A DNA stretch of 64,000 nt from Bacteroidales bacterium (lineage in GTDB: Bacteria; Bacteroidota; Bacteroidia; Bacteroidales; JAFGHD01). The DNA lies in NCBI GenBank assembly GCA_016927695.1, contig JAFGME010000068.1:11580-75579 (forward strand). Direction: 5' to 3'. Made by a program: the position numbers and the translations under genes. Below the pieces are notes generated by a model that was not told where the DNA came from, made no database searches, and was given only the letters and a program-made list of their open reading frames with translations. Numbering within the stretch: position 1 is the stretch's first letter; each line of letters starts with the position of its first letter. Positions 1-64,000 of the stretch are shown here, piece after piece.

Positions 1-1
1 T

Positions 2-469
2 ATCATTTTAGGCGTTGATTTTGACACATTCAGCCTTTATGGGGGAACACCCTTTTATGAAAAGGCGGAAAGCGTAGTGAATGCAGCCCAGAACTCTGCA
101 GAGAGTGGCTGGAAATCATTCGAAAATCAAAAAAACCGTTACTGGCTTGTCGAAAACATGCTCAACAATTCATACAATGACCTCAGGAAGTTTTTATATG
201 AATACCACATAAATGGCCTTGACCTGATGTCGGAAAAAACCGACCAGGGAAGAGCACAGATCAATGAAAACCTTACTTTGCTCAAAAACATTTATAATGA
301 AAGGCCGGGATTATTTTCACTGCAGATCATCCTTGATGCCAAAAGGGATGAGTTTGTCAACGTTTTTTCCATGGGAACGGCGAAAGAGAAATCCAATGCA
401 ATCAATATACTGAAAGAGATTGACCCGGCGAATTCAAGCAAATACTCCCAGATAATGAACCGGAACTAA
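2..469 (+). CDS. 3' end of a conserved hypothetical protein, truncated by the window edge
   Basis: The frame of track ORF 77..469 stays open back to nt 2 with no stop, so the GTG at 77 is an ORF-finder artefact. The gene lies directly upstream of recN. I do not recognise the family with confidence; its position before recN resembles the DUF4835-type gene of Bacteroidota. Confidence 0.5.
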   Translation: MILGVDFDTFSLYGGTPFYEKAESVVNAAQNSAESGWKSFENQKNRYWLVENMLNNSYNDLRKFLYEYHINGLDLMSEKTDQGRAQINENLTLLKNIYNERPGLFSLQIILDAKRDEFVNVFSMGTAKEKSNAINILKEIDPANSSKYSQIMNRN

Positions 470-494
470 ATCGGCTCCTTTATTGCATCTTTTG

Positions 495-502
495 TATTTT
501 TG
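495..502 (+). promoter_or_regulatory. Candidate Bacteroidota -7 promoter box (TAnnTTTG) for recN
   Basis: TATTTTTG matches TAnnTTTG and ends 28 nt upstream of the ATG at 530. Confidence 0.35.
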
Positions 503-529
503 CACCACAAATCAATCATGGATGAGCAC

Positions 530-2194
530 ATGCTGAAGTCTTTATTCATACAGAATTATGTTCTTATCGACAAAGCCAGGGTTGAATTTGAACAGGGGCT
601 CAATGTCATTACGGGCGAAACAGGCGCGGGAAAGTCGATATTGTTAGGGGCGCTTTCACTGATCCTTGGCAAAAGAGCTGATATGAAAGCGTTGCTGGAC
701 AAGGATGTCAAATGCATTGTGGAGGGGCAGTTCATGACTCATGATATCAGGATCAGGGAATGGTTTGAAAAGTATGACCTGGACTTTTGGAATGAATACA
801 CCCTGATCAGAAGGGAGATCAATCCTGAAGGCAAATCCAGGGCTTTTATCAACGACACGCCCGCTAATCTGAATATGCTTCATGAATTAGGCTCGGCTCT
901 TGTCGATATCCATTCGCAAAACAGCATGCAATCGCTGAATGACCCTGATTTCCAGCTCAGCGTTCTCGATACTTACGCCGGCATTCAGGAGCTAAGCGCC
1001 GGTTATGGAAAGGAATACAAAAAATTCCGTGCGATATCGGATGAACTTAACTCCTTAATAGAAAAAGAAAAAAAGCAACAGTCTGACCGTGATTATTACC
1101 GCTTTCTTTTCGACGAAATTGAACATGAAAACCTTGCTCCCGATGAAGATGGCCTGCTCTCAGATGAGTTGAAATGGCTGAAAAATGCCGTTGAGAATAA
1201 AAAAAATCTTTTGACCGCCGGTGAAATCCTCGACAACCAAATTGAAACAGCTCTGAATGCGGTCAGGGAAAAAATTCATGCCATTGCCCGGCACAGCGAT
1301 AAATTTGAACAGCTTGCGCAACGCATTAACAATGATTACATTGACCTGAAGGATATTTCTTCTGAAATCGCTGCTGCATCGGAGAACATTAATTATAACC
1401 CCGAAAGGGTAGCTGCCATTGAAGAGCGATTGGACGCCATAAACCGGCTTCTGCATAAACATCGGCTGGCTTCAGCGAAGGAAATTCTCTTGTTTAAAGA
1501 CGAACTTGATAAGAAACTTGCCGACATGGATACCCTTGAAGGGGAAATTCAACAAAAAGAGAAGGAATTCGCTGAACAGAAAAACAGGATCATTGATCTT
1601 GCCGGTGTGCTCACTAAAAAGCGTTCCTCTGTGCTGCCAGCCTTCGCCGGTGAAGTGGAAGCCAAACTGAACGGACTGGGAATGCCAAAAGCGGTTTTTG
1701 AAGTGGATCATAAAATTGCCAGTGAACCGGGCAGGCATGGCACAGACCACATCTCTTTCTTTTTCAATGCCAATAATATGGGTGAAAGCAGGGAATTGTC
1801 AAAAACTGCTTCCGGAGGGGAACTGTCGAGACTCATGTTGAGCATCAAATCTTTGGTATCAGGAAAAAACAATTTCCCGACAATTATTTTGGATGAAATC
1901 GATATGGGGGTGTCGGGAAAGATTGCCGACAGGGTAGGGGAACTGCTTAAAACGCTGGCCGGCGGCATGCAGGTTATTGCCATCACCCATTTACCACAGA
2001 TCGCAGGGAAGGGAAACAGTCATCTTTTCGTTTATAAAGAATCTGAGGGGAATATAAGCAGGTCAAAATTCAGAAATTTAACTCTGAAGGAGCGGGTGGA
2101 GGAGATCGCGAAGATGGTCAGCGGTGAAAACATTTCCGGCGCATCTTTGGAAACCGCAAGAAACCTCATCGGAAAAAACAGCGATAAACAGTAA
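530..2194 (+). CDS. recN: DNA repair protein RecN
   Basis: The N-terminus MLKSLFIQNYVLI...VITGETGAGKSILLGAL carries a Walker A motif. A long coiled-coil middle is followed by the C-terminal SMC signature ASGGELSRLMLSIK and Walker B IILDEIDMGVSG. I place the start at the ATG at 530 rather than the TTG at 500. Confidence 0.9.
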   Translation: MLKSLFIQNYVLIDKARVEFEQGLNVITGETGAGKSILLGALSLILGKRADMKALLDKDVKCIVEGQFMTHDIRIREWFEKYDLDFWNEYTLIRREINPEGKSRAFINDTPANLNMLHELGSALVDIHSQNSMQSLNDPDFQLSVLDTYAGIQELSAGYGKEYKKFRAISDELNSLIEKEKKQQSDRDYYRFLFDEIEHENLAPDEDGLLSDELKWLKNAVENKKNLLTAGEILDNQIETALNAVREKIHAIARHSDKFEQLAQRINNDYIDLKDISSEIAAASENINYNPERVAAIEERLDAINRLLHKHRLASAKEILLFKDELDKKLADMDTLEGEIQQKEKEFAEQKNRIIDLAGVLTKKRSSVLPAFAGEVEAKLNGLGMPKAVFEVDHKIASEPGRHGTDHISFFFNANNMGESRELSKTASGGELSRLMLSIKSLVSGKNNFPTIILDEIDMGVSGKIADRVGELLKTLAGGMQVIAITHLPQIAGKGNSHLFVYKESEGNISRSKFRNLTLKERVEEIAKMVSGENISGASLETARNLIGKNSDKQ

Positions 2195-2204
2195 CATCAA
2201 ACCC

Positions 2205-3050
2205 ATGGCATACAATTTATTGAAAGGTAAAAAAGGCATCATTTTCGGAGCCCTTGACCACAAATCCATTGCCTGGAAAACCGCAGAAATGGCATATGCA
2301 GAAGGAGCGGAGTTTACCCTCACCAACACTCCGACCGCCATCCGTTTCGGTGAAATCAACGAGCTGGCTGAAAAATGCCATGCGCCGGTCATACCGGCCG
2401 ATGCCACCAGCGTGCCCGACCTTACCGGGCTGGTTCAGCAATCAATGGATATTCTTGGCGGAAAAATTGATTTTATCCTCCATTCGGTGGGTATGTCGAT
2501 GAATGTAAGGAAAAAAAAGGTTTACAGCGACCTTGATTATGATTATTTCAGTAAAACACTTGATATTTCAGCCCTGTCTTTTCATAAAATTCTTCAGGTT
2601 TGCTTCAGGCTGGATGCTATAAAGGAGTGGGGCTCTGTGGTAGCCTTGTCGTATATCGCCGCACAGCGCACTCTTTATGGTTACAACGATATGGCCGATG
2701 CGAAATCGCTGCTTGAATCCATCGCGCGAAGCTTTGGATACATCTACGGCAGGGAGAGAAAAATCAGGGTCAACACCATTTCACAATCGCCCACACTCAC
2801 CACTGCCGGTAGCGGCGTGAAAGGAATTGACGGTCTGTTGGACTTTACCGACAGGATGTCGCCGCTTGGAAATGCCACGGCAGAAGAGTGTGCCGGTATG
2901 TGTGTACTTCTTTTTTCTGATCTGACAAGGAAAGTCACCATGCAAAACATTTTCCATGACGGAGGATTCTCAAGCATGGGCATGAGCCTCCGCGCCATGA
3001 AGATGTACAACCGCAGCCTTGACTGCGACGATTGCCCGCCGGTGGACTGA
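2205..3050 (+). CDS. fabI: Enoyl-[acyl-carrier-protein] reductase (NADH) FabI
   Basis: MAYNLLKGKKGIIFGALDHKSIAWK is a typical FabI N-terminus with a Rossmann fold. An SDR-like core follows (LHSVGMS, SYIAAQR). The start is the internal ATG at 2205; the longer ORF from 2124 would overlap recN. Confidence 0.9.
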   Translation: MAYNLLKGKKGIIFGALDHKSIAWKTAEMAYAEGAEFTLTNTPTAIRFGEINELAEKCHAPVIPADATSVPDLTGLVQQSMDILGGKIDFILHSVGMSMNVRKKKVYSDLDYDYFSKTLDISALSFHKILQVCFRLDAIKEWGSVVALSYIAAQRTLYGYNDMADAKSLLESIARSFGYIYGRERKIRVNTISQSPTLTTAGSGVKGIDGLLDFTDRMSPLGNATAEECAGMCVLLFSDLTRKVTMQNIFHDGGFSSMGMSLRAMKMYNRSLDCDDCPPVD

Positions 3051-3262
3051 TTAATGCTTACTCAACTGTTGTTTTCTTCCATTCGTCTTACATTAGTGGA
3101 TCCGTGGCTATTTCTCTTTTACCATGAATACACAGTTTAAGGACGAATAATTTTTATATACTTTTGTCCTCCCTCAGCGATACATAAAACCGCCAGGTAG
3201 ATCGGGGGACCCGCCCACTTTTAACTTTACAAACTTTATAAACTTTCTGCTTAATTAACTCT

Positions 3263-5734
3263 CTACTTCCCCCTAACCACAAACTTTGCCCTGCCTGCCT
3301 CCCTGCCTTCGTTCAATACAACTGCAATGTAAATTCCCGGGGTCAACGGTTCTTTTGAAATGTCAATCCGGACGCTGTTATCACCTTCCTTCAGGCCTGA
3401 AAATTCAAATGTTCTTACTAAGGAACCCTGCATTGTATATATTGCGACACTTGCTTCGCTGCTTCGGAATTTCAGCCATAAGATACCATCCGAGGGGTTC
3501 GGGAAAATACTTATCCCCGGATTGTCAGTTACAGGTTGCCGGATACCTGTCGCTGAAGGGTTGTGTACCTTTGATTTGAAAATGCTGTGTGTGTATGTCC
3601 CCGCAAGGACATGCAGTGAATCGTCCTGGTAATAAGGGTTTGAAAATGATGTGATGTTCAGGGCAGGCATTCCTGAGTTGTTTTGCTGCCATGATACGGC
3701 GGCATCGTCTGTCAGATAAATGCCATTTTGCGAAGAGGCTGCATAAACCACATCCGTATTTTCAGGATTTACAAAAACGTCGTTGATTTTGGAGTAAATG
3801 GCAAGGTTAACAGGCGTTGCAGACCATGTTTCGCCTGCATCCGTCGATTTATAAACCGTCCCGTTCATATCTCCGGATCCCCCGATTCCACCGTAATAAG
3901 TCATTATATCCGTGGGATCGCAGGTAATTGATCCTGCCCATCTGCATGAGGCCGGTAATCCATTGTTGATCTTGACCCAGTTACCCCCTCCATTCTCACT
4001 TTTCAGAAAGCCTGCGGGTTCATCCTGCGATTTGTAGGCGGCCAGCACTGTCATGTCCCCTGTTCCCGGGACAATGTGAAGATAGCGTACGCTGTTGTTG
4101 GGTATTCCTTTGTACACTTCGGTCCAGTTGTCTCCGCCGTTGTCGGTTCTGTATATGATGGCATCAAAACCGTTTACCCCGAAATTATTGCCTCCGATAA
4201 ATAGAAGTTCAGGGTTTTCATCTGAAATACAGATCGAAAATATTTGTGTTTCAAAAAGCGATCCAATGTTGGGTCCCATATTGCTCCAGCTCTGCCCTCC
4301 GTCTTCCGATTTGTACAGACCTTCCTGTGCAACGGATGATGGTCCGTTCGACCATGCATAAATGCAACCGTCTTTGCCGATGGTAACCGCCGAAAAGCGT
4401 GTTGCCGGTAACGATGACACCAGATTCCAGGATTCACCGGTGTCGCTGCTCAAATAACACCCTCCCGAGTTCTCTGCCTCAAAAGAGGCGAGCGCCACAC
4501 CATCGCTGAGGGGAGAAACTTCAACATCATTGATAAGAAGTGTGGCAATGCCTTCATGGGAATACTCCCAGTTTTGTGCTCCGTCGGTGCTTTTGCATAC
4601 TGCAAGGCTGAGAAAACCGGCGTAAAGAATGTCCTGGTTTTGAGGATGCAGTAAAATTTTCCGGGCTGCGCCGTTTGCTCCTGCTCCTGCAGTGTTAAAT
4701 TCCCAGGCCGACCCTCCGTTTGATGAATAATAAATCCCATCGCCCTCTGTTGCAACAAATATCCTGTCAGAATTTGTAGGATCAATCAGAATGTCGTTGC
4801 AATATTTGTTGGGAAAGGAGCCGGAGATATTTTGCCAGCTAAGGCCGTAATCAAGGCTTTCGTAAACACCCAGAAACTGGCTGCCAAAAAGCTGTCCTCC
4901 TGCAATATAAACCTTTCCGTTTGCAATACTCACCTGATTGACGGGTTTGCCAGCCGGAAGGTTGGATGTCCGGTTTTCCCAGGTCGCACCCCCGTCAAAA
5001 CTCGCTGCCACAAGGGCATTGCTGAAGCTTTCTCTGCCAACCACGAAAACTGTCTGCGGATTTCCGGGATCAACCGATATCCTGTCGGCAGAATAGCCGG
5101 CAGGCATAGCTGAAATCAGGTTCAAAAGGTTCCAGTTGGAGCCTCCGTTTTCTGACTTCAGCACAATTTTATTTTCAGGACCGGTGTCAGCCGATAAACC
5201 AAGATAGATCACATCCGGATTTACCGGGTCAAAAGCAATGCAGTAAATCGAACGGTTCACAGGGATGAAAAACGGGCTCCATGTGCTGCCTCCGTCAGTG
5301 GAACGGAAACCCTTTCCGTAGATGAAGTCCCCCGAAGCCATCAATAAGCCATCGGAACAGGATTCAATAACACGGATATTGTTGGAAGAGAGCAGGGCAA
5401 GATCCTCCATAACAGACCAGTTTTGCCCTCCGTTTTCGCTGCGGAAAGGTATGCCCGCTGCAGCAAATGTCAGTTCGGGATCAGTGGGGTCGGCCGCCAT
5501 ATCGGTAACATCTCCTCCAAAAGGCCCGACTGAGTTCCACAGCCCCTGACCATACAGGGGTGCTTTCACATCACGCTGCTTATGGATGTTTCTGCCGGAA
5601 AAGCGATTTCCATAATAGTCTGCTTCCTGTTCCGGTTGTTGCGAACCATTTATTCCGGAATATTGTCCTATAAGTATACCTGAGGACAGAAAGGCGATGA
5701 TACAAAAAAGGGCACTTCTCAATTGACTTCTCAT
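3263..5734 (-). CDS. Secreted BNR/Asp-box repeat protein (tandem beta-propeller, sortilin/VPS10- or GH74-like) with T9SS C-terminal sorting domain
   Basis: There are at least 10 Asp-boxes (STDGGSTW, SENGGSNW, SFDGGATW, SSNGGSAW, STDGAQNW, SSDTGESW, SEDGGQSW, TDNGGDNW, SENGGGNW, STDAGETW). A signal peptide starts at the internal Met (MRSQLRSALFCIIAFLSSGILIGQ, ATG at 5734). The C-terminus ISIFPNPSDGILWLKF...GIYIAVV is T9SS CTD-like. Confidence 0.8.
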   Translation of the reverse strand: MRSQLRSALFCIIAFLSSGILIGQYSGINGSQQPEQEADYYGNRFSGRNIHKQRDVKAPLYGQGLWNSVGPFGGDVTDMAADPTDPELTFAAAGIPFRSENGGQNWSVMEDLALLSSNNIRVIESCSDGLLMASGDFIYGKGFRSTDGGSTWSPFFIPVNRSIYCIAFDPVNPDVIYLGLSADTGPENKIVLKSENGGSNWNLLNLISAMPAGYSADRISVDPGNPQTVFVVGRESFSNALVAASFDGGATWENRTSNLPAGKPVNQVSIANGKVYIAGGQLFGSQFLGVYESLDYGLSWQNISGSFPNKYCNDILIDPTNSDRIFVATEGDGIYYSSNGGSAWEFNTAGAGANGAARKILLHPQNQDILYAGFLSLAVCKSTDGAQNWEYSHEGIATLLINDVEVSPLSDGVALASFEAENSGGCYLSSDTGESWNLVSSLPATRFSAVTIGKDGCIYAWSNGPSSVAQEGLYKSEDGGQSWSNMGPNIGSLFETQIFSICISDENPELLFIGGNNFGVNGFDAIIYRTDNGGDNWTEVYKGIPNNSVRYLHIVPGTGDMTVLAAYKSQDEPAGFLKSENGGGNWVKINNGLPASCRWAGSITCDPTDIMTYYGGIGGSGDMNGTVYKSTDAGETWSATPVNLAIYSKINDVFVNPENTDVVYAASSQNGIYLTDDAAVSWQQNNSGMPALNITSFSNPYYQDDSLHVLAGTYTHSIFKSKVHNPSATGIRQPVTDNPGISIFPNPSDGILWLKFRSSEASVAIYTMQGSLVRTFEFSGLKEGDNSVRIDISKEPLTPGIYIAVVLNEGREAGRAKFVVRGK

Positions 5735-5837
5735 TTTGCAGGACATTGATTTGACAAACAAATATAAGGTTAAAACCCATGCAGCAATTTCTTTTTTAAA
5801 ACATTTATTTATCTTTATCAAAATAATTTCGTTTTCG

Positions 5838-8800
5838 ATGATTAAAAAACAGCAACTTATGAAAAACTATACAGCCTTTATACACTCCATTGCTTTAATT
5901 ATAGGTTTAAGTATGATTATGCAGATTGCATATACACAGATACTTATCAACGAATATTCATCTTCCAATTTAAGTGGATTTCAGGACAATTACGGTGAAT
6001 ATGAAGACTGGATAGAATTGCACAACTCCGATTTGCTTGGGATTAACCTGGGCGGTTATTGCCTTAGCGATGATCCCGAAGATACTCAGAAATGGGAATT
6101 CCCGTTTGGGGTTACAATACCTTCCGGGGGGTTCCTGAAAATATGGGCCACAGGCAGGGATGAAGTTACCGGATCCAATTACCATACCAGCTTCAGGCTA
6201 ACCCAGACAAAAGCAGACACAGAGTATATTGTGTTAACCAATCCGCTGGGCAATATTATTGACATACAACCATTGCTTATCACACAAAAAGATCATTCAA
6301 GAGGAAGAGTTATGAACGGATCAAGTGAATGGGGTGTGTTCACCAGTCCGACACCCGGGAACTCAAATAATAATGCCACTGCCTATCTCAGATATGCTGA
6401 AATCCCGGTCATGAGCGATACTGCCGGGTTTTTTCCGGGTCCCGTCACAATCACTATTACCACCCAGGAACCCAATTCAACCCTATACTTTACCAACAAC
6501 GGACAAACTCCAACCTCTTCATCCACTGTATATTCAGGTCCGATACCCGTAAACGGCACAACCCTTCTTCAGGCAAGGGTGATAAGCAACGACCCGCAGG
6601 TGCTGCCCGGGTTGATTGAATTTAATACATATTTCATCAATGAGTTTCATAATACAGCAGTGATATCCGCCTCGGGCAATCAATTGCTTAACCTGCTGAA
6701 CGGCAATTCATCGCTGAGGCCATTCGGCACGATGGAATACTTTAACAAACAAGGGGTAAGGACAACCCGTGCCTACGGAGAGTTTAATGAACACGGACAG
6801 GATTCCTGGGTACACGACCAGCGCAGCATTGATTACATCACACGTGATGAGTGCGGCTATAATTATGCCCTGCAGGGTAAACTTCTTGCACTGACCGACA
6901 GGGAAGAGTTTCAGAGGCTGATTATCCGGGCCGAGGGTGATGATAATTATCCTGGCATCGACACAAGCTCCCACACCAGGGATTTCATCATACAAAACCT
7001 TGCTGAAAAAATCGGGATGAGCCTCGATGTAAGAAAAGGTGAAAGGGTTGTAATGTATGCCAACGGGCAGTTTTGGGGCATTTATTCTATTCGCGAAAAG
7101 GTAAACGATCATGATTTCACTGATTATTATTATGGGCAGGGAAAATACGACCTGCAATTCCTCATGCTCTGGGGCGGAACCTGGGCCGAATATGGCGGAC
7201 AGCAGGCTTTCACCGACTGGAATGCACTGCATGATTTTATCAAATTCCAGGATATGACCAACATGGAGAATTATAATTATGTTACATCTCAACTGGATAT
7301 TGCAAGCCTGGTGGATTATATCCTGATCAACTCCTATGTGGTTTGCTCCGACTGGATCAACTGGAATGTGGGATGGTGGCGGGGCCTCAATCCCGAGGGC
7401 GCTCACCGCAAATGGGGTTACATACTCTGGGATGAAGATGCGACCTTTGGCCATTATATAAACTATACCGGCGTTCCCGGGCAGAATCCTTATGTTTCGC
7501 CCTGTTTTCCGGAAGGGATCACTTCCGACCCGGAGGAACATATCTTCATGCTGAACAGGCTTAAAACCAATCCCGTTTTCAGACAATATTACGTTTCCCG
7601 CTACATCGACCTGATCAATACCGGCCTGCACATTGACTATGTGCTGCCCTGGATCGACAGCATTGCCTCCCTGATCGAAGTTGAAATGCCCCGGCATGTT
7701 GCACGGTGGGGAGGCTCGGTAGCCGAGTGGGAAACCAATGTCCAGAAAATCAGGAATTTTGTCACTACACGATTCGGGATATTGAACCAGGGATTGATCA
7801 ACTGCTACAATCTTAACGGGCCATATCCCATTACCCTTATGGTGGAACCGGAGGGCACCGGTGAAATCGTCCTCAATTCACTTACACTCAATGATTTTCC
7901 ATGGCAGGGAAATTACTTCGGAGGAGTTGATGTTCTTTTGAATGCAATTCCTTCCGACATCACCTATGAATTCGATTACTGGGACCTCGCGAATCATGTC
8001 GTTTTTCCATCGGACACTCTTAACAGTGTAAGCCTGAATCTTTTTACCAGCGATACCATCATTGCCCGTTTCAAACCAAAAGTATTTGCCGATTCGCTTG
8101 TAATCAATGAAATCTGCTACAATCCGCATCCCGACTTTGATTCAGAAGACTGGATTGAATTTTACAATCCCCAGGGATATGAACTTGATATCACCGATTG
8201 GATATTCAGGGATTCCATTGATGAACATGCGTATGTTTTTCCTGCCGGCACCCTCATCGATCCTTATGGGTACCTTGTACTGTGCAGGGATACTGCTGCT
8301 TTCAAGACCATTTTTCCGGAAGTCACCAATTTCATTGGCAATATGGATTTTGGGCTGAGCGGTTCGGGTGAACTGATCAGGCTTTACAATGAGGAAGGGG
8401 CGCTGGTGGACACGGTGCATTACGATGACAATGCTCCCTGGCCCACAGAACCCGATGGAAACGGCCCCACTTTGGAGTTAAAGGATCCGGCGCTCGACAA
8501 TGCGCTTGCCGAAAACTGGAAAGCTTCACAGGATTTTGGCACTCCGGGAGAGGAAAACAGCCCCTCAGTGGGTTTTGTACACTTTGAAAACCCAGACATA
8601 AATCCGCGTCTGATTGTATCACCTAATCCCTTTGCTTCCCAAACGATGATCACTATTCATCAGCAGGGTAAAGTGGCCCATGGCGAATTGACTTTATATA
8701 ACTTTTTTGGCGACAAAGTCAGGATTATGGAAGGTATAAATTCAACCAAAGTAATCCTGAACCTCGGAAATCTCCCCTCAGGGATATACATACTCAGGTA

Positions 8801-8852
8801 TACTGACCTGGATAAAGGCAGAACAGCAACTGCCAAACTGATTTCAGAGTAG
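5838..8852 (+). CDS. CotH kinase-family protein flanked by two lamin-tail (LTD) domains, with T9SS C-terminal sorting domain
   Basis: The N-terminal LTD is ILINEYSSSN...YEDWIELHNSD...GYCLSDD. The central CotH-like core contains RLIIRAEGDDNYPG and MYANGQFWGIYSIREKV. The second LTD is LVINEICYNPHPDFDSEDWIEFYNPQG...WIFRD. The CTD is IVSPNPFASQTMITI...GIYILRY. The signal/anchor is MIKKQQLMKNYTAFIHSIALIIGLSMIMQIAYTQ; the start is 5838 or 5859. Confidence 0.8.
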   Translation: MIKKQQLMKNYTAFIHSIALIIGLSMIMQIAYTQILINEYSSSNLSGFQDNYGEYEDWIELHNSDLLGINLGGYCLSDDPEDTQKWEFPFGVTIPSGGFLKIWATGRDEVTGSNYHTSFRLTQTKADTEYIVLTNPLGNIIDIQPLLITQKDHSRGRVMNGSSEWGVFTSPTPGNSNNNATAYLRYAEIPVMSDTAGFFPGPVTITITTQEPNSTLYFTNNGQTPTSSSTVYSGPIPVNGTTLLQARVISNDPQVLPGLIEFNTYFINEFHNTAVISASGNQLLNLLNGNSSLRPFGTMEYFNKQGVRTTRAYGEFNEHGQDSWVHDQRSIDYITRDECGYNYALQGKLLALTDREEFQRLIIRAEGDDNYPGIDTSSHTRDFIIQNLAEKIGMSLDVRKGERVVMYANGQFWGIYSIREKVNDHDFTDYYYGQGKYDLQFLMLWGGTWAEYGGQQAFTDWNALHDFIKFQDMTNMENYNYVTSQLDIASLVDYILINSYVVCSDWINWNVGWWRGLNPEGAHRKWGYILWDEDATFGHYINYTGVPGQNPYVSPCFPEGITSDPEEHIFMLNRLKTNPVFRQYYVSRYIDLINTGLHIDYVLPWIDSIASLIEVEMPRHVARWGGSVAEWETNVQKIRNFVTTRFGILNQGLINCYNLNGPYPITLMVEPEGTGEIVLNSLTLNDFPWQGNYFGGVDVLLNAIPSDITYEFDYWDLANHVVFPSDTLNSVSLNLFTSDTIIARFKPKVFADSLVINEICYNPHPDFDSEDWIEFYNPQGYELDITDWIFRDSIDEHAYVFPAGTLIDPYGYLVLCRDTAAFKTIFPEVTNFIGNMDFGLSGSGELIRLYNEEGALVDTVHYDDNAPWPTEPDGNGPTLELKDPALDNALAENWKASQDFGTPGEENSPSVGFVHFENPDINPRLIVSPNPFASQTMITIHQQGKVAHGELTLYNFFGDKVRIMEGINSTKVILNLGNLPSGIYILRYTDLDKGRTATAKLISE

Positions 8853-8876
8853 CATCTTTGCAGAGGTTCAGACATC

Positions 8877-9197
8877 TCAATAGTCGTCCTCATCCTTATC
8901 ATCACTGCTTTCGGCTTCAGTTTCGCCGGAACTGGTGTCTTCGGATGAATGGTTGTCACCGTAGCTCTGCTGTTCTTCCTCTTTCTCGAGATCACTTTTC
9001 GAGTCAATCTTTACCGGAACTTTGACAAGGTAGGTCGAGTCATCTGTGTCAACCGTTATGGCATAAAAAAAATCACCTGTCGGTTTTGTAATCCTTTTCA
9101 CATGATTTGACCATCCGTCAGGATATAACTCATATATCCTTTCTTTCAGTTCCTGAGAGATTTTCTCCATGCTGGTTACAATTTTCTTTTTCGTCAT
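8877..9197 (-). CDS. Small hypothetical protein with strongly acidic C-terminal tail
   Basis: The 106 aa ORF has a roughly 65 aa N-terminal region followed by EKEEEQQSYGDNHSSEDTSSGETEAESSDDKDEDDY. It is divergent from the A2M gene, and I recognise no family. Confidence 0.5.
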   Translation of the reverse strand: MTKKKIVTSMEKISQELKERIYELYPDGWSNHVKRITKPTGDFFYAITVDTDDSTYLVKVPVKIDSKSDLEKEEEQQSYGDNHSSEDTSSGETEAESSDDKDEDDY

Positions 9198-9358
9198 CTC
9201 AATATTATGATTTTAAAACTGTTAACCCTAATTTCTCACTGATCTTAACGATCATAAAAATAAAAATTCTTTTATTTCAACATCATTTTTTTATACATTT
9301 ATAAAAAAAATAAATTCTCCGGCCTTGAAGATGTATAACATTTACAATTGTCAGACCT

Positions 9359-12300
9359 ATGAAAAATAAGCGGTTGATTTTGGTTATTACAGTAATTGCA
9401 GTACTTGCTGTAATCGTTATTTTTATTTTTTCAGAAAAGATTTTTTTCCGCAAACAGCCACAAAAGATTGATCAGGGCTTCAGGGAATACGTTTCTGCCT
9501 TCACTTCGGGGTTAGTGTCCAATCAAACAAAAATCAGGATTAAGCTTACAACTGCTTATTCGTTGGACATCGAACCAGGTGCGGCGGTGCCGTCCGGGAT
9601 ATTCAGGTTTGACCCTTCCATCAAAGGTACCGCATCGTGGGTTGACTCTCAAACCCTTGAATTTACCCCTGAAAATCCCCTGATTTCAGGCAGGGAGTAT
9701 AAAGGAAGTTTTGAATTAGGTAAGATCATTCATGTGCCTGAAAAATTCCGGTCATTTCCACTCAGTTTTCAGGTGATCAGGCAGGGTTTAAGGGTGACAG
9801 TGAAAGATTTGAAGCCCTACAGGCCTGATTTTCCGGGTGTTTACAAACTTGAGGGCGAGATTCAAACGGCTGATTTTATTGAGGATATCATCATCGAAAA
9901 TATGATCACAGCAGGAAGGGACAATAAAGAGTACTCGCTGTTTTGGTCTCATGATCAGGATAAAAAAATACATCATTTTCAGGTGGATAGTATCCAAAGA
10001 AAAACGGAAGATGACTCCCTTATTCTGAAATGGGACGGACATAGCCACGGGCTGGATATCTCAGGATCGGAAACCATTGAAATTCCGGGAATGAATAACT
10101 TTAAACTGCTGGGCGCCAAAGTGATCCAGATGCCAGGCCAGTACATCCTGCTGACCTTTTCCGATCCGCTACTGCAAAATCAGGATCTCTCAGGGCTTAT
10201 CCGGATTGAAAATGAAGAAAATCTGAAATTCTCTATTGACCTCAACCAGGTGAGTGTTTATCTCTCCTCAAGAATAACAGGGTTAAGGGATATTCATATC
10301 GAGAACACCATCAAAAACTTTACGGGATACAATCTCGGCAACAGTGAGGTGAAAACCATTGCTTTTGAGGCCAACAAACCTGCCGTCAGGTTGATTGGAA
10401 AAGGTGTCATTATTCCGAACAGCACTGGTCTTGTCCTTCCTTTTGAAGCCGTTAACCTGAAATCGGTGGATGTTTCAGTGGTCAGGATATATGAGGACAA
10501 TATCGCCCAGTTCCTTCAGGTGAATGAGATTGATGGCGACTACCAGATGCAAAGGGTGGGGAGGCTCATTGCATCGAAAAAAATTGACCTTGCTGAAGAG
10601 AGCGCCCTCGATTTTGGCCAATGGAATGCCTTTTCAGTAGATATCTCAAAACTGATCAGCGCTGAGCCGGGCGCTATTTACAGGGTTGAATTGAATTTTA
10701 AAAAGAAATACTCACTTTTTCCTTGTGCGGACAGCAATAACACGGAAGAGTCAGAGGAGGAAAACGATGTGTGGGACGATTATTCTGCCTCGCAGCAAAG
10801 TTACTGGGACGGGGTTGACGGGTATTACTATGACGATTATTATTATGGCTATTATGATTATAACTGGGAAGAAAGAGATGATCCCTGCAGCAATTCTTAT
10901 TATTGGAATAAGAAAGTCAGCCGGAACATCCTTGCTTCCGATCTGGGGATCATTGCAAAATCCGGACATGGCAATGAACTTTTTGTGGCTGTTACCGGCA
11001 TCACCACAACAGAACCATTAGGGAACGTAAAAATTGAAGTATTGAACTTTCAGCAACAAAGTATTGGTTCGGGCATAACAGGGAACGATGGAATGGCTGT
11101 AATTCATTGCGAGATGAAGCCATTCCTTCTGGTTGCTTCAAAAGATGAACAGAGGGGATACCTTAAGGTGAACGACGGAAATTCACTTTCATTGAGCAAA
11201 TTTGATGTACAGGGAATGGATGTGAGCGAAGGTATTAAAGGGTTTATTTATGGAGAAAGAGGCGTATGGCGGCCCGGGGATTCTTTATTCCTGACTTTCA
11301 TCCTGGAAGACAGGGAGCATGTGCTGCCTCCTGATCATCCGGTTTCTTTTGAACTCCACAGCCCTGACGGGAAGTTCATGCAAAGGATGGTAAAGGCCAC
11401 AGGCATTGACAACTTTTACAGGTTTGCTACGAAAACCGCGCCGGAAGCGCCCACCGGCGTCTGGCGTGCAGTGGTGAAGGTTGGGGGGAGCTCTTTTACA
11501 CGCATGTTCAGAATAGAAACGGTCAAACCCAACCGTTTAAAAATTAATCTTGATTTCAAAACGAAGCTGCTTGTTGCGGGAACTTCTGACATCACCGGTG
11601 CGCTTTCAGTGAAATGGCTTCATGGAGCCAATGCAGGGAACCTTCAGGCAAAAACAGATTTAACCCTTAAACCGGTAGCCACCAGATTCCCTGCTTTCAA
11701 AGAGTATAACTTCGATGACCCTTCCATCGCATTCTCACCTGCGGAGTTTACAGTGTTTGATGGAAACACTGACCATTCGGGCAATGCACTTGTTAAGGCC
11801 AACGTAACGGTAAACGAAAAGATCCCGGGTATGCTTGAAGCTGTGTTTTTCACAAAGGTTTTCGAAACAGGCGGGGATTTCAGCGTTCATCAGATGAGCA
11901 TACCGTATGCCCCTTACCCGGTTTTTGCCGGTGTTAAAGTACCGAAAGGAGATGTGGCCCGCGGCATGCTACTCACCGATGAGGAGCACAAAATTGAAGT
12001 GGCAACCGTTGATCCGGAAGGCAATAAAGTGTCAGTAAATAATCTGCAGGCCAGGGTTTACAAACTGGAGTGGGAGTGGTGGTGGCACTCAGGAAGCAAT
12101 AACCTGGCATCATATTTCTCCCGTGATTATGTGCAGCCCGTTGTGGAGAAAAATTTTTCAACAACCGATGGATTCGGCTCTTTTTCTTTTGAAATAAAAA
12201 ATCCCGACTGGGGCCGTTACCTTATCCATGTGATGATTCCCGGCGGACACAGCACTGGGCAGATCGTTTACATCGACTGGCCCGGATGGGCTGGAAGGGG

Positions 12301-14947
12301 CCAGCGTGAAAATCCGGGTGGCACTTCCATGCTTTCCTTCACCTCCGACAAGGATGCCTATACGGTTGGGGAAACCGCCAAAGTTACATTTCCCGGTTCT
12401 GAGGGAGGCACAGCCCTGATCAGCCTTGAATCGGGCGACAGGGTGCTGAGTACGCACTGGGTGAAAACACAAAAAGACGAGACCTCTTTTGCTTTTTCCG
12501 TAACCGATGACATGGCTCCGAACATTTATGTGAACATATCCCTTATCCAGCCCCATGCCCAAAGTCTGAACGACCTGCCCATAAGGCAATACGGGGTAAA
12601 ACCGTTGCTGGTGTATAACCCCATGACAAAGCTTGAGCCTGCACTGCTAATGGCTGATGAGCTCAGGCCTGAAAAAGAAGTGAGTATCACCGTGAAGGAA
12701 AAAAAAGGCCATCCAATGACCTTCACGCTTGCCATAGTGGATGAAGGCTTGCTCGATCTGACCGGCTTTAAGACCCCTGATCCCTGGGCCCATTTTTATG
12801 CCCGTGAAGCGCTAAGTGTGAAGACATGGGACCTTTACGACCTGATTCTTGGCGCTTATGGCGCCAGGATCGAAAAGGTGTTTGCCATCGGTGGCGATGC
12901 CGAAACCCTGAAGGTTTCTGACAAAAAGGCTGAAAGATTCAAACCGGTGGTGAAATTTTTCGGTCCGTTCACCATTGACCGGAACGCTGAAAAAAAGATC
13001 AACTTTATCATGCCCAGGTACGTAGGCTCGGTGAGGGCAATGCTGGTCGCAGGTCATGAAGGGGCTTACGGGCAATCGGAAAAAACCGTGCCGGTGAAAA
13101 ATCCGCTGATGATTACGGCCACACTGCCGCGAGTACTCAGCCCTTCGGAAAAAGTCAGGTTACCCGTCACTGTATTTGCAATGAATAACCAGGTTAAGGA
13201 TGTAACGGTAACACTTACGGCGAATGAGTATTTCCAGGTTAACGGGCCGAAAACGCAGCAGGTGCATTTCGATAACATCGGGGAAAAAGATATCATGTTT
13301 GACCTGGCTGTGGCTAAAAAACCGGGAGTGGGTTCGGTACACCTGAAGGCCGTCAGCGGGGGCGAACAGGCCGCATTTGACATAGAACTGGACGTGAGGC
13401 CGCCAAATCCCCCAAAATCGATCACATACAGCAAGTTACTGAATCCGGATGAAGAATGGGAACAAAGTTATGAAGTGTTTGGTATTGAGGGCGCCAATAA
13501 AACAACACTTGAAGTTTCCGGCATGCCCTCCCTTAACCTGGAAAGGAGGCTCAACTATCTGATCCAATATCCTTACGGATGCCTGGAGCAGATCATATCA
13601 TCCGTTTTTCCGCAGCTCTATCTTGAAAAACTGTCTGAAATGACTCAAAATCAACGATCAAGGGTACAGACGAATATTGAACATGGCATTGAAAAGCTTA
13701 AAAGCTACCAATTGCCTGAAGGGGGTTTCTCCTACTGGCCTCAGCATACCGCAGTGAACGACTGGGCAAGCACCTATGCAGGTCATTTCCTGATTGAATG
13801 TAAAAGAGCAGGATATGCCATACCGGGTTCAATGTTCAATAAATGGATCAGTTACCAGCAAAATATGGCGAATCACTGGGCCAGGAATGTAAGTGATTAT
13901 CCCAGAAATGACTTCATCCAGGCTTACAGGCTGTTCACCCTTGCCTTAGCCGACAAACCCGACCTTGGTTCGATGAACCGGCTAAGGGAAGATGGCGCAC
14001 TCTCATTACAGGCCAAATACTTCCTTGCTTATGCCTATCTGCTGGCAGGCAATAAAAAGGCTGCAGAAGTCATCCTGGCAGGAGCAAAAGCAAATATTGA
14101 AGACTATACTGAACTTTCATGGACTTATGGTTCCGGAGTTCGCGACAGGGCAATCGTGCTGAAGACACTTATCACGATGAACAAGATGGATGAAGTTATG
14201 CTGCTTATCGAAAGCATTTCACGATCATTGAGCAGTTACAGCTGGATGAGTACTCAAACAACCGCCTGGTGCCTCATGGCTATGGCAGATGCAGCCGGAC
14301 TCTTCGATCCCAAAGCAAATATTTTTCGTTTCAGATACAAAACCGGTACAGAAAGCCCTGCGGAAGGTGTTTCAGATGGAATCATCAGCAGGATAAACCT
14401 TGAAACCGGCCCCCCGGGCACAAAAACGTTTTGGTTAAAAAACACTTCAACCGTACCCTTCTATGCCGGTTTTTGTGTGGAGGGTGTGCCGTTAACTCCT
14501 GATAATGAACCTGTTGAAAAGAACCTGAAAATCAATGCAGCGTACAAGGATATAAACAACAATGTCATTGATCCCGCACGATTGATACAGGCCACAGACT
14601 TCAGACTTGAGATCACCGTATCCCATCCCGGACTGCTTGATGAATACAAGGAGATGGCCCTCACAACCATGTTCCCTTCCGGTTGGGAAATTATCAATAC
14701 CCGCATGTTTGAAGCAGGCTCCGCTGTGAAGGCGGATGTTCCGTCTTACCAGGATATAAGGGACGACAGAGTGTACACTTTCTTTGATATTCTGCCGGGA
14801 AAAACAAAAACATTTGTCTTCCTTCTCAATGCCTCCTATCTTGGGGAATTTTACCTGCCGGCCATTCAATGCGGGGCCATGTACAGTGACCATATTCAGG
14901 CGAGGATACCGGGAAAAACCGTTAAAATCGTAAGGGCGGGTGAATAA
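9359..14947 (+). CDS. Alpha-2-macroglobulin family protein (bacterial YfhM-type, thioester-containing)
   Basis: The protein is 1862 aa with an N-terminal signal-anchor (LILVITVIAVLAVIVIFIF). It has a long MG-domain region, an intact thioester motif YPYGCLEQ, and an alpha-helical TED-like region after it. It lies directly upstream of pbpC. Confidence 0.9.
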   Translation: MKNKRLILVITVIAVLAVIVIFIFSEKIFFRKQPQKIDQGFREYVSAFTSGLVSNQTKIRIKLTTAYSLDIEPGAAVPSGIFRFDPSIKGTASWVDSQTLEFTPENPLISGREYKGSFELGKIIHVPEKFRSFPLSFQVIRQGLRVTVKDLKPYRPDFPGVYKLEGEIQTADFIEDIIIENMITAGRDNKEYSLFWSHDQDKKIHHFQVDSIQRKTEDDSLILKWDGHSHGLDISGSETIEIPGMNNFKLLGAKVIQMPGQYILLTFSDPLLQNQDLSGLIRIENEENLKFSIDLNQVSVYLSSRITGLRDIHIENTIKNFTGYNLGNSEVKTIAFEANKPAVRLIGKGVIIPNSTGLVLPFEAVNLKSVDVSVVRIYEDNIAQFLQVNEIDGDYQMQRVGRLIASKKIDLAEESALDFGQWNAFSVDISKLISAEPGAIYRVELNFKKKYSLFPCADSNNTEESEEENDVWDDYSASQQSYWDGVDGYYYDDYYYGYYDYNWEERDDPCSNSYYWNKKVSRNILASDLGIIAKSGHGNELFVAVTGITTTEPLGNVKIEVLNFQQQSIGSGITGNDGMAVIHCEMKPFLLVASKDEQRGYLKVNDGNSLSLSKFDVQGMDVSEGIKGFIYGERGVWRPGDSLFLTFILEDREHVLPPDHPVSFELHSPDGKFMQRMVKATGIDNFYRFATKTAPEAPTGVWRAVVKVGGSSFTRMFRIETVKPNRLKINLDFKTKLLVAGTSDITGALSVKWLHGANAGNLQAKTDLTLKPVATRFPAFKEYNFDDPSIAFSPAEFTVFDGNTDHSGNALVKANVTVNEKIPGMLEAVFFTKVFETGGDFSVHQMSIPYAPYPVFAGVKVPKGDVARGMLLTDEEHKIEVATVDPEGNKVSVNNLQARVYKLEWEWWWHSGSNNLASYFSRDYVQPVVEKNFSTTDGFGSFSFEIKNPDWGRYLIHVMIPGGHSTGQIVYIDWPGWAGRGQRENPGGTSMLSFTSDKDAYTVGETAKVTFPGSEGGTALISLESGDRVLSTHWVKTQKDETSFAFSVTDDMAPNIYVNISLIQPHAQSLNDLPIRQYGVKPLLVYNPMTKLEPALLMADELRPEKEVSITVKEKKGHPMTFTLAIVDEGLLDLTGFKTPDPWAHFYAREALSVKTWDLYDLILGAYGARIEKVFAIGGDAETLKVSDKKAERFKPVVKFFGPFTIDRNAEKKINFIMPRYVGSVRAMLVAGHEGAYGQSEKTVPVKNPLMITATLPRVLSPSEKVRLPVTVFAMNNQVKDVTVTLTANEYFQVNGPKTQQVHFDNIGEKDIMFDLAVAKKPGVGSVHLKAVSGGEQAAFDIELDVRPPNPPKSITYSKLLNPDEEWEQSYEVFGIEGANKTTLEVSGMPSLNLERRLNYLIQYPYGCLEQIISSVFPQLYLEKLSEMTQNQRSRVQTNIEHGIEKLKSYQLPEGGFSYWPQHTAVNDWASTYAGHFLIECKRAGYAIPGSMFNKWISYQQNMANHWARNVSDYPRNDFIQAYRLFTLALADKPDLGSMNRLREDGALSLQAKYFLAYAYLLAGNKKAAEVILAGAKANIEDYTELSWTYGSGVRDRAIVLKTLITMNKMDEVMLLIESISRSLSSYSWMSTQTTAWCLMAMADAAGLFDPKANIFRFRYKTGTESPAEGVSDGIISRINLETGPPGTKTFWLKNTSTVPFYAGFCVEGVPLTPDNEPVEKNLKINAAYKDINNNVIDPARLIQATDFRLEITVSHPGLLDEYKEMALTTMFPSGWEIINTRMFEAGSAVKADVPSYQDIRDDRVYTFFDILPGKTKTFVFLLNASYLGEFYLPAIQCGAMYSDHIQARIPGKTVKIVRAGE
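13580..13591 (+). other. Thioester motif CLEQ of the alpha-2-macroglobulin
   Basis: tgc ctg gag cag is in frame and encodes C-L-E-Q inside LIQYPYGCLEQIISS. Confidence 0.85.
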
Positions 14948-14953
14948 AAATGA

Positions 14954-17335
14954 TTGTCTGTGTCCGTGACAGGAAAACTATTGGAAATCAGGAGAAGATG
15001 TTTTGTCCTGGCAGGTCTGGCTGTCCTGTCAGCGGTCTACTTTTCAATTCATTTACCTGCTTTTGACAACCCTTACAGCACAGCTATCTACTCAAACGAA
15101 AGCATTTTATTGGGGGCAAAAATAGCAGATGACGGGCAATGGAGATTTCCACCCATTGTGGAAGCTCCCGGAAAATTCAGTAAGGCGGCCTGCCTGTTCG
15201 AGGACAAACATTTCTATTATCATCCCGGATTCAACCCTTTTTCCATCCTCAGGGCATTGTATCAAAATCTCAGAGAAGGAAAGGCTGTCAGCGGTGGCAG
15301 CACCCTTACCATGCAGGTCGTCAGGCTGGCAAGGAAAGGAAAACCGCGCACTGTACCGGAAAAAATCATAGAATTAATACTGGCGACCCGGCTTGAGATC
15401 AAATACTCTAAAAGTGAGATTCTTGCACTGTATGCCTCACATGCTCCTTTCGGGGGCAATGTGGTGGGTATAGAAGCGGCATCCTGGCGCTATTTCGGCC
15501 GGGCGCCACAACACCTGTCATGGTCGGAAACCGCTGCCCTGGCAGTGCTCCCCAACGCACCTGCCCTGATCTTTCCCGGAAGGAATGAGGTTGCCTTTCT
15601 CAGGAAGAGAAACAATCTCCTGAAAAAACTTCTGGATCATGGATACATTGACACTCTGACCTTTGACCTTGCCTGCAGGGAAACTTTGCCAGGCAGGCCA
15701 AAGGAGCTTCCACAAACGGCCCCGCACCTCCTCACATCCATGATAAAAGAAAGAAAGGGTGAAAGAACAATAACAACAATCGAACACCAGACACAATTGT
15801 TGTTGAACGGTATCATGGAGCGACATTCAGAACAACTGTCTGCCAATGGTATCCATAATGCAGCAGCGCTTATTGTCAGGGTGACAGACGGAAGTGTCGC
15901 AGGATATTACGGCAACACGCGGGTAAAAGGGGAGGAGGAACATGGCAATGATGTGGATGTGATACGGGCGCCAAGAAGCAGCGGGAGCATCCTTAAACCT
16001 TTCCTTTATGCAGCTATGCTGGAGGAAGGCGGGATATTGCCACAGACTCTCGTTCCTGACATACCCGTATTTATGGATGGGTTTTCACCTCAGAACTACA
16101 CCCTGGCTTACGACGGCGCCGTAAAGGCCGGCAAATCGCTTTCCCGTTCACTGAATGTCCCGGCAGTCTTAATGTTGTCGGAGTTCGGTGTAGCACGGTT
16201 TCATCACCTCCTCGAAAAGCTGGGAATGAAGACGATCGGTTTTCCGCCCGATCATTATGGCTTATCGCTTATTCTGGGAGGGGCAGAAGTTACTTTATGG
16301 GATCTGGCACAAATATATTCGGGGATGGCCAGGGTACTGGCACATGTCCCCGGACGTGGTTATCACTATTCACCGGAAGATTTTTGTGAACTGCATTGCA
16401 TTGCTAATGACACCTCTGAAAAAAGGCAGGAGGGTTTGAGCAGGTACGCTCATATTTTCAGCGCTGCTTCCATCTGGCTCACTTTTGAAGCCCTGCTCGA
16501 AGTCAACAGGCCCGAAAACGAAGCCGGCTGGCAGTATTTCGGATCCTCTGACAGGATAGCCTGGAAAACAGGCACCAGCTTTGGTTTCAGGGATGCCTGG
16601 GCTGTGGGCGTTACTCCCGGCTATGTGGTTGCAGTGTGGGCCGGCAATGCCGATGGGGAAGGAAGGCCGGGACTTACAGGTGTAACTGCCGCTGCTCCTC
16701 CCATGTTTGAAATATTCAGGATGCTCAACACCGGAGGATGGTTCAAACCCCCGCACAATGAGCTTTTTCCGGCAGCCGTTTGCCGCCGGAGCGGATTCCT
16801 CGCTTCGCACAACTGCCCGGAAGCCGACACTGTTTTCATCACTGAAAAAGGTTTCCGGACTAAACCCTGTCCTTACCATAAAATTATCCATCTCGACCGT
16901 ACCGGAACTTACCGGGTAAACTCCTCCTGCGAAGATCCACTGGAAATGATCCGTTCTTCATGGTTCATCCTTCCTCCCGTTATGGAATACTATTATAAGT
17001 TGAAAAACCCCGGTTACCGGACACTTCCCCCTTTTCGGGGGGGATGTGCTGATATCCCGGCAGATTCGCCCATGGCTTTCATTTACCCCGACCCTCAGGC
17101 TAAAATCTATTTACCCCTGGATGTATATGGCAAAAAGGGAAAGGTGGTATTTGAAGCAGCTCACCGTGATCCGGCAACTACGCTTTTCTGGCACATCGAT
17201 CAAATTTTCATTGGATTCACTAAAGGATTGCATCAAAAAAGCGCCAATCCGGAATATGGTGACCATATCCTCACCGTGGTGGACAGTGATGGAAACAGTA
17301 TCTCGCGTACATTCAGTATTGTGAGCGGGAAATAA
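14954..17335 (+). CDS. pbpC: Penicillin-binding protein 1C (bifunctional transglycosylase/transpeptidase fold)
   Basis: GT51 motifs are EDKHFYYHPGFNP and GGSTLTMQVVR. Transpeptidase motifs are SILK (SxxK), SLN (SxN) and KTGTS (KTG). The start must be non-ATG (TTG 14954, or GTG 14960/14966) because the ATG at 14950 is out of frame. The gap after the A2M stop is 6 nt. Confidence 0.85.
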   Translation: MSVSVTGKLLEIRRRCFVLAGLAVLSAVYFSIHLPAFDNPYSTAIYSNESILLGAKIADDGQWRFPPIVEAPGKFSKAACLFEDKHFYYHPGFNPFSILRALYQNLREGKAVSGGSTLTMQVVRLARKGKPRTVPEKIIELILATRLEIKYSKSEILALYASHAPFGGNVVGIEAASWRYFGRAPQHLSWSETAALAVLPNAPALIFPGRNEVAFLRKRNNLLKKLLDHGYIDTLTFDLACRETLPGRPKELPQTAPHLLTSMIKERKGERTITTIEHQTQLLLNGIMERHSEQLSANGIHNAAALIVRVTDGSVAGYYGNTRVKGEEEHGNDVDVIRAPRSSGSILKPFLYAAMLEEGGILPQTLVPDIPVFMDGFSPQNYTLAYDGAVKAGKSLSRSLNVPAVLMLSEFGVARFHHLLEKLGMKTIGFPPDHYGLSLILGGAEVTLWDLAQIYSGMARVLAHVPGRGYHYSPEDFCELHCIANDTSEKRQEGLSRYAHIFSAASIWLTFEALLEVNRPENEAGWQYFGSSDRIAWKTGTSFGFRDAWAVGVTPGYVVAVWAGNADGEGRPGLTGVTAAAPPMFEIFRMLNTGGWFKPPHNELFPAAVCRRSGFLASHNCPEADTVFITEKGFRTKPCPYHKIIHLDRTGTYRVNSSCEDPLEMIRSSWFILPPVMEYYYKLKNPGYRTLPPFRGGCADIPADSPMAFIYPDPQAKIYLPLDVYGKKGKVVFEAAHRDPATTLFWHIDQIFIGFTKGLHQKSANPEYGDHILTVVDSDGNSISRTFSIVSGK

Positions 17336-17424
17336 CCCAATGGCCGTCTGTTCTGCCAAATCAGAAGGCTGTGTGGAAAAACAATCCGGGAGGGGGGAAA
17401 ATCAACCGGTGCACAACTTATTGA

Positions 17425-19032
17425 TCACAGCAATATCACAAGTTTTGCCGTGGATATCAATCCCTCATCCGGGGTAAGTTTTAAAATATAATTTCCGGAC
17501 CGGATGTTTTCAGGGAGAGTTAAAAAATGAATGTGTTTTCCTGCCTCCTGGTTTTCATAAGTCCATTGCATGATCTTCCTTCCTTCGTAATCATATAATC
17601 CAATTTCGACCCTGTCCTTTGTCTGAAGGAAAAATTGGCAGTTTATCTCCCTGTCGCAAACAGGATTCGGAAACACCCTGAACTCCGGCTCTTTCTGTAT
17701 GTTGTTTTCGAAACCGGTGGACAACCCCGAATGGTAACGGGCTATGGCAAAATCAGCATTCTCCTCTGAATTGGTGGCATATCCTGCAGCAATAATTTTT
17801 CCGTCAGGTTGCAGTGCAACAGAATTGATCTGATCGTTTTTGAAACCAGCCTGGCTGATGTCAATCAATGAAACACCATAATAATTTCCAAATTCTGCAT
17901 CCAGTTCACCATTGTCAAGATAGCGGGCAAGGCAAAAATCAAGATCTATTGTATTATGATGATAACCTCCTGCTACAATTTTCCCGTCAGGCTGAATCAA
18001 AACCGATGCAGGGGAATTGGCGCCTATCATATCAGTAACCACCATCCCGTCTTCATCAAAAGTGTTGTCGGGATAACCATTGGGCAGAAAACGGTATATG
18101 GTAAAGTCATAACCTGAAAGACCTTCTATGTTGCCCGACACTACTATTTTATTGTCAACGGCTACAGCCAGATCGGTTCGCGGGAAAATCACCATGTTGC
18201 TTATGGTCAACCCCTGTATCCGGGAGAAGCCTCCGATGCCGAAAGTAACATCAGGGGAGCCATCCATGTTGAAACGGGTAAGTACCAGGGCATCATAATC
18301 TGATGAATTCCCATTGAAGGCGGAAGCACAGGCAAGAATTTTACCCTGATGAATTGCCATACCTTCCGGCATATCGTCTGAACCGTCATTCAAATCGTAA
18401 ACGATGTGGCCGTTGGTGCCAAAGTCAGGATCATGACTGCCATCGGCCTGATAGCGGCACAGGAACATATCAATATCATTGCTACTGCCATAATAGATAT
18501 GACCGCAAACAACAATCTTTCCGTCATTTTGCAGGATGATCGAGTTGGTTGTTTCATTGTGACCAAGATCTGTGATAACAACTCCTGCTGTTCCAAATGA
18601 TTCGTAAAGAACACCATCCGGAGAAAAGCAGGCAATTGCAATATCGCTGTCCGGCCCGGAGCCGGTAACGCCTGCAACGTATATCCTTCCATCGGGGTGG
18701 GTACACATATCATAAGCAATGCTTTCACTTCCTCCCAAAGAAAAACTGACTTTTCCATTGTTGCTGAATGCAGGGTCAGGGGTGCCGTTTTCAAGATATT
18801 GTGCCAGGTTGCAAATTGTGCCACTGAAACCATATCCCGTATAACCGCAAACCAATATCCTGCCATTGCTGTGAACAATAGCTGCCTGTATGTAATTCTC
18901 AGCGTTCTCAAAATCAGTGAACACTACTCCTGATACGCCAAAATCAGGGTCCAGTGTTCCGGGAGACTGACATATTGCGCTGAATGACAGAGATATGAGC
19001 ATAAAAACCGCCAAAAAGCTTTTTCTTTCCAT
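17425..19032 (-). CDS. Delta-60 repeat protein with T9SS C-terminal sorting domain
   Basis: Repeats of roughly 55-60 aa have the form LDP(D/A)FG..G-v...QpDGKIvv.G...df.l.RY (e.g. LDPDFGVSGVV, PDPAFSNNGKV, HDPDFGTNGHI, LDAEFGNYYGV, LQPDGKIIAAGY, FAIARY). The signal peptide MERKSFLAVFMLISLSFSAICQ starts at the ATG at 19032. The CTD is FRVFPNPVCD...GNYILKL. Confidence 0.75.
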   Translation of the reverse strand: MERKSFLAVFMLISLSFSAICQSPGTLDPDFGVSGVVFTDFENAENYIQAAIVHSNGRILVCGYTGYGFSGTICNLAQYLENGTPDPAFSNNGKVSFSLGGSESIAYDMCTHPDGRIYVAGVTGSGPDSDIAIACFSPDGVLYESFGTAGVVITDLGHNETTNSIILQNDGKIVVCGHIYYGSSNDIDMFLCRYQADGSHDPDFGTNGHIVYDLNDGSDDMPEGMAIHQGKILACASAFNGNSSDYDALVLTRFNMDGSPDVTFGIGGFSRIQGLTISNMVIFPRTDLAVAVDNKIVVSGNIEGLSGYDFTIYRFLPNGYPDNTFDEDGMVVTDMIGANSPASVLIQPDGKIVAGGYHHNTIDLDFCLARYLDNGELDAEFGNYYGVSLIDISQAGFKNDQINSVALQPDGKIIAAGYATNSEENADFAIARYHSGLSTGFENNIQKEPEFRVFPNPVCDREINCQFFLQTKDRVEIGLYDYEGRKIMQWTYENQEAGKHIHFLTLPENIRSGNYILKLTPDEGLISTAKLVILL

Positions 19033-19033
19033 T

Positions 19034-20692
19034 TTAAAAATGTTTATATTCAATTACTTCTGTTTTGAGGTCTGCTTTTTCCATCAATCTGTAAACAGGG
19101 TAGGGGAAGAAGCCGCCACCCCACTGGGGTACAAGATAACGGTCGAAGAAATTCCAGGGCAGCAATCCATCATCAGACTGAGGCTCAAGCAAATAAGAAG
19201 CCAGGTTTCCGAGAGGCTGGGATGTAAAAACAATCCTGGTGCCGGCAGGGAAATTACGGTTTTCAACCGTCAACTCACCTTTGATTGTGTTGCAGTAGTG
19301 TCCCTGGTAAAGACGGGAAGCCCCATTCAATTCATTCATTCTAAACCCTTCTACATTCAGCCTGGTATCTTCTGTAAGTATTTCCATTGCAATACCATGG
19401 CTTGAAATATTTTCAAGCACTTCCGGATCAGGTACCACGATGAGATAGGCATAGGGAACGGCAATATTTTTCACAGGAATGTAATCTGCAATATAAGGTA
19501 CTGTAACCGTTCTTTTCCTGTCGCTCTGTTTATAACGCCAATAGCCCCTTACCCCTGGAATCGTATCCGCCTCAATGGCCTTGATGGTGATGGGATCAGG
19601 TGTCGGAACGCCCCTGTATTCAATGGCAAATGAGTCGGTTGCCTGTGCCCCGGCAAACCGGTTGATCAGCCGGAGATCACTTTCTGCCAAAAGGGTTTTT
19701 ATCTCATCACGGTGCTCTGCCGCATATTCAAGAATCGACCAAAGGAGCTGATAACAACCATTCACCCTGGTTTGAAAATCTGCATATACATAATTTTCAT
19801 TGAGTATGGCCAGCCTGTTTCTCACGCCGATATAGTTGACAAGATAGCGGGGTTCTGAAGCATAGGAAATCCAGCCGCTGTCAGGGTTGAGTCGGTCAAT
19901 GAACTCACCGTAAAATATATTTTCCACATTTCTATTGGCAAGGAGCATTTCGTGAACCTCCGGCATCATTCTGTCACGCATATAGTGGATCAGATTTCTG
20001 TCGCCATTGGGATTCATCATCCAGGTAAAAGTAACCGGCTCCTCGTGATATGAACCGTTGGTGGTATGGCAATCTACGGTCACTGCCGGATCATAACGGT
20101 TAAACACCTGAGTGACAACACCTTTTAGCTCAGGGGTTTCCAGCTTAATGGCGTCCCTGTTCATATCCAGAAACTGGCCGTTATGTCTTACCCCGACACC
20201 ATTGACAGGCCCAACCTGGTTTGTTCTGTTTTCAGGGCTGATCCTGTCGTTGCCATCTGCATTCAGTATCGGACAAATCAGCAATACAATGTTATCAAGT
20301 ATTTCAGGCCTGGGATCCCTGACAAGGTCACGTGCTAGCATCAGGGAGGCCTCTTTCCCTTCCACTTCGCCTGCATGAATATTGGCCTGAAGGTAAACTA
20401 CAATCCTGTCATCGCTCTCCAAATCCTTTGGATCAGCCGGCATGGGATCTGCGATTAAAAGAAGCGGGATATCTTTTCCCTCAATGGAAGTGGCAAGGGT
20501 TTCGACCCTGACCAGGTTTGTGGCTGAAGCAAGCTCTTTCACGAATGCCATTACATCAGCATGGGTGGAGGTGGAGGTATAGCCCGATGATTCTGCTGTG
20601 GTTTTAAGTGTTGATTGTGCCAGAAGGCCAATATTTGCTGCCAATGACAGTGTTAACAAAGTAAAAGTCATTTTTTTTAGTTGCATAATCAA
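19034..20692 (-). CDS. M14-family zinc carboxypeptidase, secreted
   Basis: The signal peptide is MTFTLLTLSLAANIGLLAQ. The zinc motif is NIHAGEVEGKEA (HxxE), with a downstream VDCHTTNGS (third His). PILNADGND is typical of M14. The stop lies 1 nt from the start of the downstream delta-60 gene. Confidence 0.8.
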   Translation of the reverse strand: MIMQLKKMTFTLLTLSLAANIGLLAQSTLKTTAESSGYTSTSTHADVMAFVKELASATNLVRVETLATSIEGKDIPLLLIADPMPADPKDLESDDRIVVYLQANIHAGEVEGKEASLMLARDLVRDPRPEILDNIVLLICPILNADGNDRISPENRTNQVGPVNGVGVRHNGQFLDMNRDAIKLETPELKGVVTQVFNRYDPAVTVDCHTTNGSYHEEPVTFTWMMNPNGDRNLIHYMRDRMMPEVHEMLLANRNVENIFYGEFIDRLNPDSGWISYASEPRYLVNYIGVRNRLAILNENYVYADFQTRVNGCYQLLWSILEYAAEHRDEIKTLLAESDLRLINRFAGAQATDSFAIEYRGVPTPDPITIKAIEADTIPGVRGYWRYKQSDRKRTVTVPYIADYIPVKNIAVPYAYLIVVPDPEVLENISSHGIAMEILTEDTRLNVEGFRMNELNGASRLYQGHYCNTIKGELTVENRNFPAGTRIVFTSQPLGNLASYLLEPQSDDGLLPWNFFDRYLVPQWGGGFFPYPVYRLMEKADLKTEVIEYKHF

Positions 20693-20774
20693 AATATTAT
20701 GGGGCTAAATTAAATAAATGCTGTCAAAAGATTTAATTATATCTTTACAGCATGAATATTTAAAATAAAAAAAA

Positions 20775-22499
20775 ATGAAAACAGCCTGCTCAAACAAAAT
20801 GAAAAAGGCCTTAAAGAAGGCATTATACACTGGTGTTATGCTGAGTTTATGTATTCCGGCACTGGGGCAGCACAAACCCGGATCTTCGCAGAAATTGCTG
20901 GAAGTGATGGATGGTCCGTATATCCATTCACCCATTGAAAACCAGGCAACCTCTCCGGCTTACAGGTATTCTTCCACCGGATTCTTTACAGTGCAGGTAA
21001 ATGTTAATGCACAGGGTGAGAACATCGTGGGAGATGCGGCCAATGAACCTTCCATCACACACAATCCAAATAATCCTGATCAAATGGCCATCGGCTGGAG
21101 GCATTTCGAAACCATCACCAACAGTTTCAGGCAGGCGGGGGTTGCATATACCACAGATGCCGGTCAAAACTGGACTTTCCCGGGCGTAATCGACCCCGGG
21201 ATTTTCAGGTCAGATCCAGTCCTCGACTGGGATACCGAAGGCAACTTTTATTACAACAGCCTTACCAGCGATAACGGCAATTACACCTGCCAGGTATTCA
21301 GGTCGTATGACGGCGGGGCCACCTGGGATGGAGGGACATACGCACAGGGGGGCGATAAACAATGGATGGCCATTGACAAAACCGGCGGCATCGGAAACGG
21401 GAACATTTATGCATTCTGGACGTCATACTACAGCATCTGCAGCCCCGATTTTTTTACCAGGTCTGTTGATGGCGGAAGTACTTTCGAAAATTGCACATAC
21501 ATACCCGGAGAACCTTACTGGGGAACAACTATGGTAAATAAAAACGGCGACCTTTATGTCTGCGGCACACAAAACAACAATTTCATGTTCGCCCGTTCAA
21601 CCAACGCCCATGACCCGGCGCAATCGCCCACATGGGATCTGGTCAGCTATGTTGACCTTGACGGGGAAATTACAGGTTTCGGCGGTTACCAGTGCCCCAA
21701 TCCCAGCGGTTTATTAGGCCAGACCATTATTTCGGCCGATTCAAGCGGCGGACCGTTTGACGGGTATATATATATCCTTTGTTCTGTGGACCGTTATTCC
21801 AATAATGATCCGCTCGATGTAATGTTAACCAGAAGTACGGATGGCGGGGCAACCTGGAGCGACCCCATCCGCGTGAACGATGACCCGGCCAATAACGCCT
21901 ACCAATGGTTCGGAACCATGTCGGTAGCCCCTGACGGAAGAATTGATGTGGTATGGCTTGATAACCGCGATAATCCCGGTTCGGTATGGTCGGCGCTTTA
22001 TTATTCATTTTCTTTAGACGGAGGAGAAACATGGAGTGCAAATGAAAAACTTTCTGAATCCTTCAACCCCCACATCGGATGGCCGCAACAAGACAAAATG
22101 GGAGATTATTTTGATATGTATTCCGATGAAACAGGAGCCCATTTAGCCTGGGCCAACACTTTCAACGGGGAACAGGATGTTTACTACGCCCACATCACCC
22201 CATCCATTACAGGGATATCTCTCATAAAAAGCAATCCGTCGGTTTCTCTCTCTCAAAACTTTCCCAATCCATTCAGTTATAAAACCTCAATTAAGTTTTC
22301 CCTGTCTGAAAAAATGAAGGTCACAATCCGTGTTTATGACATGACAGGCAGAGAGGTGATCACATTGCTGAATGAAATCAGGGAAGCCGGGCCGGGGCAG
22401 GTTGAGTTTTATACAGGAGACCTGAAGAACGGAATGTATTACTACACTCTTAGCGCCGGGCAATCCAGCGAAACCCGCAAGCTGATGATCAGCAGATAA
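20775..22499 (+). CDS. BNR/Asp-box (sialidase-fold-like) protein with T9SS C-terminal sorting domain
   Basis: Asp-boxes are TTDAGQNW, SYDGGATW, SVDGGSTF, STDGGATW and SLDGGETW. A signal peptide is present. The CTD is LSQNFPNPFSYKTSIKF...GMYYYTL. Confidence 0.75.
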   Translation: MKTACSNKMKKALKKALYTGVMLSLCIPALGQHKPGSSQKLLEVMDGPYIHSPIENQATSPAYRYSSTGFFTVQVNVNAQGENIVGDAANEPSITHNPNNPDQMAIGWRHFETITNSFRQAGVAYTTDAGQNWTFPGVIDPGIFRSDPVLDWDTEGNFYYNSLTSDNGNYTCQVFRSYDGGATWDGGTYAQGGDKQWMAIDKTGGIGNGNIYAFWTSYYSICSPDFFTRSVDGGSTFENCTYIPGEPYWGTTMVNKNGDLYVCGTQNNNFMFARSTNAHDPAQSPTWDLVSYVDLDGEITGFGGYQCPNPSGLLGQTIISADSSGGPFDGYIYILCSVDRYSNNDPLDVMLTRSTDGGATWSDPIRVNDDPANNAYQWFGTMSVAPDGRIDVVWLDNRDNPGSVWSALYYSFSLDGGETWSANEKLSESFNPHIGWPQQDKMGDYFDMYSDETGAHLAWANTFNGEQDVYYAHITPSITGISLIKSNPSVSLSQNFPNPFSYKTSIKFSLSEKMKVTIRVYDMTGREVITLLNEIREAGPGQVEFYTGDLKNGMYYYTLSAGQSSETRKLMISR

Positions 22500-22632
22500 C
22501 AGGACTTTACCTTATCCGTTTACACACTGCCATTGATCTCAGGGCGGGATAGCTCAATACAGTTTGCCATCCATTTCTTTAAACGCAGTTGTTTTATTCT
22601 ATTATCCGGCAATAAAACCAAAAAAACTTGGC

Positions 22633-22655
22633 ATATTGAAAAAACTTTTCCATAT
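22633..22655. promoter_or_regulatory. Imperfect inverted repeat, candidate operator upstream of the membrane/cytochrome module
   Basis: ATATTGAAAA-aac-TTTTCCATAT forms 10-nt arms with 9/10 complementarity and a 3-nt spacer. It lies about 48 nt upstream of the ATG at 22703. Confidence 0.3.
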
Positions 22656-22702
22656 TCGCTAAAAAATTTACGAAAAAATAACTTAAAATAATGCAATAGA
22701 AT

Positions 22703-23785
22703 ATGGAACCGAATTCCCTGATTCCCACGCCCGACTCCATTCCCGCCCCCGCATGGATATTCATCCTGCTGGAGCAGCTTTTGTTCCTGCTGCATATCCT
22801 TCTGATCAATGCCGTACTTGGAGGAATGTTGGTGATGTTATTCAGAAAATCAAAAAATACGGGAGAAAATCATGAAACTGATTTCAGGAAAAATGCCGCA
22901 AAAAAACTGCCGGTCATGATTGCCCTTGGAATCAATCTTGCCATTCCACCTCTTTTATTTCTTCAGGTGGTTTTCGGCCATCTCTTTTATTCCAGCTCGG
23001 TATTGATGGCAACTTACTGGATACTGATCATCCCATTGTTGATTGTGGCTTATTACGGAGCCTATATTCATTCGGTTAAATTGTTTTCCTGCCCTTTTTT
23101 TTCAAGGGCTTCTCTGGCAATATCCATTCTCATTATCCTGTATATCGGTTTCATGCTTGTCAATAACAATTCCCTGATGGAGCAGCCTGAAAAGTGGACT
23201 GCATACTTTGAGAACAGGAACGGCAGTATTCTGAACCTGAACGACCAGGCCCTCTGGCCCCGTTATATTCATTTCATCGCTGCCTCCCTTGCCATCGGAA
23301 GCATTTTCTTTGCACTGATGCATCACCTGAGGGCGAAAAAAGGGGAGGAGGGCTCAGAACAAAAGGTCACTTTCTTTCTGCGCATCTTTGCTGTTGTCAC
23401 GGCCATTCAGCTTGCCGTGGGTTTCTGGTACCTGCTTGCCATACCTTCGGAATTCATCCCTGCATTTATGGGCAAAGACCTTGTGAGTACGATGGTTCTT
23501 ATGGCCGGCATTGGTGCGGGAATTGGCGCCATGATATCCGGGTTTTTGGGAAAATTCAAAGCGACCGTCGCACACCTGCTTCTCACGATGATCGCCATGA
23601 TCATTAGCCGGTATAACCTGAGAATGATGTACCTCGACGACAATTTCCGCTTCAGCGGGCTTGAACTGGCGCCTCAATACGGATTGCTTGCACTGTTCCT
23701 GCTGATTCTGCTGATTGGCATTGCTTTAATCTTGTATATGTTAAAAATCGGTTTCAACAAATCTGAAAGGAGGGTTGAACCATGA
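22703..23785 (+). CDS. Polytopic membrane protein (about 9 TM), partner subunit of the downstream bd-like/cytochrome c protein
   Basis: The 360 aa protein shows about nine hydrophobic segments by eye. TM1 is LLFLLHILLINAVLGGML, a His followed by LGG that echoes TM1 of the next gene. Its stop overlaps the next start (ATGA at 23782-23785). Confidence 0.6.
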   Translation: MEPNSLIPTPDSIPAPAWIFILLEQLLFLLHILLINAVLGGMLVMLFRKSKNTGENHETDFRKNAAKKLPVMIALGINLAIPPLLFLQVVFGHLFYSSSVLMATYWILIIPLLIVAYYGAYIHSVKLFSCPFFSRASLAISILIILYIGFMLVNNNSLMEQPEKWTAYFENRNGSILNLNDQALWPRYIHFIAASLAIGSIFFALMHHLRAKKGEEGSEQKVTFFLRIFAVVTAIQLAVGFWYLLAIPSEFIPAFMGKDLVSTMVLMAGIGAGIGAMISGFLGKFKATVAHLLLTMIAMIISRYNLRMMYLDDNFRFSGLELAPQYGLLALFLLILLIGIALILYMLKIGFNKSERRVEP

Positions 23786-26463
23786 ATTATCCGATATGGG
23801 AACTCTATGGCCTGAACAGCGGGACGCTGGTTGCCATCATTGCCGTTACGCATGCTTTCATTGCCCACCTGGCCGTCGGCGGAGGATTGTTTTTGTGGTT
23901 AACGGATTTAAAAAGTGTGAGGGATAATGACAGCGATATCCGATTGTATGTTCAAAAGCATACCTGGTTTTTCCTTTTGCTCACCATGGTTTTCGGAGGG
24001 GTTTCAGGAGTCGGGATTTGGTTCATCATTGCCCTTGCCAGCCCTGCTGCCACCTCATCCCTGATACATAATTTCGTTTTTGGCTGGGCTATCGAATGGG
24101 TGTTTTTCATCGGTGAAATAGTAGCGCTGCTGGTCTATCATTACAGGTTTGAGAAGATGAATTCCAAACACCGGCTTCAGGTCGCATTTCTCTATTTCCT
24201 TTTTGCCTGGCTTAGTATGGTGATAATCAATGGAATACTGGCTTTTATGCTCACCCCGGGCAAATGGCTCGATACTGGGTACTTCTGGCATGGATTTTTC
24301 AATCCCACCTATTTTTCATCCTTATTGTTCAGGACTGCTGCCGCTACCATGATTGCAGGACTTTTCGGCTACGTTACCGTAGTGTTTTTAAACGAAAGCG
24401 AATTCAGAAGAAAAATGCTGCGGTATTGTACAAAATGGCTACTCTTTCCCGTTCCTGTGATTATTTTAGCTGGGATCTGGTACTATTATTCAGTTCCGGA
24501 TTCCATCCGATTTACAACCTTTAGTTTAAATGCCCAGTCGCAACTTATTGTTATTCTGTTTATTATTACATCAGTATTGGTTTTTGTAACAGGAGCATTT
24601 TTCTCTCTTAAAATGAATCCGAAATATCAACGGGTCATGGTGTTTGTTTTTCTGCTTACCGGCCTGGGCTGGTACGGAAGTTTTGAATACATGAGGGAGT
24701 ACGCACGCAAACCGTACATCATACACAGCTATATGTATTCAACCTCAGTGCTGAAAAACGATGTGGAGATGCTTAACAGTGAAGGCATGCTGGCTCACGC
24801 CAAATGGACGGAAATAAAAGAAATCAATATTGATAATGTGCTGCGGGCGGGCAGGGAATTGTTTAATATACAATGCCTGGCATGCCATACCATCGGCGGG
24901 GTCAAAAATGATATCATTAAGAAAACAAAACATTTCACTTACATGGGAATGATCTCACATCTTTACGGGCAGGGAAAAGTGCTCAATTACATGCCTGAGT
25001 TTGTGGGCACACCTCAGGAAATGGAAGCGCTGGCGGCTTTCATCATCCGGGATCTCAACAAAAAGCAAATGGTGACGGAACCGTCTCATTATGAACCTGT
25101 TCCGGCGGACAGGGAAATACCTCCCTTTGATAAAATCAAAGACGATTACGTGCTGTTGGCATGGAATGACCTTGGAATGCACTGTATTTCCGACTGCGAC
25201 CCCTGGTTTATCCTCCTTCCTCCGGCCAATACATTAGAAGCCCAGCTCATCAAAAGAGGGCCTTCACCATCTCTCATTACCGAAGGGGTGGAGTTGCGAT
25301 ATAAAGTGGAAGCGGGTTTTGAAAACCCCTCATCTCATGTTCGCTTCTGGGATTTTGCGGAGAGTTATTTCGGTATAAAACCTGAAAAAAACATTGGCCT
25401 TTCAGGCAAAGGCATGAGGGGCACATTTGATTTTAATGCCGACAGGAACAGCTTTATTGCTGAAATGATTCCGGTAGTTCCTTATAAGGATGACGGCGCT
25501 TTTAACCCATACCCGCAATTCATTGTTGAGGCTGTTGACATCGAAACCAATGAAACGTTGATGACAACCAGGGTGGTGGCGCCGGTATCCACAGAAATGG
25601 GGTGCCGCAACTGCCATGGCGGAGGATGGCGGGTAAATGATATTTCAGGAGTGGCAGATGAAACCGCTATAAACATCCTTAAAGCCCATGATAGGCTAAA
25701 CAATACCGACCTGTATGCAACTGCATTGCAGGGAAAGCCCCAACTATGCCAGAGTTGCCATGCCGACCCGGCAATAGGCGCTGAAGGAAAACCCGCGCAT
25801 AATAACTTTTCGGCGGCAATGCACGGGTGGCATGCCAATTACATGTATGTTGAAGGGGGAAATGCCTGCGCTATGTGCCATCCGGCTTCCCAAAAAGGCA
25901 ATACACGCTGCAACAGAGGCATACACCCTCAATTGGGATACAACTGCACCAACTGCCACGGAACATTGGGCGACCATGCGGCAGGATTGCTGAATGCACA
26001 AACTGAAACGGCAAGCAGCCGGAGATTACTGGCCAATCTCAAAACTCAATATGTGGCCACAACAGCGGATGTTTTTCCAAGGATTCCCTGGGTGCAACAG
26101 CCCGATTGTTTAGGATGTCATGAAAATTTTGAGAAACCGGCAGCGGGATTTAACGCATTCAACAAATGGAACAGCGATTTTTCGGGATTATACCGGATAA
26201 GGACCGGCGATGCAGGCATAAGGTGTGCAGCCTGCCATAATTCCACCCATTCGGAATACCCTGCCCGAAATGCATTCGGACGAAACCTGGATAATGCACA
26301 ACCCATGCAATATAACGGAACTCCATTGCCAATTGGATCTGAATTTTCATGTGAGGTTTGCCATAAACAAAAAATGGAAGAATCGGTTCACCATCCCAAT
26401 ATGGAAAGGATGTTCAGAAATATCAGGTTACCCGTCAAAGAAGGCCTTATTCCTGAGAGATAG
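23782..26463 (+). CDS. Fusion protein: cytochrome bd subunit I (CydA)-like membrane domain + monohaem class-I cytochrome c + heptahaem cytochrome c domain
   Basis: Residues 1-330 show about 8 hydrophobic segments, including IAVTHAFIAHLAVGGGLF and GWAIEWVFFIGEIVALLVYHY. These resemble the CydA TM1 His and the FFxE region. There are eight CXXCH motifs: CLACH (nt 24874-24888, with downstream YMPEF), CRNCH, CQSCH, CAMCH, CTNCH, CLGCH, CAACH and CEVCH (nt 26350-26364). Confidence 0.7.
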   Translation: MNYPIWELYGLNSGTLVAIIAVTHAFIAHLAVGGGLFLWLTDLKSVRDNDSDIRLYVQKHTWFFLLLTMVFGGVSGVGIWFIIALASPAATSSLIHNFVFGWAIEWVFFIGEIVALLVYHYRFEKMNSKHRLQVAFLYFLFAWLSMVIINGILAFMLTPGKWLDTGYFWHGFFNPTYFSSLLFRTAAATMIAGLFGYVTVVFLNESEFRRKMLRYCTKWLLFPVPVIILAGIWYYYSVPDSIRFTTFSLNAQSQLIVILFIITSVLVFVTGAFFSLKMNPKYQRVMVFVFLLTGLGWYGSFEYMREYARKPYIIHSYMYSTSVLKNDVEMLNSEGMLAHAKWTEIKEINIDNVLRAGRELFNIQCLACHTIGGVKNDIIKKTKHFTYMGMISHLYGQGKVLNYMPEFVGTPQEMEALAAFIIRDLNKKQMVTEPSHYEPVPADREIPPFDKIKDDYVLLAWNDLGMHCISDCDPWFILLPPANTLEAQLIKRGPSPSLITEGVELRYKVEAGFENPSSHVRFWDFAESYFGIKPEKNIGLSGKGMRGTFDFNADRNSFIAEMIPVVPYKDDGAFNPYPQFIVEAVDIETNETLMTTRVVAPVSTEMGCRNCHGGGWRVNDISGVADETAINILKAHDRLNNTDLYATALQGKPQLCQSCHADPAIGAEGKPAHNNFSAAMHGWHANYMYVEGGNACAMCHPASQKGNTRCNRGIHPQLGYNCTNCHGTLGDHAAGLLNAQTETASSRRLLANLKTQYVATTADVFPRIPWVQQPDCLGCHENFEKPAAGFNAFNKWNSDFSGLYRIRTGDAGIRCAACHNSTHSEYPARNAFGRNLDNAQPMQYNGTPLPIGSEFSCEVCHKQKMEESVHHPNMERMFRNIRLPVKEGLIPER

Positions 26464-26551
26464 CAGTTATGTATCAAAATCTGACGATCAAAAACGTATC
26501 AAGTAAAATGCCCTATAATTAATATTATGTTAAATTCTAAATAGAAAATAA

Positions 26552-26575
26552 AGAGGCGCTTGCTGAAACGCCTCT
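26552..26575. terminator. Hairpin between convergent genes (possible bidirectional terminator)
   Basis: AGAGGCG-cttgctgaaa-CGCCTCT forms a 7-bp stem in the 121-nt gap between the cytochrome gene (+) and the TPR gene (-). It is flanked by A-rich sequence on one side and TC-rich sequence on the other. Confidence 0.4.
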
Positions 26576-26584
26576 CCTCCAATT

Positions 26585-27820
26585 CTATTTCTTTAGCTTC
26601 TCCTCTATCTCTTTTCTTTTTTCATTCATATTTAAACGAACATAAATTTCCTTGAGCGCTATCATCGTACTCATATCCGTTGGATCAATGGCATGGGCTT
26701 TTTCAAGATACGGCAACGCCTTTTGCATCAGGTTCCTGTATTCATTGGTCATCCGGTTATATTCTTCCACGGCTTCCAACGGGAGTCTTGTCGCAGCATT
26801 GATATAGGTCAGTGATTTATTGTAATATAAAGCCCCCAGGTTGTAAATTGCATCAAAATATTCAGGATTCAATTCAATTGCTTTGAGGTAAGCATCTTCT
26901 GCCTGTTTGAAGGCTGTCTCTCTTACGTCATCTGTTTTTGTAGTGTCTGAAACTATTTGTTTATCGATTATACTTCCTGCCGCAAAGTAAATCGTCGGGT
27001 TGGTTTTATCGAGTTCCATAGCCACGTTCAGATTTTGCAAAGCTTTATCCTCTTCGTTCCTGCCAAGGTAAATGTTGGTTTCATCATACATCAGTGCCAG
27101 GTCGCCCGGATAAATTTTTCTACCCTCTAACACAATGTTCAACGCTTTAACTGTATCGTTTTCGTACTTATAATAAATATTGAACAATGAATGATAAACA
27201 GCCGCCTGCTTGTAATTCAATTCGTAAACGAGCTTTTCAAAATAAACTTTAGCCCTTGCCGAGTCCCCGGCCTGCTCCAGCGCAAAAGCTGTATAATAGT
27301 GTGCAACCGTGTCAACATTCCCCACCTTGGAATAAATTGCAATGGCTTTTTCGAATTTAGGCACCGCTGCATCAAACTCAAGTTTAGCTAAGGGTAAGTC
27401 GCTGGCATTTCCGCTGTTCTTGAATTCCAGTCCTTTATTGAACCGATTTGCACCGCTGTTGAAAAATTCCTCTGCACACAATAAAATCCTGGGAACAATC
27501 TCAGCATAATACTCGTTCTTTTCATCCAGGCTTATACTTTTATCATAAGCGTTATAGGCTTTATTCAACGCATCTTTATCCAGGTTCCTGAATTTCTCAT
27601 CCTGACTTCTGTATATATCAAGGTAGATATTTCCGGCATAATACCATGTACGCGCATCATTTATGGTTTGTTCATGCTGGGTTGCCTTGTCGATATATTC
27701 CTTTGCCTTATCCAGTTTGCCGTTTCTGTGGTAATTGAAGGCGCTGGTCCTGTTGGCATTCTGAGCCTGCAACGCCATCCCTACCAACAATGAAACAAAT
27801 AAAATCGCTGATTTCTTCAT
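26585..27820 (-). CDS. Secreted tetratricopeptide (TPR) repeat protein
   Basis: The signal peptide MKKSAILFVSLLVGMALQAQ starts at the internal ATG at 27820. TPR-like A/Y/L-periodic helices recur (AYNAYDKSISLD, AEDAYLKAIELNPEYFDAIYNLGALYYN, ALPYLEKAHAIDP). Confidence 0.7.
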   Translation of the reverse strand: MKKSAILFVSLLVGMALQAQNANRTSAFNYHRNGKLDKAKEYIDKATQHEQTINDARTWYYAGNIYLDIYRSQDEKFRNLDKDALNKAYNAYDKSISLDEKNEYYAEIVPRILLCAEEFFNSGANRFNKGLEFKNSGNASDLPLAKLEFDAAVPKFEKAIAIYSKVGNVDTVAHYYTAFALEQAGDSARAKVYFEKLVYELNYKQAAVYHSLFNIYYKYENDTVKALNIVLEGRKIYPGDLALMYDETNIYLGRNEEDKALQNLNVAMELDKTNPTIYFAAGSIIDKQIVSDTTKTDDVRETAFKQAEDAYLKAIELNPEYFDAIYNLGALYYNKSLTYINAATRLPLEAVEEYNRMTNEYRNLMQKALPYLEKAHAIDPTDMSTMIALKEIYVRLNMNEKRKEIEEKLKK

Positions 27821-27921
27821 TTCTTTTGTTTTAAATTTCATATTAAAAATGTTCCACACTGCAAAAATAATATTACCTATCAAGCAATACCAAAACTTTG
27901 CCAATTTGTAATAATTCTTAA

Positions 27922-30462
27922 TTAAATTGATTCCTGCTCCGGGTTTTCACTGTCATTTTCCTGCGAATCCTCATCCGGTTGTCCTTCCCCGATTACATTC
28001 CCGGGCTCTGGTTCCTCTTCCTGTGAAATTTCAATGTTTGCGACGGAAGCAATGGCATCAGTCTCTCTCAGATGGATCAGCCTTACTCCCTGGGTTGCCC
28101 TTCCCATAACCCTCAGGGTTGAAACTGAAAGCCTGATCAGGATTCCGGATTTGGTTATGATGATCAGGTCGTCAAAATCGGTAACCGATTTAATGGCAAT
28201 CAGTTTCCCGGTTTTCGGAGTGATATTGATGGTTTTCACACCCTTCCCCCCCCGGTTGGTGATCCTGTAATCATCTTTTGCAGAGCGTTTTCCATAACCA
28301 TTTTCTGAAACTACCAGAATGTCATGTTTGCCGTTGGCAAGGCAGATCATGCCGACCACTTCATCATCGGCACCTGCCAGGGTAATTCCTTTCACCCCGG
28401 AGGCATTGCGACCCATTGGTCTGACAGTGCTCTCGTTAAACCGTATGGCCCGTCCTGATTTCAACGCCATCACGATCTCGTTTTGCCCGTTGGTCATCCT
28501 GGCTTCAAGAAGAATGTCGCCTTCCCTGACGGTGATCGCATTGATGCCATTTTGTCTGGGCCTGGAATAGGCTTCCAATGATGTTTTTTTAATAATGCCT
28601 TTCTTGGTGCAAAGGATAATATAATTATGGTTGATATACTCTTCATCGGAGAGATTTTTGACATTGATAAAAGCCCGTATTTTATCCTCTTTATCAATGC
28701 TTAAAATGTTCTGTATGGCTCTGCCTTTGGAAGATTTCGTCCCTTCGGGTATCTCATACACCTTCAACCAGTAACATTTGCCTTTTTCAGTGAAGAAAAG
28801 CATATAATTGTGATTGGAGGCAACATACAGATGCTCCAAAAAGTCTTCATCCCTTATATCGCTTCCCCTGGAACCGGTGCCACCCCTGCCCTGCCTCCGG
28901 TACTCGGCAAGGGGGGTACGTTTGATGTATCCAAGATGGGAAATGGTGATGATTACATCTTCATCGGCAATGGTATCTTCTATGCGGAAATCACTGGCGA
29001 CATATTCGATTTCGGTTCTGGTTTTGTCACCGTATTTCTCTTTTATTTCAATGGTTTCATTCTTGAGTATCTCCATCCTCAGGTGTTCATCTTCAAGGAT
29101 TTTTGTGAGAAATTCAATCTGCTTCATCAGTTCGGCGTATTCCTCCTTTATCTTCTCCCTTTCAAGCCCGGTGAGCCGTTGAAGCCTCATGTCAAGAATA
29201 GCTCTGGCCTGCAATTCTGAAAGGTTAAAGGTTTGAATTAATCCGTCCCTGGCTTCTTCCGGTGTTTGCGAACGGCGGATGAGGGCAATCACTTCATCAA
29301 GATGGTCCAGTGCAATTAAGAGACCTTCAAGAATATGTGCCCTTTTCCGGGCTTCTTCCAGTTCATATTTTGTTTTTCTGATCAGCACTTCATGCCTGTG
29401 CTCCACAAAATGCCGGATCAGGTCCTTCAGGTTCAGCATCATCGGCCTGCCCTTCACCAATGCAATGTTGTTCACATTGAAAGAGTTCTGAAGCTGGGTT
29501 AGCTGGTAAAGTTTGTTGAGGATTACACTGGCTGAAGCATCCCTGCGAAGTTCATAAACAATCCTGAGCCCTGACCTGTCGGATTCATCCCTGATGTCGG
29601 TGATGCCTTCGATCTTTTTTTCATTGACCAGGTCGGCTGTTTTCCTGATCATCTCGGCCTTGTTCACCTGGTAAGGAATCGAAGTAACTATAATTCTCTC
29701 TTTGCCGTTGTCTTCTTCCTCAATAGTTGCCTCCCCGCGGAGGACAATCCTGCCTCTGCCGGTTTCGTACGCATCCCTCACACCGTCATAACCATATATG
29801 AGTCCGCCTGTAGGGAAATCGGGCGCTTTGATGAACTTCATCAGTTCCGGAATAGTGATCTCCGGATTATCAATGTATGCGATGATGCCGTCACATACTT
29901 CGGTAAGATTATGCGGGGGCATATTGGTGGCCATGCCTACGGCAATACCCGACGCCCCGTTGACAAGAAGGTTGGGTACCTTGCCGGGAAGCACGGTGGG
30001 CTCCTTTAAAGTGTCATCGAAGTTCAATTGAAAATCAACCGTGCCTTTGTCAATGTCAGCAAGAAGCTCCTCTGCCACCTTTCGGAGGCGGGCTTCTGTA
30101 TATCGCATGGCTGCGGGGCTGTCGCCGTCAATTGATCCGAAATTGCCCTGGCCGTCTACCAGGGGATAGCGAAGCGACCATTCCTGAGCCATCCTCACCA
30201 TTGCATCATATACGCTTGTATCTCCATGTGGATGGTATTTTCCCAGAACTTCCCCCACAATCCTTGCTGACTTCTTATACGCCCTGTTGGAAAAAACACC
30301 CAACTCCATCATTCCGAACAATACACGCCGGTGCACAGGCTTCAAGCCATCCCTTACATCCGGCAAAGCCCTTGAAACGATCACAGACATCGAATAATCA
30401 ATGTATGCCGACTTCATCTGGCTTTCAATGTTAACCTTTACAATACGCTCGTTTCCTTCCAT
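27922..30462 (-). CDS. gyrA: DNA gyrase subunit A
   Basis: [27 protein letters not shown] and [17 protein letters not shown] are present. [10 protein letters not shown] contains the catalytic Tyr. GyrA-box/beta-pinwheel repeats follow, ending in an acidic C-terminal tail. Confidence 0.95.
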
Positions 30463-30676
30463 TTACAAACTGTTATACTAGTTTTTGAGATAGAAAAACC
30501 TTTTCGGTAATTTTCTACGAATTTAGCTCTTTTTATTCTAACTGTGACCATTTTAAACCCTTATTATTACTAACATTTAACTGTTGATAAAAACAATCCT
30601 GATAGATAATGAACTGCAATTTTGTCGTTAGTTTTGGTAACAGCATGATTTTTGTACTTTATTGCCGGCTTTTTGA

Positions 30677-30684
30677 TATATTTG
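30677..30684 (+). promoter_or_regulatory. Candidate -7 promoter box (TAnnTTTG) for clpC
   Basis: TATATTTG lies 70 nt upstream of the ATG at 30754, in the 291-nt divergent gyrA/clpC intergenic region. Confidence 0.35.
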
Positions 30685-30753
30685 TATGAAAATGGCCACG
30701 GAAATAAACAAAAAGGATTTTCGTTTGTAGTATATCTGGATTAGGTTATTAAT

Positions 30754-33297
30754 ATGGAAGCTAAATTTTCACAAAGGGTTAAAGACGTTCTTACCTTCAG
30801 CCGGGAAGAGGCCATAAGGCTGGGCAACGATTACATCGGCCTTGAGCACCTGTTTCTCGGAATCGTCAGGGAAGGCGAAGGTATGGCGGTTCAGATATTG
30901 TCCTATTTCGGTCTCGATTTTTCGGAGATCAGAAGGATCATAGAAAAATCTATCTCAGCCAACAAAAAAGTCTCCACCTCCGAAAATATCCCTTTAATCA
31001 AACAGGCAGAAAGAGCGCTCAAGATAACATACCTCGAAGCTAAATTATTTAACAGCGAGCTGATCGGCACAGAACACCTTCTCCTTGCCATATTGAAAGA
31101 TGAAAACAACATTGTTACAAAGACATTAGGCAATTACAGCATTGATTACGATATGGTAAGAGATGAGCTTAAGGCAATTATTTCCGGCAATGATCAGCCG
31201 GTAAGATTCAATCCCTCGGATGAACTTCATGGAGGCACGGCAGATGATGAACCGGAAGAAGCGGGCCGGGATTATGGCGGGAACATCAAGAAAGTTTCTG
31301 ATTCAAAATCCAAAACCCCGGTGCTTGACAATTTTGGCAGAGACCTTACTCGGGCTGCCGAAGACGGTAGACTTGATCCCATCGTGGGTCGTGAAAAAGA
31401 ACTTCAGAGGATTGCACAGATACTCAGCAGAAGAAAAAAGAACAACCCCATCCTTATCGGTGAGCCCGGAGTGGGAAAATCGGCCATTGCCGAGGGCCTT
31501 GCCCTCAGGATAATACAGAAAAAAGTATCCAGGGCCCTGTTCAATAAAAGGATCGTTACCTTAGATCTGGCTTCGCTGGTTGCCGGCACCAAGTACAGGG
31601 GGCAGTTCGAGGAAAGGATGAAAGCGGTTCTGAATGAAATCGAAAAAAATCCGGATATCATTCTGTTCATTGATGAAATCCATACCATTGTAGGCGCAGG
31701 AAACGCATCGGGATCACTGGATGCTTCCAACATGTTCAAACCGGCTCTTGCACGCGGCGAACTTCAGTGCATTGGCGCTACAACCCTGGATGAATACCGG
31801 CAGTACATCGAAAAAGACGGCGCCCTGGAAAGAAGATTCCAGAAAGTTCTGGTTGACCCTACAACCCCGGAAGAAACACTCGAAATACTGCACAATATCA
31901 AAGAAAAATACGAAGATCACCACCTTGTGAATTATACCGACGAGGCCATTGAGGCTTGTGTAAGCCTCACCAACCGTTATATAACCGACCGTTATCTGCC
32001 CGACAAAGCCATAGATGCGCTGGACGAAGCAGGATCAAGGGTGCATATCACCAATATTTACGTACCCGTTGAAATCATTGACCTGGAAAACCGCATCGAA
32101 GAAGTGAAATCAAAAAAAACCCTGGCCATCAACAATCAGAAATTTGAAGAAGCGGCCAAATTCCGTGACATTGAAAGAAAATTACAGGAGGAGTTGGAGA
32201 AGGAAAAGAAAAAATGGGATGAAGAGGCAAAAATCAACCGTGAAACGGTAAACGGGGAGAATGTGGCAGAGGTGATCGCCATGATGACCGGGGTCCCGGT
32301 ACAAAGGATTGCACAAACTGAAAGCGACCGCCTGGTGAACATGGAGGCTGAACTTGGAAACTCTGTTGTTGGCCAGAATGAAGCGCTCAGGAAAGTGGTA
32401 AAAGCCATACGCCGTAACCGGGCCGGGCTTAAAGACCCCGGTAAACCCATAGGTACTTTCATTTTTTTAGGCCCAACCGGGGTAGGAAAAACGCATCTTG
32501 CCAAGGTGTTGGCGAAATACCTGTTTGACACCGAAGATGCCCTCGTAAGGGTGGATATGAGCGAATATATGGAAAAATTCGCAGTATCAAGACTGGTTGG
32601 AGCTCCTCCGGGATATGTCGGATATGAAGAGGGAGGACAACTCACTGAAAAAGTCAGAAGAAAGCCATACTCCATTGTGCTTCTGGATGAAATAGAAAAA
32701 GCCCATCCCGATGTTTTCCACCTGCTCCTCCAGGTGCTTGACGACGGTATACTCACCGACAGTTTTGGCAGACGCGTGGACTTTAAAAATACCATTGTGA
32801 TCATGACATCCAACATCGGTTCAAGGCAGCTCAAGGATTTTGGACAGGGTGTGGGATTCAGCACATCATCGAAAAAAGGCGACAAATCTACTTACACAAG
32901 AAGTGTCATTGAAAATGCACTTAAAAAAGCATTTGCCCCCGAATTTCTTAACCGGATCGACGATGTTGTGATTTTTGAATCCCTCGAAAGAGATTCAATC
33001 CATAAAATCATCGACATTGAATTGATGACTCTTATCGACAGGGTGAAAAAGCTGGGTTACCATATCGAGGTAACTGAAAAAGCCAAAGATTTCCTTCTGG
33101 ACAAGGGATGGGACGAGCAATATGGCGCCAGGCCGCTAAAAAGGGCAATCCAGAAATACATTGAAGATTCACTTGCCGAAGAGATCATCAGGTCAAAAAT
33201 CCCTGAGGGTTCTGTAATTTTAGTCGATCACACCGACAAGGAAGAAGAACTGAAAATCACAACAGATATCAGGAAAATTCCTGAAAAAGCGCAGTAA
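30754..33297 (+). CDS. clpC: ATP-dependent Clp protease ATP-binding subunit, ClpC-type (two AAA+ modules)
   Basis: Clp N-terminal repeats are present (LGNDYIGLEHLFLGI, LIGTEHLLLAI). Walker A motifs are GEPGVGKS and GPTGVGKT. A UVR-like linker (NQKFEEAAKFRDIERKL) and the sensor region RPLKRAIQ are also present. Confidence 0.9.
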   Translation: MEAKFSQRVKDVLTFSREEAIRLGNDYIGLEHLFLGIVREGEGMAVQILSYFGLDFSEIRRIIEKSISANKKVSTSENIPLIKQAERALKITYLEAKLFNSELIGTEHLLLAILKDENNIVTKTLGNYSIDYDMVRDELKAIISGNDQPVRFNPSDELHGGTADDEPEEAGRDYGGNIKKVSDSKSKTPVLDNFGRDLTRAAEDGRLDPIVGREKELQRIAQILSRRKKNNPILIGEPGVGKSAIAEGLALRIIQKKVSRALFNKRIVTLDLASLVAGTKYRGQFEERMKAVLNEIEKNPDIILFIDEIHTIVGAGNASGSLDASNMFKPALARGELQCIGATTLDEYRQYIEKDGALERRFQKVLVDPTTPEETLEILHNIKEKYEDHHLVNYTDEAIEACVSLTNRYITDRYLPDKAIDALDEAGSRVHITNIYVPVEIIDLENRIEEVKSKKTLAINNQKFEEAAKFRDIERKLQEELEKEKKKWDEEAKINRETVNGENVAEVIAMMTGVPVQRIAQTESDRLVNMEAELGNSVVGQNEALRKVVKAIRRNRAGLKDPGKPIGTFIFLGPTGVGKTHLAKVLAKYLFDTEDALVRVDMSEYMEKFAVSRLVGAPPGYVGYEEGGQLTEKVRRKPYSIVLLDEIEKAHPDVFHLLLQVLDDGILTDSFGRRVDFKNTIVIMTSNIGSRQLKDFGQGVGFSTSSKKGDKSTYTRSVIENALKKAFAPEFLNRIDDVVIFESLERDSIHKIIDIELMTLIDRVKKLGYHIEVTEKAKDFLLDKGWDEQYGARPLKRAIQKYIEDSLAEEIIRSKIPEGSVILVDHTDKEEELKITTDIRKIPEKAQ

Positions 33298-33331
33298 TTC
33301 AGTGAAGCTCATTTACCCCGGCACAAATAGT

Positions 33332-33985
33332 TTAATATTTTAACACCGATTCGATAAAGGAGTTGTTCTTTTCGAGGTATTTGATCATGAGGGAAAAGCC
33401 GTCATCGCCGAAATAAATGCTGCAATTATCGTATTCAACATATAATGTACCTGCAGAATGACTATCCGGCAGACCCAATGACCTTCTGAATTCAGATGAA
33501 ATCTTTATGATGTCCTGCTTACGGACATTCCTGTAGAGAAGGTCCACTTTAAACAGCCGGTTTGCCATAAAATAGTAACGCAAAAGGGCTTCTTCGCCAA
33601 AATGTGATCCTGATTTACCTGCTATATTTACCTCCTGTTTGTCTAAAAAAACAATGTTATAACAATCCGGCTCTTCACCGGCATTCAGGAATTCCTTAAA
33701 GGTAAGGCCGAACCTCATTCCCGGTGGGTTTATTTCTCCGTCCAAAGTATGGCTTTCTGCACCGGCTTTTCTGTCACGGAACAGGCAAAGGTGCTGAAAA
33801 AGCTCAGTCTTGAGACAATAAGGATAAGGATTGGTTTTTGTGAGTGACTTAAAGCGTGAAATAAACTTGTTGCTGTACTTCCCATGAACCCTTCGTGAAT
33901 AAAACAACATCAGCCTGATCCTGAAAATAATTATCAGCAGTATAAAAACAGCAACAACAATCGCCGGTATCAGCAATCTTTCCAC
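33332..33985 (-). CDS. Hypothetical membrane-anchored protein
   Basis: The 217 aa ORF has a single N-terminal TM (LLIPAIVVAVFILLIIIF). I recognise no family. Confidence 0.45.
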   Translation of the reverse strand: MERLLIPAIVVAVFILLIIIFRIRLMLFYSRRVHGKYSNKFISRFKSLTKTNPYPYCLKTELFQHLCLFRDRKAGAESHTLDGEINPPGMRFGLTFKEFLNAGEEPDCYNIVFLDKQEVNIAGKSGSHFGEEALLRYYFMANRLFKVDLLYRNVRKQDIIKISSEFRRSLGLPDSHSAGTLYVEYDNCSIYFGDDGFSLMIKYLEKNNSFIESVLKY

Positions 33986-34069
33986 AATCTTTATTGTTTT
34001 GTTAAACTACAGGATTGCAAAGGTAGGGTATATTAATGACCTTTCGGCAATGCGCCGCTTCATTTTTTG

Positions 34070-34077
34070 CTATTTTT
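34070..34077 (+). promoter_or_regulatory. Candidate -7 promoter box (TAnnTTTG) for the long acyl-CoA dehydrogenase
   Basis: TATTTTTG ends 25 nt upstream of the ATG at 34102. Confidence 0.4.
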
Positions 34078-34101
34078 GCCGGTGAATAAAAACTATATGT
34101 C

Positions 34102-35880
34102 ATGGCACAAAAAGAGCTGATAAAAGGAGGAGAATTCCTGATCAGGGAAACTGTTTCGCAGGATGTGTATGTTCCCGAAGAAATCACAGAAGAGCAAAAA
34201 ATGATCATAGATACCTGCAAGGGTTTTTTGGATACTGAGATTTTTCCCCTTCTCGACAGGATCGACAGCCAGGAAGAAGGCCTCATGCGCCATTTGCTTG
34301 AAAAAGTGGGTGAACTGGGACTTCTCGGAATCTCAGTTCCTGAAGAGTACGGTGGGTTTGACCAGTCGTTTCTCACCTCAATGCTTGCCAGTGAGCACAT
34401 GGGTTCGGGATATTCATTTTCTGTGGCCTATTCGGCACACACGGGCATCGGAACCCTGCCGATTGTATATTACGGCAATGATGACCAGAAATCCAGATAT
34501 CTTCCGAAACTTGCAACCGGGGAGTGGGCGGCGGCCTATTGTTTAACGGAACCCAATGCAGGTTCCGATGCCAACGCCGGCAAAACAAGGGCTGTGCTGA
34601 GCGGTGACGGAAAGCATTACATCCTCAACGGGCAGAAAATGTGGATCACCAACGGGGGTTTTGCCGATGTTCAGACGGTTTTTGCCAAGATCGACAATGA
34701 CCGGGTACACAGCGCCTTCATTGTGGAAAGGGCCTGGGATGGCGTTGTCATCAACCCGGAGGAAAGAAAGATGGGCATCAAAGGATCTTCCACGGTTCAG
34801 ATTTTTTATAATGATGTTAAAGTTCCGGTGGAGAACCTTCTTGGAAAGCGTGGAGAAGGTTTCAGAATAGCACTGAATATACTTCACATGGGAAGGATCA
34901 AATTAGGAGGAACTGTGCTGGGCGCCGCCAAAAGGGCCATATCCCAATCGGTACAGTATGCGAATGAAAGAAAACAATTTGGCCGGACCATTTCCTCCTT
35001 CGGCGCCATCAGATACAAACTGGCAGAACAGGTGATCAGAACCGTGGTAACTGAATCTGCCGTTTACAGAGTTTCCAGGAATATTGACCAGATGATAGAA
35101 CATTTAATGGAAACCGGCATTCCGAAACACAAAGCCTCCATTGAGGGAATTGCCGCCTATGCCATTGAAGCAGCAGCCATGAAGGTGTTCGGTTCGGAAG
35201 CGCTGAATTATGTGGTGGATGAAGCAGTGCAGATCTTCGGAGGAATGGGTTTTTCATCCGAAACAGATATAGACAGGGCTTACAGGGACTCCCGCATCAA
35301 CAGGATTTTTGAAGGCACCAATGAAATAAACAGGCTGCTTGTTGTGGATACAACCATCAAGAAAGCACTGAAAACAGGATTTGATGTGGTACGATATGCA
35401 CAATCCATCATAAAAAAACTTGATGATGATGTGAACATTCCCGAAGGGGATTACTATGCTGAAAAATCCTGTTATGTAAACAACTACAAAAAAATTGCCC
35501 TCATGCTCATGGGGGTTCTTTCAGAAAAGTTTCAGCGTGATTTTCTGTCGGAACAGGAAATTCTGTTCAACATATCAGATGTCATTATGTATGTTTACGG
35601 CGCTGAATCCACCATGCTGCGGGTAAAAAAACTGGAAGAAAACAAGCTTAAACCCGATATTGCCGTATACCGGGATATTCTGGATGTGTACATTTATGAT
35701 ACCGCATGCAACATTAACAAGTGTGCCACAGACGCTGTAAATTCATTCATTGCAGGTGAAGACAGGGACATCATGCATCAGAGAATCGCTTTCCTTTCAT
35801 CTGTCAGGCCTGTTAATGTAAAGGATGCGCGAAGGAGAATCGCTGATAAGCTGATCAGCGACAACCGCTACACTTTCTAA
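34102..35880 (+). CDS. Acyl-CoA dehydrogenase, long (about 590 aa) form
   Basis: ACAD motifs are AAYCLTEPNAGSDA, QKMWITNGGFAD and QIFGGMGFSSE..RAYRDSRINRIFEGTNEI. A C-terminal extension of about 180 aa follows. Confidence 0.85.
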   Translation: MAQKELIKGGEFLIRETVSQDVYVPEEITEEQKMIIDTCKGFLDTEIFPLLDRIDSQEEGLMRHLLEKVGELGLLGISVPEEYGGFDQSFLTSMLASEHMGSGYSFSVAYSAHTGIGTLPIVYYGNDDQKSRYLPKLATGEWAAAYCLTEPNAGSDANAGKTRAVLSGDGKHYILNGQKMWITNGGFADVQTVFAKIDNDRVHSAFIVERAWDGVVINPEERKMGIKGSSTVQIFYNDVKVPVENLLGKRGEGFRIALNILHMGRIKLGGTVLGAAKRAISQSVQYANERKQFGRTISSFGAIRYKLAEQVIRTVVTESAVYRVSRNIDQMIEHLMETGIPKHKASIEGIAAYAIEAAAMKVFGSEALNYVVDEAVQIFGGMGFSSETDIDRAYRDSRINRIFEGTNEINRLLVVDTTIKKALKTGFDVVRYAQSIIKKLDDDVNIPEGDYYAEKSCYVNNYKKIALMLMGVLSEKFQRDFLSEQEILFNISDVIMYVYGAESTMLRVKKLEENKLKPDIAVYRDILDVYIYDTACNINKCATDAVNSFIAGEDRDIMHQRIAFLSSVRPVNVKDARRRIADKLISDNRYTF

Positions 35881-35889
35881 AACCCGCGT

Positions 35890-37035
35890 TTATTCTTTCA
35901 TGATGCCTTTTGAGATCACCACCCGCTGGATTTGGTTTGTACCTTCATAAATCTGGCAGAGTTTGGCATCACGCATCATTTTCTCCACGTGGAATTCACG
36001 CGAATATCCATCGCCTCCCATTGCTTGTACTGCATCGGTTGTCACCTTCATAGCAACATCGGAAGCATAAAGTTTCGACATGGCAGAAAGCTTTGACAGA
36101 TTTCGTTTTCCGTTATCATAAGCCCATGCTGCGTACCATGTCAGTAGTCTGGCAGCTTCCAGTTCAGTAGCCATATCTGCAAGCATAAAGGCCACAGCCT
36201 GATTGGCGGCAATGGGTTTACCAAACTGTATCCTGTTTTGTGTCCAGTCTTTTGCTATTTCAAAGGCAGCCCTTGCGCAACCTACACTGAGTGCGGCAAC
36301 ACCGGTCCGTGTACGGTCAAAAGTCTTCATCGCGATAAGGAATCCATGCCCCTCCATTCCCAGTCTGTTTCCTTCAGGTACTTCCACATCCTTAAAAATA
36401 ATCTCATTCTGAACCGATGCCTTCTGTCCCATTTTCTGAAGCCTTGGTTTCACATCCACTCCGGGTGAATTGGCAGGCACAACAAAGGCGGTAAGACTGC
36501 GCGATCCTTTTTCGGGATCCGTCTGGGCAAATACTGTCATAAAGGATGCCACTTCCCCATTGGTAATAAAACGTTTGTGGCCATTCAGAATGTATTTGTC
36601 GCCATGTTTAATGGCTGTTGACCTGATTCCCTGCACATCCGAACCGGCATTGGGCTCGGTGAGGCAATAAGCGGCAACCCCACGCTCATCAATGATCTGC
36701 CCGAAAAACCTGTTTTGCTGCTCTTCATTGGCAGCCAGCAACAAGGGAGTAAGGGCAAGGGTGTTGGCATCAATACCTATACCTATACCTATACAACCTG
36801 CACCTAACTCTTCAGAGGCAAGCGCTCCCTCAAAAATGTTATATCCGTTGCCTCCGAATTTTTTTGGCATCGGGCCGTTCATTATCCCTTCGCTGTAAGC
36901 TGCCTTTACCACTTCCCATGGAAATTCTGCAAGCTCATCATATTTCAGCCTGTTAGGCACTATCCATCTCTTAGTGAAATCCCTGTACTTTTCCCTTATT
37001 TCCTGCTGTGCAGGTGACAATTCAAAACTTATCAT
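35890..37035 (-). CDS. Acyl-CoA dehydrogenase (short/medium-chain, butyryl-CoA dehydrogenase-like)
   Basis: The 381 aa protein contains AAYCLTEPNAGSDV, KRFITNG, QAMGGDGYSREFHVEKMMRDAKLCQIYEGTNQIQR. Confidence 0.9.
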   Translation of the reverse strand: MISFELSPAQQEIREKYRDFTKRWIVPNRLKYDELAEFPWEVVKAAYSEGIMNGPMPKKFGGNGYNIFEGALASEELGAGCIGIGIGIDANTLALTPLLLAANEEQQNRFFGQIIDERGVAAYCLTEPNAGSDVQGIRSTAIKHGDKYILNGHKRFITNGEVASFMTVFAQTDPEKGSRSLTAFVVPANSPGVDVKPRLQKMGQKASVQNEIIFKDVEVPEGNRLGMEGHGFLIAMKTFDRTRTGVAALSVGCARAAFEIAKDWTQNRIQFGKPIAANQAVAFMLADMATELEAARLLTWYAAWAYDNGKRNLSKLSAMSKLYASDVAMKVTTDAVQAMGGDGYSREFHVEKMMRDAKLCQIYEGTNQIQRVVISKGIMKE

Positions 37036-37117
37036 TGCTTTCCTGTTAAATTAATGATTAACAACACCAAATTCAATAGCGGGCAAATATAACAATTATG
37101 GCAAATATTCTATGAGG

Positions 37118-37462
37118 TCATTTGCTTTTTGATTTTTTTGATTTGCGCAAAAAAAACAAGGCCACCACAAAGTAGGTAACCGCAATGGCGAGCCATACAA
37201 TGTGAGTAAATTTTGATTTTCCGTTAAAATAATAATCATAGCTCACAATGAGGGCAACAATGGCATTGATGAGATACACGGCAAAGAAAAAACGATTGAG
37301 CTTTTGGTTCAGAAGCAGCATTGACAAAACATTGATGGCAACCACAGCAATAAGGATAGTTCCCATAATGTTGCTGCCTCCGAGATAATATATGATCGCA
37401 CCAAAAATAAAAATGATGGTGTTGATATAAACAGAATATCGTTTGATTTCAGTCTGACTCAT
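37118..37462 (-). CDS. Small integral membrane protein (about 4 TM)
   Basis: The 114 aa ORF has four hydrophobic segments and a basic C-terminus (RKSKKSKSK). It is the last gene of a tightly spaced four-gene minus-strand operon. Confidence 0.5.
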   Translation of the reverse strand: MSQTEIKRYSVYINTIIFIFGAIIYYLGGSNIMGTILIAVVAINVLSMLLLNQKLNRFFFAVYLINAIVALIVSYDYYFNGKSKFTHIVWLAIAVTYFVVALFFLRKSKKSKSK

Positions 37463-37470
37463 TTCGCTTT

Positions 37471-38472
37471 TTATTTAACAGGATAATAGATTTCAGTAAC
37501 CCATTTTGCCGGGTCAGGCTCTGTGTTTGGGCCAACAACATAAACTTCCCAGGGCGCTCCCGCCATCTTGTAGCTTTTTTCTTTGAGATAATTATCCAGT
37601 GCATACCAGGTTTGGTCTGAAGTTTCGTAGGTTCCGTAATGGATTGCCATCACTGCCTTACCTCCGTATGTTCTGATCATTTTTGCCTCGCCTGTGAGTT
37701 TACCCGCCTTTTTTACCGGTATTCCGCACTCCATAATGCTTTCACCCTCCGGATTCCACTCATGCCATAATGAGAAAGCCGAGCCGGCCATCTCCATTTT
37801 ATACTTTTCAATTGTTTCGGTGATTTTTCCAAACAGTTCATCCATTTTTTGCGGCATGTTTTCCATGGTCACAGTGGATTTAATGCTCAGGGCCAATTGG
37901 GGGACAAGCATTTTTTCCTCTACCGGGCCGGTTTTCCACACCGGTTCAGGCTTCATGTCTTTGGTGTATTCATTTAATGCAATGAGCCCTTTTTTATAGA
38001 ACTTTTCTATCTGAGGTTTCATGAAGAGGTTGCCTATCCATCTCCAAACAGGATAACCCAAATCAGTTTCATAAGTCCATGTGACTTTGGTGCCTTCTTC
38101 TGTTTTATCAAAATACCATAAACTGAGAACAGGATCCATTCCTTCAAAAACCAACTCTGCTTTAATCATCTCATTTTCCTTTATTTCAACAATGGTTTGC
38201 TTACCGTTTCCCATCTTTTCATGTGACCATGAATATACTGCCCCCTGTCCACATTCGGGACCGCTGTATGACTGAACCATAAGGGAGTCGAGCCATGGAT
38301 TCCAGGGATCCCAGTTTTTAAAGCAATTCACCTGTTTAAAAATCACCTCTGGTCCGGCTTTCATAACCAGGGATTGTTCCACTTTGACATGTTTGGGCAT
38401 AAATAAAGCCCCGATGAGAATAATGGCTGCAATAACCACAATGATTCCAATGATAATTTTTAATGCTTTCAT
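37471..38472 (-). CDS. Membrane-anchored SRPBCC (START/polyketide-cyclase-like) + GyrI-like effector-binding domain protein
   Basis: An N-terminal TM (IIIGIIVVIAAIILIGALF) is followed by an SRPBCC-like segment (VMKAGPEVIFKQVNCFKNWDPWNPW...WYFDKTEEGTKVTWTYE). The C-terminal half ends in the GyrI-like pattern (AIHYGTYETS...PWEVYVVGPNTEPDPAKWVTEIYYPV). Confidence 0.55.
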   Translation of the reverse strand: MKALKIIIGIIVVIAAIILIGALFMPKHVKVEQSLVMKAGPEVIFKQVNCFKNWDPWNPWLDSLMVQSYSGPECGQGAVYSWSHEKMGNGKQTIVEIKENEMIKAELVFEGMDPVLSLWYFDKTEEGTKVTWTYETDLGYPVWRWIGNLFMKPQIEKFYKKGLIALNEYTKDMKPEPVWKTGPVEEKMLVPQLALSIKSTVTMENMPQKMDELFGKITETIEKYKMEMAGSAFSLWHEWNPEGESIMECGIPVKKAGKLTGEAKMIRTYGGKAVMAIHYGTYETSDQTWYALDNYLKEKSYKMAGAPWEVYVVGPNTEPDPAKWVTEIYYPVK

Positions 38473-38515
38473 AACGGTTGATTATTAAAATTGTAAAACT
38501 TCCGGGCAATGTTTT

Positions 38516-39421
38516 TTATTTGAGGGTTTTCTCCAAAACCTTCGACAAAGATAATGAATCTTCCCATCCAGAGTCAAAAAGCACCATTAAATATTTTCCA
38601 AACTCATTGAAATTTATGGCCTTACCCTCCTTGTCGACCGCTGAAAAACCCTCCTCTCCCCTATCCTGAAAATCAGTAAACTTCCGTACGCTTCTGATCT
38701 TTCCTTTGGCGTTCTGAACCCATTCGTACCTTGTTTTTTCATCTTTATATCTGAAGATCATGAACATTTTTCCATGATGTTGACCGGCCATTCCTTCATC
38801 AAAACCAAATATGGTTCCTGCACCAAAGGAGTAAACATTGTTCAGGGCCACCAAACCTTGAAAATATTTAGGGTTGTCTGACTTCACACCGGCTTTTTCC
38901 AGTTCTGTGATAAGCAGGGGCTTTTCCGTCTTTCCATCAATGGATGCACAGACTTTTTCAGCTATCTTTTGTGCTGAAGCCAAAGCCGTGGCATTTCCCC
39001 CTCCCATGTCGGAGACTCTCACAAAAGCCCTGTCTTTCCAAAGATCGAGATACGACTCGTAAAGCATTCCCTCACAGCCCTTTGAAAATGGCTTCCCACT
39101 CGCTCTGCCGTTGACCGAACAGATTCCGTAGGCAGCTTCAGCGCTTTGCATCAGGTAAATTTCAAGATGGATTTTTTGCTTTTCATGGTTGGAGTAAAAA
39201 GCCGAAACAGCTCCATCAATCCCATATTCAAGGTAAATGTCGGCCCCTCCGTTAATATACGAAAACAATTCATCCCCGAAGTAATACTCAGGCTGTGCGG
39301 ACAAACTGAAACCATCCGTCTCCCCTGCCGGCAGGTAACCCTCAAGGACACTTCTCTCCTGCTGGGCAGCGCCTGCATATACAAAAAGGATAAAAAATGC
39401 CAGAAAAATCTTTTTCATCAT
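38516..39421 (-). CDS. Secreted hypothetical protein
   Basis: The signal peptide is MMKKIFLAFFILFVYAGAAQQ. A conserved-looking motif LFSYINGGADIYLEYGI is present. The gene starts 6 nt downstream of the DUF362 gene. Confidence 0.55.
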   Translation of the reverse strand: MMKKIFLAFFILFVYAGAAQQERSVLEGYLPAGETDGFSLSAQPEYYFGDELFSYINGGADIYLEYGIDGAVSAFYSNHEKQKIHLEIYLMQSAEAAYGICSVNGRASGKPFSKGCEGMLYESYLDLWKDRAFVRVSDMGGGNATALASAQKIAEKVCASIDGKTEKPLLITELEKAGVKSDNPKYFQGLVALNNVYSFGAGTIFGFDEGMAGQHHGKMFMIFRYKDEKTRYEWVQNAKGKIRSVRKFTDFQDRGEEGFSAVDKEGKAINFNEFGKYLMVLFDSGWEDSLSLSKVLEKTLK

Positions 39422-39427
39422 CGGAAA

Positions 39428-40363
39428 TTAAATTGTGATTTCTTTAATATTCAGGGTTTCTGTGGCCATAGTGCCGATCCCCAGCTCAGATCCTTTCACT
39501 GTAGTAAGGATTTCATCCGGGGCATAACCCATATAGCCGGAACACATTGCATCCATGGCTATGATATCCGTTCCGGCCAAAACGATGTCAGGTTTCATTA
39601 GTTCTCCGGGTCCGGAAGGCCCGTTGGTGGTAATAAACTCAGTGGAATCCACAATACAGAGGTCTGTTTTTCTCAACAGGTTGATATCAGCGATGCATTG
39701 GGCCAGGTATTCAGGATCATTCCTGATTCCGGAACCAAGATGAAAAGTGACATTGCTTTTTCTTGTATTGATCCCCATTATGTTTTTTAATGCGCCGGTC
39801 AGAAGGGTGGTCATGTGATGTTTTGAAACCGGGATGTTAATAAACACATCACATTCAAGGGCTTTTTTTACAATTTCAGCCTCCTTCAGGGATTTGGCTC
39901 CGGGAATCTGATCCACTTTCACCCATTCTTCTTCGTTAAAAGTCGCGGGAAAAGTATTGGATTGAACCTGTTTCAGGGATTCAATCATTTCTTTATGGCT
40001 TTCATAATGTGAACTCCTTTGCCAGTATTCGTCCTTAACGGTTTGAATGAGGGTGATTTCCGATGCACCGGATTCAAGGATCATTTTCACGGCAGCCAGG
40101 CTGATGTCAGGATTTACAAAGGCTCCCACATGCTCAAAGTCAGAATTGATAAGGAGTGCAACCTTTGAGCCGGGACCCACGAATTTTGACATTCCGCCCA
40201 GAACCTTCACAGCCTCCAGAGTCGCCTTGTAATAATCCTGTGCATGAATCACAGAAATGTCATAATTTATAAACCTGCCGCATGAACTTAACAGATTTGC
40301 ATTAACGCAGGCCATAGCGCCCAGGGCGGCTGATTGCCGGATAAAATCTCTTCTTTTCAGCAT
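39428..40363 (-). CDS. DUF362 domain protein with twin-arginine (Tat) signal
   Basis: The Tat motif is MLKRRDFIRQSAALGAMA. DUF362-like blocks are VALLINSDF, INIPVSKHHMTTLLTGALKNIMG, LCIVDSTEFITTNGP and VLAGTDIIAMDA. Confidence 0.75.
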   Translation of the reverse strand: MLKRRDFIRQSAALGAMACVNANLLSSCGRFINYDISVIHAQDYYKATLEAVKVLGGMSKFVGPGSKVALLINSDFEHVGAFVNPDISLAAVKMILESGASEITLIQTVKDEYWQRSSHYESHKEMIESLKQVQSNTFPATFNEEEWVKVDQIPGAKSLKEAEIVKKALECDVFINIPVSKHHMTTLLTGALKNIMGINTRKSNVTFHLGSGIRNDPEYLAQCIADINLLRKTDLCIVDSTEFITTNGPSGPGELMKPDIVLAGTDIIAMDAMCSGYMGYAPDEILTTVKGSELGIGTMATETLNIKEITI

Positions 40364-40427
40364 ATTGCATTAAAAGTATTAATGAACAGTTTGCAATTTA
40401 AGATACTTTTTGTTCAAGCAAAAATAT

Positions 40428-40435
40428 GATTTATT
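40428..40435 (-). promoter_or_regulatory. Candidate -7 promoter box (TAnnTTTG on minus strand) for the DUF362 operon
   Basis: The plus strand reads CAAAAATA, which is TATTTTTG on the minus strand. It lies about 65 nt upstream of the start at 40363. Confidence 0.3.
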
Positions 40436-40476
40436 GTTAAAGCGAAGGATTTTTTTCACAGGATGACTATTATTAA

Positions 40477-40484
40477 TAGCTTTG
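40477..40484 (+). promoter_or_regulatory. Candidate -7 promoter box (TAnnTTTG) for the methyltransferase
   Basis: TAGCTTTG ends 17 nt upstream of the ATG at 40501. Confidence 0.35.
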
Positions 40485-40500
40485 CGACATAACTGCAATC

Positions 40501-41166
40501 ATGATGAAAGTCAAACCCTTCAGATTAGTTAAGATAAGCAGGTATAATAAGAATGATACCCTGAAAATATTGGATGTTGGCGCTGGAAGCCATTCTGCTT
40601 CCATTGTTAAAAAATGGATTCCAAAGTGTGAATATCATGGGATTGACATTTCAAGAAATTATTATAATGACGCAAATGATTTACAATTAATGGATAATTT
40701 CTATGAAATGGATTTAACAATGCTGGAGTTTGATTCTATCCCGGAGAATTATTTTGATGTAATGATAATGTCTCACATCATCGAGCATTTGTATAATGGT
40801 GATGAAGTGATAGAAATGTTAATATCTAAACTGAAATCAGGAGGGATTATCTATATCGAATACCCGTCATTCAGAAGTACAAAACTGCCTTCGATGAAAG
40901 AAACATTAAATTTTTGGGATGACCCGACCCATTGCAGATTATACTCACTGATTGAGATATATAATCTGTTAATGAAAAACCATTTCAGGATTATTGAAGG
41001 AGGAACAAGAAGGCAATGGATAAATATTTTGTTTGTTCCTGTTAAATCCTTAGTCCAATGGCTGTCCAAAGGTTACGTCAGAGCCGGAGTAATGTGGGAT
41101 ATTTCAGGTTTTGCAGAATATGTAATTGCAGAAAAAGGAAATGGAAAAATGAACATCCATCCATAA
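40501..41166 (+). CDS. Class I SAM-dependent methyltransferase
   Basis: Motif I is ILDVGAGSH. An acidic loop (GIDIS), motif II-like FDVMIMSHIIEHL and post-II GGIIYIEYP follow. The gene is markedly AT-rich relative to its neighbours. Confidence 0.7.
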   Translation: MMKVKPFRLVKISRYNKNDTLKILDVGAGSHSASIVKKWIPKCEYHGIDISRNYYNDANDLQLMDNFYEMDLTMLEFDSIPENYFDVMIMSHIIEHLYNGDEVIEMLISKLKSGGIIYIEYPSFRSTKLPSMKETLNFWDDPTHCRLYSLIEIYNLLMKNHFRIIEGGTRRQWINILFVPVKSLVQWLSKGYVRAGVMWDISGFAEYVIAEKGNGKMNIHP

Positions 41167-41526
41167 AGGAATAAAATAAAGTTGTTTTCCCGGTTTCTGA
41201 TGTTTTACGGGGTGAAACCAAAATTTTAACCCCATTTCGTTAACAATCCCTTTACTTCATGCCAAAGCCCCTTAATACAGCAGGAATATCACACAAATAT
41301 CACGGACTTTTACAGACCGTTTTTCAGCATGTGCATTCTGTGTGAAGTTTAAGTATACAGAGAATTGCCATTTTCAAATCATCGGGATTTATTCCATCAG
41401 GTTCAACGGCAGTGCGGGTTCCGGGTAATGCGAATAAAGCTCGCGATAACTGTTACATTCCTGACATTAAACATTTGATTCGTTTTTCTGTTTTATCAAT
41501 ATAAGCAGAGAATAGGGTAAAATGGT

Positions 41527-41534
41527 TAAATTTG
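41527..41534 (+). promoter_or_regulatory. Candidate -7 promoter box (TAnnTTTG) for hmgA-hppD-fahA
   Basis: TAAATTTG ends 32 nt upstream of the ATG at 41566. Confidence 0.4.
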
Positions 41535-41565
41535 CATTAGAATACAATAAGCAAAAAATTAGTGT

Positions 41566-42723
41566 ATGTCGCATTACCACAAATCAGGCAAAATTCCACA
41601 TAAAAGGCACACCCAGTTCAGAAAAGACGATGGTTCTTTATTCCATGAACAACTCATATCGACCGAAGGATTTTCAGATATATACTCCCTGGTTTATCAC
41701 ACCCATGCTCCCACCAAAATTTTAGAAATTGGCGAACCCATTCCTGATAAACCCGAAATTGCTGTGGACGTGAACCTGCAGCACAGGAGTTTTGCTGGCT
41801 TCAATATACGTCCGGAATCCGATTACCTTAAGAGCAGAAAAGCCATCCTTGTAAACAGTGACGTTCATATTCTGCTTGCTGCTCCCATGGAATCCATGAA
41901 GGATTACTTTTTCAAAAACTCGGGAGCACACGAAATGATTTTTATCCACCAGGGAGAGGGAATCCTCAGAACAATATACGGATCCATCCGGTTTTGTTAT
42001 GGCGACCAGATGATCATACCCCGGGGTACCATATACAGGATGGAGTTTAACACCCGGGAAAACAGATTGCTTATCCTTGAATCGGTGTTGCCATTCAGAT
42101 TCCCGCGGCGGTACACAAACCGGGCAGGACAGTTGTCAGAGCAAGCCCCTTTTTGTGAGCGGGACATTAAAAAGCCCGAAAACCTTGAAACCCATGATGA
42201 AAAGGGTTCGTTCCTGATCAAAATCAAAAGAGACGGAATGATTTTCCCATATTTCTATCAGTATCATCCTTTTGACCTGGTTGGATGGGACGGATATCTG
42301 TATCCCTTTGCCCTTTCCGTGCATGATTTTGAGCCCATCACCGGTCGCATCCATCAACCGCCACCAGTGCATCAGACATTTGAAAATGACAACTTCGTCA
42401 CATGCGCTTTCGTTCCGCGATTATTTGATTATCACCCGCAGGCCATCCCTGCCCCTTACTATCACAGCAATGTCGATTCTGACGAGGTGCTTTATTATGT
42501 GGATGGCGATTTTATGAGCAGGAAACATGTTGAAAAGGGAATGATCACCCTCCACCCCACCGGAATCCCCCACGGTCCTCATCCCGGAACCGTGAATAAA
42601 AGTATTGGAAAGAAGGAAACCAATGAGCTTGCAATCATGGTGGATACTTTCAAACCTTTAAAACTTACAAGCGAAGCATCAGGAATAGAAGACCCGGATT
42701 ATTTTAAGTCATGGCTTGAGTAA
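41566..42723 (+). CDS. hmgA: Homogentisate 1,2-dioxygenase (short bacterial form)
   Basis: The N-terminus is MSHYHKSGKIPHKRHTQFRKDDGSLFHEQLISTEGFS. A cupin core follows (IFIHQGEGILRTIYG), and the His/Glu ligand region is YHSNVDSDEVLYYVDG...LHPTGIPHGPHPG. The gene sits next to hppD and fahA. Confidence 0.85.
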   Translation: MSHYHKSGKIPHKRHTQFRKDDGSLFHEQLISTEGFSDIYSLVYHTHAPTKILEIGEPIPDKPEIAVDVNLQHRSFAGFNIRPESDYLKSRKAILVNSDVHILLAAPMESMKDYFFKNSGAHEMIFIHQGEGILRTIYGSIRFCYGDQMIIPRGTIYRMEFNTRENRLLILESVLPFRFPRRYTNRAGQLSEQAPFCERDIKKPENLETHDEKGSFLIKIKRDGMIFPYFYQYHPFDLVGWDGYLYPFALSVHDFEPITGRIHQPPPVHQTFENDNFVTCAFVPRLFDYHPQAIPAPYYHSNVDSDEVLYYVDGDFMSRKHVEKGMITLHPTGIPHGPHPGTVNKSIGKKETNELAIMVDTFKPLKLTSEASGIEDPDYFKSWLE

Positions 42724-42764
42724 TGTGTTGAATTTTATGTTTAAGTAATTAATTTTATATAGTT

Positions 42765-43868
42765 ATGAATCAACTAAATACAGATTTTCTCCCAATCCTT
42801 GGAACAGATTTTGTCGAGTTCTATGCAGGCAATGCAAAGCAGGCTGCCTATTATTACAGAACGGCTTTCGGATTTCAACCGCTTGCTTACAAGGGCCTCG
42901 AAACGGGCGACAAGGAGAAAACCTCCTACGCTCTCCGGCAGGGGAAAGTCACTTTTATTTTTACCACAGCGCTTATCCCGGATTCAGACATTGCAGAACA
43001 TTGCAAACAGCATGGCGACGGAGTGAAAACAATAGCCCTCTGGGTAGACGATGCGCGGAAATCCTTTGATGAAACTGTGAAACGGGGTGGAAAACCCTTT
43101 ATGGAGCCACTCGTCCTCAGCGATGAAAACGGTGAGGTTGTGATCTCCGGAATACATACTTACGGCGAAACTGTCCATCTTTTTGTAGAAAGAAAAAATT
43201 ACCAGGGCGTTTTTCTTCCGGGATTTGTAAAGTGGGAAACCGGCTATCAGACCCGTGAGGCCGGCTTCAAATACATTGATCACATGGTGGGCAATGTCAA
43301 CTGGGGAGAAATGGACAAATGGGCCGCATTTTACCGTGATGTGATGGGATTTTCCCAACTCATTTCATTCGACGACAAGGACATATCAACACAATACACA
43401 GCCTTGATGAGCAAAGTGATGGCCAACAGCAACATGAGGATAAAATTCCCCATCAACGAACCGGCAGCTGGGTTGAACAAATCGCAGATTGAGGAATACA
43501 TTGATTTTTACCGGGGTTCGGGGGTTCAGCATGTGGCCCTGGCCACCGACAACATCATACACACAGTGGCAGAACTCAGAAATAGGGGCGTGGAATTCCT
43601 GTATGTCCCTGATGCATACTATGAAACATTGCCGGACAGGGTTGGTAAAATTGACGAAAACCTGGATGATATAAAAAGTCTGAACATCTTGGTTGACAGG
43701 GACGAGGAAGGATATCTGCTGCAAATTTTCACCAGACCGGTTGAAGACAGGCCCACGGTTTTTTATGAGATCATTCAGCGGAAAGGAGCAAAATCCTTTG
43801 GTAAGGGGAATTTCAAAGCCCTTTTTGAATCCATTGAGAGGGAACAGCAACGTAGAGGAACTTTATAA
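42765..43868 (+). CDS. hppD: 4-hydroxyphenylpyruvate dioxygenase
   Basis: The N-terminus is GTDFVEFYAGNAKQAAYYYRTAFGF. Also present are IDHMVGNV, GSGVQHVALATDNI, and the C-terminal FYEIIQRKGAKSFGKGNFKALFESIEREQ. Confidence 0.9.
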   Translation: MNQLNTDFLPILGTDFVEFYAGNAKQAAYYYRTAFGFQPLAYKGLETGDKEKTSYALRQGKVTFIFTTALIPDSDIAEHCKQHGDGVKTIALWVDDARKSFDETVKRGGKPFMEPLVLSDENGEVVISGIHTYGETVHLFVERKNYQGVFLPGFVKWETGYQTREAGFKYIDHMVGNVNWGEMDKWAAFYRDVMGFSQLISFDDKDISTQYTALMSKVMANSNMRIKFPINEPAAGLNKSQIEEYIDFYRGSGVQHVALATDNIIHTVAELRNRGVEFLYVPDAYYETLPDRVGKIDENLDDIKSLNILVDRDEEGYLLQIFTRPVEDRPTVFYEIIQRKGAKSFGKGNFKALFESIEREQQRRGTL

Positions 43869-43894
43869 AATTGCAACACATTCATTGGCTTGTT

Positions 43895-45163
43895 ATGAAA
43901 AAAGAAAAAAACAATCAAAGCTGGCTTGAAATCCCTGCCAACAGTGAGTTCTCCATGCTCAATATCCCGTTTGGCGTAATCAGGAACAAATTCGGTAAAG
44001 TACGCTGCGCAACAAGAATCGGCGATTTTGCCATTGATCTTAACGCGTTGGCCGATTACAGCTATTTTGATGATCTCGATCTTTCCGATATCACTGTTTT
44101 CAAGCAGGAAAGCCTCAACGCCTTCATTGATCTCGGCAGGCCGGCCTGGAAATCAGTGCGTAAAAGGATTATTGAAATCTTCAGCCCCGGCAGTGAAATG
44201 TTGCGGCATGAACCCGAAGAAAAGGATGATGTATTGCATCACATTTCGGAAGTCAAAGAACTTATGCCTGTATTCATCAGGGATTACACAGATTTCTACT
44301 CCAGTATGCAACATGCCGTTAATGTGGGAAAAATGTTCAGGGATCCTGACAAAGCCCTGTTACCCAACTGGAAACACATTCCTGTGGGTTATCATGGGCG
44401 GGCATCTTCCATTTTTGTATCGGGAACCAGGGTACACAGGCCAAAGGGGCAAATTTTGCCTGCCGGTTCTGACACTCCCCTCTTCGGCCCGACACAAAGT
44501 ATGGATTTCGAGCTGGAAATGGCATTTATTTCGGCTCATGCAAACAAACCCGGAGAACCTATCCCGGTTGAAAAAGCAGAGGATCATATTTTCGGACTGG
44601 TGCTTTTTAATGATCTTTCAGCCAGAGATATTCAAAAGTGGGAATATGTGCCGTTAGGTCCTTTCCAGGGCAAGAGTTTTGCCTCCGTCATCTCTCCCTG
44701 GGTGGTAACACTTGAGGCGCTGGAGCCTTTCAGAATTGACGGCCCGGTTCAGGATCCCGAAGTTTTACCCTATCTCGGATGTAAGGGTAAGAGAAGCTTT
44801 GACATTGAACTGGAAGTATTTCTCAGGCAGGACAACGGCCAAGAAACCAGGGTCTGCCAGTCCAACATGAAGCACCTTTATTGGAACATGGCCCAGCAAC
44901 TTGCCCATCAAACGGCAAACGGATGCAATATCAGTACCGGCGACCTGTATGCCTCTGGAACCATCAGCGGTCCCGAAGCCTCTTCATTTGGATCCATGCT
45001 GGAACTTAGCTGGAACGGTACAAAGCCCATCCGTCTTCAGGATGGCACGGAAAGAAAGTATATCCGGGATTATGACACCATTGTAATGAAAGGATTCAAT
45101 TCCGTCAAAGGCCAAAGGATAGGATTCGGTGAATGCAGCGTTGAAATACTTCCGTCGGTTTAA
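43895..45163 (+). CDS. fahA: Fumarylacetoacetase
   Basis: SWLEIPANSEFSMLNIPFGV, DYTDFYSS, GYHGRASS, DFELEMAFI, FGLVLFNDLSARDIQKWEYVPLGPF and GDLYASGTISG are present. I prefer the ATG at 43895 over the TTG at 43871. Confidence 0.9.
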   Translation: MKKEKNNQSWLEIPANSEFSMLNIPFGVIRNKFGKVRCATRIGDFAIDLNALADYSYFDDLDLSDITVFKQESLNAFIDLGRPAWKSVRKRIIEIFSPGSEMLRHEPEEKDDVLHHISEVKELMPVFIRDYTDFYSSMQHAVNVGKMFRDPDKALLPNWKHIPVGYHGRASSIFVSGTRVHRPKGQILPAGSDTPLFGPTQSMDFELEMAFISAHANKPGEPIPVEKAEDHIFGLVLFNDLSARDIQKWEYVPLGPFQGKSFASVISPWVVTLEALEPFRIDGPVQDPEVLPYLGCKGKRSFDIELEVFLRQDNGQETRVCQSNMKHLYWNMAQQLAHQTANGCNISTGDLYASGTISGPEASSFGSMLELSWNGTKPIRLQDGTERKYIRDYDTIVMKGFNSVKGQRIGFGECSVEILPSV

Positions 45164-45200
45164 CAGAAAACGGCAATCCTTTCACAAAAAACAATACACA

Positions 45201-46088
45201 TTGAAACACATCGATCCTGATTCGTTCCCGTTGAAAGACCTGCATCACCTCATCCTGGGGGCTGTGGTCCCGCGACCGGTTGCTTTGGCAAGCACTGTGG
45301 ACAGGAAGGGCAATCGTAACCTTTCCCCTTTCAGTTTTTTCAATGCCTTCGGCATCAACCCTCCGACGCTGATATTTTCTCCTTCCAGAAGAGGTAAGGA
45401 CAATACCACCAAGCATACTTACGAAAACATGAAAGAGGTGCCGGAAGTCGTAATCAACGCAGTTACTTTCGATATGGTTCACCAGGTAAGCCTTGCCAGC
45501 ACGGAATACCCGAAGGGTGTGGATGAATTCCTGAAATCGGGGCTAACCCCTTTGCCCTCAGACATCGTGAAGCCTTTCAGGGTAAAGGAATCTCCGGTGC
45601 AATTTGAATGCAGTGTGACGCAAATCATCGAAACAAGTGACAGACCCGGAGCCGGTAATCTGGTGATATGCCGGATTGTAAGGATTCATATTGACGAAAA
45701 GATTCTGGATGCAAAAGGACAGGTTGATCCCGACAAAATCAAACTGGTGGGAAGGCTTGGAGGGGATTATTATTGCCATACTTCGGGAGATTCAAAATTC
45801 ATTGTGCCAAAACCCCTGCAAACGCCGGGTATTGGAATTGACAGTCTGCCGGACAGTATTAAATTCAGCGAACATCTTACCGGAAACGAACTCGGCCAAT
45901 TGGGTAACCTCGAAAAAATGCCTTCCTCTGAAGAAATCCTTGAATTTTCGAAAAGCGCTGCGATAAGGGATATTGCCGGTTCCCCATCGGGCGAATCTGA
46001 GCGTAACATAAAACTGGTGGCTTATGCAAAACAACTCCTTTCAGAAGGTAAACCTGAACAGGCTCTGAAAGTTTTACTCTGCCTCTGA
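45201..46088 (+). CDS. Flavin reductase-like (FMN-binding split-barrel) family protein with C-terminal extension
   Basis: LHHLILGAVVPRPVALASTVDRKGNRNLSPFSFFNAFGINPP is the flavin-reductase-domain signature. No in-frame ATG lies near the N-terminus, so candidate starts are TTG 45201, TTG 45141 or GTG 45129. The last two overlap fahA. Confidence 0.65.
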   Translation: MKHIDPDSFPLKDLHHLILGAVVPRPVALASTVDRKGNRNLSPFSFFNAFGINPPTLIFSPSRRGKDNTTKHTYENMKEVPEVVINAVTFDMVHQVSLASTEYPKGVDEFLKSGLTPLPSDIVKPFRVKESPVQFECSVTQIIETSDRPGAGNLVICRIVRIHIDEKILDAKGQVDPDKIKLVGRLGGDYYCHTSGDSKFIVPKPLQTPGIGIDSLPDSIKFSEHLTGNELGQLGNLEKMPSSEEILEFSKSAAIRDIAGSPSGESERNIKLVAYAKQLLSEGKPEQALKVLLCL

Positions 46089-46116
46089 ATTATGGATTAT
46101 CCATTGTGATGCTCCA

Positions 46117-47862
46117 TTAATTTCCTGCACTCTGCTTTTTTGCAAGAGCTACACCATTGTTTATGAGTGTTTTCAGGGAATTTTCCTTTTCCGCCAGCGT
46201 CAGAAGATAATCCCTCAGTTCCTTATGCCATCCGGAGTTTTTCTTTTCATCCGATAATTCAATAATCTCAAGAGGCAACAGCCATTCGGCGGGGAAGTTT
46301 TTCCTTAGATTTTCAAATATTTGCTTCAATCCTGAAATATCCGCATTGTTTTCACTCCTCATTTCGGAGACCTCCCGGTAAAGGGAAAAAAGCCGTAACG
46401 ATTCTTCCTTATGTTCAATCTTATGTGTCTTTTCCAGAGGAGCCTCATATTGAAGTCCGAATGCTTCCGGATCAACCGGGCCACAGAAAACAGAATCCAC
46501 CCTCTCCCCTATTGCCATATCAAAATTTCCCCATGCCGGATCAAACAGGACTTTACCTTGATAGGTCACAAGGCAATTGCTGAAACTCAGAAGAAGCAGT
46601 TTTCCATCCCTGTTCAGATGCCCGGTCAGGTTTCCGGTCACACTTACCCCCGAATTAAATTCAAGGGTTGTTTTGCCCGATTTGCCTTTCAGTTTTTCCA
46701 GTTCTTCTATCCGGATGTATTCCGGCGGTTTCTGAAAGCCTTTGATCCTGCCCACAGGCGAACCAAATCCGTCTTTATGGTAGTCTGTGCCATGACCATC
46801 CAGTTGTTTTCCGGCAAAGGCAAGCAAAGTTTTTCCTGACAACTTAAGATAAACAGGTTCCCCGTTATCCTCAATGACTTCAGAAAAAACCCCGGCGATT
46901 TGTAAGCCGGAAGACAATACACAGGTGGAAGGCTGTGCGGAATCAACAGCTTTTACCAGGCCTTTGTAACCTCCGGTACGTAGCGCCATCGTGTCCGCAA
47001 ATTCATCCAGCACTGCTGTAAGGCGCTTGAAATCAGGAGTTATAAAAAGATGCGGCTGTTTTGTTGTGATATCAAAATTGTAATGAGCGGCATCTGACGA
47101 ATAAGGAATTTTTTTTACCTCCGGTTGCATTGAGGAGTAGCTCTCCCCGATGGAAGACAAAAGCCCTGCCCCATAAATCTTTGGGTTTTTCAGATCACCG
47201 GTCAGCCCGTATTCTACCGTCCACCAGTGCAGGTTACGTATAAGAGCAAGTTCGGAAAGTTCGCTTTTTTCACTTTCCAGCAGTCTGAGGCGCTTTTCAG
47301 CGATATCAATTTGATTTTTCGGGGTATATGGATCGGCTTTAAGTATGCTGAGGTGCCTGATGGCTTCATACACCTTTTTGTCGTGCGCCGAGGGAAATGC
47401 CTTCGAACCAATCTCTCCGAAAAATCTGAGATATTCTGCATATTCAGCATCTGCAATGATGGGCGCATGCCCTGCCGCTTCATGAAGGATGTCGGGGGCC
47501 GGAGTGTATTCTATCTGACTGATGGGACGTATATCTGCTGCAATTACAAGAACATTGTAAGCCTGGAATTCCATGAAGGCCGATGGGGGTATAAAACCAT
47601 CAACAGCCACAGCAGCCCATCCGATTTCTTTCAGGATACGGTTCATCCCGTACATGTGGGGTATCTTTTCAACAGTGATGCCTGTCTTCTTCAAACCCTT
47701 CAGATAAGAATGGTGAGCAACACCGGGCAGGTAGTTGATATTCTGCCTCATAACATATCTCCAAACCGAATGATCACGTGCAGTGTACTCATTATATGGC
47801 TGGTCAATGACCAGGTTCAGCAAATGGCGGGGCAGCTTTTCAAGGACTTCATTCATTTCCAT
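46117..47862 (-). CDS. Aromatic amino acid (phenylalanine-4-) hydroxylase, long form with about 290-aa C-terminal extension
   Basis: The N-terminal half contains QPYNEYTARDHSVWRYVM and the iron-ligand block PDILHEAAGHAPII. A second half of unknown function follows. Confidence 0.8.
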   Translation of the reverse strand: MEMNEVLEKLPRHLLNLVIDQPYNEYTARDHSVWRYVMRQNINYLPGVAHHSYLKGLKKTGITVEKIPHMYGMNRILKEIGWAAVAVDGFIPPSAFMEFQAYNVLVIAADIRPISQIEYTPAPDILHEAAGHAPIIADAEYAEYLRFFGEIGSKAFPSAHDKKVYEAIRHLSILKADPYTPKNQIDIAEKRLRLLESEKSELSELALIRNLHWWTVEYGLTGDLKNPKIYGAGLLSSIGESYSSMQPEVKKIPYSSDAAHYNFDITTKQPHLFITPDFKRLTAVLDEFADTMALRTGGYKGLVKAVDSAQPSTCVLSSGLQIAGVFSEVIEDNGEPVYLKLSGKTLLAFAGKQLDGHGTDYHKDGFGSPVGRIKGFQKPPEYIRIEELEKLKGKSGKTTLEFNSGVSVTGNLTGHLNRDGKLLLLSFSNCLVTYQGKVLFDPAWGNFDMAIGERVDSVFCGPVDPEAFGLQYEAPLEKTHKIEHKEESLRLFSLYREVSEMRSENNADISGLKQIFENLRKNFPAEWLLPLEIIELSDEKKNSGWHKELRDYLLTLAEKENSLKTLINNGVALAKKQSAGN

Positions 47863-47935
47863 AACCGGAATTTAATATGGTTGCTATTATTTTAAATACT
47901 AATTTTAGCGATTATTAAGAAAACAAACCTTTACG

Positions 47936-47943
47936 TAATTTTG
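47936..47943 (+). promoter_or_regulatory. Candidate -7 promoter box (TAnnTTTG) for glgB
   Basis: TAATTTTG ends 21 nt upstream of the ATG at 47964. Confidence 0.4.
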
Positions 47944-47963
47944 TTTTCAGGTAATCAACAAAT

Positions 47964-49979
47964 ATGGCCAAAAAGAAACTTAAGATTATAGAGCATGATT
48001 CGTGGCTTATCCCAAGCGAATCGGATATCAATGACCGGTTTCAAAGATTTGCCCAAAGGCTTGATGAAATTGAAAATGAATTTGGTGGCCTTGTTAAATT
48101 CGCTGACGGTTATAAGTATTTCGGCATCAACCACAGCAAAGCAGATGGCGGATGGTATTACAGGGAATGGGCCCCTGCAGCCAAAGCTCTTTATCTTACC
48201 GGTGATTTCAACCGCTGGGAGAAATTTTCCCATCCTCTCACCCGGGATGAATTTGGAATATGGGAAATATTTCTGGATGACAAAAAGTATAATGACAGTT
48301 TTGTTCATGGCAGCAAAGTCAAAGTAATTGTAGATTCAGTAAAGGGTTTACAATATCGGATCCCGGCTTATATCAAGAGGGTGATCCAGGATGATAAAAC
48401 CAAGGATTTTACCGGGCAGATATGGAATCCCCCGCGGTTCGACTGGAACGGTGATGATTTCAGGACTCCGGGAACGGAAGGCCTGTACATTTATGAGTGC
48501 CATGTTGGAATGGCGCAGGAAAAAGAAGGGATCGGCTCCTATAAAGAATTTACTGAAAACATTTTACCAAGGATCAGAGAGGGAGGTTACAACGCCATAC
48601 AACTCATGGCCATTCAGGAGCATCCCTACTATGGTTCTTTCGGATATCACATAAGCAATTTTTTCGCACCTTCCTCACGCTTCGGTACGCCTGGCGATCT
48701 CAGGGAACTCATCAGGGAAGCACATAAGATGGGTATTGCAGTTATCCTCGACATAGTTCATTCGCATACTGTGAAAAACATCAACGAAGGAATCAATGAA
48801 TTCGATGGTTCGGATTCCCTTTATTTTCATGCCGGCGCCAGGGGGGAGCATCCTCAATGGGATTCAAAACTCTTTGATTATGGAAAAACTGAAGTGCTTC
48901 GGTTTTTGTTGTCAAACATCAAATACTGGATCAGGGAATTTCATTTCGATGGTTTCAGGTTCGACGGAGTAGGATCAATGATGTACTTCCATCATGGCAA
49001 CGAGCCCATCGACAGCCGTGAAAAATACTTTAAGCAGGGTGTGGAGTGGGATGCTGTGACATACCTTCAGCTGGCAAATGTTCTTGCCCACAGGCTCAAG
49101 AGTGATTGTATCACCATAGCGGAAGATGTCACGGGAATGCCCGGGCTATGCTTTTCTGTGCGTGAGGGAGGCGTGGGATTCGATTACCGTCTCGGGATGG
49201 CCATTCCTGATTTCTGGATCCGGTATCTTAAGGAAAAGAAAGACGAGGAATGGGATATGCGTGAAGCATGGAACATACTCAATAACCGGCTACCCGGAGT
49301 GAAAACCGTGGCCTACGCCGAATCTCATGATCAGGCCCTGGTGGGAGATAAAACCCTTGCGTTTTGGCTCATGGATAAAGAGATGTACTGGAATATGCAT
49401 GAAGGAAGCGACAACCTGATTATCGAAAGGGGTATTGCCCTGCATAAAATGATAAGGTTGTTTACCCTTGCCGCAGGTGGAAATGCATACATGAATTTCA
49501 TGGGAAATGAATTCGGTCATCCGGAATGGATCGACTTCCCGCGCGAAGGAAACAACTGGAGCTACAAGTACGCCAGACGTCAGTGGTCGCTCGTTGATGA
49601 TCCATCACTGAAATACAAATACCTTGCTGCTTTTGATAAAGCCATGATCAGGGTTTTCAAAGAAAACAATGTTTTTCAGCATGAATATGCCCGCGAACTG
49701 AACATCGACGAATACAACAAAACCATCATTTTTGACAGAAAAGGATTGATATTCATCCTCAATTTTCATGTCAGCAACTCTATTCCTGATTACGAATTCA
49801 CAATGCCGGAAGCCGGTCAATACCGGATTATCCTGAATTCTGATCACCCGGCGTTTGGAGGATACGGACGAACGGATGAAAGCATGTTGTATCCAACCTT
49901 CATAAAAGCCGGCGGCGCCAATACACTTAAATTATACGTCACCCACCGTACAGCCCTTGTTCTTAAAAGAGTTAATTGA
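47964..49979 (+). CDS. glgB: 1,4-alpha-glucan branching enzyme (GH13, eukaryote-like subtype)
   Basis: GH13 conserved regions are VILDIVHSH, FDGFRFDGV, IAEDVTG and AESHDQ. The N-terminal region YYREWAPAAKALYLTGDFNRW is typical of branching enzymes. Confidence 0.9.
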   Translation: MAKKKLKIIEHDSWLIPSESDINDRFQRFAQRLDEIENEFGGLVKFADGYKYFGINHSKADGGWYYREWAPAAKALYLTGDFNRWEKFSHPLTRDEFGIWEIFLDDKKYNDSFVHGSKVKVIVDSVKGLQYRIPAYIKRVIQDDKTKDFTGQIWNPPRFDWNGDDFRTPGTEGLYIYECHVGMAQEKEGIGSYKEFTENILPRIREGGYNAIQLMAIQEHPYYGSFGYHISNFFAPSSRFGTPGDLRELIREAHKMGIAVILDIVHSHTVKNINEGINEFDGSDSLYFHAGARGEHPQWDSKLFDYGKTEVLRFLLSNIKYWIREFHFDGFRFDGVGSMMYFHHGNEPIDSREKYFKQGVEWDAVTYLQLANVLAHRLKSDCITIAEDVTGMPGLCFSVREGGVGFDYRLGMAIPDFWIRYLKEKKDEEWDMREAWNILNNRLPGVKTVAYAESHDQALVGDKTLAFWLMDKEMYWNMHEGSDNLIIERGIALHKMIRLFTLAAGGNAYMNFMGNEFGHPEWIDFPREGNNWSYKYARRQWSLVDDPSLKYKYLAAFDKAMIRVFKENNVFQHEYARELNIDEYNKTIIFDRKGLIFILNFHVSNSIPDYEFTMPEAGQYRIILNSDHPAFGGYGRTDESMLYPTFIKAGGANTLKLYVTHRTALVLKRVN

Positions 49980-49985
49980 TTTGCC

Positions 49986-50567
49986 ATGGTCCAAATAAGT
50001 ATAAACGAAAAAGCCCGTTTTTTTTTGAGCAACTTTCTGAAAGGGCTTTTATGGCTGATCATACTCATCGTTGTGTTTGTTTTGGCAAGGAAACATGTAA
50101 ATCCTGATTTCAATGCTTATCTCCAGCCATTCCTTGATAATACCCCGCTCATCCTGACCATTTATTGCCTGTCGGAATTTCTTTTGGGTATCATTCCTCC
50201 TGAAATGTTCATGATATGGGCGTTGAAATTTGAAACACTGAATCACTATATTTTCTATGTTACCCTGTTTTCATTGATTTCTTATATTGCGGGCACTTCA
50301 GGGTTTCTTTTCGGGAAATACCTGAACAATACAAGGTATTACAGGTACCTGAGAAGGAGATTCTTGGGAAAATATCATTCCCTGTTAACGAAATACGGTT
50401 TTTTTCTGATACTTGTAGCCGCACTGACCCCCCTGCCCTTTTCGGCAATCAGCATACTGGTTGGGTCACTGAATTATCCCGCCGGCAAATACCTCTTATA
50501 TGCTCTTTCGAGATTCCCGAGGTATGCTGTTTATGCTTTCATCATCTGGGAATCCGGGCTTTTATAA
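49986..50567 (+). CDS. YqaA/DedA (VTT-domain)-like membrane protein
   Basis: The 193 aa protein has several TM segments. GIIPPEMFMIWA and LTPLPFSAISILVGSL resemble the YqaA-type re-entrant motifs. Confidence 0.5.
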   Translation: MVQISINEKARFFLSNFLKGLLWLIILIVVFVLARKHVNPDFNAYLQPFLDNTPLILTIYCLSEFLLGIIPPEMFMIWALKFETLNHYIFYVTLFSLISYIAGTSGFLFGKYLNNTRYYRYLRRRFLGKYHSLLTKYGFFLILVAALTPLPFSAISILVGSLNYPAGKYLLYALSRFPRYAVYAFIIWESGLL

Positions 50568-51863
<1,296 letters not shown>

Positions 51864-51875
51864 TCATATTATTGA

Positions 51876-51906
51876 AAAAGGATAAAGCCCGCAGCCCTAT
51901 CCTTTT
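51876..51906 (-). terminator. Possible hairpin terminator/attenuator between rplQ and eno
   Basis: AAAAGGATA-(13 nt)-TATCCTTTT forms a 9-bp A/T-rich stem and continues into T-rich sequence on the minus strand. It is weak by GC content. Confidence 0.3.
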
Positions 51907-51943
51907 CATGATATTTTTTATTAACAGATTTTATTCCTCTGCA

Positions 51944-52636
51944 TTATTTCTTTTCAGGGGCGGAATCATCACCCTTAGTATCCGGTGTTTCGCCTTCATC
52001 CTTAACATCTTCAGAGTTCCCGGCATTTTCCTCTATGATGGCTTCCGGGGCTTTTTCTTCGGTTTTCACTTCCGGGCTTTCTTTTACCTGTTCCGGAGCG
52101 GTTACCTTATCCCCGGTTTCTGCAACAGCAGGTTTTTTAGCAACGGGTGGTTCATTGGCAGATTTCTTTACAACAGCTGGTTTTTCATCTGCAGAGACTT
52201 CGGCTTTTTTCTTGCCGGCGCCCCTTCTTCTCCTTGCAGTTTTAGATTTTCCGGTATCCTGTGCGCCAAGAAGGTTTTCATTGAAGTCAACCAGTTCAAT
52301 CAGGCACATTTCGGCATTGTCGCCCAATCTTGTGCCGGTTTTGATGATCCTGGTATATCCTCCCGGTCTTTCTGCCACCTTTACGGAAACTTCCCTGAAA
52401 AGTTCAGTAACAGCATCCTTGCTTTGCAGATAGCTGAACACAACCCTTCTTGAATGGGTGGTGTCGAGTTTGGATTTTGTAATCAGGGGCTCTACATAAG
52501 TCCTCAATGCCCTGGCTTTTGCAAGGGTGGTGTTGATCCGTTTATGCATGATGAGCGAGGTGGCCATATTGGCCAGCATTGCCTTCCTGTGTTCGCTTTT
52601 CCTTGATAAATGATTGAAATTTTTCCTGTGTCTCAT
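51944..52636 (-). CDS. rplQ: 50S ribosomal protein L17 with long low-complexity C-terminal extension
   Basis: The N-terminus is [42 protein letters not shown]-like. A tail of about 105 aa rich in K/A/E/P follows the L17 core. Confidence 0.9.
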
Positions 52637-52641
52637 CTCAA

Positions 52642-53634
52642 TTATTCCTTATCTAATTTATACTTCGAAATATTCATTCCAAACTCAAGCCCCTTTGATT
52701 TCACCAGCTCTTCGAGTTCTGTCAGTGATTTTTTTCCAAAATTTCTGAATTTCAGCAAATCGTTTTTATTAAACTGCACCAGGTCGCCAAGCGATTCCAC
52801 ATCGGCAGCTTTCAGGCAATTCAATGCCCTGACGGAAAGGTCAAGATCAACCAGTTTTGTTTTCAAAAGCTGACGGGTATGCAGAGAGCTCTCGTCAAAT
52901 TCTTCAGTAACCGCTTTTTCTTCCGTTTCAAGTTTAATTTTCTCATCAGAAAACAGCATGAAATGGTGAATCAGAATTTTGGCCGACTCTTTAAGTGCTT
53001 CTTTCGGATGAATGGAGCCATCCGTTATGATCTCCAAAATTAGCTTTTCATAGTCGGTTTTCTGCTCCACCCTGAAATTCTCAACACTGTACCTGACATT
53101 TTTAACCGGGGTATGGATGGAGTCAATAAATATTGTTCCTACCGGTGCATTCAGGATTTTGTTTTCCTCTGCCGGCACGTATCCGCGTCCTTTTTCGATG
53201 GAGATGTCGATGGATAATTTAACCCCCTGATCCATGTGACAGATTTCAACATCCGGGTTAAGTACCTGAAAAACAGACAGGAATTTGTTTATATCACCGG
53301 CCTTAAACACATCCTGGTCTCCAATAACAATACGGGCTTTTTCACTGCTTTCAGAATCGATCTGCCGCCTGAATCTTATTTTTTTCAGATTCAGTACAAT
53401 ATCCGTTACATCTTCCACCACACCTTTAATGCTCGAGAATTCCTGCTCCACACTCTCAATTTTAATGGATGTTATCGCAAAACCTTCGAGTGACGACAGC
53501 AATATTCGTCTCAGAGCATTGCCTATAGTTATTCCAAAACCCGGTTCAAGCGGACGAAATTCAAAGACACCCTTGAATTCGTCGGCCTCGATCATGATAA
53601 CTTTTTCTGGTTTTTGAAATGCTAAAATGGCCAT
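52642..53634 (-). CDS. rpoA: DNA-directed RNA polymerase subunit alpha
   Basis: [28 protein letters not shown] is present. The C-terminal alpha-CTD is [23 protein letters not shown]. Confidence 0.95.
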
Positions 53635-53669
53635 TTATTGTATATTTTAAGTTATAAATAGGACAAACA

Positions 53670-54275
53670 CTATTTTGAATATAATTCCACGATCAATTGT
53701 TCCTTGATATTTTCAGGGATTTCTTCCCTTGGTGGATAATTCATGAACTTACCTTTCATCAGGTTTTCATCCCATTCAAGCCATGAATAGGCATTGCTTC
53801 TCGATGCCAGTGAATTGGTGATCACCTCAAGTGACCGGGATTTTTCCCTGACTCCTACAATATCACCGGAGCGTAAGGTGTAAGAAGGAACATTGACCAC
53901 CTCGCCGTTTACTGTAATATGCCTGTGTGATACCAACTGCCGTGCTCCCGCCCTTGTCGGGGCTATTCCCATGCGGTAAACCACATTGTCTAAACGGGCT
54001 TCAATTAATTGCAGCAATATTTCACCAGTAATCCCTTTTTTTCGTGATGCCCTTTCAAAGATGCCTTTAAACTGCCGTTCGAGAATACCATAGGTATATT
54101 TTGCCTTCTGCTTTTCCTGCAGCTGAACACCGTATTCAGACTGTTTTCTTCTTCTTTTGGAAGACCCATGCATTCCGGGAGGATAATTCTTTCGTTCGTA
54201 ATATTTATCCGGCCCGTAAATAGGCTCCTTAAATTTCCTAGCTATTTTGGATTTTGGTCCGATATATCTTGCCAT
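53670..54275 (-). CDS. rpsD: 30S ribosomal protein S4
   Basis: [15 protein letters not shown] and [31 protein letters not shown] (S4 domain) are present. Confidence 0.95.
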
Positions 54276-54310
54276 CTTTCAAAAAAATTTGCTGTTGTTA
54301 ATAATATCAA

Positions 54311-54700
54311 TCAAACCCTTCTTCTTTTGGGAGGCCTGCAACCGTTATGCGGTAACGGAGTTATGTCGATAATTTCAGCGACCTCGATCCCACTGGTATG
54401 TATCGTCCTTATTGCCGATTCTCTTCCGGCTCCGGGGCCTTTAACATACACCTTCACTTTGCGGAGTCCAAGATCATACGCCACTTTTGAGCATTCCGTT
54501 GCTGCCATTTGGGCAGCATACGGGGTGTTTTTCTTGGAGCCTTTGAATCCCATCTTTCCTGCTGACGCCCACGATATCACCTGACCGGAGTTATTCGTCA
54601 ACGAAACAATGATGTTGTTGAAGGAGGCACTGACGTAAGCCCTGCCATTGGCTTCAACCTTAACAACCCTTTTTTTTGTACTTCTGGATGTTTTAGCCAT
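54311..54700 (-). CDS. rpsK: 30S ribosomal protein S11
   Basis: [15 protein letters not shown] and [17 protein letters not shown] are present. Confidence 0.95.
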
Positions 54701-54729
54701 ATCTCTTTTTTTTCACTAATTTCTACTTC

Positions 54730-55110
54730 TTAGCCTTTGGGTGCCTTCTTTTTATTGGCCACCGTCTTTCTTCTTCCTTTCCTTGTACGGGCATTGTTTT
54801 TTGTGCTCTGACCGCGGACCGGCAAGCCGATACGGTGTCTGATGCCACGGTATGTGCCAATGTCCATCAGCCTTTTGATATTCATCTGGATTTCAGAACG
54901 CAACTCACCTTCCACCTTTAAAGATGCCCCGATGACATTCCTGATTCTTGTTTGCTCATCGTCGGTCCATTCCTGAACTTTTTTCTGACGATCAACTTCC
55001 GCCTCGTCAAGTATTTTCTGCGCTGTTGATCTTCCGATCCCAAAAATATAGGTTAAGGCGATTTGGCCTTGTTTGTTTTTTGGTATGTCTACACCAGCAA
55101 TTCTTGCCAT
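54730..55110 (-). CDS. rpsM: 30S ribosomal protein S13
   Basis: [13 protein letters not shown] and [26 protein letters not shown] are present. Confidence 0.95.
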
Positions 55111-55140
55111 AGTTTGAACTGATTTATTTAATTATTCTGT

Positions 55141-55257
55141 TTATCCCTGTCTTTGTTTGTACTTGGGATTTTTTTTATTAATGACATACACACGTCCCTT
55201 TCTGCGAACTATCTTACAGTCCGCAGTTCTTTTCTTAACAGATGCTCTTACCTTCAT
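55141..55257 (-). CDS. rpmJ: 50S ribosomal protein L36 (single-Cys, non-zinc-type sequence)
   Basis: This gene is not in the ORF track because it is under 60 aa. Manual minus-strand translation gives [38 protein letters not shown] followed by a stop. It lies between infA and rpsM, as expected. Confidence 0.9.
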
Positions 55258-55264
55258 AATTCAA

Positions 55265-55483
55265 TTATTTGTAACGGTATGTTATTCTTCCTTTTGTCAA
55301 ATCGTAGGGTGACATTTCAAGCTTCACTTTGTCCCCCGGTAAAATCTTGATATAATGCATCCGCATTTTCCCTGAAATATGGGCAACCACAACATGCCCG
55401 TTTTCCAGTTCAACACGGAACATTGCATTTCCAAGTGATTCTATTACCGTTCCGTCCAGCTCTATAGAAGCCTGTTTAGCCAT
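55265..55483 (-). CDS. infA: Translation initiation factor IF-1
   Basis: The sequence is [72 protein letters not shown]. Confidence 0.95.
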
Positions 55484-56264
55484 TCTGCTTTTCTCTGTTT
55501 AAAACTTCTTCAATATAATCAAATGTTGACAAAATTTCGGCATGTCCCTTACGCACAACTATGTCATGCTCATAATGTGCAGAACATGATCCGTCAGCCG
55601 TCCGTATTGTCCAACCATCGTTTTCCTGTATCACCCTCCTGGTTCCAAGATTGATCATGGGTTCAACGGCAAGTACCATTCCCTCAAGCAATTTAATCCC
55701 GGAACCTCTTTTTCCATAATTGGGGACTTCCGGTTTTTCGTGCAGTTTTCTGCCCAATCCATGCCCTACAAGATCCCTGACCACTGAATAACCATAGGAT
55801 TCCACATAGCTCTGAACAGCAAAACCAATATCACCCACTCTGTTTCCTGCAACTGCCTGTCCGATCCCAAGATAAAGGGATTGTTTTGTCCGTTCCATTA
55901 ACTCAGCCACTCCGCTATTCACATGTCCCACTGCAAAAGTGTAGGCAGAGTCGCCGTAGTAGCCGTTTTTCAGGGTGCCGCAATCGATGGAAACAATGTC
56001 TCCGTCTTTCAGCTCCCTTTCTCCCGGCATCCCGTGTACCACCTGATCATTTACAGAAATACACAGGGTGTATGGAAATCCGTTGTATCCCTTAAATCCC
56101 GGTTTGGCTCCATGGTCCCTGATAAACTGCTCGGCCAACTGGTCCAGAAAAATGGTTTTCACACCGGGCCGAATATGCCTGGCTATTTCAGCCAGGGTTT
56201 TGCCAACAAGCAAAGAACTTTCTTTTATTAACTCAATTTCTTCTTCCGTCTTACAATAAACCAT
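55476..56264 (-). CDS. map: Type I methionine aminopeptidase
   Basis: [39 protein letters not shown] and HYEHDIVV (metal ligand blocks) are present. I prefer the ATG at 56264 over the GTG at 56276. The gene overlaps infA by 8 nt. Confidence 0.9.
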
Positions 56265-56282
56265 AACATAGTCCACCCAAAA

Positions 56283-57653
56283 TTACCCGGTCATACTCAT
56301 TGATGACCTCCCTTTAATCCTGCCCGATTTAGTAAGTCCGTCATAATGCCTCATCAGAAGGTGACTTTCAATTTGCTGCAATGTATCCAGCACAACTCCC
56401 ACAAGGATCAGCAAAGAGGTTCCGCCATAAAACTGTGCAAATTGTGTGCTCACGCCGAAAAGGCTTACAATGGCAGGTAAAATAGCGACAAAACCCAGGA
56501 AGATAGATCCTGGTAATGTAATTCGCGACATTACATTGTCAATAAACTCTGCTGTTTTTCTTCCAGGTTTAACCCCCGGTATAAAGCCACCGTTCTTTTT
56601 CATATCATCCGCCATCTGATTCGGGTTAATGGTAATAGCGGTATAAAAATAAGTAAACAGGATGATCATAACAAAGAAGGTGAAGTTGTACCAGAACCCG
56701 TTGATATTTGAAAACGCAGCAGCAAATCCTGTGAGGGCCTCAGAGGAGGTAAACCCAACGAGGGTAATCGGCAGGAACATAATGGCCTGGGCAAAGATAA
56801 TGGGCATAACCCCCGCGGCATTCACCTTCAGGGGTATGTATTGCCTGACCCCGCCATACTGTTTGTTTCCGACAATCCTCTTGGCGTATTGAACGGGTAT
56901 TTTCCGCGTTCCCTGAACAAGCAAAATCGAGATAAGTATGACAAAAATCAACACCACAATCTCAAGCACAAAATAGACCAGGCCTCCTCCGCCTTTTTCT
57001 TCCATACGTGAAACAAATTCGCCGAAGAGTGCAAATGGCAAACGTGCAATGATACCGATCATGATGATGAGGGAAATACCGTTGCCTATTCCTTTATCGG
57101 TGATTTTTTCACCCAGCCACATAATAAACATGGATCCTGCCGTGAGGATTACTATGGATGATATTCCAAAAAAGGATAAAATGCTGTGGGAGGTTGTTGA
57201 TGGGTCAAATGGATAAATTCCTTCGGGAGGAAGTTGCCTGACCAGATTGGCGATATACCCTGGCGACTGGAATACAAGGATGATCACGGTAAGATAACGG
57301 GTGATCTGATTGATCTTTCTTCTTCCGCTTTCGCCTTCTTTCTGCAGCTTCTGGAAGTAAGGGATAGCCATCCCCAGCAACTGCACAACAATGGAGGCTG
57401 AAATGTAAGGCATGATTCCTAACGCAAAGATACTTGCATTGGAAAAAGCCCCACCCGAAAACATATTAAGGAGTCCGAGCAATCCTTCGCTGGTTTGATT
57501 CTGCAGATTGGTAAGTTGGTCCGGATCAACTCCGGGAAGCACCACATACGCTCCCAACCTGTAAATCAGGATAATACCAAGGGTGTAAAGAATCCTGTTT
57601 CGCAGTTCCTCAATTTTATATATATTCCTGATGGTCTGTATTAATCTTTTCAT
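56283..57653 (-). CDS. secY: Preprotein translocase subunit SecY
   Basis: The protein has a 10-TM pattern with LFALGIMPYISASIVVQLL and GGFIPGVKPGRKTAEFI. It sits between rplO and map. Confidence 0.95.
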   Translation of the reverse strand: MKRLIQTIRNIYKIEELRNRILYTLGIILIYRLGAYVVLPGVDPDQLTNLQNQTSEGLLGLLNMFSGGAFSNASIFALGIMPYISASIVVQLLGMAIPYFQKLQKEGESGRRKINQITRYLTVIILVFQSPGYIANLVRQLPPEGIYPFDPSTTSHSILSFFGISSIVILTAGSMFIMWLGEKITDKGIGNGISLIIMIGIIARLPFALFGEFVSRMEEKGGGGLVYFVLEIVVLIFVILISILLVQGTRKIPVQYAKRIVGNKQYGGVRQYIPLKVNAAGVMPIIFAQAIMFLPITLVGFTSSEALTGFAAAFSNINGFWYNFTFFVMIILFTYFYTAITINPNQMADDMKKNGGFIPGVKPGRKTAEFIDNVMSRITLPGSIFLGFVAILPAIVSLFGVSTQFAQFYGGTSLLILVGVVLDTLQQIESHLLMRHYDGLTKSGRIKGRSSMSMTG

Positions 57654-57657
57654 TCGG

Positions 57658-58104
57658 TTATAATTTTATTGCAGAGCCTCCCAGTGATTCAATTGCTTCC
57701 TTTGCCTTTTTGGTAAAAGCATGGGCTGTCACTTCCAATTTCACATTCAGTTCGCCCCGGCCCAGGATTTTAATTAAGTCGTTTTTACCGGCCAGACCGT
57801 TTTCAATCAATACCAGAGGATCAATGGCAGTAAGGTTCTTTTCTTCTGCCAGTTTCTGGATCAAATCCACATTAACCCCTCTGTAATCAACCCTGTTGAT
57901 GTTTTTAAAGCCGAATTTGGGCACTCTTCTGTGGAGTGGCATCTGACCTCCTTCAAAACCAATCTTTCTGCTATAACCAGATCGCGATTGCGCTCCTTTA
58001 TGCCCTCTGGTAGAAGTTCCGCCTCTGCCTGATCCCTGGCCCCTTCCAACTCTTTTGTTGTTCTTTACAGAACCTTTTGCCGGTTTAAGATTACTTAAGT
58101 CCAT
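57658..58104 (-). CDS. rplO: 50S ribosomal protein L15
   Basis: [35 protein letters not shown] is present. Confidence 0.95.
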
Positions 58105-58129
58105 AGTTTATATCTGTTTCCTCATTAAA

Positions 58130-58309
58130 TTATAATTCTTCCACCTCCAAGAGGTGTTTCACTTTTTCGATCATTCCCAATATCTGGGGCGAACCTTCCA
58201 CCACTCTTTCGTGATTCATTTTCCTGAGACCCAATGCTTCCAGTGTCCTTTTCTGTGTGGCAGGGCGTCCAATCCCGCTGCGGACCTGTTTTATTCTGAT
58301 CTTTTTCAT
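58130..58309 (-). CDS. rpmD: 50S ribosomal protein L30
   Basis: Manual minus-strand translation gives MKKIRIKQVRSGIGRPATQKRTLEALGLRKMNHERVVEGSPQILGMIEKVKHLLEVEEL (59 aa). The track ORF 58125..58331 on the same strand is in a different frame and is not L30. Confidence 0.9.
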   Translation of the reverse strand: MKKIRIKQVRSGIGRPATQKRTLEALGLRKMNHERVVEGSPQILGMIEKVKHLLEVEEL

Positions 58310-58323
58310 CTCTCAGTATTTTT

Positions 58324-58842
58324 TCAACCATTAAAAACTTTTTCTATCGGAATATTTCTGAGCTGTGCAATCGTTGCAGGATCTCTGAGCTGGATGAGTG
58401 CATCAATGGTTGCTTTAACCACACTATGGGCGTTTGAAGATCCTTTTGATTTTGCAAGAACATCTTTAACCCCGACACTCTCAAGAACGGCCCTCATAGC
58501 GCCTCCCGCAATAACCCCGGTACCCGGAGCGGCCGGTTTTAGAAAAACTCTTGCACCACAATACTTTCCGTTCTGTTCGTGAGGCAAAGTTCCATTCAAC
58601 ACTGGCACCTTGATCAGGTTTTTCTTCGCATCGTCAATCCCTTTGGCGATTGCTGCAGTAACTTCTTTGGCTTTACCAAGTCCATAACCAACGACACCTT
58701 TCTCATTCCCAACCACAACAATGGCTGAAAAGCTGAATGTCCTGCCGCCTTTGGTTACTTTGGTGACCCTTTTGATCTTAACCAGCCGGTCTTTGAATTC
58801 GATCTCACTTGACTTAACTCTTTTGATATTTACGTTTGGCAT
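58324..58842 (-). CDS. rpsE: 30S ribosomal protein S5
   Basis: [26 protein letters not shown] and [15 protein letters not shown] are present. Confidence 0.95.
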
Positions 58843-58847
58843 GATAA

Positions 58848-59213
58848 TTAGAATTTTAATCCACCTTCCCTGGCAGCTTCAGCCAAAGCTTTAACCCTGC
58901 CATGATATAAATAACCGTTTCTATCGAAAACCACAGATTGAATGCCGGCATCGACAGCCTTTTTTGCGATGGTTTCCCCAACCCTCCTGGCTTGTTCAAC
59001 TTTATTGGTCTTTTTTTCATCCATCCCTTCGTCTCTGGAGGACGCTGTCAGAATAGTCACCCCTTTGAAATCATCGATCAGTTGCACATAAATCCCTTTA
59101 TTGCTTCTGAAAACTGACATTCTGGGTCTTTCGTATGTTCCGCTGACATGTTTCCGGATTCTCATCTTGATCCGGAATCTTCTGTATTGCTTTTTGTTTT
59201 TAATAGCCATCAC
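58848..59213 (-). CDS. rplR: 50S ribosomal protein L18
   Basis: [20 protein letters not shown] and [27 protein letters not shown] are present. Confidence 0.95.
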
Positions 59214-59236
59214 TAACAGAATATTATTTGTGATTA

Positions 59237-59794
59237 TTATTTCTCTGCAGCAGCTTTACCGGCTTTCCGGCGCATAACCTCACCCTTGAACAGTATGCCT
59301 TTTCCTTTGTAAGGCTCCGGTTTTCTGAATGATCTTATTTTTGCGGCCACCTGCCCAATCAGTTGCTTGTCATGTGAGTTCAGTATGATCCTGGGATTCT
59401 TCCCCCTTTCGGTAATGGTTTGAACACTTACCTCAACGGGAAGTTCAAAAATGATATTGTGGGAATAACCCAGCGAAAGTTCCAGCATACGGCCTTTTGC
59501 TTCGACCTTGTAACCCACTCCCACCAGTTCCTGCTCAATGGTGAATCCCTGCGAAACCCCGGTAATCATATTGGCAAGAAGTGAACGGTATAATCCATGC
59601 TTGGCACGTTGTTCATTTTCATCCGATTCCCTTTCCAATTTCAGAAAACCGTCTTCAATCTCTACTTTAATGAAAGTATCAACCTGTTGCTCCAACTCGC
59701 CCAGATTTCCTTTTACCGTAACTTTATTATTACTGTCAACATTGATTGTGACACCCTGGGGAATGCTGATAGGTAATTTTCCGATTCTTGACAT
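59237..59794 (-). CDS. rplF: 50S ribosomal protein L6
   Basis: [17 protein letters not shown] and [11 protein letters not shown] are present. Confidence 0.95.
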
Positions 59795-59809
59795 TTTATT
59801 TCCCTTTCT

Positions 59810-60208
59810 TTAACTGATAAAACAAATGACTTCACCGCCAATGTTAAGTTTCTTTGCTTCCTTGTCGGTCATAATTCCCTGTGAAGTGGAGATAAGTGCA
59901 ACCCCAAGTCCGTTCAAAACCCTGGGTAAGTCTTTTGCGTTTGAATATTTTCTCAAGCCGGGTTTGCTTATCCGGGTAAGACTGTTGATTGCCGGCAATT
60001 TTGTTACCGGATGGTATTTCAGAGCTATCTTGATCACCCCCGGCCAGGGTTCATCTTCAAATTTATAGTTCAGGATATATCCCTTTTCAAACATTATTTT
60101 AGTGATCGCCTTTTTCATGTTTGATGCGGGTATTTCCACGATTCTGTGATTCGCCTTCAGGGCGTTCCTGACCCTTGTCAAATAATCTGCAATTGGATCT
60201 GTGTTCAT
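59810..60208 (-). CDS. rpsH: 30S ribosomal protein S8
   Basis: DPIADYLTRVRNA and GGEVICFIS are present. Confidence 0.95.
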   Translation of the reverse strand: MNTDPIADYLTRVRNALKANHRIVEIPASNMKKAITKIMFEKGYILNYKFEDEPWPGVIKIALKYHPVTKLPAINSLTRISKPGLRKYSNAKDLPRVLNGLGVALISTSQGIMTDKEAKKLNIGGEVICFIS

Positions 60209-60226
60209 ATAATTAACTTATTTTTC

Positions 60227-60496
60227 TTACCAACTTGCTTTTGTTACTCCGGGGATGAGGCCTTGAAGAGCCATCTCACGGAAGTTGATACGTGAAAGCC
60301 CAAACTGCCGCATATAACCTTTGGGTCTGCCCGACAGCTTACACCTGTTATGTATCCTGATATACGAAGAGTTCCTTGGAAGCTTTTGCAAAGCCGTATA
60401 ATCTCCTGCAGCCTTCAAGGCGGCACGTTTCTCTGCATATTTCTCAACCATCTTCAAACGCTTGACTTCCCTGGCCTTCATGGATTCTTTTGCCAT
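60227..60496 (-). CDS. rpsN: 30S ribosomal protein S14 (89-aa form)
   Basis: [37 protein letters not shown] and ASW are present. Confidence 0.95.
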
Positions 60497-60501
60497 AATG
60501 C

Positions 60502-61062
60502 TTATCTGTTTTGATTTTTAAAAGGTAAACCGAATTCTTTCAGCAATGCAAGGCACTCCCTGTCCGTACCTGCTGAAGTAACAAAGGTAATGTCCATACC
60601 ATTGATCTTATTGATTTTATCAATATCAATTTCAGGAAAAATGATCTGCTCGGTGACTCCGAAGGTATAGTTTCCCCGTCCGTCGAAGCCTTTGTCATTG
60701 ACGCCTCTGAAATCCCTGACCCTGGGAATGGCTACAGAAATAAGCCTGTCAAGAAACTCATACATTCTGTCACCTCTGAGGGTAACCCTGACACCCACCG
60801 GCATTCCTTTTCTAAGCTTGAAGTTAGAAATGTCCTTTTTTGAACGGGTGGCAACAGCTTTCTGCCCTGTAATCATCGTCATTTCATCCATGCCCGAATC
60901 AATGAGCTTTTTGTCCGCGATGGCCGATCCCAATCCCTGGTTTACAGAGATTTTTAGAAGCCTGGGAACCTGCATTACACTACTGTAATTAAATTGCTTT
61001 ACCAATGCAGGAGCAATTTCTTCTTTATATTTCGACTTTAATCTCGGTGTGTATTTCATCAC
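60502..61062 (-). CDS. rplE: 50S ribosomal protein L5
   Basis: [23 protein letters not shown] and [18 protein letters not shown] are present. Confidence 0.95.
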
Positions 61063-61382
61063 TTAATTACCTCCCCTGTTTTTTTCGAGTAACGTACTGA
61101 CTTCTGTGTCTTATCATCGATTTTCCTTCCAATTCTGCCCGGTTTTCCTGAGCTGTCGATCAGTTTGAGATTGGAAAGATGAATCAGTCCTTCTTTTTTG
61201 ATAATGCCCCCCTTGGGATTATCCGAACTGGGTTTGGCATGCTTCGACAACATGTTAACTCCTTCCACTACGGCTTTGTATTTATCGGCATTGACAGATA
61301 ATACCCGGCCTTGCTGCCCTTTATAGGAACCGGCAATGACCATCACCGTATCCCCTTTTTTAATAAACATTTTTTTTATCAT
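61059..61382 (-). CDS. rplX: 50S ribosomal protein L24
   Basis: [22 protein letters not shown] is a KOW motif. The gene has a 4-nt overlap with rplE. Confidence 0.95.
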
Positions 61383-61394
61383 AACACAAATTGT

Positions 61395-61763
61395 TTAAAG
61401 CACCTCAGGAGCTAATGAAACTATTTTCATATATTGTTTCTCCCTTAATTCACGGGCCACGGGTCCAAAAATACGTGTACCTATCATCTCACCTGCATTA
61501 TTGAGGAGCACAACGGCATTGTCATCAAACCTGATGTAAGAACCGTCATTTCTTCTTTTCTCTTTTTTTGTTCTGACGACAACCGCTTTGATAACTGTTC
61601 CCTTTTTTATGTTGCCTGAAGGCAAAGCATGACGCACGGTGACAACAATCTTGTCGCCTATACCTGCATACCTTTTTCCTGTTCCACCCAGGACTCTAAT
61701 ACAGAGGACTTCTTTTGCCCCGCTGTTATCTGCAACAGCCAATATTGATTCTTGTTGTACCAT
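61395..61763 (-). CDS. rplN: 50S ribosomal protein L14
   Basis: [27 protein letters not shown] is present. Confidence 0.95.
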
Positions 61764-61765
61764 GG

Positions 61766-62026
61766 TTATTTTGCCCTTTCAATGATTTCAACTAATCTCC
61801 AGCACTTGTTTTTGCTCAAAGGCCTCGTTTCCATAATCCTGACTTTATCACCCTGATGGCAGTCATTGTTTTCGTCATGAGCGATAAACTTGGATGTCTT
61901 TTTCACAAACTTCCCGTAAATGGGATGTTTTACTTTGCGTTCAACGACAACAACAATGGATTTTTGCATTTTGTCACTGGTAACAATGCCTATACGTTCT
62001 TTTCTTAATTTTCTGAGTTCCATCAT
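61766..62026 (-). CDS. rpsQ: 30S ribosomal protein S17
   Basis: [41 protein letters not shown] is present. Confidence 0.95.
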
Positions 62027-62027
62027 T

Positions 62028-62240
62028 TTACTTATTATCGTTTTTTACTTCCTGAAGTTGCCTTTTTCTCAACTCTGTTTTAATCCGGGCAATGGTTCTA
62101 CGGTAGGCTTTTAACTTCATGGGGTTTTCAATGGGTGAAACACTATGGTTGAGCCTTAGTTTAACCAGTTGCTTTGATTCATCTTCCAGTCTTTCGATAA
62201 GTTCTGGGGTAGAGAGTTCGCTGATCACTTCCTGTTTCAT
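62028..62240 (-). CDS. rpmC: 50S ribosomal protein L29
   Basis: [20 protein letters not shown] and [11 protein letters not shown] are present. Confidence 0.9.
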
Positions 62241-62252
62241 GGAAAAATTATT

Positions 62253-62675
62253 TTATTCTTGTACGTAATCTCTTCTGACAATAAACTTGGTTGCCACGGG
62301 CAATTTCTGGGCAGCCAGTCTGAGGGCTTCCTTAGCGACCTCGAAGGAGACGCCTTCCGCTTCAAACATGATTCTACCCGGAGTGACCCTTGCAACGAAC
62401 ATTTCAGGAGCTCCTTTTCCTTTTCCCATCCTGACTTCGGCGGGTTTTTTGGTAATGGGTTTATCCGGAAATATTCTGATCCATATCTGGCCTTCACGTT
62501 TCATGTGACGTGTCACAGCCTGCCTCGCAGCTTCAATCTGTCTTCCGGTGATCCAGGCCTCCTCCAGTGTTTTGATTCCGAAAGATCCGAAAGCAAGTTG
62601 GTTCCCCCTCATGGAGTTACCCTTCATTTTTCCTTTTTGCTGCTTTCTGTATTTTGTTTTTTTCGGTTGTAACAT
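62253..62675 (-). CDS. rplP: 50S ribosomal protein L16
   Basis: [15 protein letters not shown] and [25 protein letters not shown] are present. Confidence 0.95.
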
Positions 62676-62702
62676 TTGCCCAACTTTTTATAAGATTTTT
62701 AA

Positions 62703-63404
62703 CTATCTTCTTCTTTTTCCACGTCCACTGGGGGCGGGTTTCATCTTGCCCTGTTCTTTTTCGGGGTGAAGATCAGGCTTTCCGTAAATTTCACCTTTGC
62801 AAATCCACACTTTTACACCTATTCTTCCGTATGTTGTGTGCGCTTCACACAAAGCGTAGTCGATGTCGGCACGAAGTGTATGGAGTGGTATCCTCCCTTC
62901 CTTGTATATTTCACCCCGGGCCATTTCAGCTCCTCCAAGCCTCCCGGAAATCTGCACTTTAATTCCCTCAGCGCCGATACGCATGGAAGAGGCAATGGCA
63001 GTTTTAATGGCCCTCCTGTACGAAATCCTTCCTTCAATCTGTTTTGCCACTGTGTTGGCAACGATCACAGCATCCAACTCAGGCCTTTTGATCTCAGAGA
63101 TATTGATCTGTATCTCTTTCCCGGAAAGTTTCTTGAGTTCTTCCTTAAGCTTGTCGACTTCCTGCCCTCCCTTTCCAATGATAATACCTGGTCGTGCCGT
63201 GTATATGGTAACCGTAACAAGTTTGAGGGTTCTTTCAATGAAAATTTTTGAAATTCCGGCTTTTGATAAACGGGCATGCAGATACTTGCGGATATTGTCA
63301 TCTTCGATGATCTTCTGATCATATTTTTTTCCGCCGTACCAGTTTGAATCCCAGCCCCGGATGATCCCTAACCTAAGTCCTATCGGATTTGTTTTTTGTC
63401 CCAT
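62703..63404 (-). CDS. rpsC: 30S ribosomal protein S3
   Basis: [14 protein letters not shown], a KH domain ([25 protein letters not shown]) and [10 protein letters not shown] are present. Confidence 0.95.
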
Positions 63405-63422
63405 TAATTATTCAAATATTGG

Positions 63423-63830
63423 TTATTTCGTAACGTTAACTGCACTGTCGATGATCAGAGTGACATGATTTGACCTCTTCCTTATACGGTGGGCCCTTCC
63501 CTGGGGCGCCGGCTGTATCCTTTTGAGCATCCTGCCGCCGTCAACCCATATTTCCTTTACATACAGACTGGCATCCTCTATCCTGGATCCCTCATTCTTG
63601 TTCTGCCAGTTTGAAATAGCTGACCTGAGAAGACTGTAAAGCCCGACAGAAGCATCCAGCGGGGAATGTTTCAGGATATGCAAAGCCTGTTCAACAGGCA
63701 ATCCCCTGATAAGCCCCACCGCCAGCCTCATTTTTCTGGGTGAAGACGGGCAGTTGTTCATCCTTGCATAGAATGTTTTCTTCCTGGCTGCCTTATTTGC
63801 TTCTGCTTTTATGCGTTTTCTTTCTCCCAT
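63423..63830 (-). CDS. rplV: 50S ribosomal protein L22
   Basis: SPRKMRLAVGLIRG and MLKRIQPAPQGRAHRIRKRSNHVT are present. Confidence 0.95.
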   Translation of the reverse strand: MGERKRIKAEANKAARKKTFYARMNNCPSSPRKMRLAVGLIRGLPVEQALHILKHSPLDASVGLYSLLRSAISNWQNKNEGSRIEDASLYVKEIWVDGGRMLKRIQPAPQGRAHRIRKRSNHVTLIIDSAVNVTK

Positions 63831-63842
63831 TTTGAAAGTTTT

Positions 63843-64000
63843 TTATCTTTTACCTTTATCCTTACTGCCGGCATGACCACGGAAAATCCTGGTTGGCGCA
63901 AATTCGCCCAGCTTGTGCCCTACCATGTTTTCGGTTACATAAACCGGTATGAATTTATTTCCATTATGCACTGCTATTGTCTGCCCGACAAAGTCAGGAG
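63843..64000 (-). CDS. rpsS: 30S ribosomal protein S19, 3' portion (truncated by window edge)
   Basis: Manual minus-strand translation gives ...[51 protein letters not shown] followed by a stop (TAA at 63843-63845). Confidence 0.9.

Follow-up and report, generated by a model that had tools for sequence, protein, structure and literature searches.

A Bacteroidales gene pair assigned to the haem-c-carrying OR-C1 branch of the cytochrome bd superfamily

Two overlapping genes in a Bacteroidales contig raise the question of what a membrane domain resembling cytochrome bd subunit I does when it is fused to an eight-haem cytochrome c and encoded beside a second, haem-c-free membrane protein. The genes lie in a window of 64,000 nucleotides (contig JAFGME010000068.1 of assembly GCA_016927695.1, positions 11,580 to 75,579, forward strand), and the two reading frames of 360 and 893 codons described by an initial annotation, which share an ATGA, are present as claimed. 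The evidence collected here makes it very likely that the pair belongs to OR-C1, the branch of the cytochrome bd superfamily that carries haem c, and the explanation that best covers the whole is, with somewhat better than even confidence, that the two proteins are the membrane subunits of a bd-type, haem-c-fed OR-C1 enzyme.

Gene arrangement and conservation of the pair

The ATGA overlap suggests translational coupling of both genes, and the AGGAGG sequence noted earlier 8 nt ahead of the second start is indeed found there, with a GGAGG-like sequence at the equivalent place in three of four homologous loci from other phyla (Table 1). Downstream, a 7-bp GC-rich hairpin between the convergent 893-aa and TPR genes is likely to act as a bidirectional terminator. 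The reported absence of adjacent ccm and Fe-S genes holds over about 10 kb around the pair, where respiratory genes are likewise missing. The same contig carries genes for O2-dependent dioxygenases, which indicates that the organism meets O2.

Table 1. Coordinates of the gene pair and its features in the window
Feature	Position	Strand	Basis
360-aa haem-c-free partner gene (OR-C1b type)	22703..23785	+	ORF
H31 codon, partner TM1	22793..22795	+	invariant in 131 diverse representatives and in 121 sequences
H190 codon, partner TM5	23270..23272	+	present in 130/131 representatives
M299...R303...R307 codons, partner TM8 (corresponds to CydA TM8)	23597..23623	+	conservation
AGGAGG, Shine-Dalgarno-like, inside 3' end of 360-aa gene	23768..23773	+	8 nt before second ATG
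ATGA start/stop overlap of the two genes	23782..23785	+	read from sequence
893-aa OR-C1a-type gene: CydA-like 8-TM domain and periplasmic eight-haem cytochrome c	23782..26463	+	ORF
CydA-like membrane domain, aa 1-310, TM1-TM8	23782..24711	+	Foldseek, PF01654 in homologues, hmmsearch
H24 codon, TM1	23851..23853	+	invariant; aligned with 5doq_A H21; same number for OR-C1a in Table S6
E105...E112 codons, TM3	24094..24117	+	invariant; pairs with E101/E108 of 5doq_A; numbered identically in Table S6
F183-R184 codons, TM5	24328..24333	+	profile alignments; Table S6 lists F183 for OR-C1a
FEYMREYARKPY, aa 301-312, periplasmic end of TM8	24682..24717	+	alignments and conservation
Class I (c6/CcoP-like) monohaem domain, C365LACH and distal ligand M404	24838..25056	+	Pfam Cytochrome_CBB3, cytochrome c6 alignment
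Haem-free beta-rich periplasmic domain, aa 426-600	25057..25581	+	model beta strands, conservation
Heptahaem domain, CXXCH at 608, 656, 696, 722, 776, 815, 857	25582..26460	+	motifs and Pfam
7-bp GC-rich hairpin (AGAGGCG...CGCCTCT), putative terminator	26552..26575	.	between convergent 893-aa and TPR genes; read from sequence

More than 3690 homologues of the fusion protein were found, 56-82% identical among the matches listed. Of the 120 listed, three are shorter (681-849 aa, two of them named 'partial') and all others have the full length of 866-901 aa. The fusion is real, since the pair, with an overlap of 1-4 nt, is kept in all eight loci compared, whose flanks are unrelated (Bacteroidota relatives, Ignavibacteriota, Calditrichota, Nitrospirota, 'Deltaproteobacteria' and Zhuqueibacterota). 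Host organisms of the family are mostly anaerobes, many of them strict.

Membrane subunits and family identity

The AlphaFold (AF2) model of the 893-aa protein (pLDDT 90.4) contains 8 TM helices in residues 13-309, the number counted earlier, and its best 20 Foldseek matches in the PDB are all cytochrome bd subunits, CydA chains taking ranks 1-10 (probability 1.00; 5doq_A, E 5.9e-8), as a CydA-like domain would lead one to expect. In Pfam, PF01654 (Cyt_bd_oxida_I) is matched by neither the 893-aa nor the 360-aa protein and is matched above the gathering cut-off by 8 of 24 close homologues of the former, about 60% identical, over residues 17-195/231, covering TM1-TM5/6. The family profile found Geobacillus CydA 5doq_A as its best PDB sequence (hmmsearch, E 0.0017), aligning H24 with H21, E105 with E101, E112 with E108 and Y119/Y121 with Y115/Y117, and, in a second collinear stretch, the ExGRQPW motif with E306/R309/P311. 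Against proteobacterial CydA, profile comparisons gave no significant match.

On these alignments, H24 corresponds to the residue that serves as axial ligand at the di-haem active site (His19 in E. coli CydA, His21 in Geobacillus), and E105 and E112, spaced by six residues, correspond to Glu99 and Glu107 of the CydA proton channel, which bears out the likening of the TM1 and TM3 helices to CydA. H24, E105, E112, Y119, Y121, E306, R309 and P311 are invariant across 75 homologues, and S145 is likewise invariant in the family. Where CydA has His186, the initial annotation had put an arginine; the lack of histidine stands, but profile alignments and the literature place F183 there, not R184, and the haem b558 ligand is thus absent. 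The Q-loop is absent from both subunits, whose TM6-TM7 loops are short in the models. Because the b558 His and the Q-loop are both missing, the protein is not a canonical quinol oxidase, as had been argued. Moreover, K+R counts fit an N-out topology for both proteins, and the haem-c part lies on the periplasmic side, as proposed, given the 8 TM helices and the positive-inside rule.

At the end of TM8, FEYMREYARKPY seems to be the counterpart of the CydA GWxxxExGRQPW motif, with E306 corresponding to E445 and R309 to R448. E302, R305, E306, R309 and P311 are invariant in homologues, three individually non-significant alignments agree on this register, and 22 of 85 real CydA sequences align at this site against 2 of 1785 decoys, none of them individually significant.

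The 360-aa partner, whose family comprises 1950 representatives at 50% identity, finds no match in Pfam or NCBIfam. Its AF2 model (pLDDT 83) has 9 TM helices, close to the earlier count, and its best 17 Foldseek PDB matches are all CydA or CydB (TM-score up to 0.73, for 5doq_A). Comparison of 121 diverse OR-C1b sequences with the 893-aa membrane domain (hhalign, 96.8%, E 2.3e-10, 273 columns) indicates that the partner is a paralogue of that domain with the same predicted cytochrome bd subunit fold, which, together with its position next to the fusion gene in every locus examined, agrees with a CydB/CydA'-like partner. In this comparison H31, the CydA His19 equivalent, pairs with H24 of the fusion, R303 with R305, R307 with R309, and H190 with F183, which puts H190 where CydA has its haem b558 ligand His186; a local hhalign also places H190 on E. 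coli H186, at a non-significant level. Conservation of M299 (98%), R303 (99%) and R307 (97%) was observed among 131 representatives only 27-50% identical.

The OR-C clade associated with c-type cytochromes, which the initial annotation had mentioned, exists and fits exactly. OR-C1a and OR-C1b were defined, by phylogenomics only, by Murali, Gennis and Hemp in 2021 (bioRxiv 10.1101/2021.01.16.426971), OR-C1a as an 8-TM protein with C-terminal haem c and up to 8 CXXCH, with the signature H24, E105, E112, S145, Y119, Y121, V77, W80 and F183 (Table S6 of that paper), all of which the 893-aa protein carries at identical numbers. For Draconibacterium orientale (Prolixibacteraceae) and for Thermodesulfovibrio, the same authors list haemless OR-C1b 'hypothetical proteins' beside an OR-C1a with 8 haems. 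The 893-aa protein is therefore an OR-C1a and the 360-aa protein an OR-C1b, another member of a pair already named and not a new kind. The locus and the published family have in common the 8-TM CydA-like subunit with a periplasmic C-terminal extension of eight CXXCH, the lack of b558 ligands and Q-loop, and the adjacent haem-free paralogue. They differ in that position 131, called poorly conserved there, is Arg here (invariant in the clade) and His in their reference, the modelled partner has 9 TM helices and not the 8 stated, and the 8-haem form, assigned there to Desulfovibrionia, is found here on a Bacteroidota contig. E445 is scored absent from OR-C1a in the published table, whereas the conserved E306/R309 motif aligns with it here. 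The apparent retention of an E445/R448-like motif in the fusion goes beyond the 2021 paper, as does the partner's retention of invariant H31, H190 (at the b558 His position) and M299.

Both subunit folds and the pseudo-symmetric two-subunit layout are like those of CydAB (E. coli bd-I 6RKO, Geobacillus 5DOQ), with the TM1 His ligand, two TM3 Glu, a TM4 Ser and probably the TM8 Glu/Arg motif in common and a Glu spacing of the Geobacillus (qOR3) type. Unlike CydAB, the catalytic subunit is without His186/Met393 (haem b558), Q-loop and TM9, electrons would enter through eight covalently bound haems c and not from quinol, the partner has His where CydA has H19 and H186, and no CydX-like small gene was seen. 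In CydAA' (qOR4a/qOR4b) of Caldivirga maquilingensis the second subunit is, as here, a CydA paralogue and not CydB, without the Glu channel but with the His19 equivalent; CydAA', however, is still a quinol oxidase, working through subunit I, and contains no haem c. Periplasmic haem c wired to a membrane haem protein is a design shared with cbb3 CcoP and caa3 subunit II, which belong to haem-c-fed oxidases, and with the multihaem wires CbcL, ImcH, CymA/NrfH and Qrc, which sit on quinone-reactive anchors, but their membrane folds are unrelated to bd and, to our knowledge, none has a bd-type core.

Periplasmic haem-c and beta-rich parts

All eight CXXCH motifs lie at the codons claimed, at residues 365 (CLACH, nt 24874), 608, 656, 696, 722, 776, 815 and 857; shuffling the protein 20,000 times gave a mean of 0.016 and a maximum of 2, and their 16 Cys and 8 His are all invariant in 75 homologues. 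Residues 354-421 match the class I family Cytochrome_CBB3 (Pfam, E 2.6e-7), the CcoP-type family, and M404, within the YMPEF proposed to hold the Met ligand, aligns with that of cytochrome c6. The haem-free stretch that follows, as described, covers residues 426-600, which have no Pfam match; it is modelled with pLDDT above 90, contains WNDLGMHCISDCDPW at 461-475, and conserves W461, M466-H467-C468 and D471. The heptahaem domain matches Cytochrome_C7, MtrC/MtrF domain II/IV and c3_2 in Pfam and has eight further invariant His. The lone cysteines C468 (97%) and C710 (99%) are also conserved. M404 and the eight His make nine conserved candidate distal ligands for eight haems c, a number that would fit a wire, not a catalytic haem.

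Proposed function and competing explanations

The 893-aa subunit retains CydA TM1-TM8, including H24, E105 and E112 of the O2-reducing four-helix bundle. The haem b558 ligands, Q-loop and TM9 are gone, and in their place stand eight periplasmic haems c, one of class I and seven in a separate domain, with a beta-rich domain between them. The 360-aa subunit, a paralogue with 9 TM helices and no Glu channel, stands in for CydB. The most likely function would be that of a cytochrome-c-fed bd-type reductase of O2 (or NO/H2O2), a mechanism to which about an even chance is given. In line with the initial annotation, the literature search returned no purification or assay of any OR-C enzyme, and O2 reduction is therefore deduced from conserved residues only. 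Electrons would come from a periplasmic donor, either soluble cytochromes c or a different redox protein, and enter the mostly bis-His heptahaem wire, which would pass them to the His/Met haem c, located where b558 would otherwise feed in, and from there to a retained high-spin haem pair with H24 and probably E306 as ligands, where O2 (possibly also NO or H2O2) would be reduced. Protons would come from the cytoplasm via E112/E105, and the reaction would therefore be electrogenic, as in cytochrome bd.

Several observations weigh against an oxidase. The equivalence of E306 and E445 depends on concordant, individually weak alignments, eight haems exceed the need of simple electron entry, haem content is not readable from sequence, and a plain CydB-like scaffold does not explain the partner's invariant H31, H190 and M299. 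Additionally, the one-haem OR-C1a of Sulfurospirillum (SMUL_0150) is about 40-fold more abundant in anoxic cells adapted to pyruvate fermentation (PMC6242987), which, like the many strict-anaerobe hosts, counts against this reading.

The same data lend something to a quinone-pool-coupled electron conduit, considered rather unlikely, in which electrons would move between menaquinol/menaquinone and the bd-like heterodimer via haem(s) b of the partner (H31, H190/M299), and on to or back from the eight-haem wire, as in CymA/NrfH, CbcL/ImcH or Qrc, serving periplasmic or extracellular acceptors or low-potential donors. The 97-100% conservation of H31, H190, M299, R303 and R307 in so divergent a set of partners, the mostly anaerobic hosts, the anoxic induction of SMUL_0150, and an array with seven of eight haems in a c3/c7/MtrC-like arrangement, typical of membrane-leaving wires, all favour it, but neither subunit has a Q-loop, terminal reductase or outer-membrane conduit genes are unlinked in 8/8 loci, and a mere anchor would have no need of invariant H24, E105, E112, S145 and E306.

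Less probable still is a membrane-anchored periplasmic multihaem enzyme, such as a reductase of nitrogen or sulfur oxyanions, whose active site would lie among the haems c and the beta domain, the bd-like domain providing electrons or serving only as an anchor. His/Cys haem ligation and Cys-based active sites occur in sulfur-converting cytochromes, and the confidently folded beta domain with its M466-H467-C468 and D471, as well as the lone C468 and C710, could be read in this way; nevertheless, the 893-aa protein has no CXXCK or other variant haem motif, NrfA, HAO, OTR and MccA-type families are unmatched in Pfam, NCBIfam and PDB sequences, and the invariant His/Met suffice for eight six-coordinate haems. 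One-haem OR-C1a proteins do without the whole haem-c/beta extension, which is thus an add-on to a self-sufficient core.

An assembly or frameshift artefact, or an unrelated membrane family such as NrfD/PsrC, is hardly credible, for although a direct PF01654 match is wanting and PsrC (2vpw_C) stands at rank 18 for the 360-aa model, its query TM-score is only 0.40, the best structural matches are all cytochrome bd subunits, more than 100 full-length homologues come from many phyla and independent assemblies, and the two-gene layout is the same in all eight loci. Of the outcomes that the initial annotation had set against itself, these two did not occur; as to the third, an already characterised enzyme family, OR-C1 is indeed named, but on the basis of phylogenomics and not of biochemistry. 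If the pair does work as a cytochrome-c-fed bd-type reductase, its mostly anaerobic hosts would use it to scavenge O2 or to respire under micro-aerobic conditions.

The gene pair and its surroundings

The two genes are a further member of OR-C1, the haem-c-bearing branch of the cytochrome bd superfamily named in 2021, a published family defined by phylogenomics, and their architecture is not new. The ORF coordinates confirm the overlapping frames of 360 and 893 aa read in the initial annotation, namely a membrane protein without haem c (the partner, OR-C1b type) and, directly downstream, a CydA-like membrane domain joined to a periplasmic eight-haem cytochrome c (the fusion protein, OR-C1a type). 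The AGGAGG sequence reported 8 nt 5' of the second ATG is present, and a GGAGG-like sequence precedes the fusion-gene start in the window and in three of the four other loci compared, from different phyla (L001, L004 and L005, in which it lies just upstream of position 8001). This sequence sits inside the coding 3' end of the partner gene, so that a coding constraint and a ribosome-binding role are alike possible.

Among 5.8 billion proteins searched, the fusion protein has more than 3690 relatives. Among the 120 relatives listed, which share 56-82% identity with the window protein, all but three are full length (866-901 aa); the three shorter ones have 681-849 aa, and two of these are named 'partial'. 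The lineages include Prolixibacteraceae/Bacteroidales, Melioribacteraceae, Calditrichia, KSB1, Marinimicrobia, 'Deltaproteobacteria', Thermodesulfovibrio and Zhuqueibacterota. The partner matches no Pfam or NCBIfam family, and a profile search of a 50%-identity library gave 1950 representatives of its family at E <= 0.001, about 350-380 aa long in most of those listed. In eight of eight homologous loci from different lineages, a 355-360-aa gene lies directly 5' of an 885-893-aa gene, with an overlap of 1-4 nt and with unrelated flanking genes. The pair is thus a self-contained two-gene module, and these loci, together with the full-length relatives across lineages, rule out an assembly or frameshift artefact as the origin of the fusion.

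The surroundings of the pair in the window comprise T9SS cargo proteins, an M14 peptidase, a TPR protein, GyrA and ClpB, and the survey of these genes agrees with the earlier remark that no respiratory, Fe-S or cytochrome-maturation genes adjoin the pair. The T9SS C-terminal sorting domain (Por_Secre_tail) is present in four large secreted proteins, among them BNR/sortilin-type, CotH plus lamin-tail and DUF5122 beta-propeller proteins, and confirms that the DNA comes from Bacteroidota. A very large ORF of 1862 aa is also found. Between the convergent fusion and TPR genes there is a hairpin with a 7-bp GC-rich stem (AGAGGCG-N10-CGCCTCT) flanked by A-rich and T-rich runs, which looks like a shared bidirectional terminator. 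Farther along, a gene cluster for O2-dependent aromatic amino-acid breakdown encodes homogentisate 1,2-dioxygenase-like and 4-hydroxyphenylpyruvate dioxygenase-like proteins, fumarylacetoacetase, a flavin reductase and a biopterin-dependent hydroxylase, and suggests at least occasional use of O2 by the organism.

The homologous loci show further neighbours. A conserved PsiE-family (PF06146) membrane protein of 144-154 aa is encoded directly 5' of the pair in three of the eight homologous loci, including L086, a syntenic relative with 79% identity. The three PsiE proteins are closely alike and may serve the module as an accessory subunit or factor; tblastn finds no trace of psiE in the window, which rules out a remnant there. 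Sensing or chemotaxis genes follow the pair in two unrelated loci, with an ODP-type di-iron protein and an MCP-signal protein in the Thermodesulfovibrio locus, and CheR, CheB and a large sensor kinase in the Melioribacteraceae locus. Their position may be a coincidence.

Coordinates of the gene pair, its protein domains and neighbouring features (L-numbers are homologous loci from other genomes)
Feature	Position	Strand	Basis or remark
Partner gene, 360 aa	window 22703..23785	+	ORF
AGGAGG	window 23768-23773		upstream of second ATG
Fusion gene, 893 aa	window 23782..26463	+	ORF; ATGA common to both ORFs
Partner TM helices	aa 17-47, 56-79, 81-125, 131-160, 184-212, 218-246, 260-281, 285-311, 326-352		AlphaFold2 model
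Class I cytochrome c (fusion protein)	aa 353-425		Pfam Cytochrome_CBB3; cytochrome c6 alignment, M404 on Met ligand
Haem-free beta-rich domain (fusion protein)	aa 426-600		confident model; no family match; conserved W461, M466-H467-C468, D471
Seven-haem part (fusion protein)	aa 601-893		seven CXXCH; weak c3/c7/MtrC-type matches (Pfam)
Hairpin	window 26552-26575		looks like a terminator
Por_Secre_tail proteins	window 3263-5821, 5736-8852, 17425-19053, 20775-22499
Very large ORF	window 9359-14947	+
Aromatic amino-acid breakdown cluster	window 41566-47862
PsiE-family genes	L001:6453-6917; L004:6487-6921; L086:5980-6414	strand of the pair
Sensing/chemotaxis genes	L002:10734-12408; L004:10821-16331		3' of the pair

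Cytochrome bd fold of the two membrane subunits

The AlphaFold2 model of the fusion protein, built with 75 homologues, is confident (pLDDT 90.4, pTM 0.88) and has eight TM helices within residues 13-309. A fold search of the PDB with this model gives cytochrome bd subunits in all of the best 20 places, and CydA chains lead the list (5doq_A, E 5.9e-8, target TM-score 0.61; 9r2g_A, target TM-score 0.69). Direct Pfam and NCBIfam scans of the fusion protein return haem-c families only. The window protein does not match the CydA family PF01654 (Cyt_bd_oxida_I) at E<=1, whereas 8 of 24 homologues with 57-66% identity to it do (best E 5.3e-12; several at 27-40 bits against a gathering cutoff of 26.2), over residues 17-195/231 (TM1-TM5/6) and profile positions 6-191/231 of 418; the sequence link to this family is therefore transitive. 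Moreover, among PDB sequences the full-length family profile A2 scores best with Geobacillus CydA (5doq_A; E 0.0017) and aligns H24 with H21, E105/E112 with E101/E108 and Y119/Y121 with Y115/Y117; H24, E105 and E112 are invariant in 75 homologues. No CydA was found among PDB sequences with the N-terminal-domain profile A1, a single homologue or the partner profile A5. The fold matches, the PF01654 matches of homologues and the A2 alignment support the CydA-like membrane domain that had been proposed.

A second collinear stretch of the A2 alignment pairs FEY-RE-ARKPY (301-312) with agwYLAEVGRQPW of 5doq_A. The register that sets E306 against E445 and R309 against R448 is found there and in two hhalign runs against E. 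coli CydA, which singly are not significant. E306, R309 and P311 are invariant, and in a local control the TM8 motif part of the HMM was aligned by 22 of 85 real CydA sequences and by 2 of 1785 composition-matched decoys. Since each alignment is weak on its own, E306 is kept as the probable, not proven, equivalent of Glu445, the second active-site haem ligand. Whole-sequence scores of the OR-C1a and OR-C1b HMMs in local hmmsearch did not separate real CydA from block-shuffled or reversed decoys. With hhalign, probabilities stayed below 7% against E. coli CydA or CydB alone and likewise with CydA alignments of 5 and 85 sequences. The larger alignment combined PDB chains with a scan of genome contigs that gave only proteobacterial qOR1 CydA, a set too narrow to bridge the distance.

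The fusion protein differs from canonical quinol-oxidizing cytochrome bd in the loss of the quinol and haem b558 module. The position of His186, the haem b558 ligand of CydA, has no His, as the initial annotation had tentatively read, but the residue there is F183 and not the Arg184 of its alignment. Where TM7 begins, the family conserves neither a Met nor a His that would be equivalent to Met393, the TM6-TM7 connection of the model consists of residues 238-239 and so leaves no Q-loop, and the ninth TM helix is missing. Counts of K+R are compatible with both termini outside (N-out, C-out), and in this topology all haems c lie in the periplasm; the model and these counts uphold the earlier topology of eight TM helices followed by a periplasmic haem-c part.

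The partner model (pLDDT 83, pTM 0.83) has nine TM helices, and the best 17 matches of its fold search in the PDB are all CydA or CydB chains, with TM-scores up to 0.73. PsrC appears only at rank 18 (query TM-score 0.40) and is absent from the fusion-protein matches; an NrfD/PsrC-like reading of the pair, which the initial annotation had named as one refutation, is ruled out by this distance and by the lack of any such Pfam or NCBIfam match. Over 273 columns covering TM1-TM8, a partner profile of 121 diverse members can be aligned to the fusion protein's membrane domain (probability 96.8%, E 2.3e-10; 93% with a shallower profile), so that the two subunits are paralogues. Model, fold matches, paralogy and adjacency thus bear out the nine-TM, CydB/CydA'-like partner that was suggested earlier. 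The channel-Glu positions are occupied in the partner by Y105 and I109, while H31 aligns with H24/His19 and H190 with F183/His186. Because H31, H190, M299, R303 and R307 are kept at 97-100% in sequences 27-50% identical to the partner, we infer that it may itself bind haem, unlike CydB.

The periplasmic haem-c part

The eight CXXCH motifs of the fusion protein begin at residues 365, 608, 656, 696, 722, 776, 815 and 857, exactly where the initial annotation had located them, and 20,000 shufflings of the protein gave a mean of 0.016 motifs and a maximum of 2. All their Cys and His residues are invariant in 75 homologues, as are eight further His (636, 681, 684, 715, 732, 823, 870 and 871). Together with M404 these would suffice to make each of the eight haems six-coordinate, and the fusion protein has no variant haem motifs such as CXXCK; both points favour an electron wire over a catalytic haem for this part of the protein. 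The opposite reading, a catalytic periplasmic cytochrome, is accordingly improbable.

Two lone Cys outside the motifs are conserved among the 75 homologues, C468 (25183-25185) at 97% and C710 (25909-25911) at 99%. The former belongs to M466-H467-C468 in the haem-free beta domain and the latter to T708-x-C710-x-R712..H715 in the multihaem domain, and they could form a disulfide, ligate haem or bind a metal. As C472 is only 31% conserved, the HCISDC stretch of the beta domain was ruled out as a CuA- or cupredoxin-type site.

Relation to OR-C1, proposed electron path and significance

Murali, Gennis and Hemp (bioRxiv 10.1101/2021.01.16.426971) divided the bd superfamily into qOR, OR-C and OR-N. 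Their OR-C1a is homologous to CydA, has eight TM helices and continues at the C-terminus into a periplasmic extension with haem c; its gene adjoins that of the paralogue OR-C1b. This description corresponds to the OR-C clade named in the initial annotation. Of the ten signature residues in their Table S6 (H24, E105, E112, S145, H131, Y119, Y121, V77, W80, and F183 at the His186 position), nine are identical in the fusion protein under the same numbers; the exception is Arg instead of His at position 131, which the authors term poorly conserved. Their table marks the Glu445/Arg448 motif as absent in OR-C1a. The eight TM helices and eight CXXCH motifs also agree, the latter being the reported maximum of the subfamily. 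In Table S7 of the same work, 8-haem OR-C1a proteins are entered for many Desulfovibrionia, Thermodesulfovibrio, Thermodesulfobacterium and Draconibacterium orientale (Prolixibacteraceae), and the authors' OR-C1b list includes haemless 'hypothetical proteins' with gene numbers consecutive to those of 8-haem OR-C1a proteins. The published members from T. thiophilus and Prolixibacteraceae correspond to homologues P0103 and P0014 of our search. The partner agrees with OR-C1b as an adjacent CydA paralogue without the Glu99/Glu107 channel; its nine modelled TM helices, against the eight stated in the paper, are a minor discrepancy that may come from different prediction methods.

The family is therefore published, but its definition is phylogenomic. 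Our literature search found no biochemical, structural or genetic characterization of any OR-C enzyme, O2-reduction assays included, and searching by OR-C locus tags gave no functional data except one proteomics mention: in Sulfurospirillum adapted to fermentation, the one-haem OR-C1a protein SMUL_0150 was about 40-fold more abundant (PMC6242987).

The analysis supports the initial interpretation of the pair. With the bd fold in both subunits and the equivalents of His19 and Glu99/Glu107 kept in the fusion protein, periplasmic donors would deliver electrons to the heptahaem array, from which they would pass through the His/Met haem c, acting as feeder in place of b558, to a di-haem site in TM1-4/TM8, where O2 (or NO/H2O2) would be reduced with cytoplasmic protons. 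Because one-haem OR-C1a proteins exist, the class I haem may be the core input, and the beta domain and seven haems an add-on for low-potential donors.

Two other arrangements give the partner a larger part, and both seem unlikely to us. According to the first, each of the two subunits of a bd-type heterodimer would bind haem b, and the eight-haem domain would span and link them in a branched or bidirectional circuit. The partner sites would use H31, H190 (at the b558 His position) and M299/R303/R307; electrons could, for example, run from quinol or a low-potential periplasmic donor along the haem c wire to the di-haem site, and in strict anaerobes the physiological oxidant could be something other than O2. 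We know of no counterpart of such an arrangement among characterized respiratory enzymes. The second, a conduit coupled to quinone through haems of the partner, would draw on the same conserved residues, is similarly doubtful and has to be set beside a fusion protein devoid of a Q-loop.

Oxygen reductases fall into only three superfamilies, one of which is cytochrome bd, and to our knowledge the biochemistry of cytochrome bd comes so far from the quinol-oxidizing branch only. OR-C1 is very widespread, and its hosts include sulfate reducers, Thermodesulfovibrio, Calditrichota, Ignavibacteriota and anaerobic Bacteroidota. The analysis yields residues that can be tested, namely H24, E105, E112 and E306/R309 of the fusion protein and H31, H190 and M299 of the partner, and points to cultured organisms in which to do so. 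If the pair is indeed a cytochrome-c-fed bd oxidase, it would represent a major unrecognized route of O2 scavenging in 'anaerobes', and the way in which metagenomes are read for aerobic potential would change.
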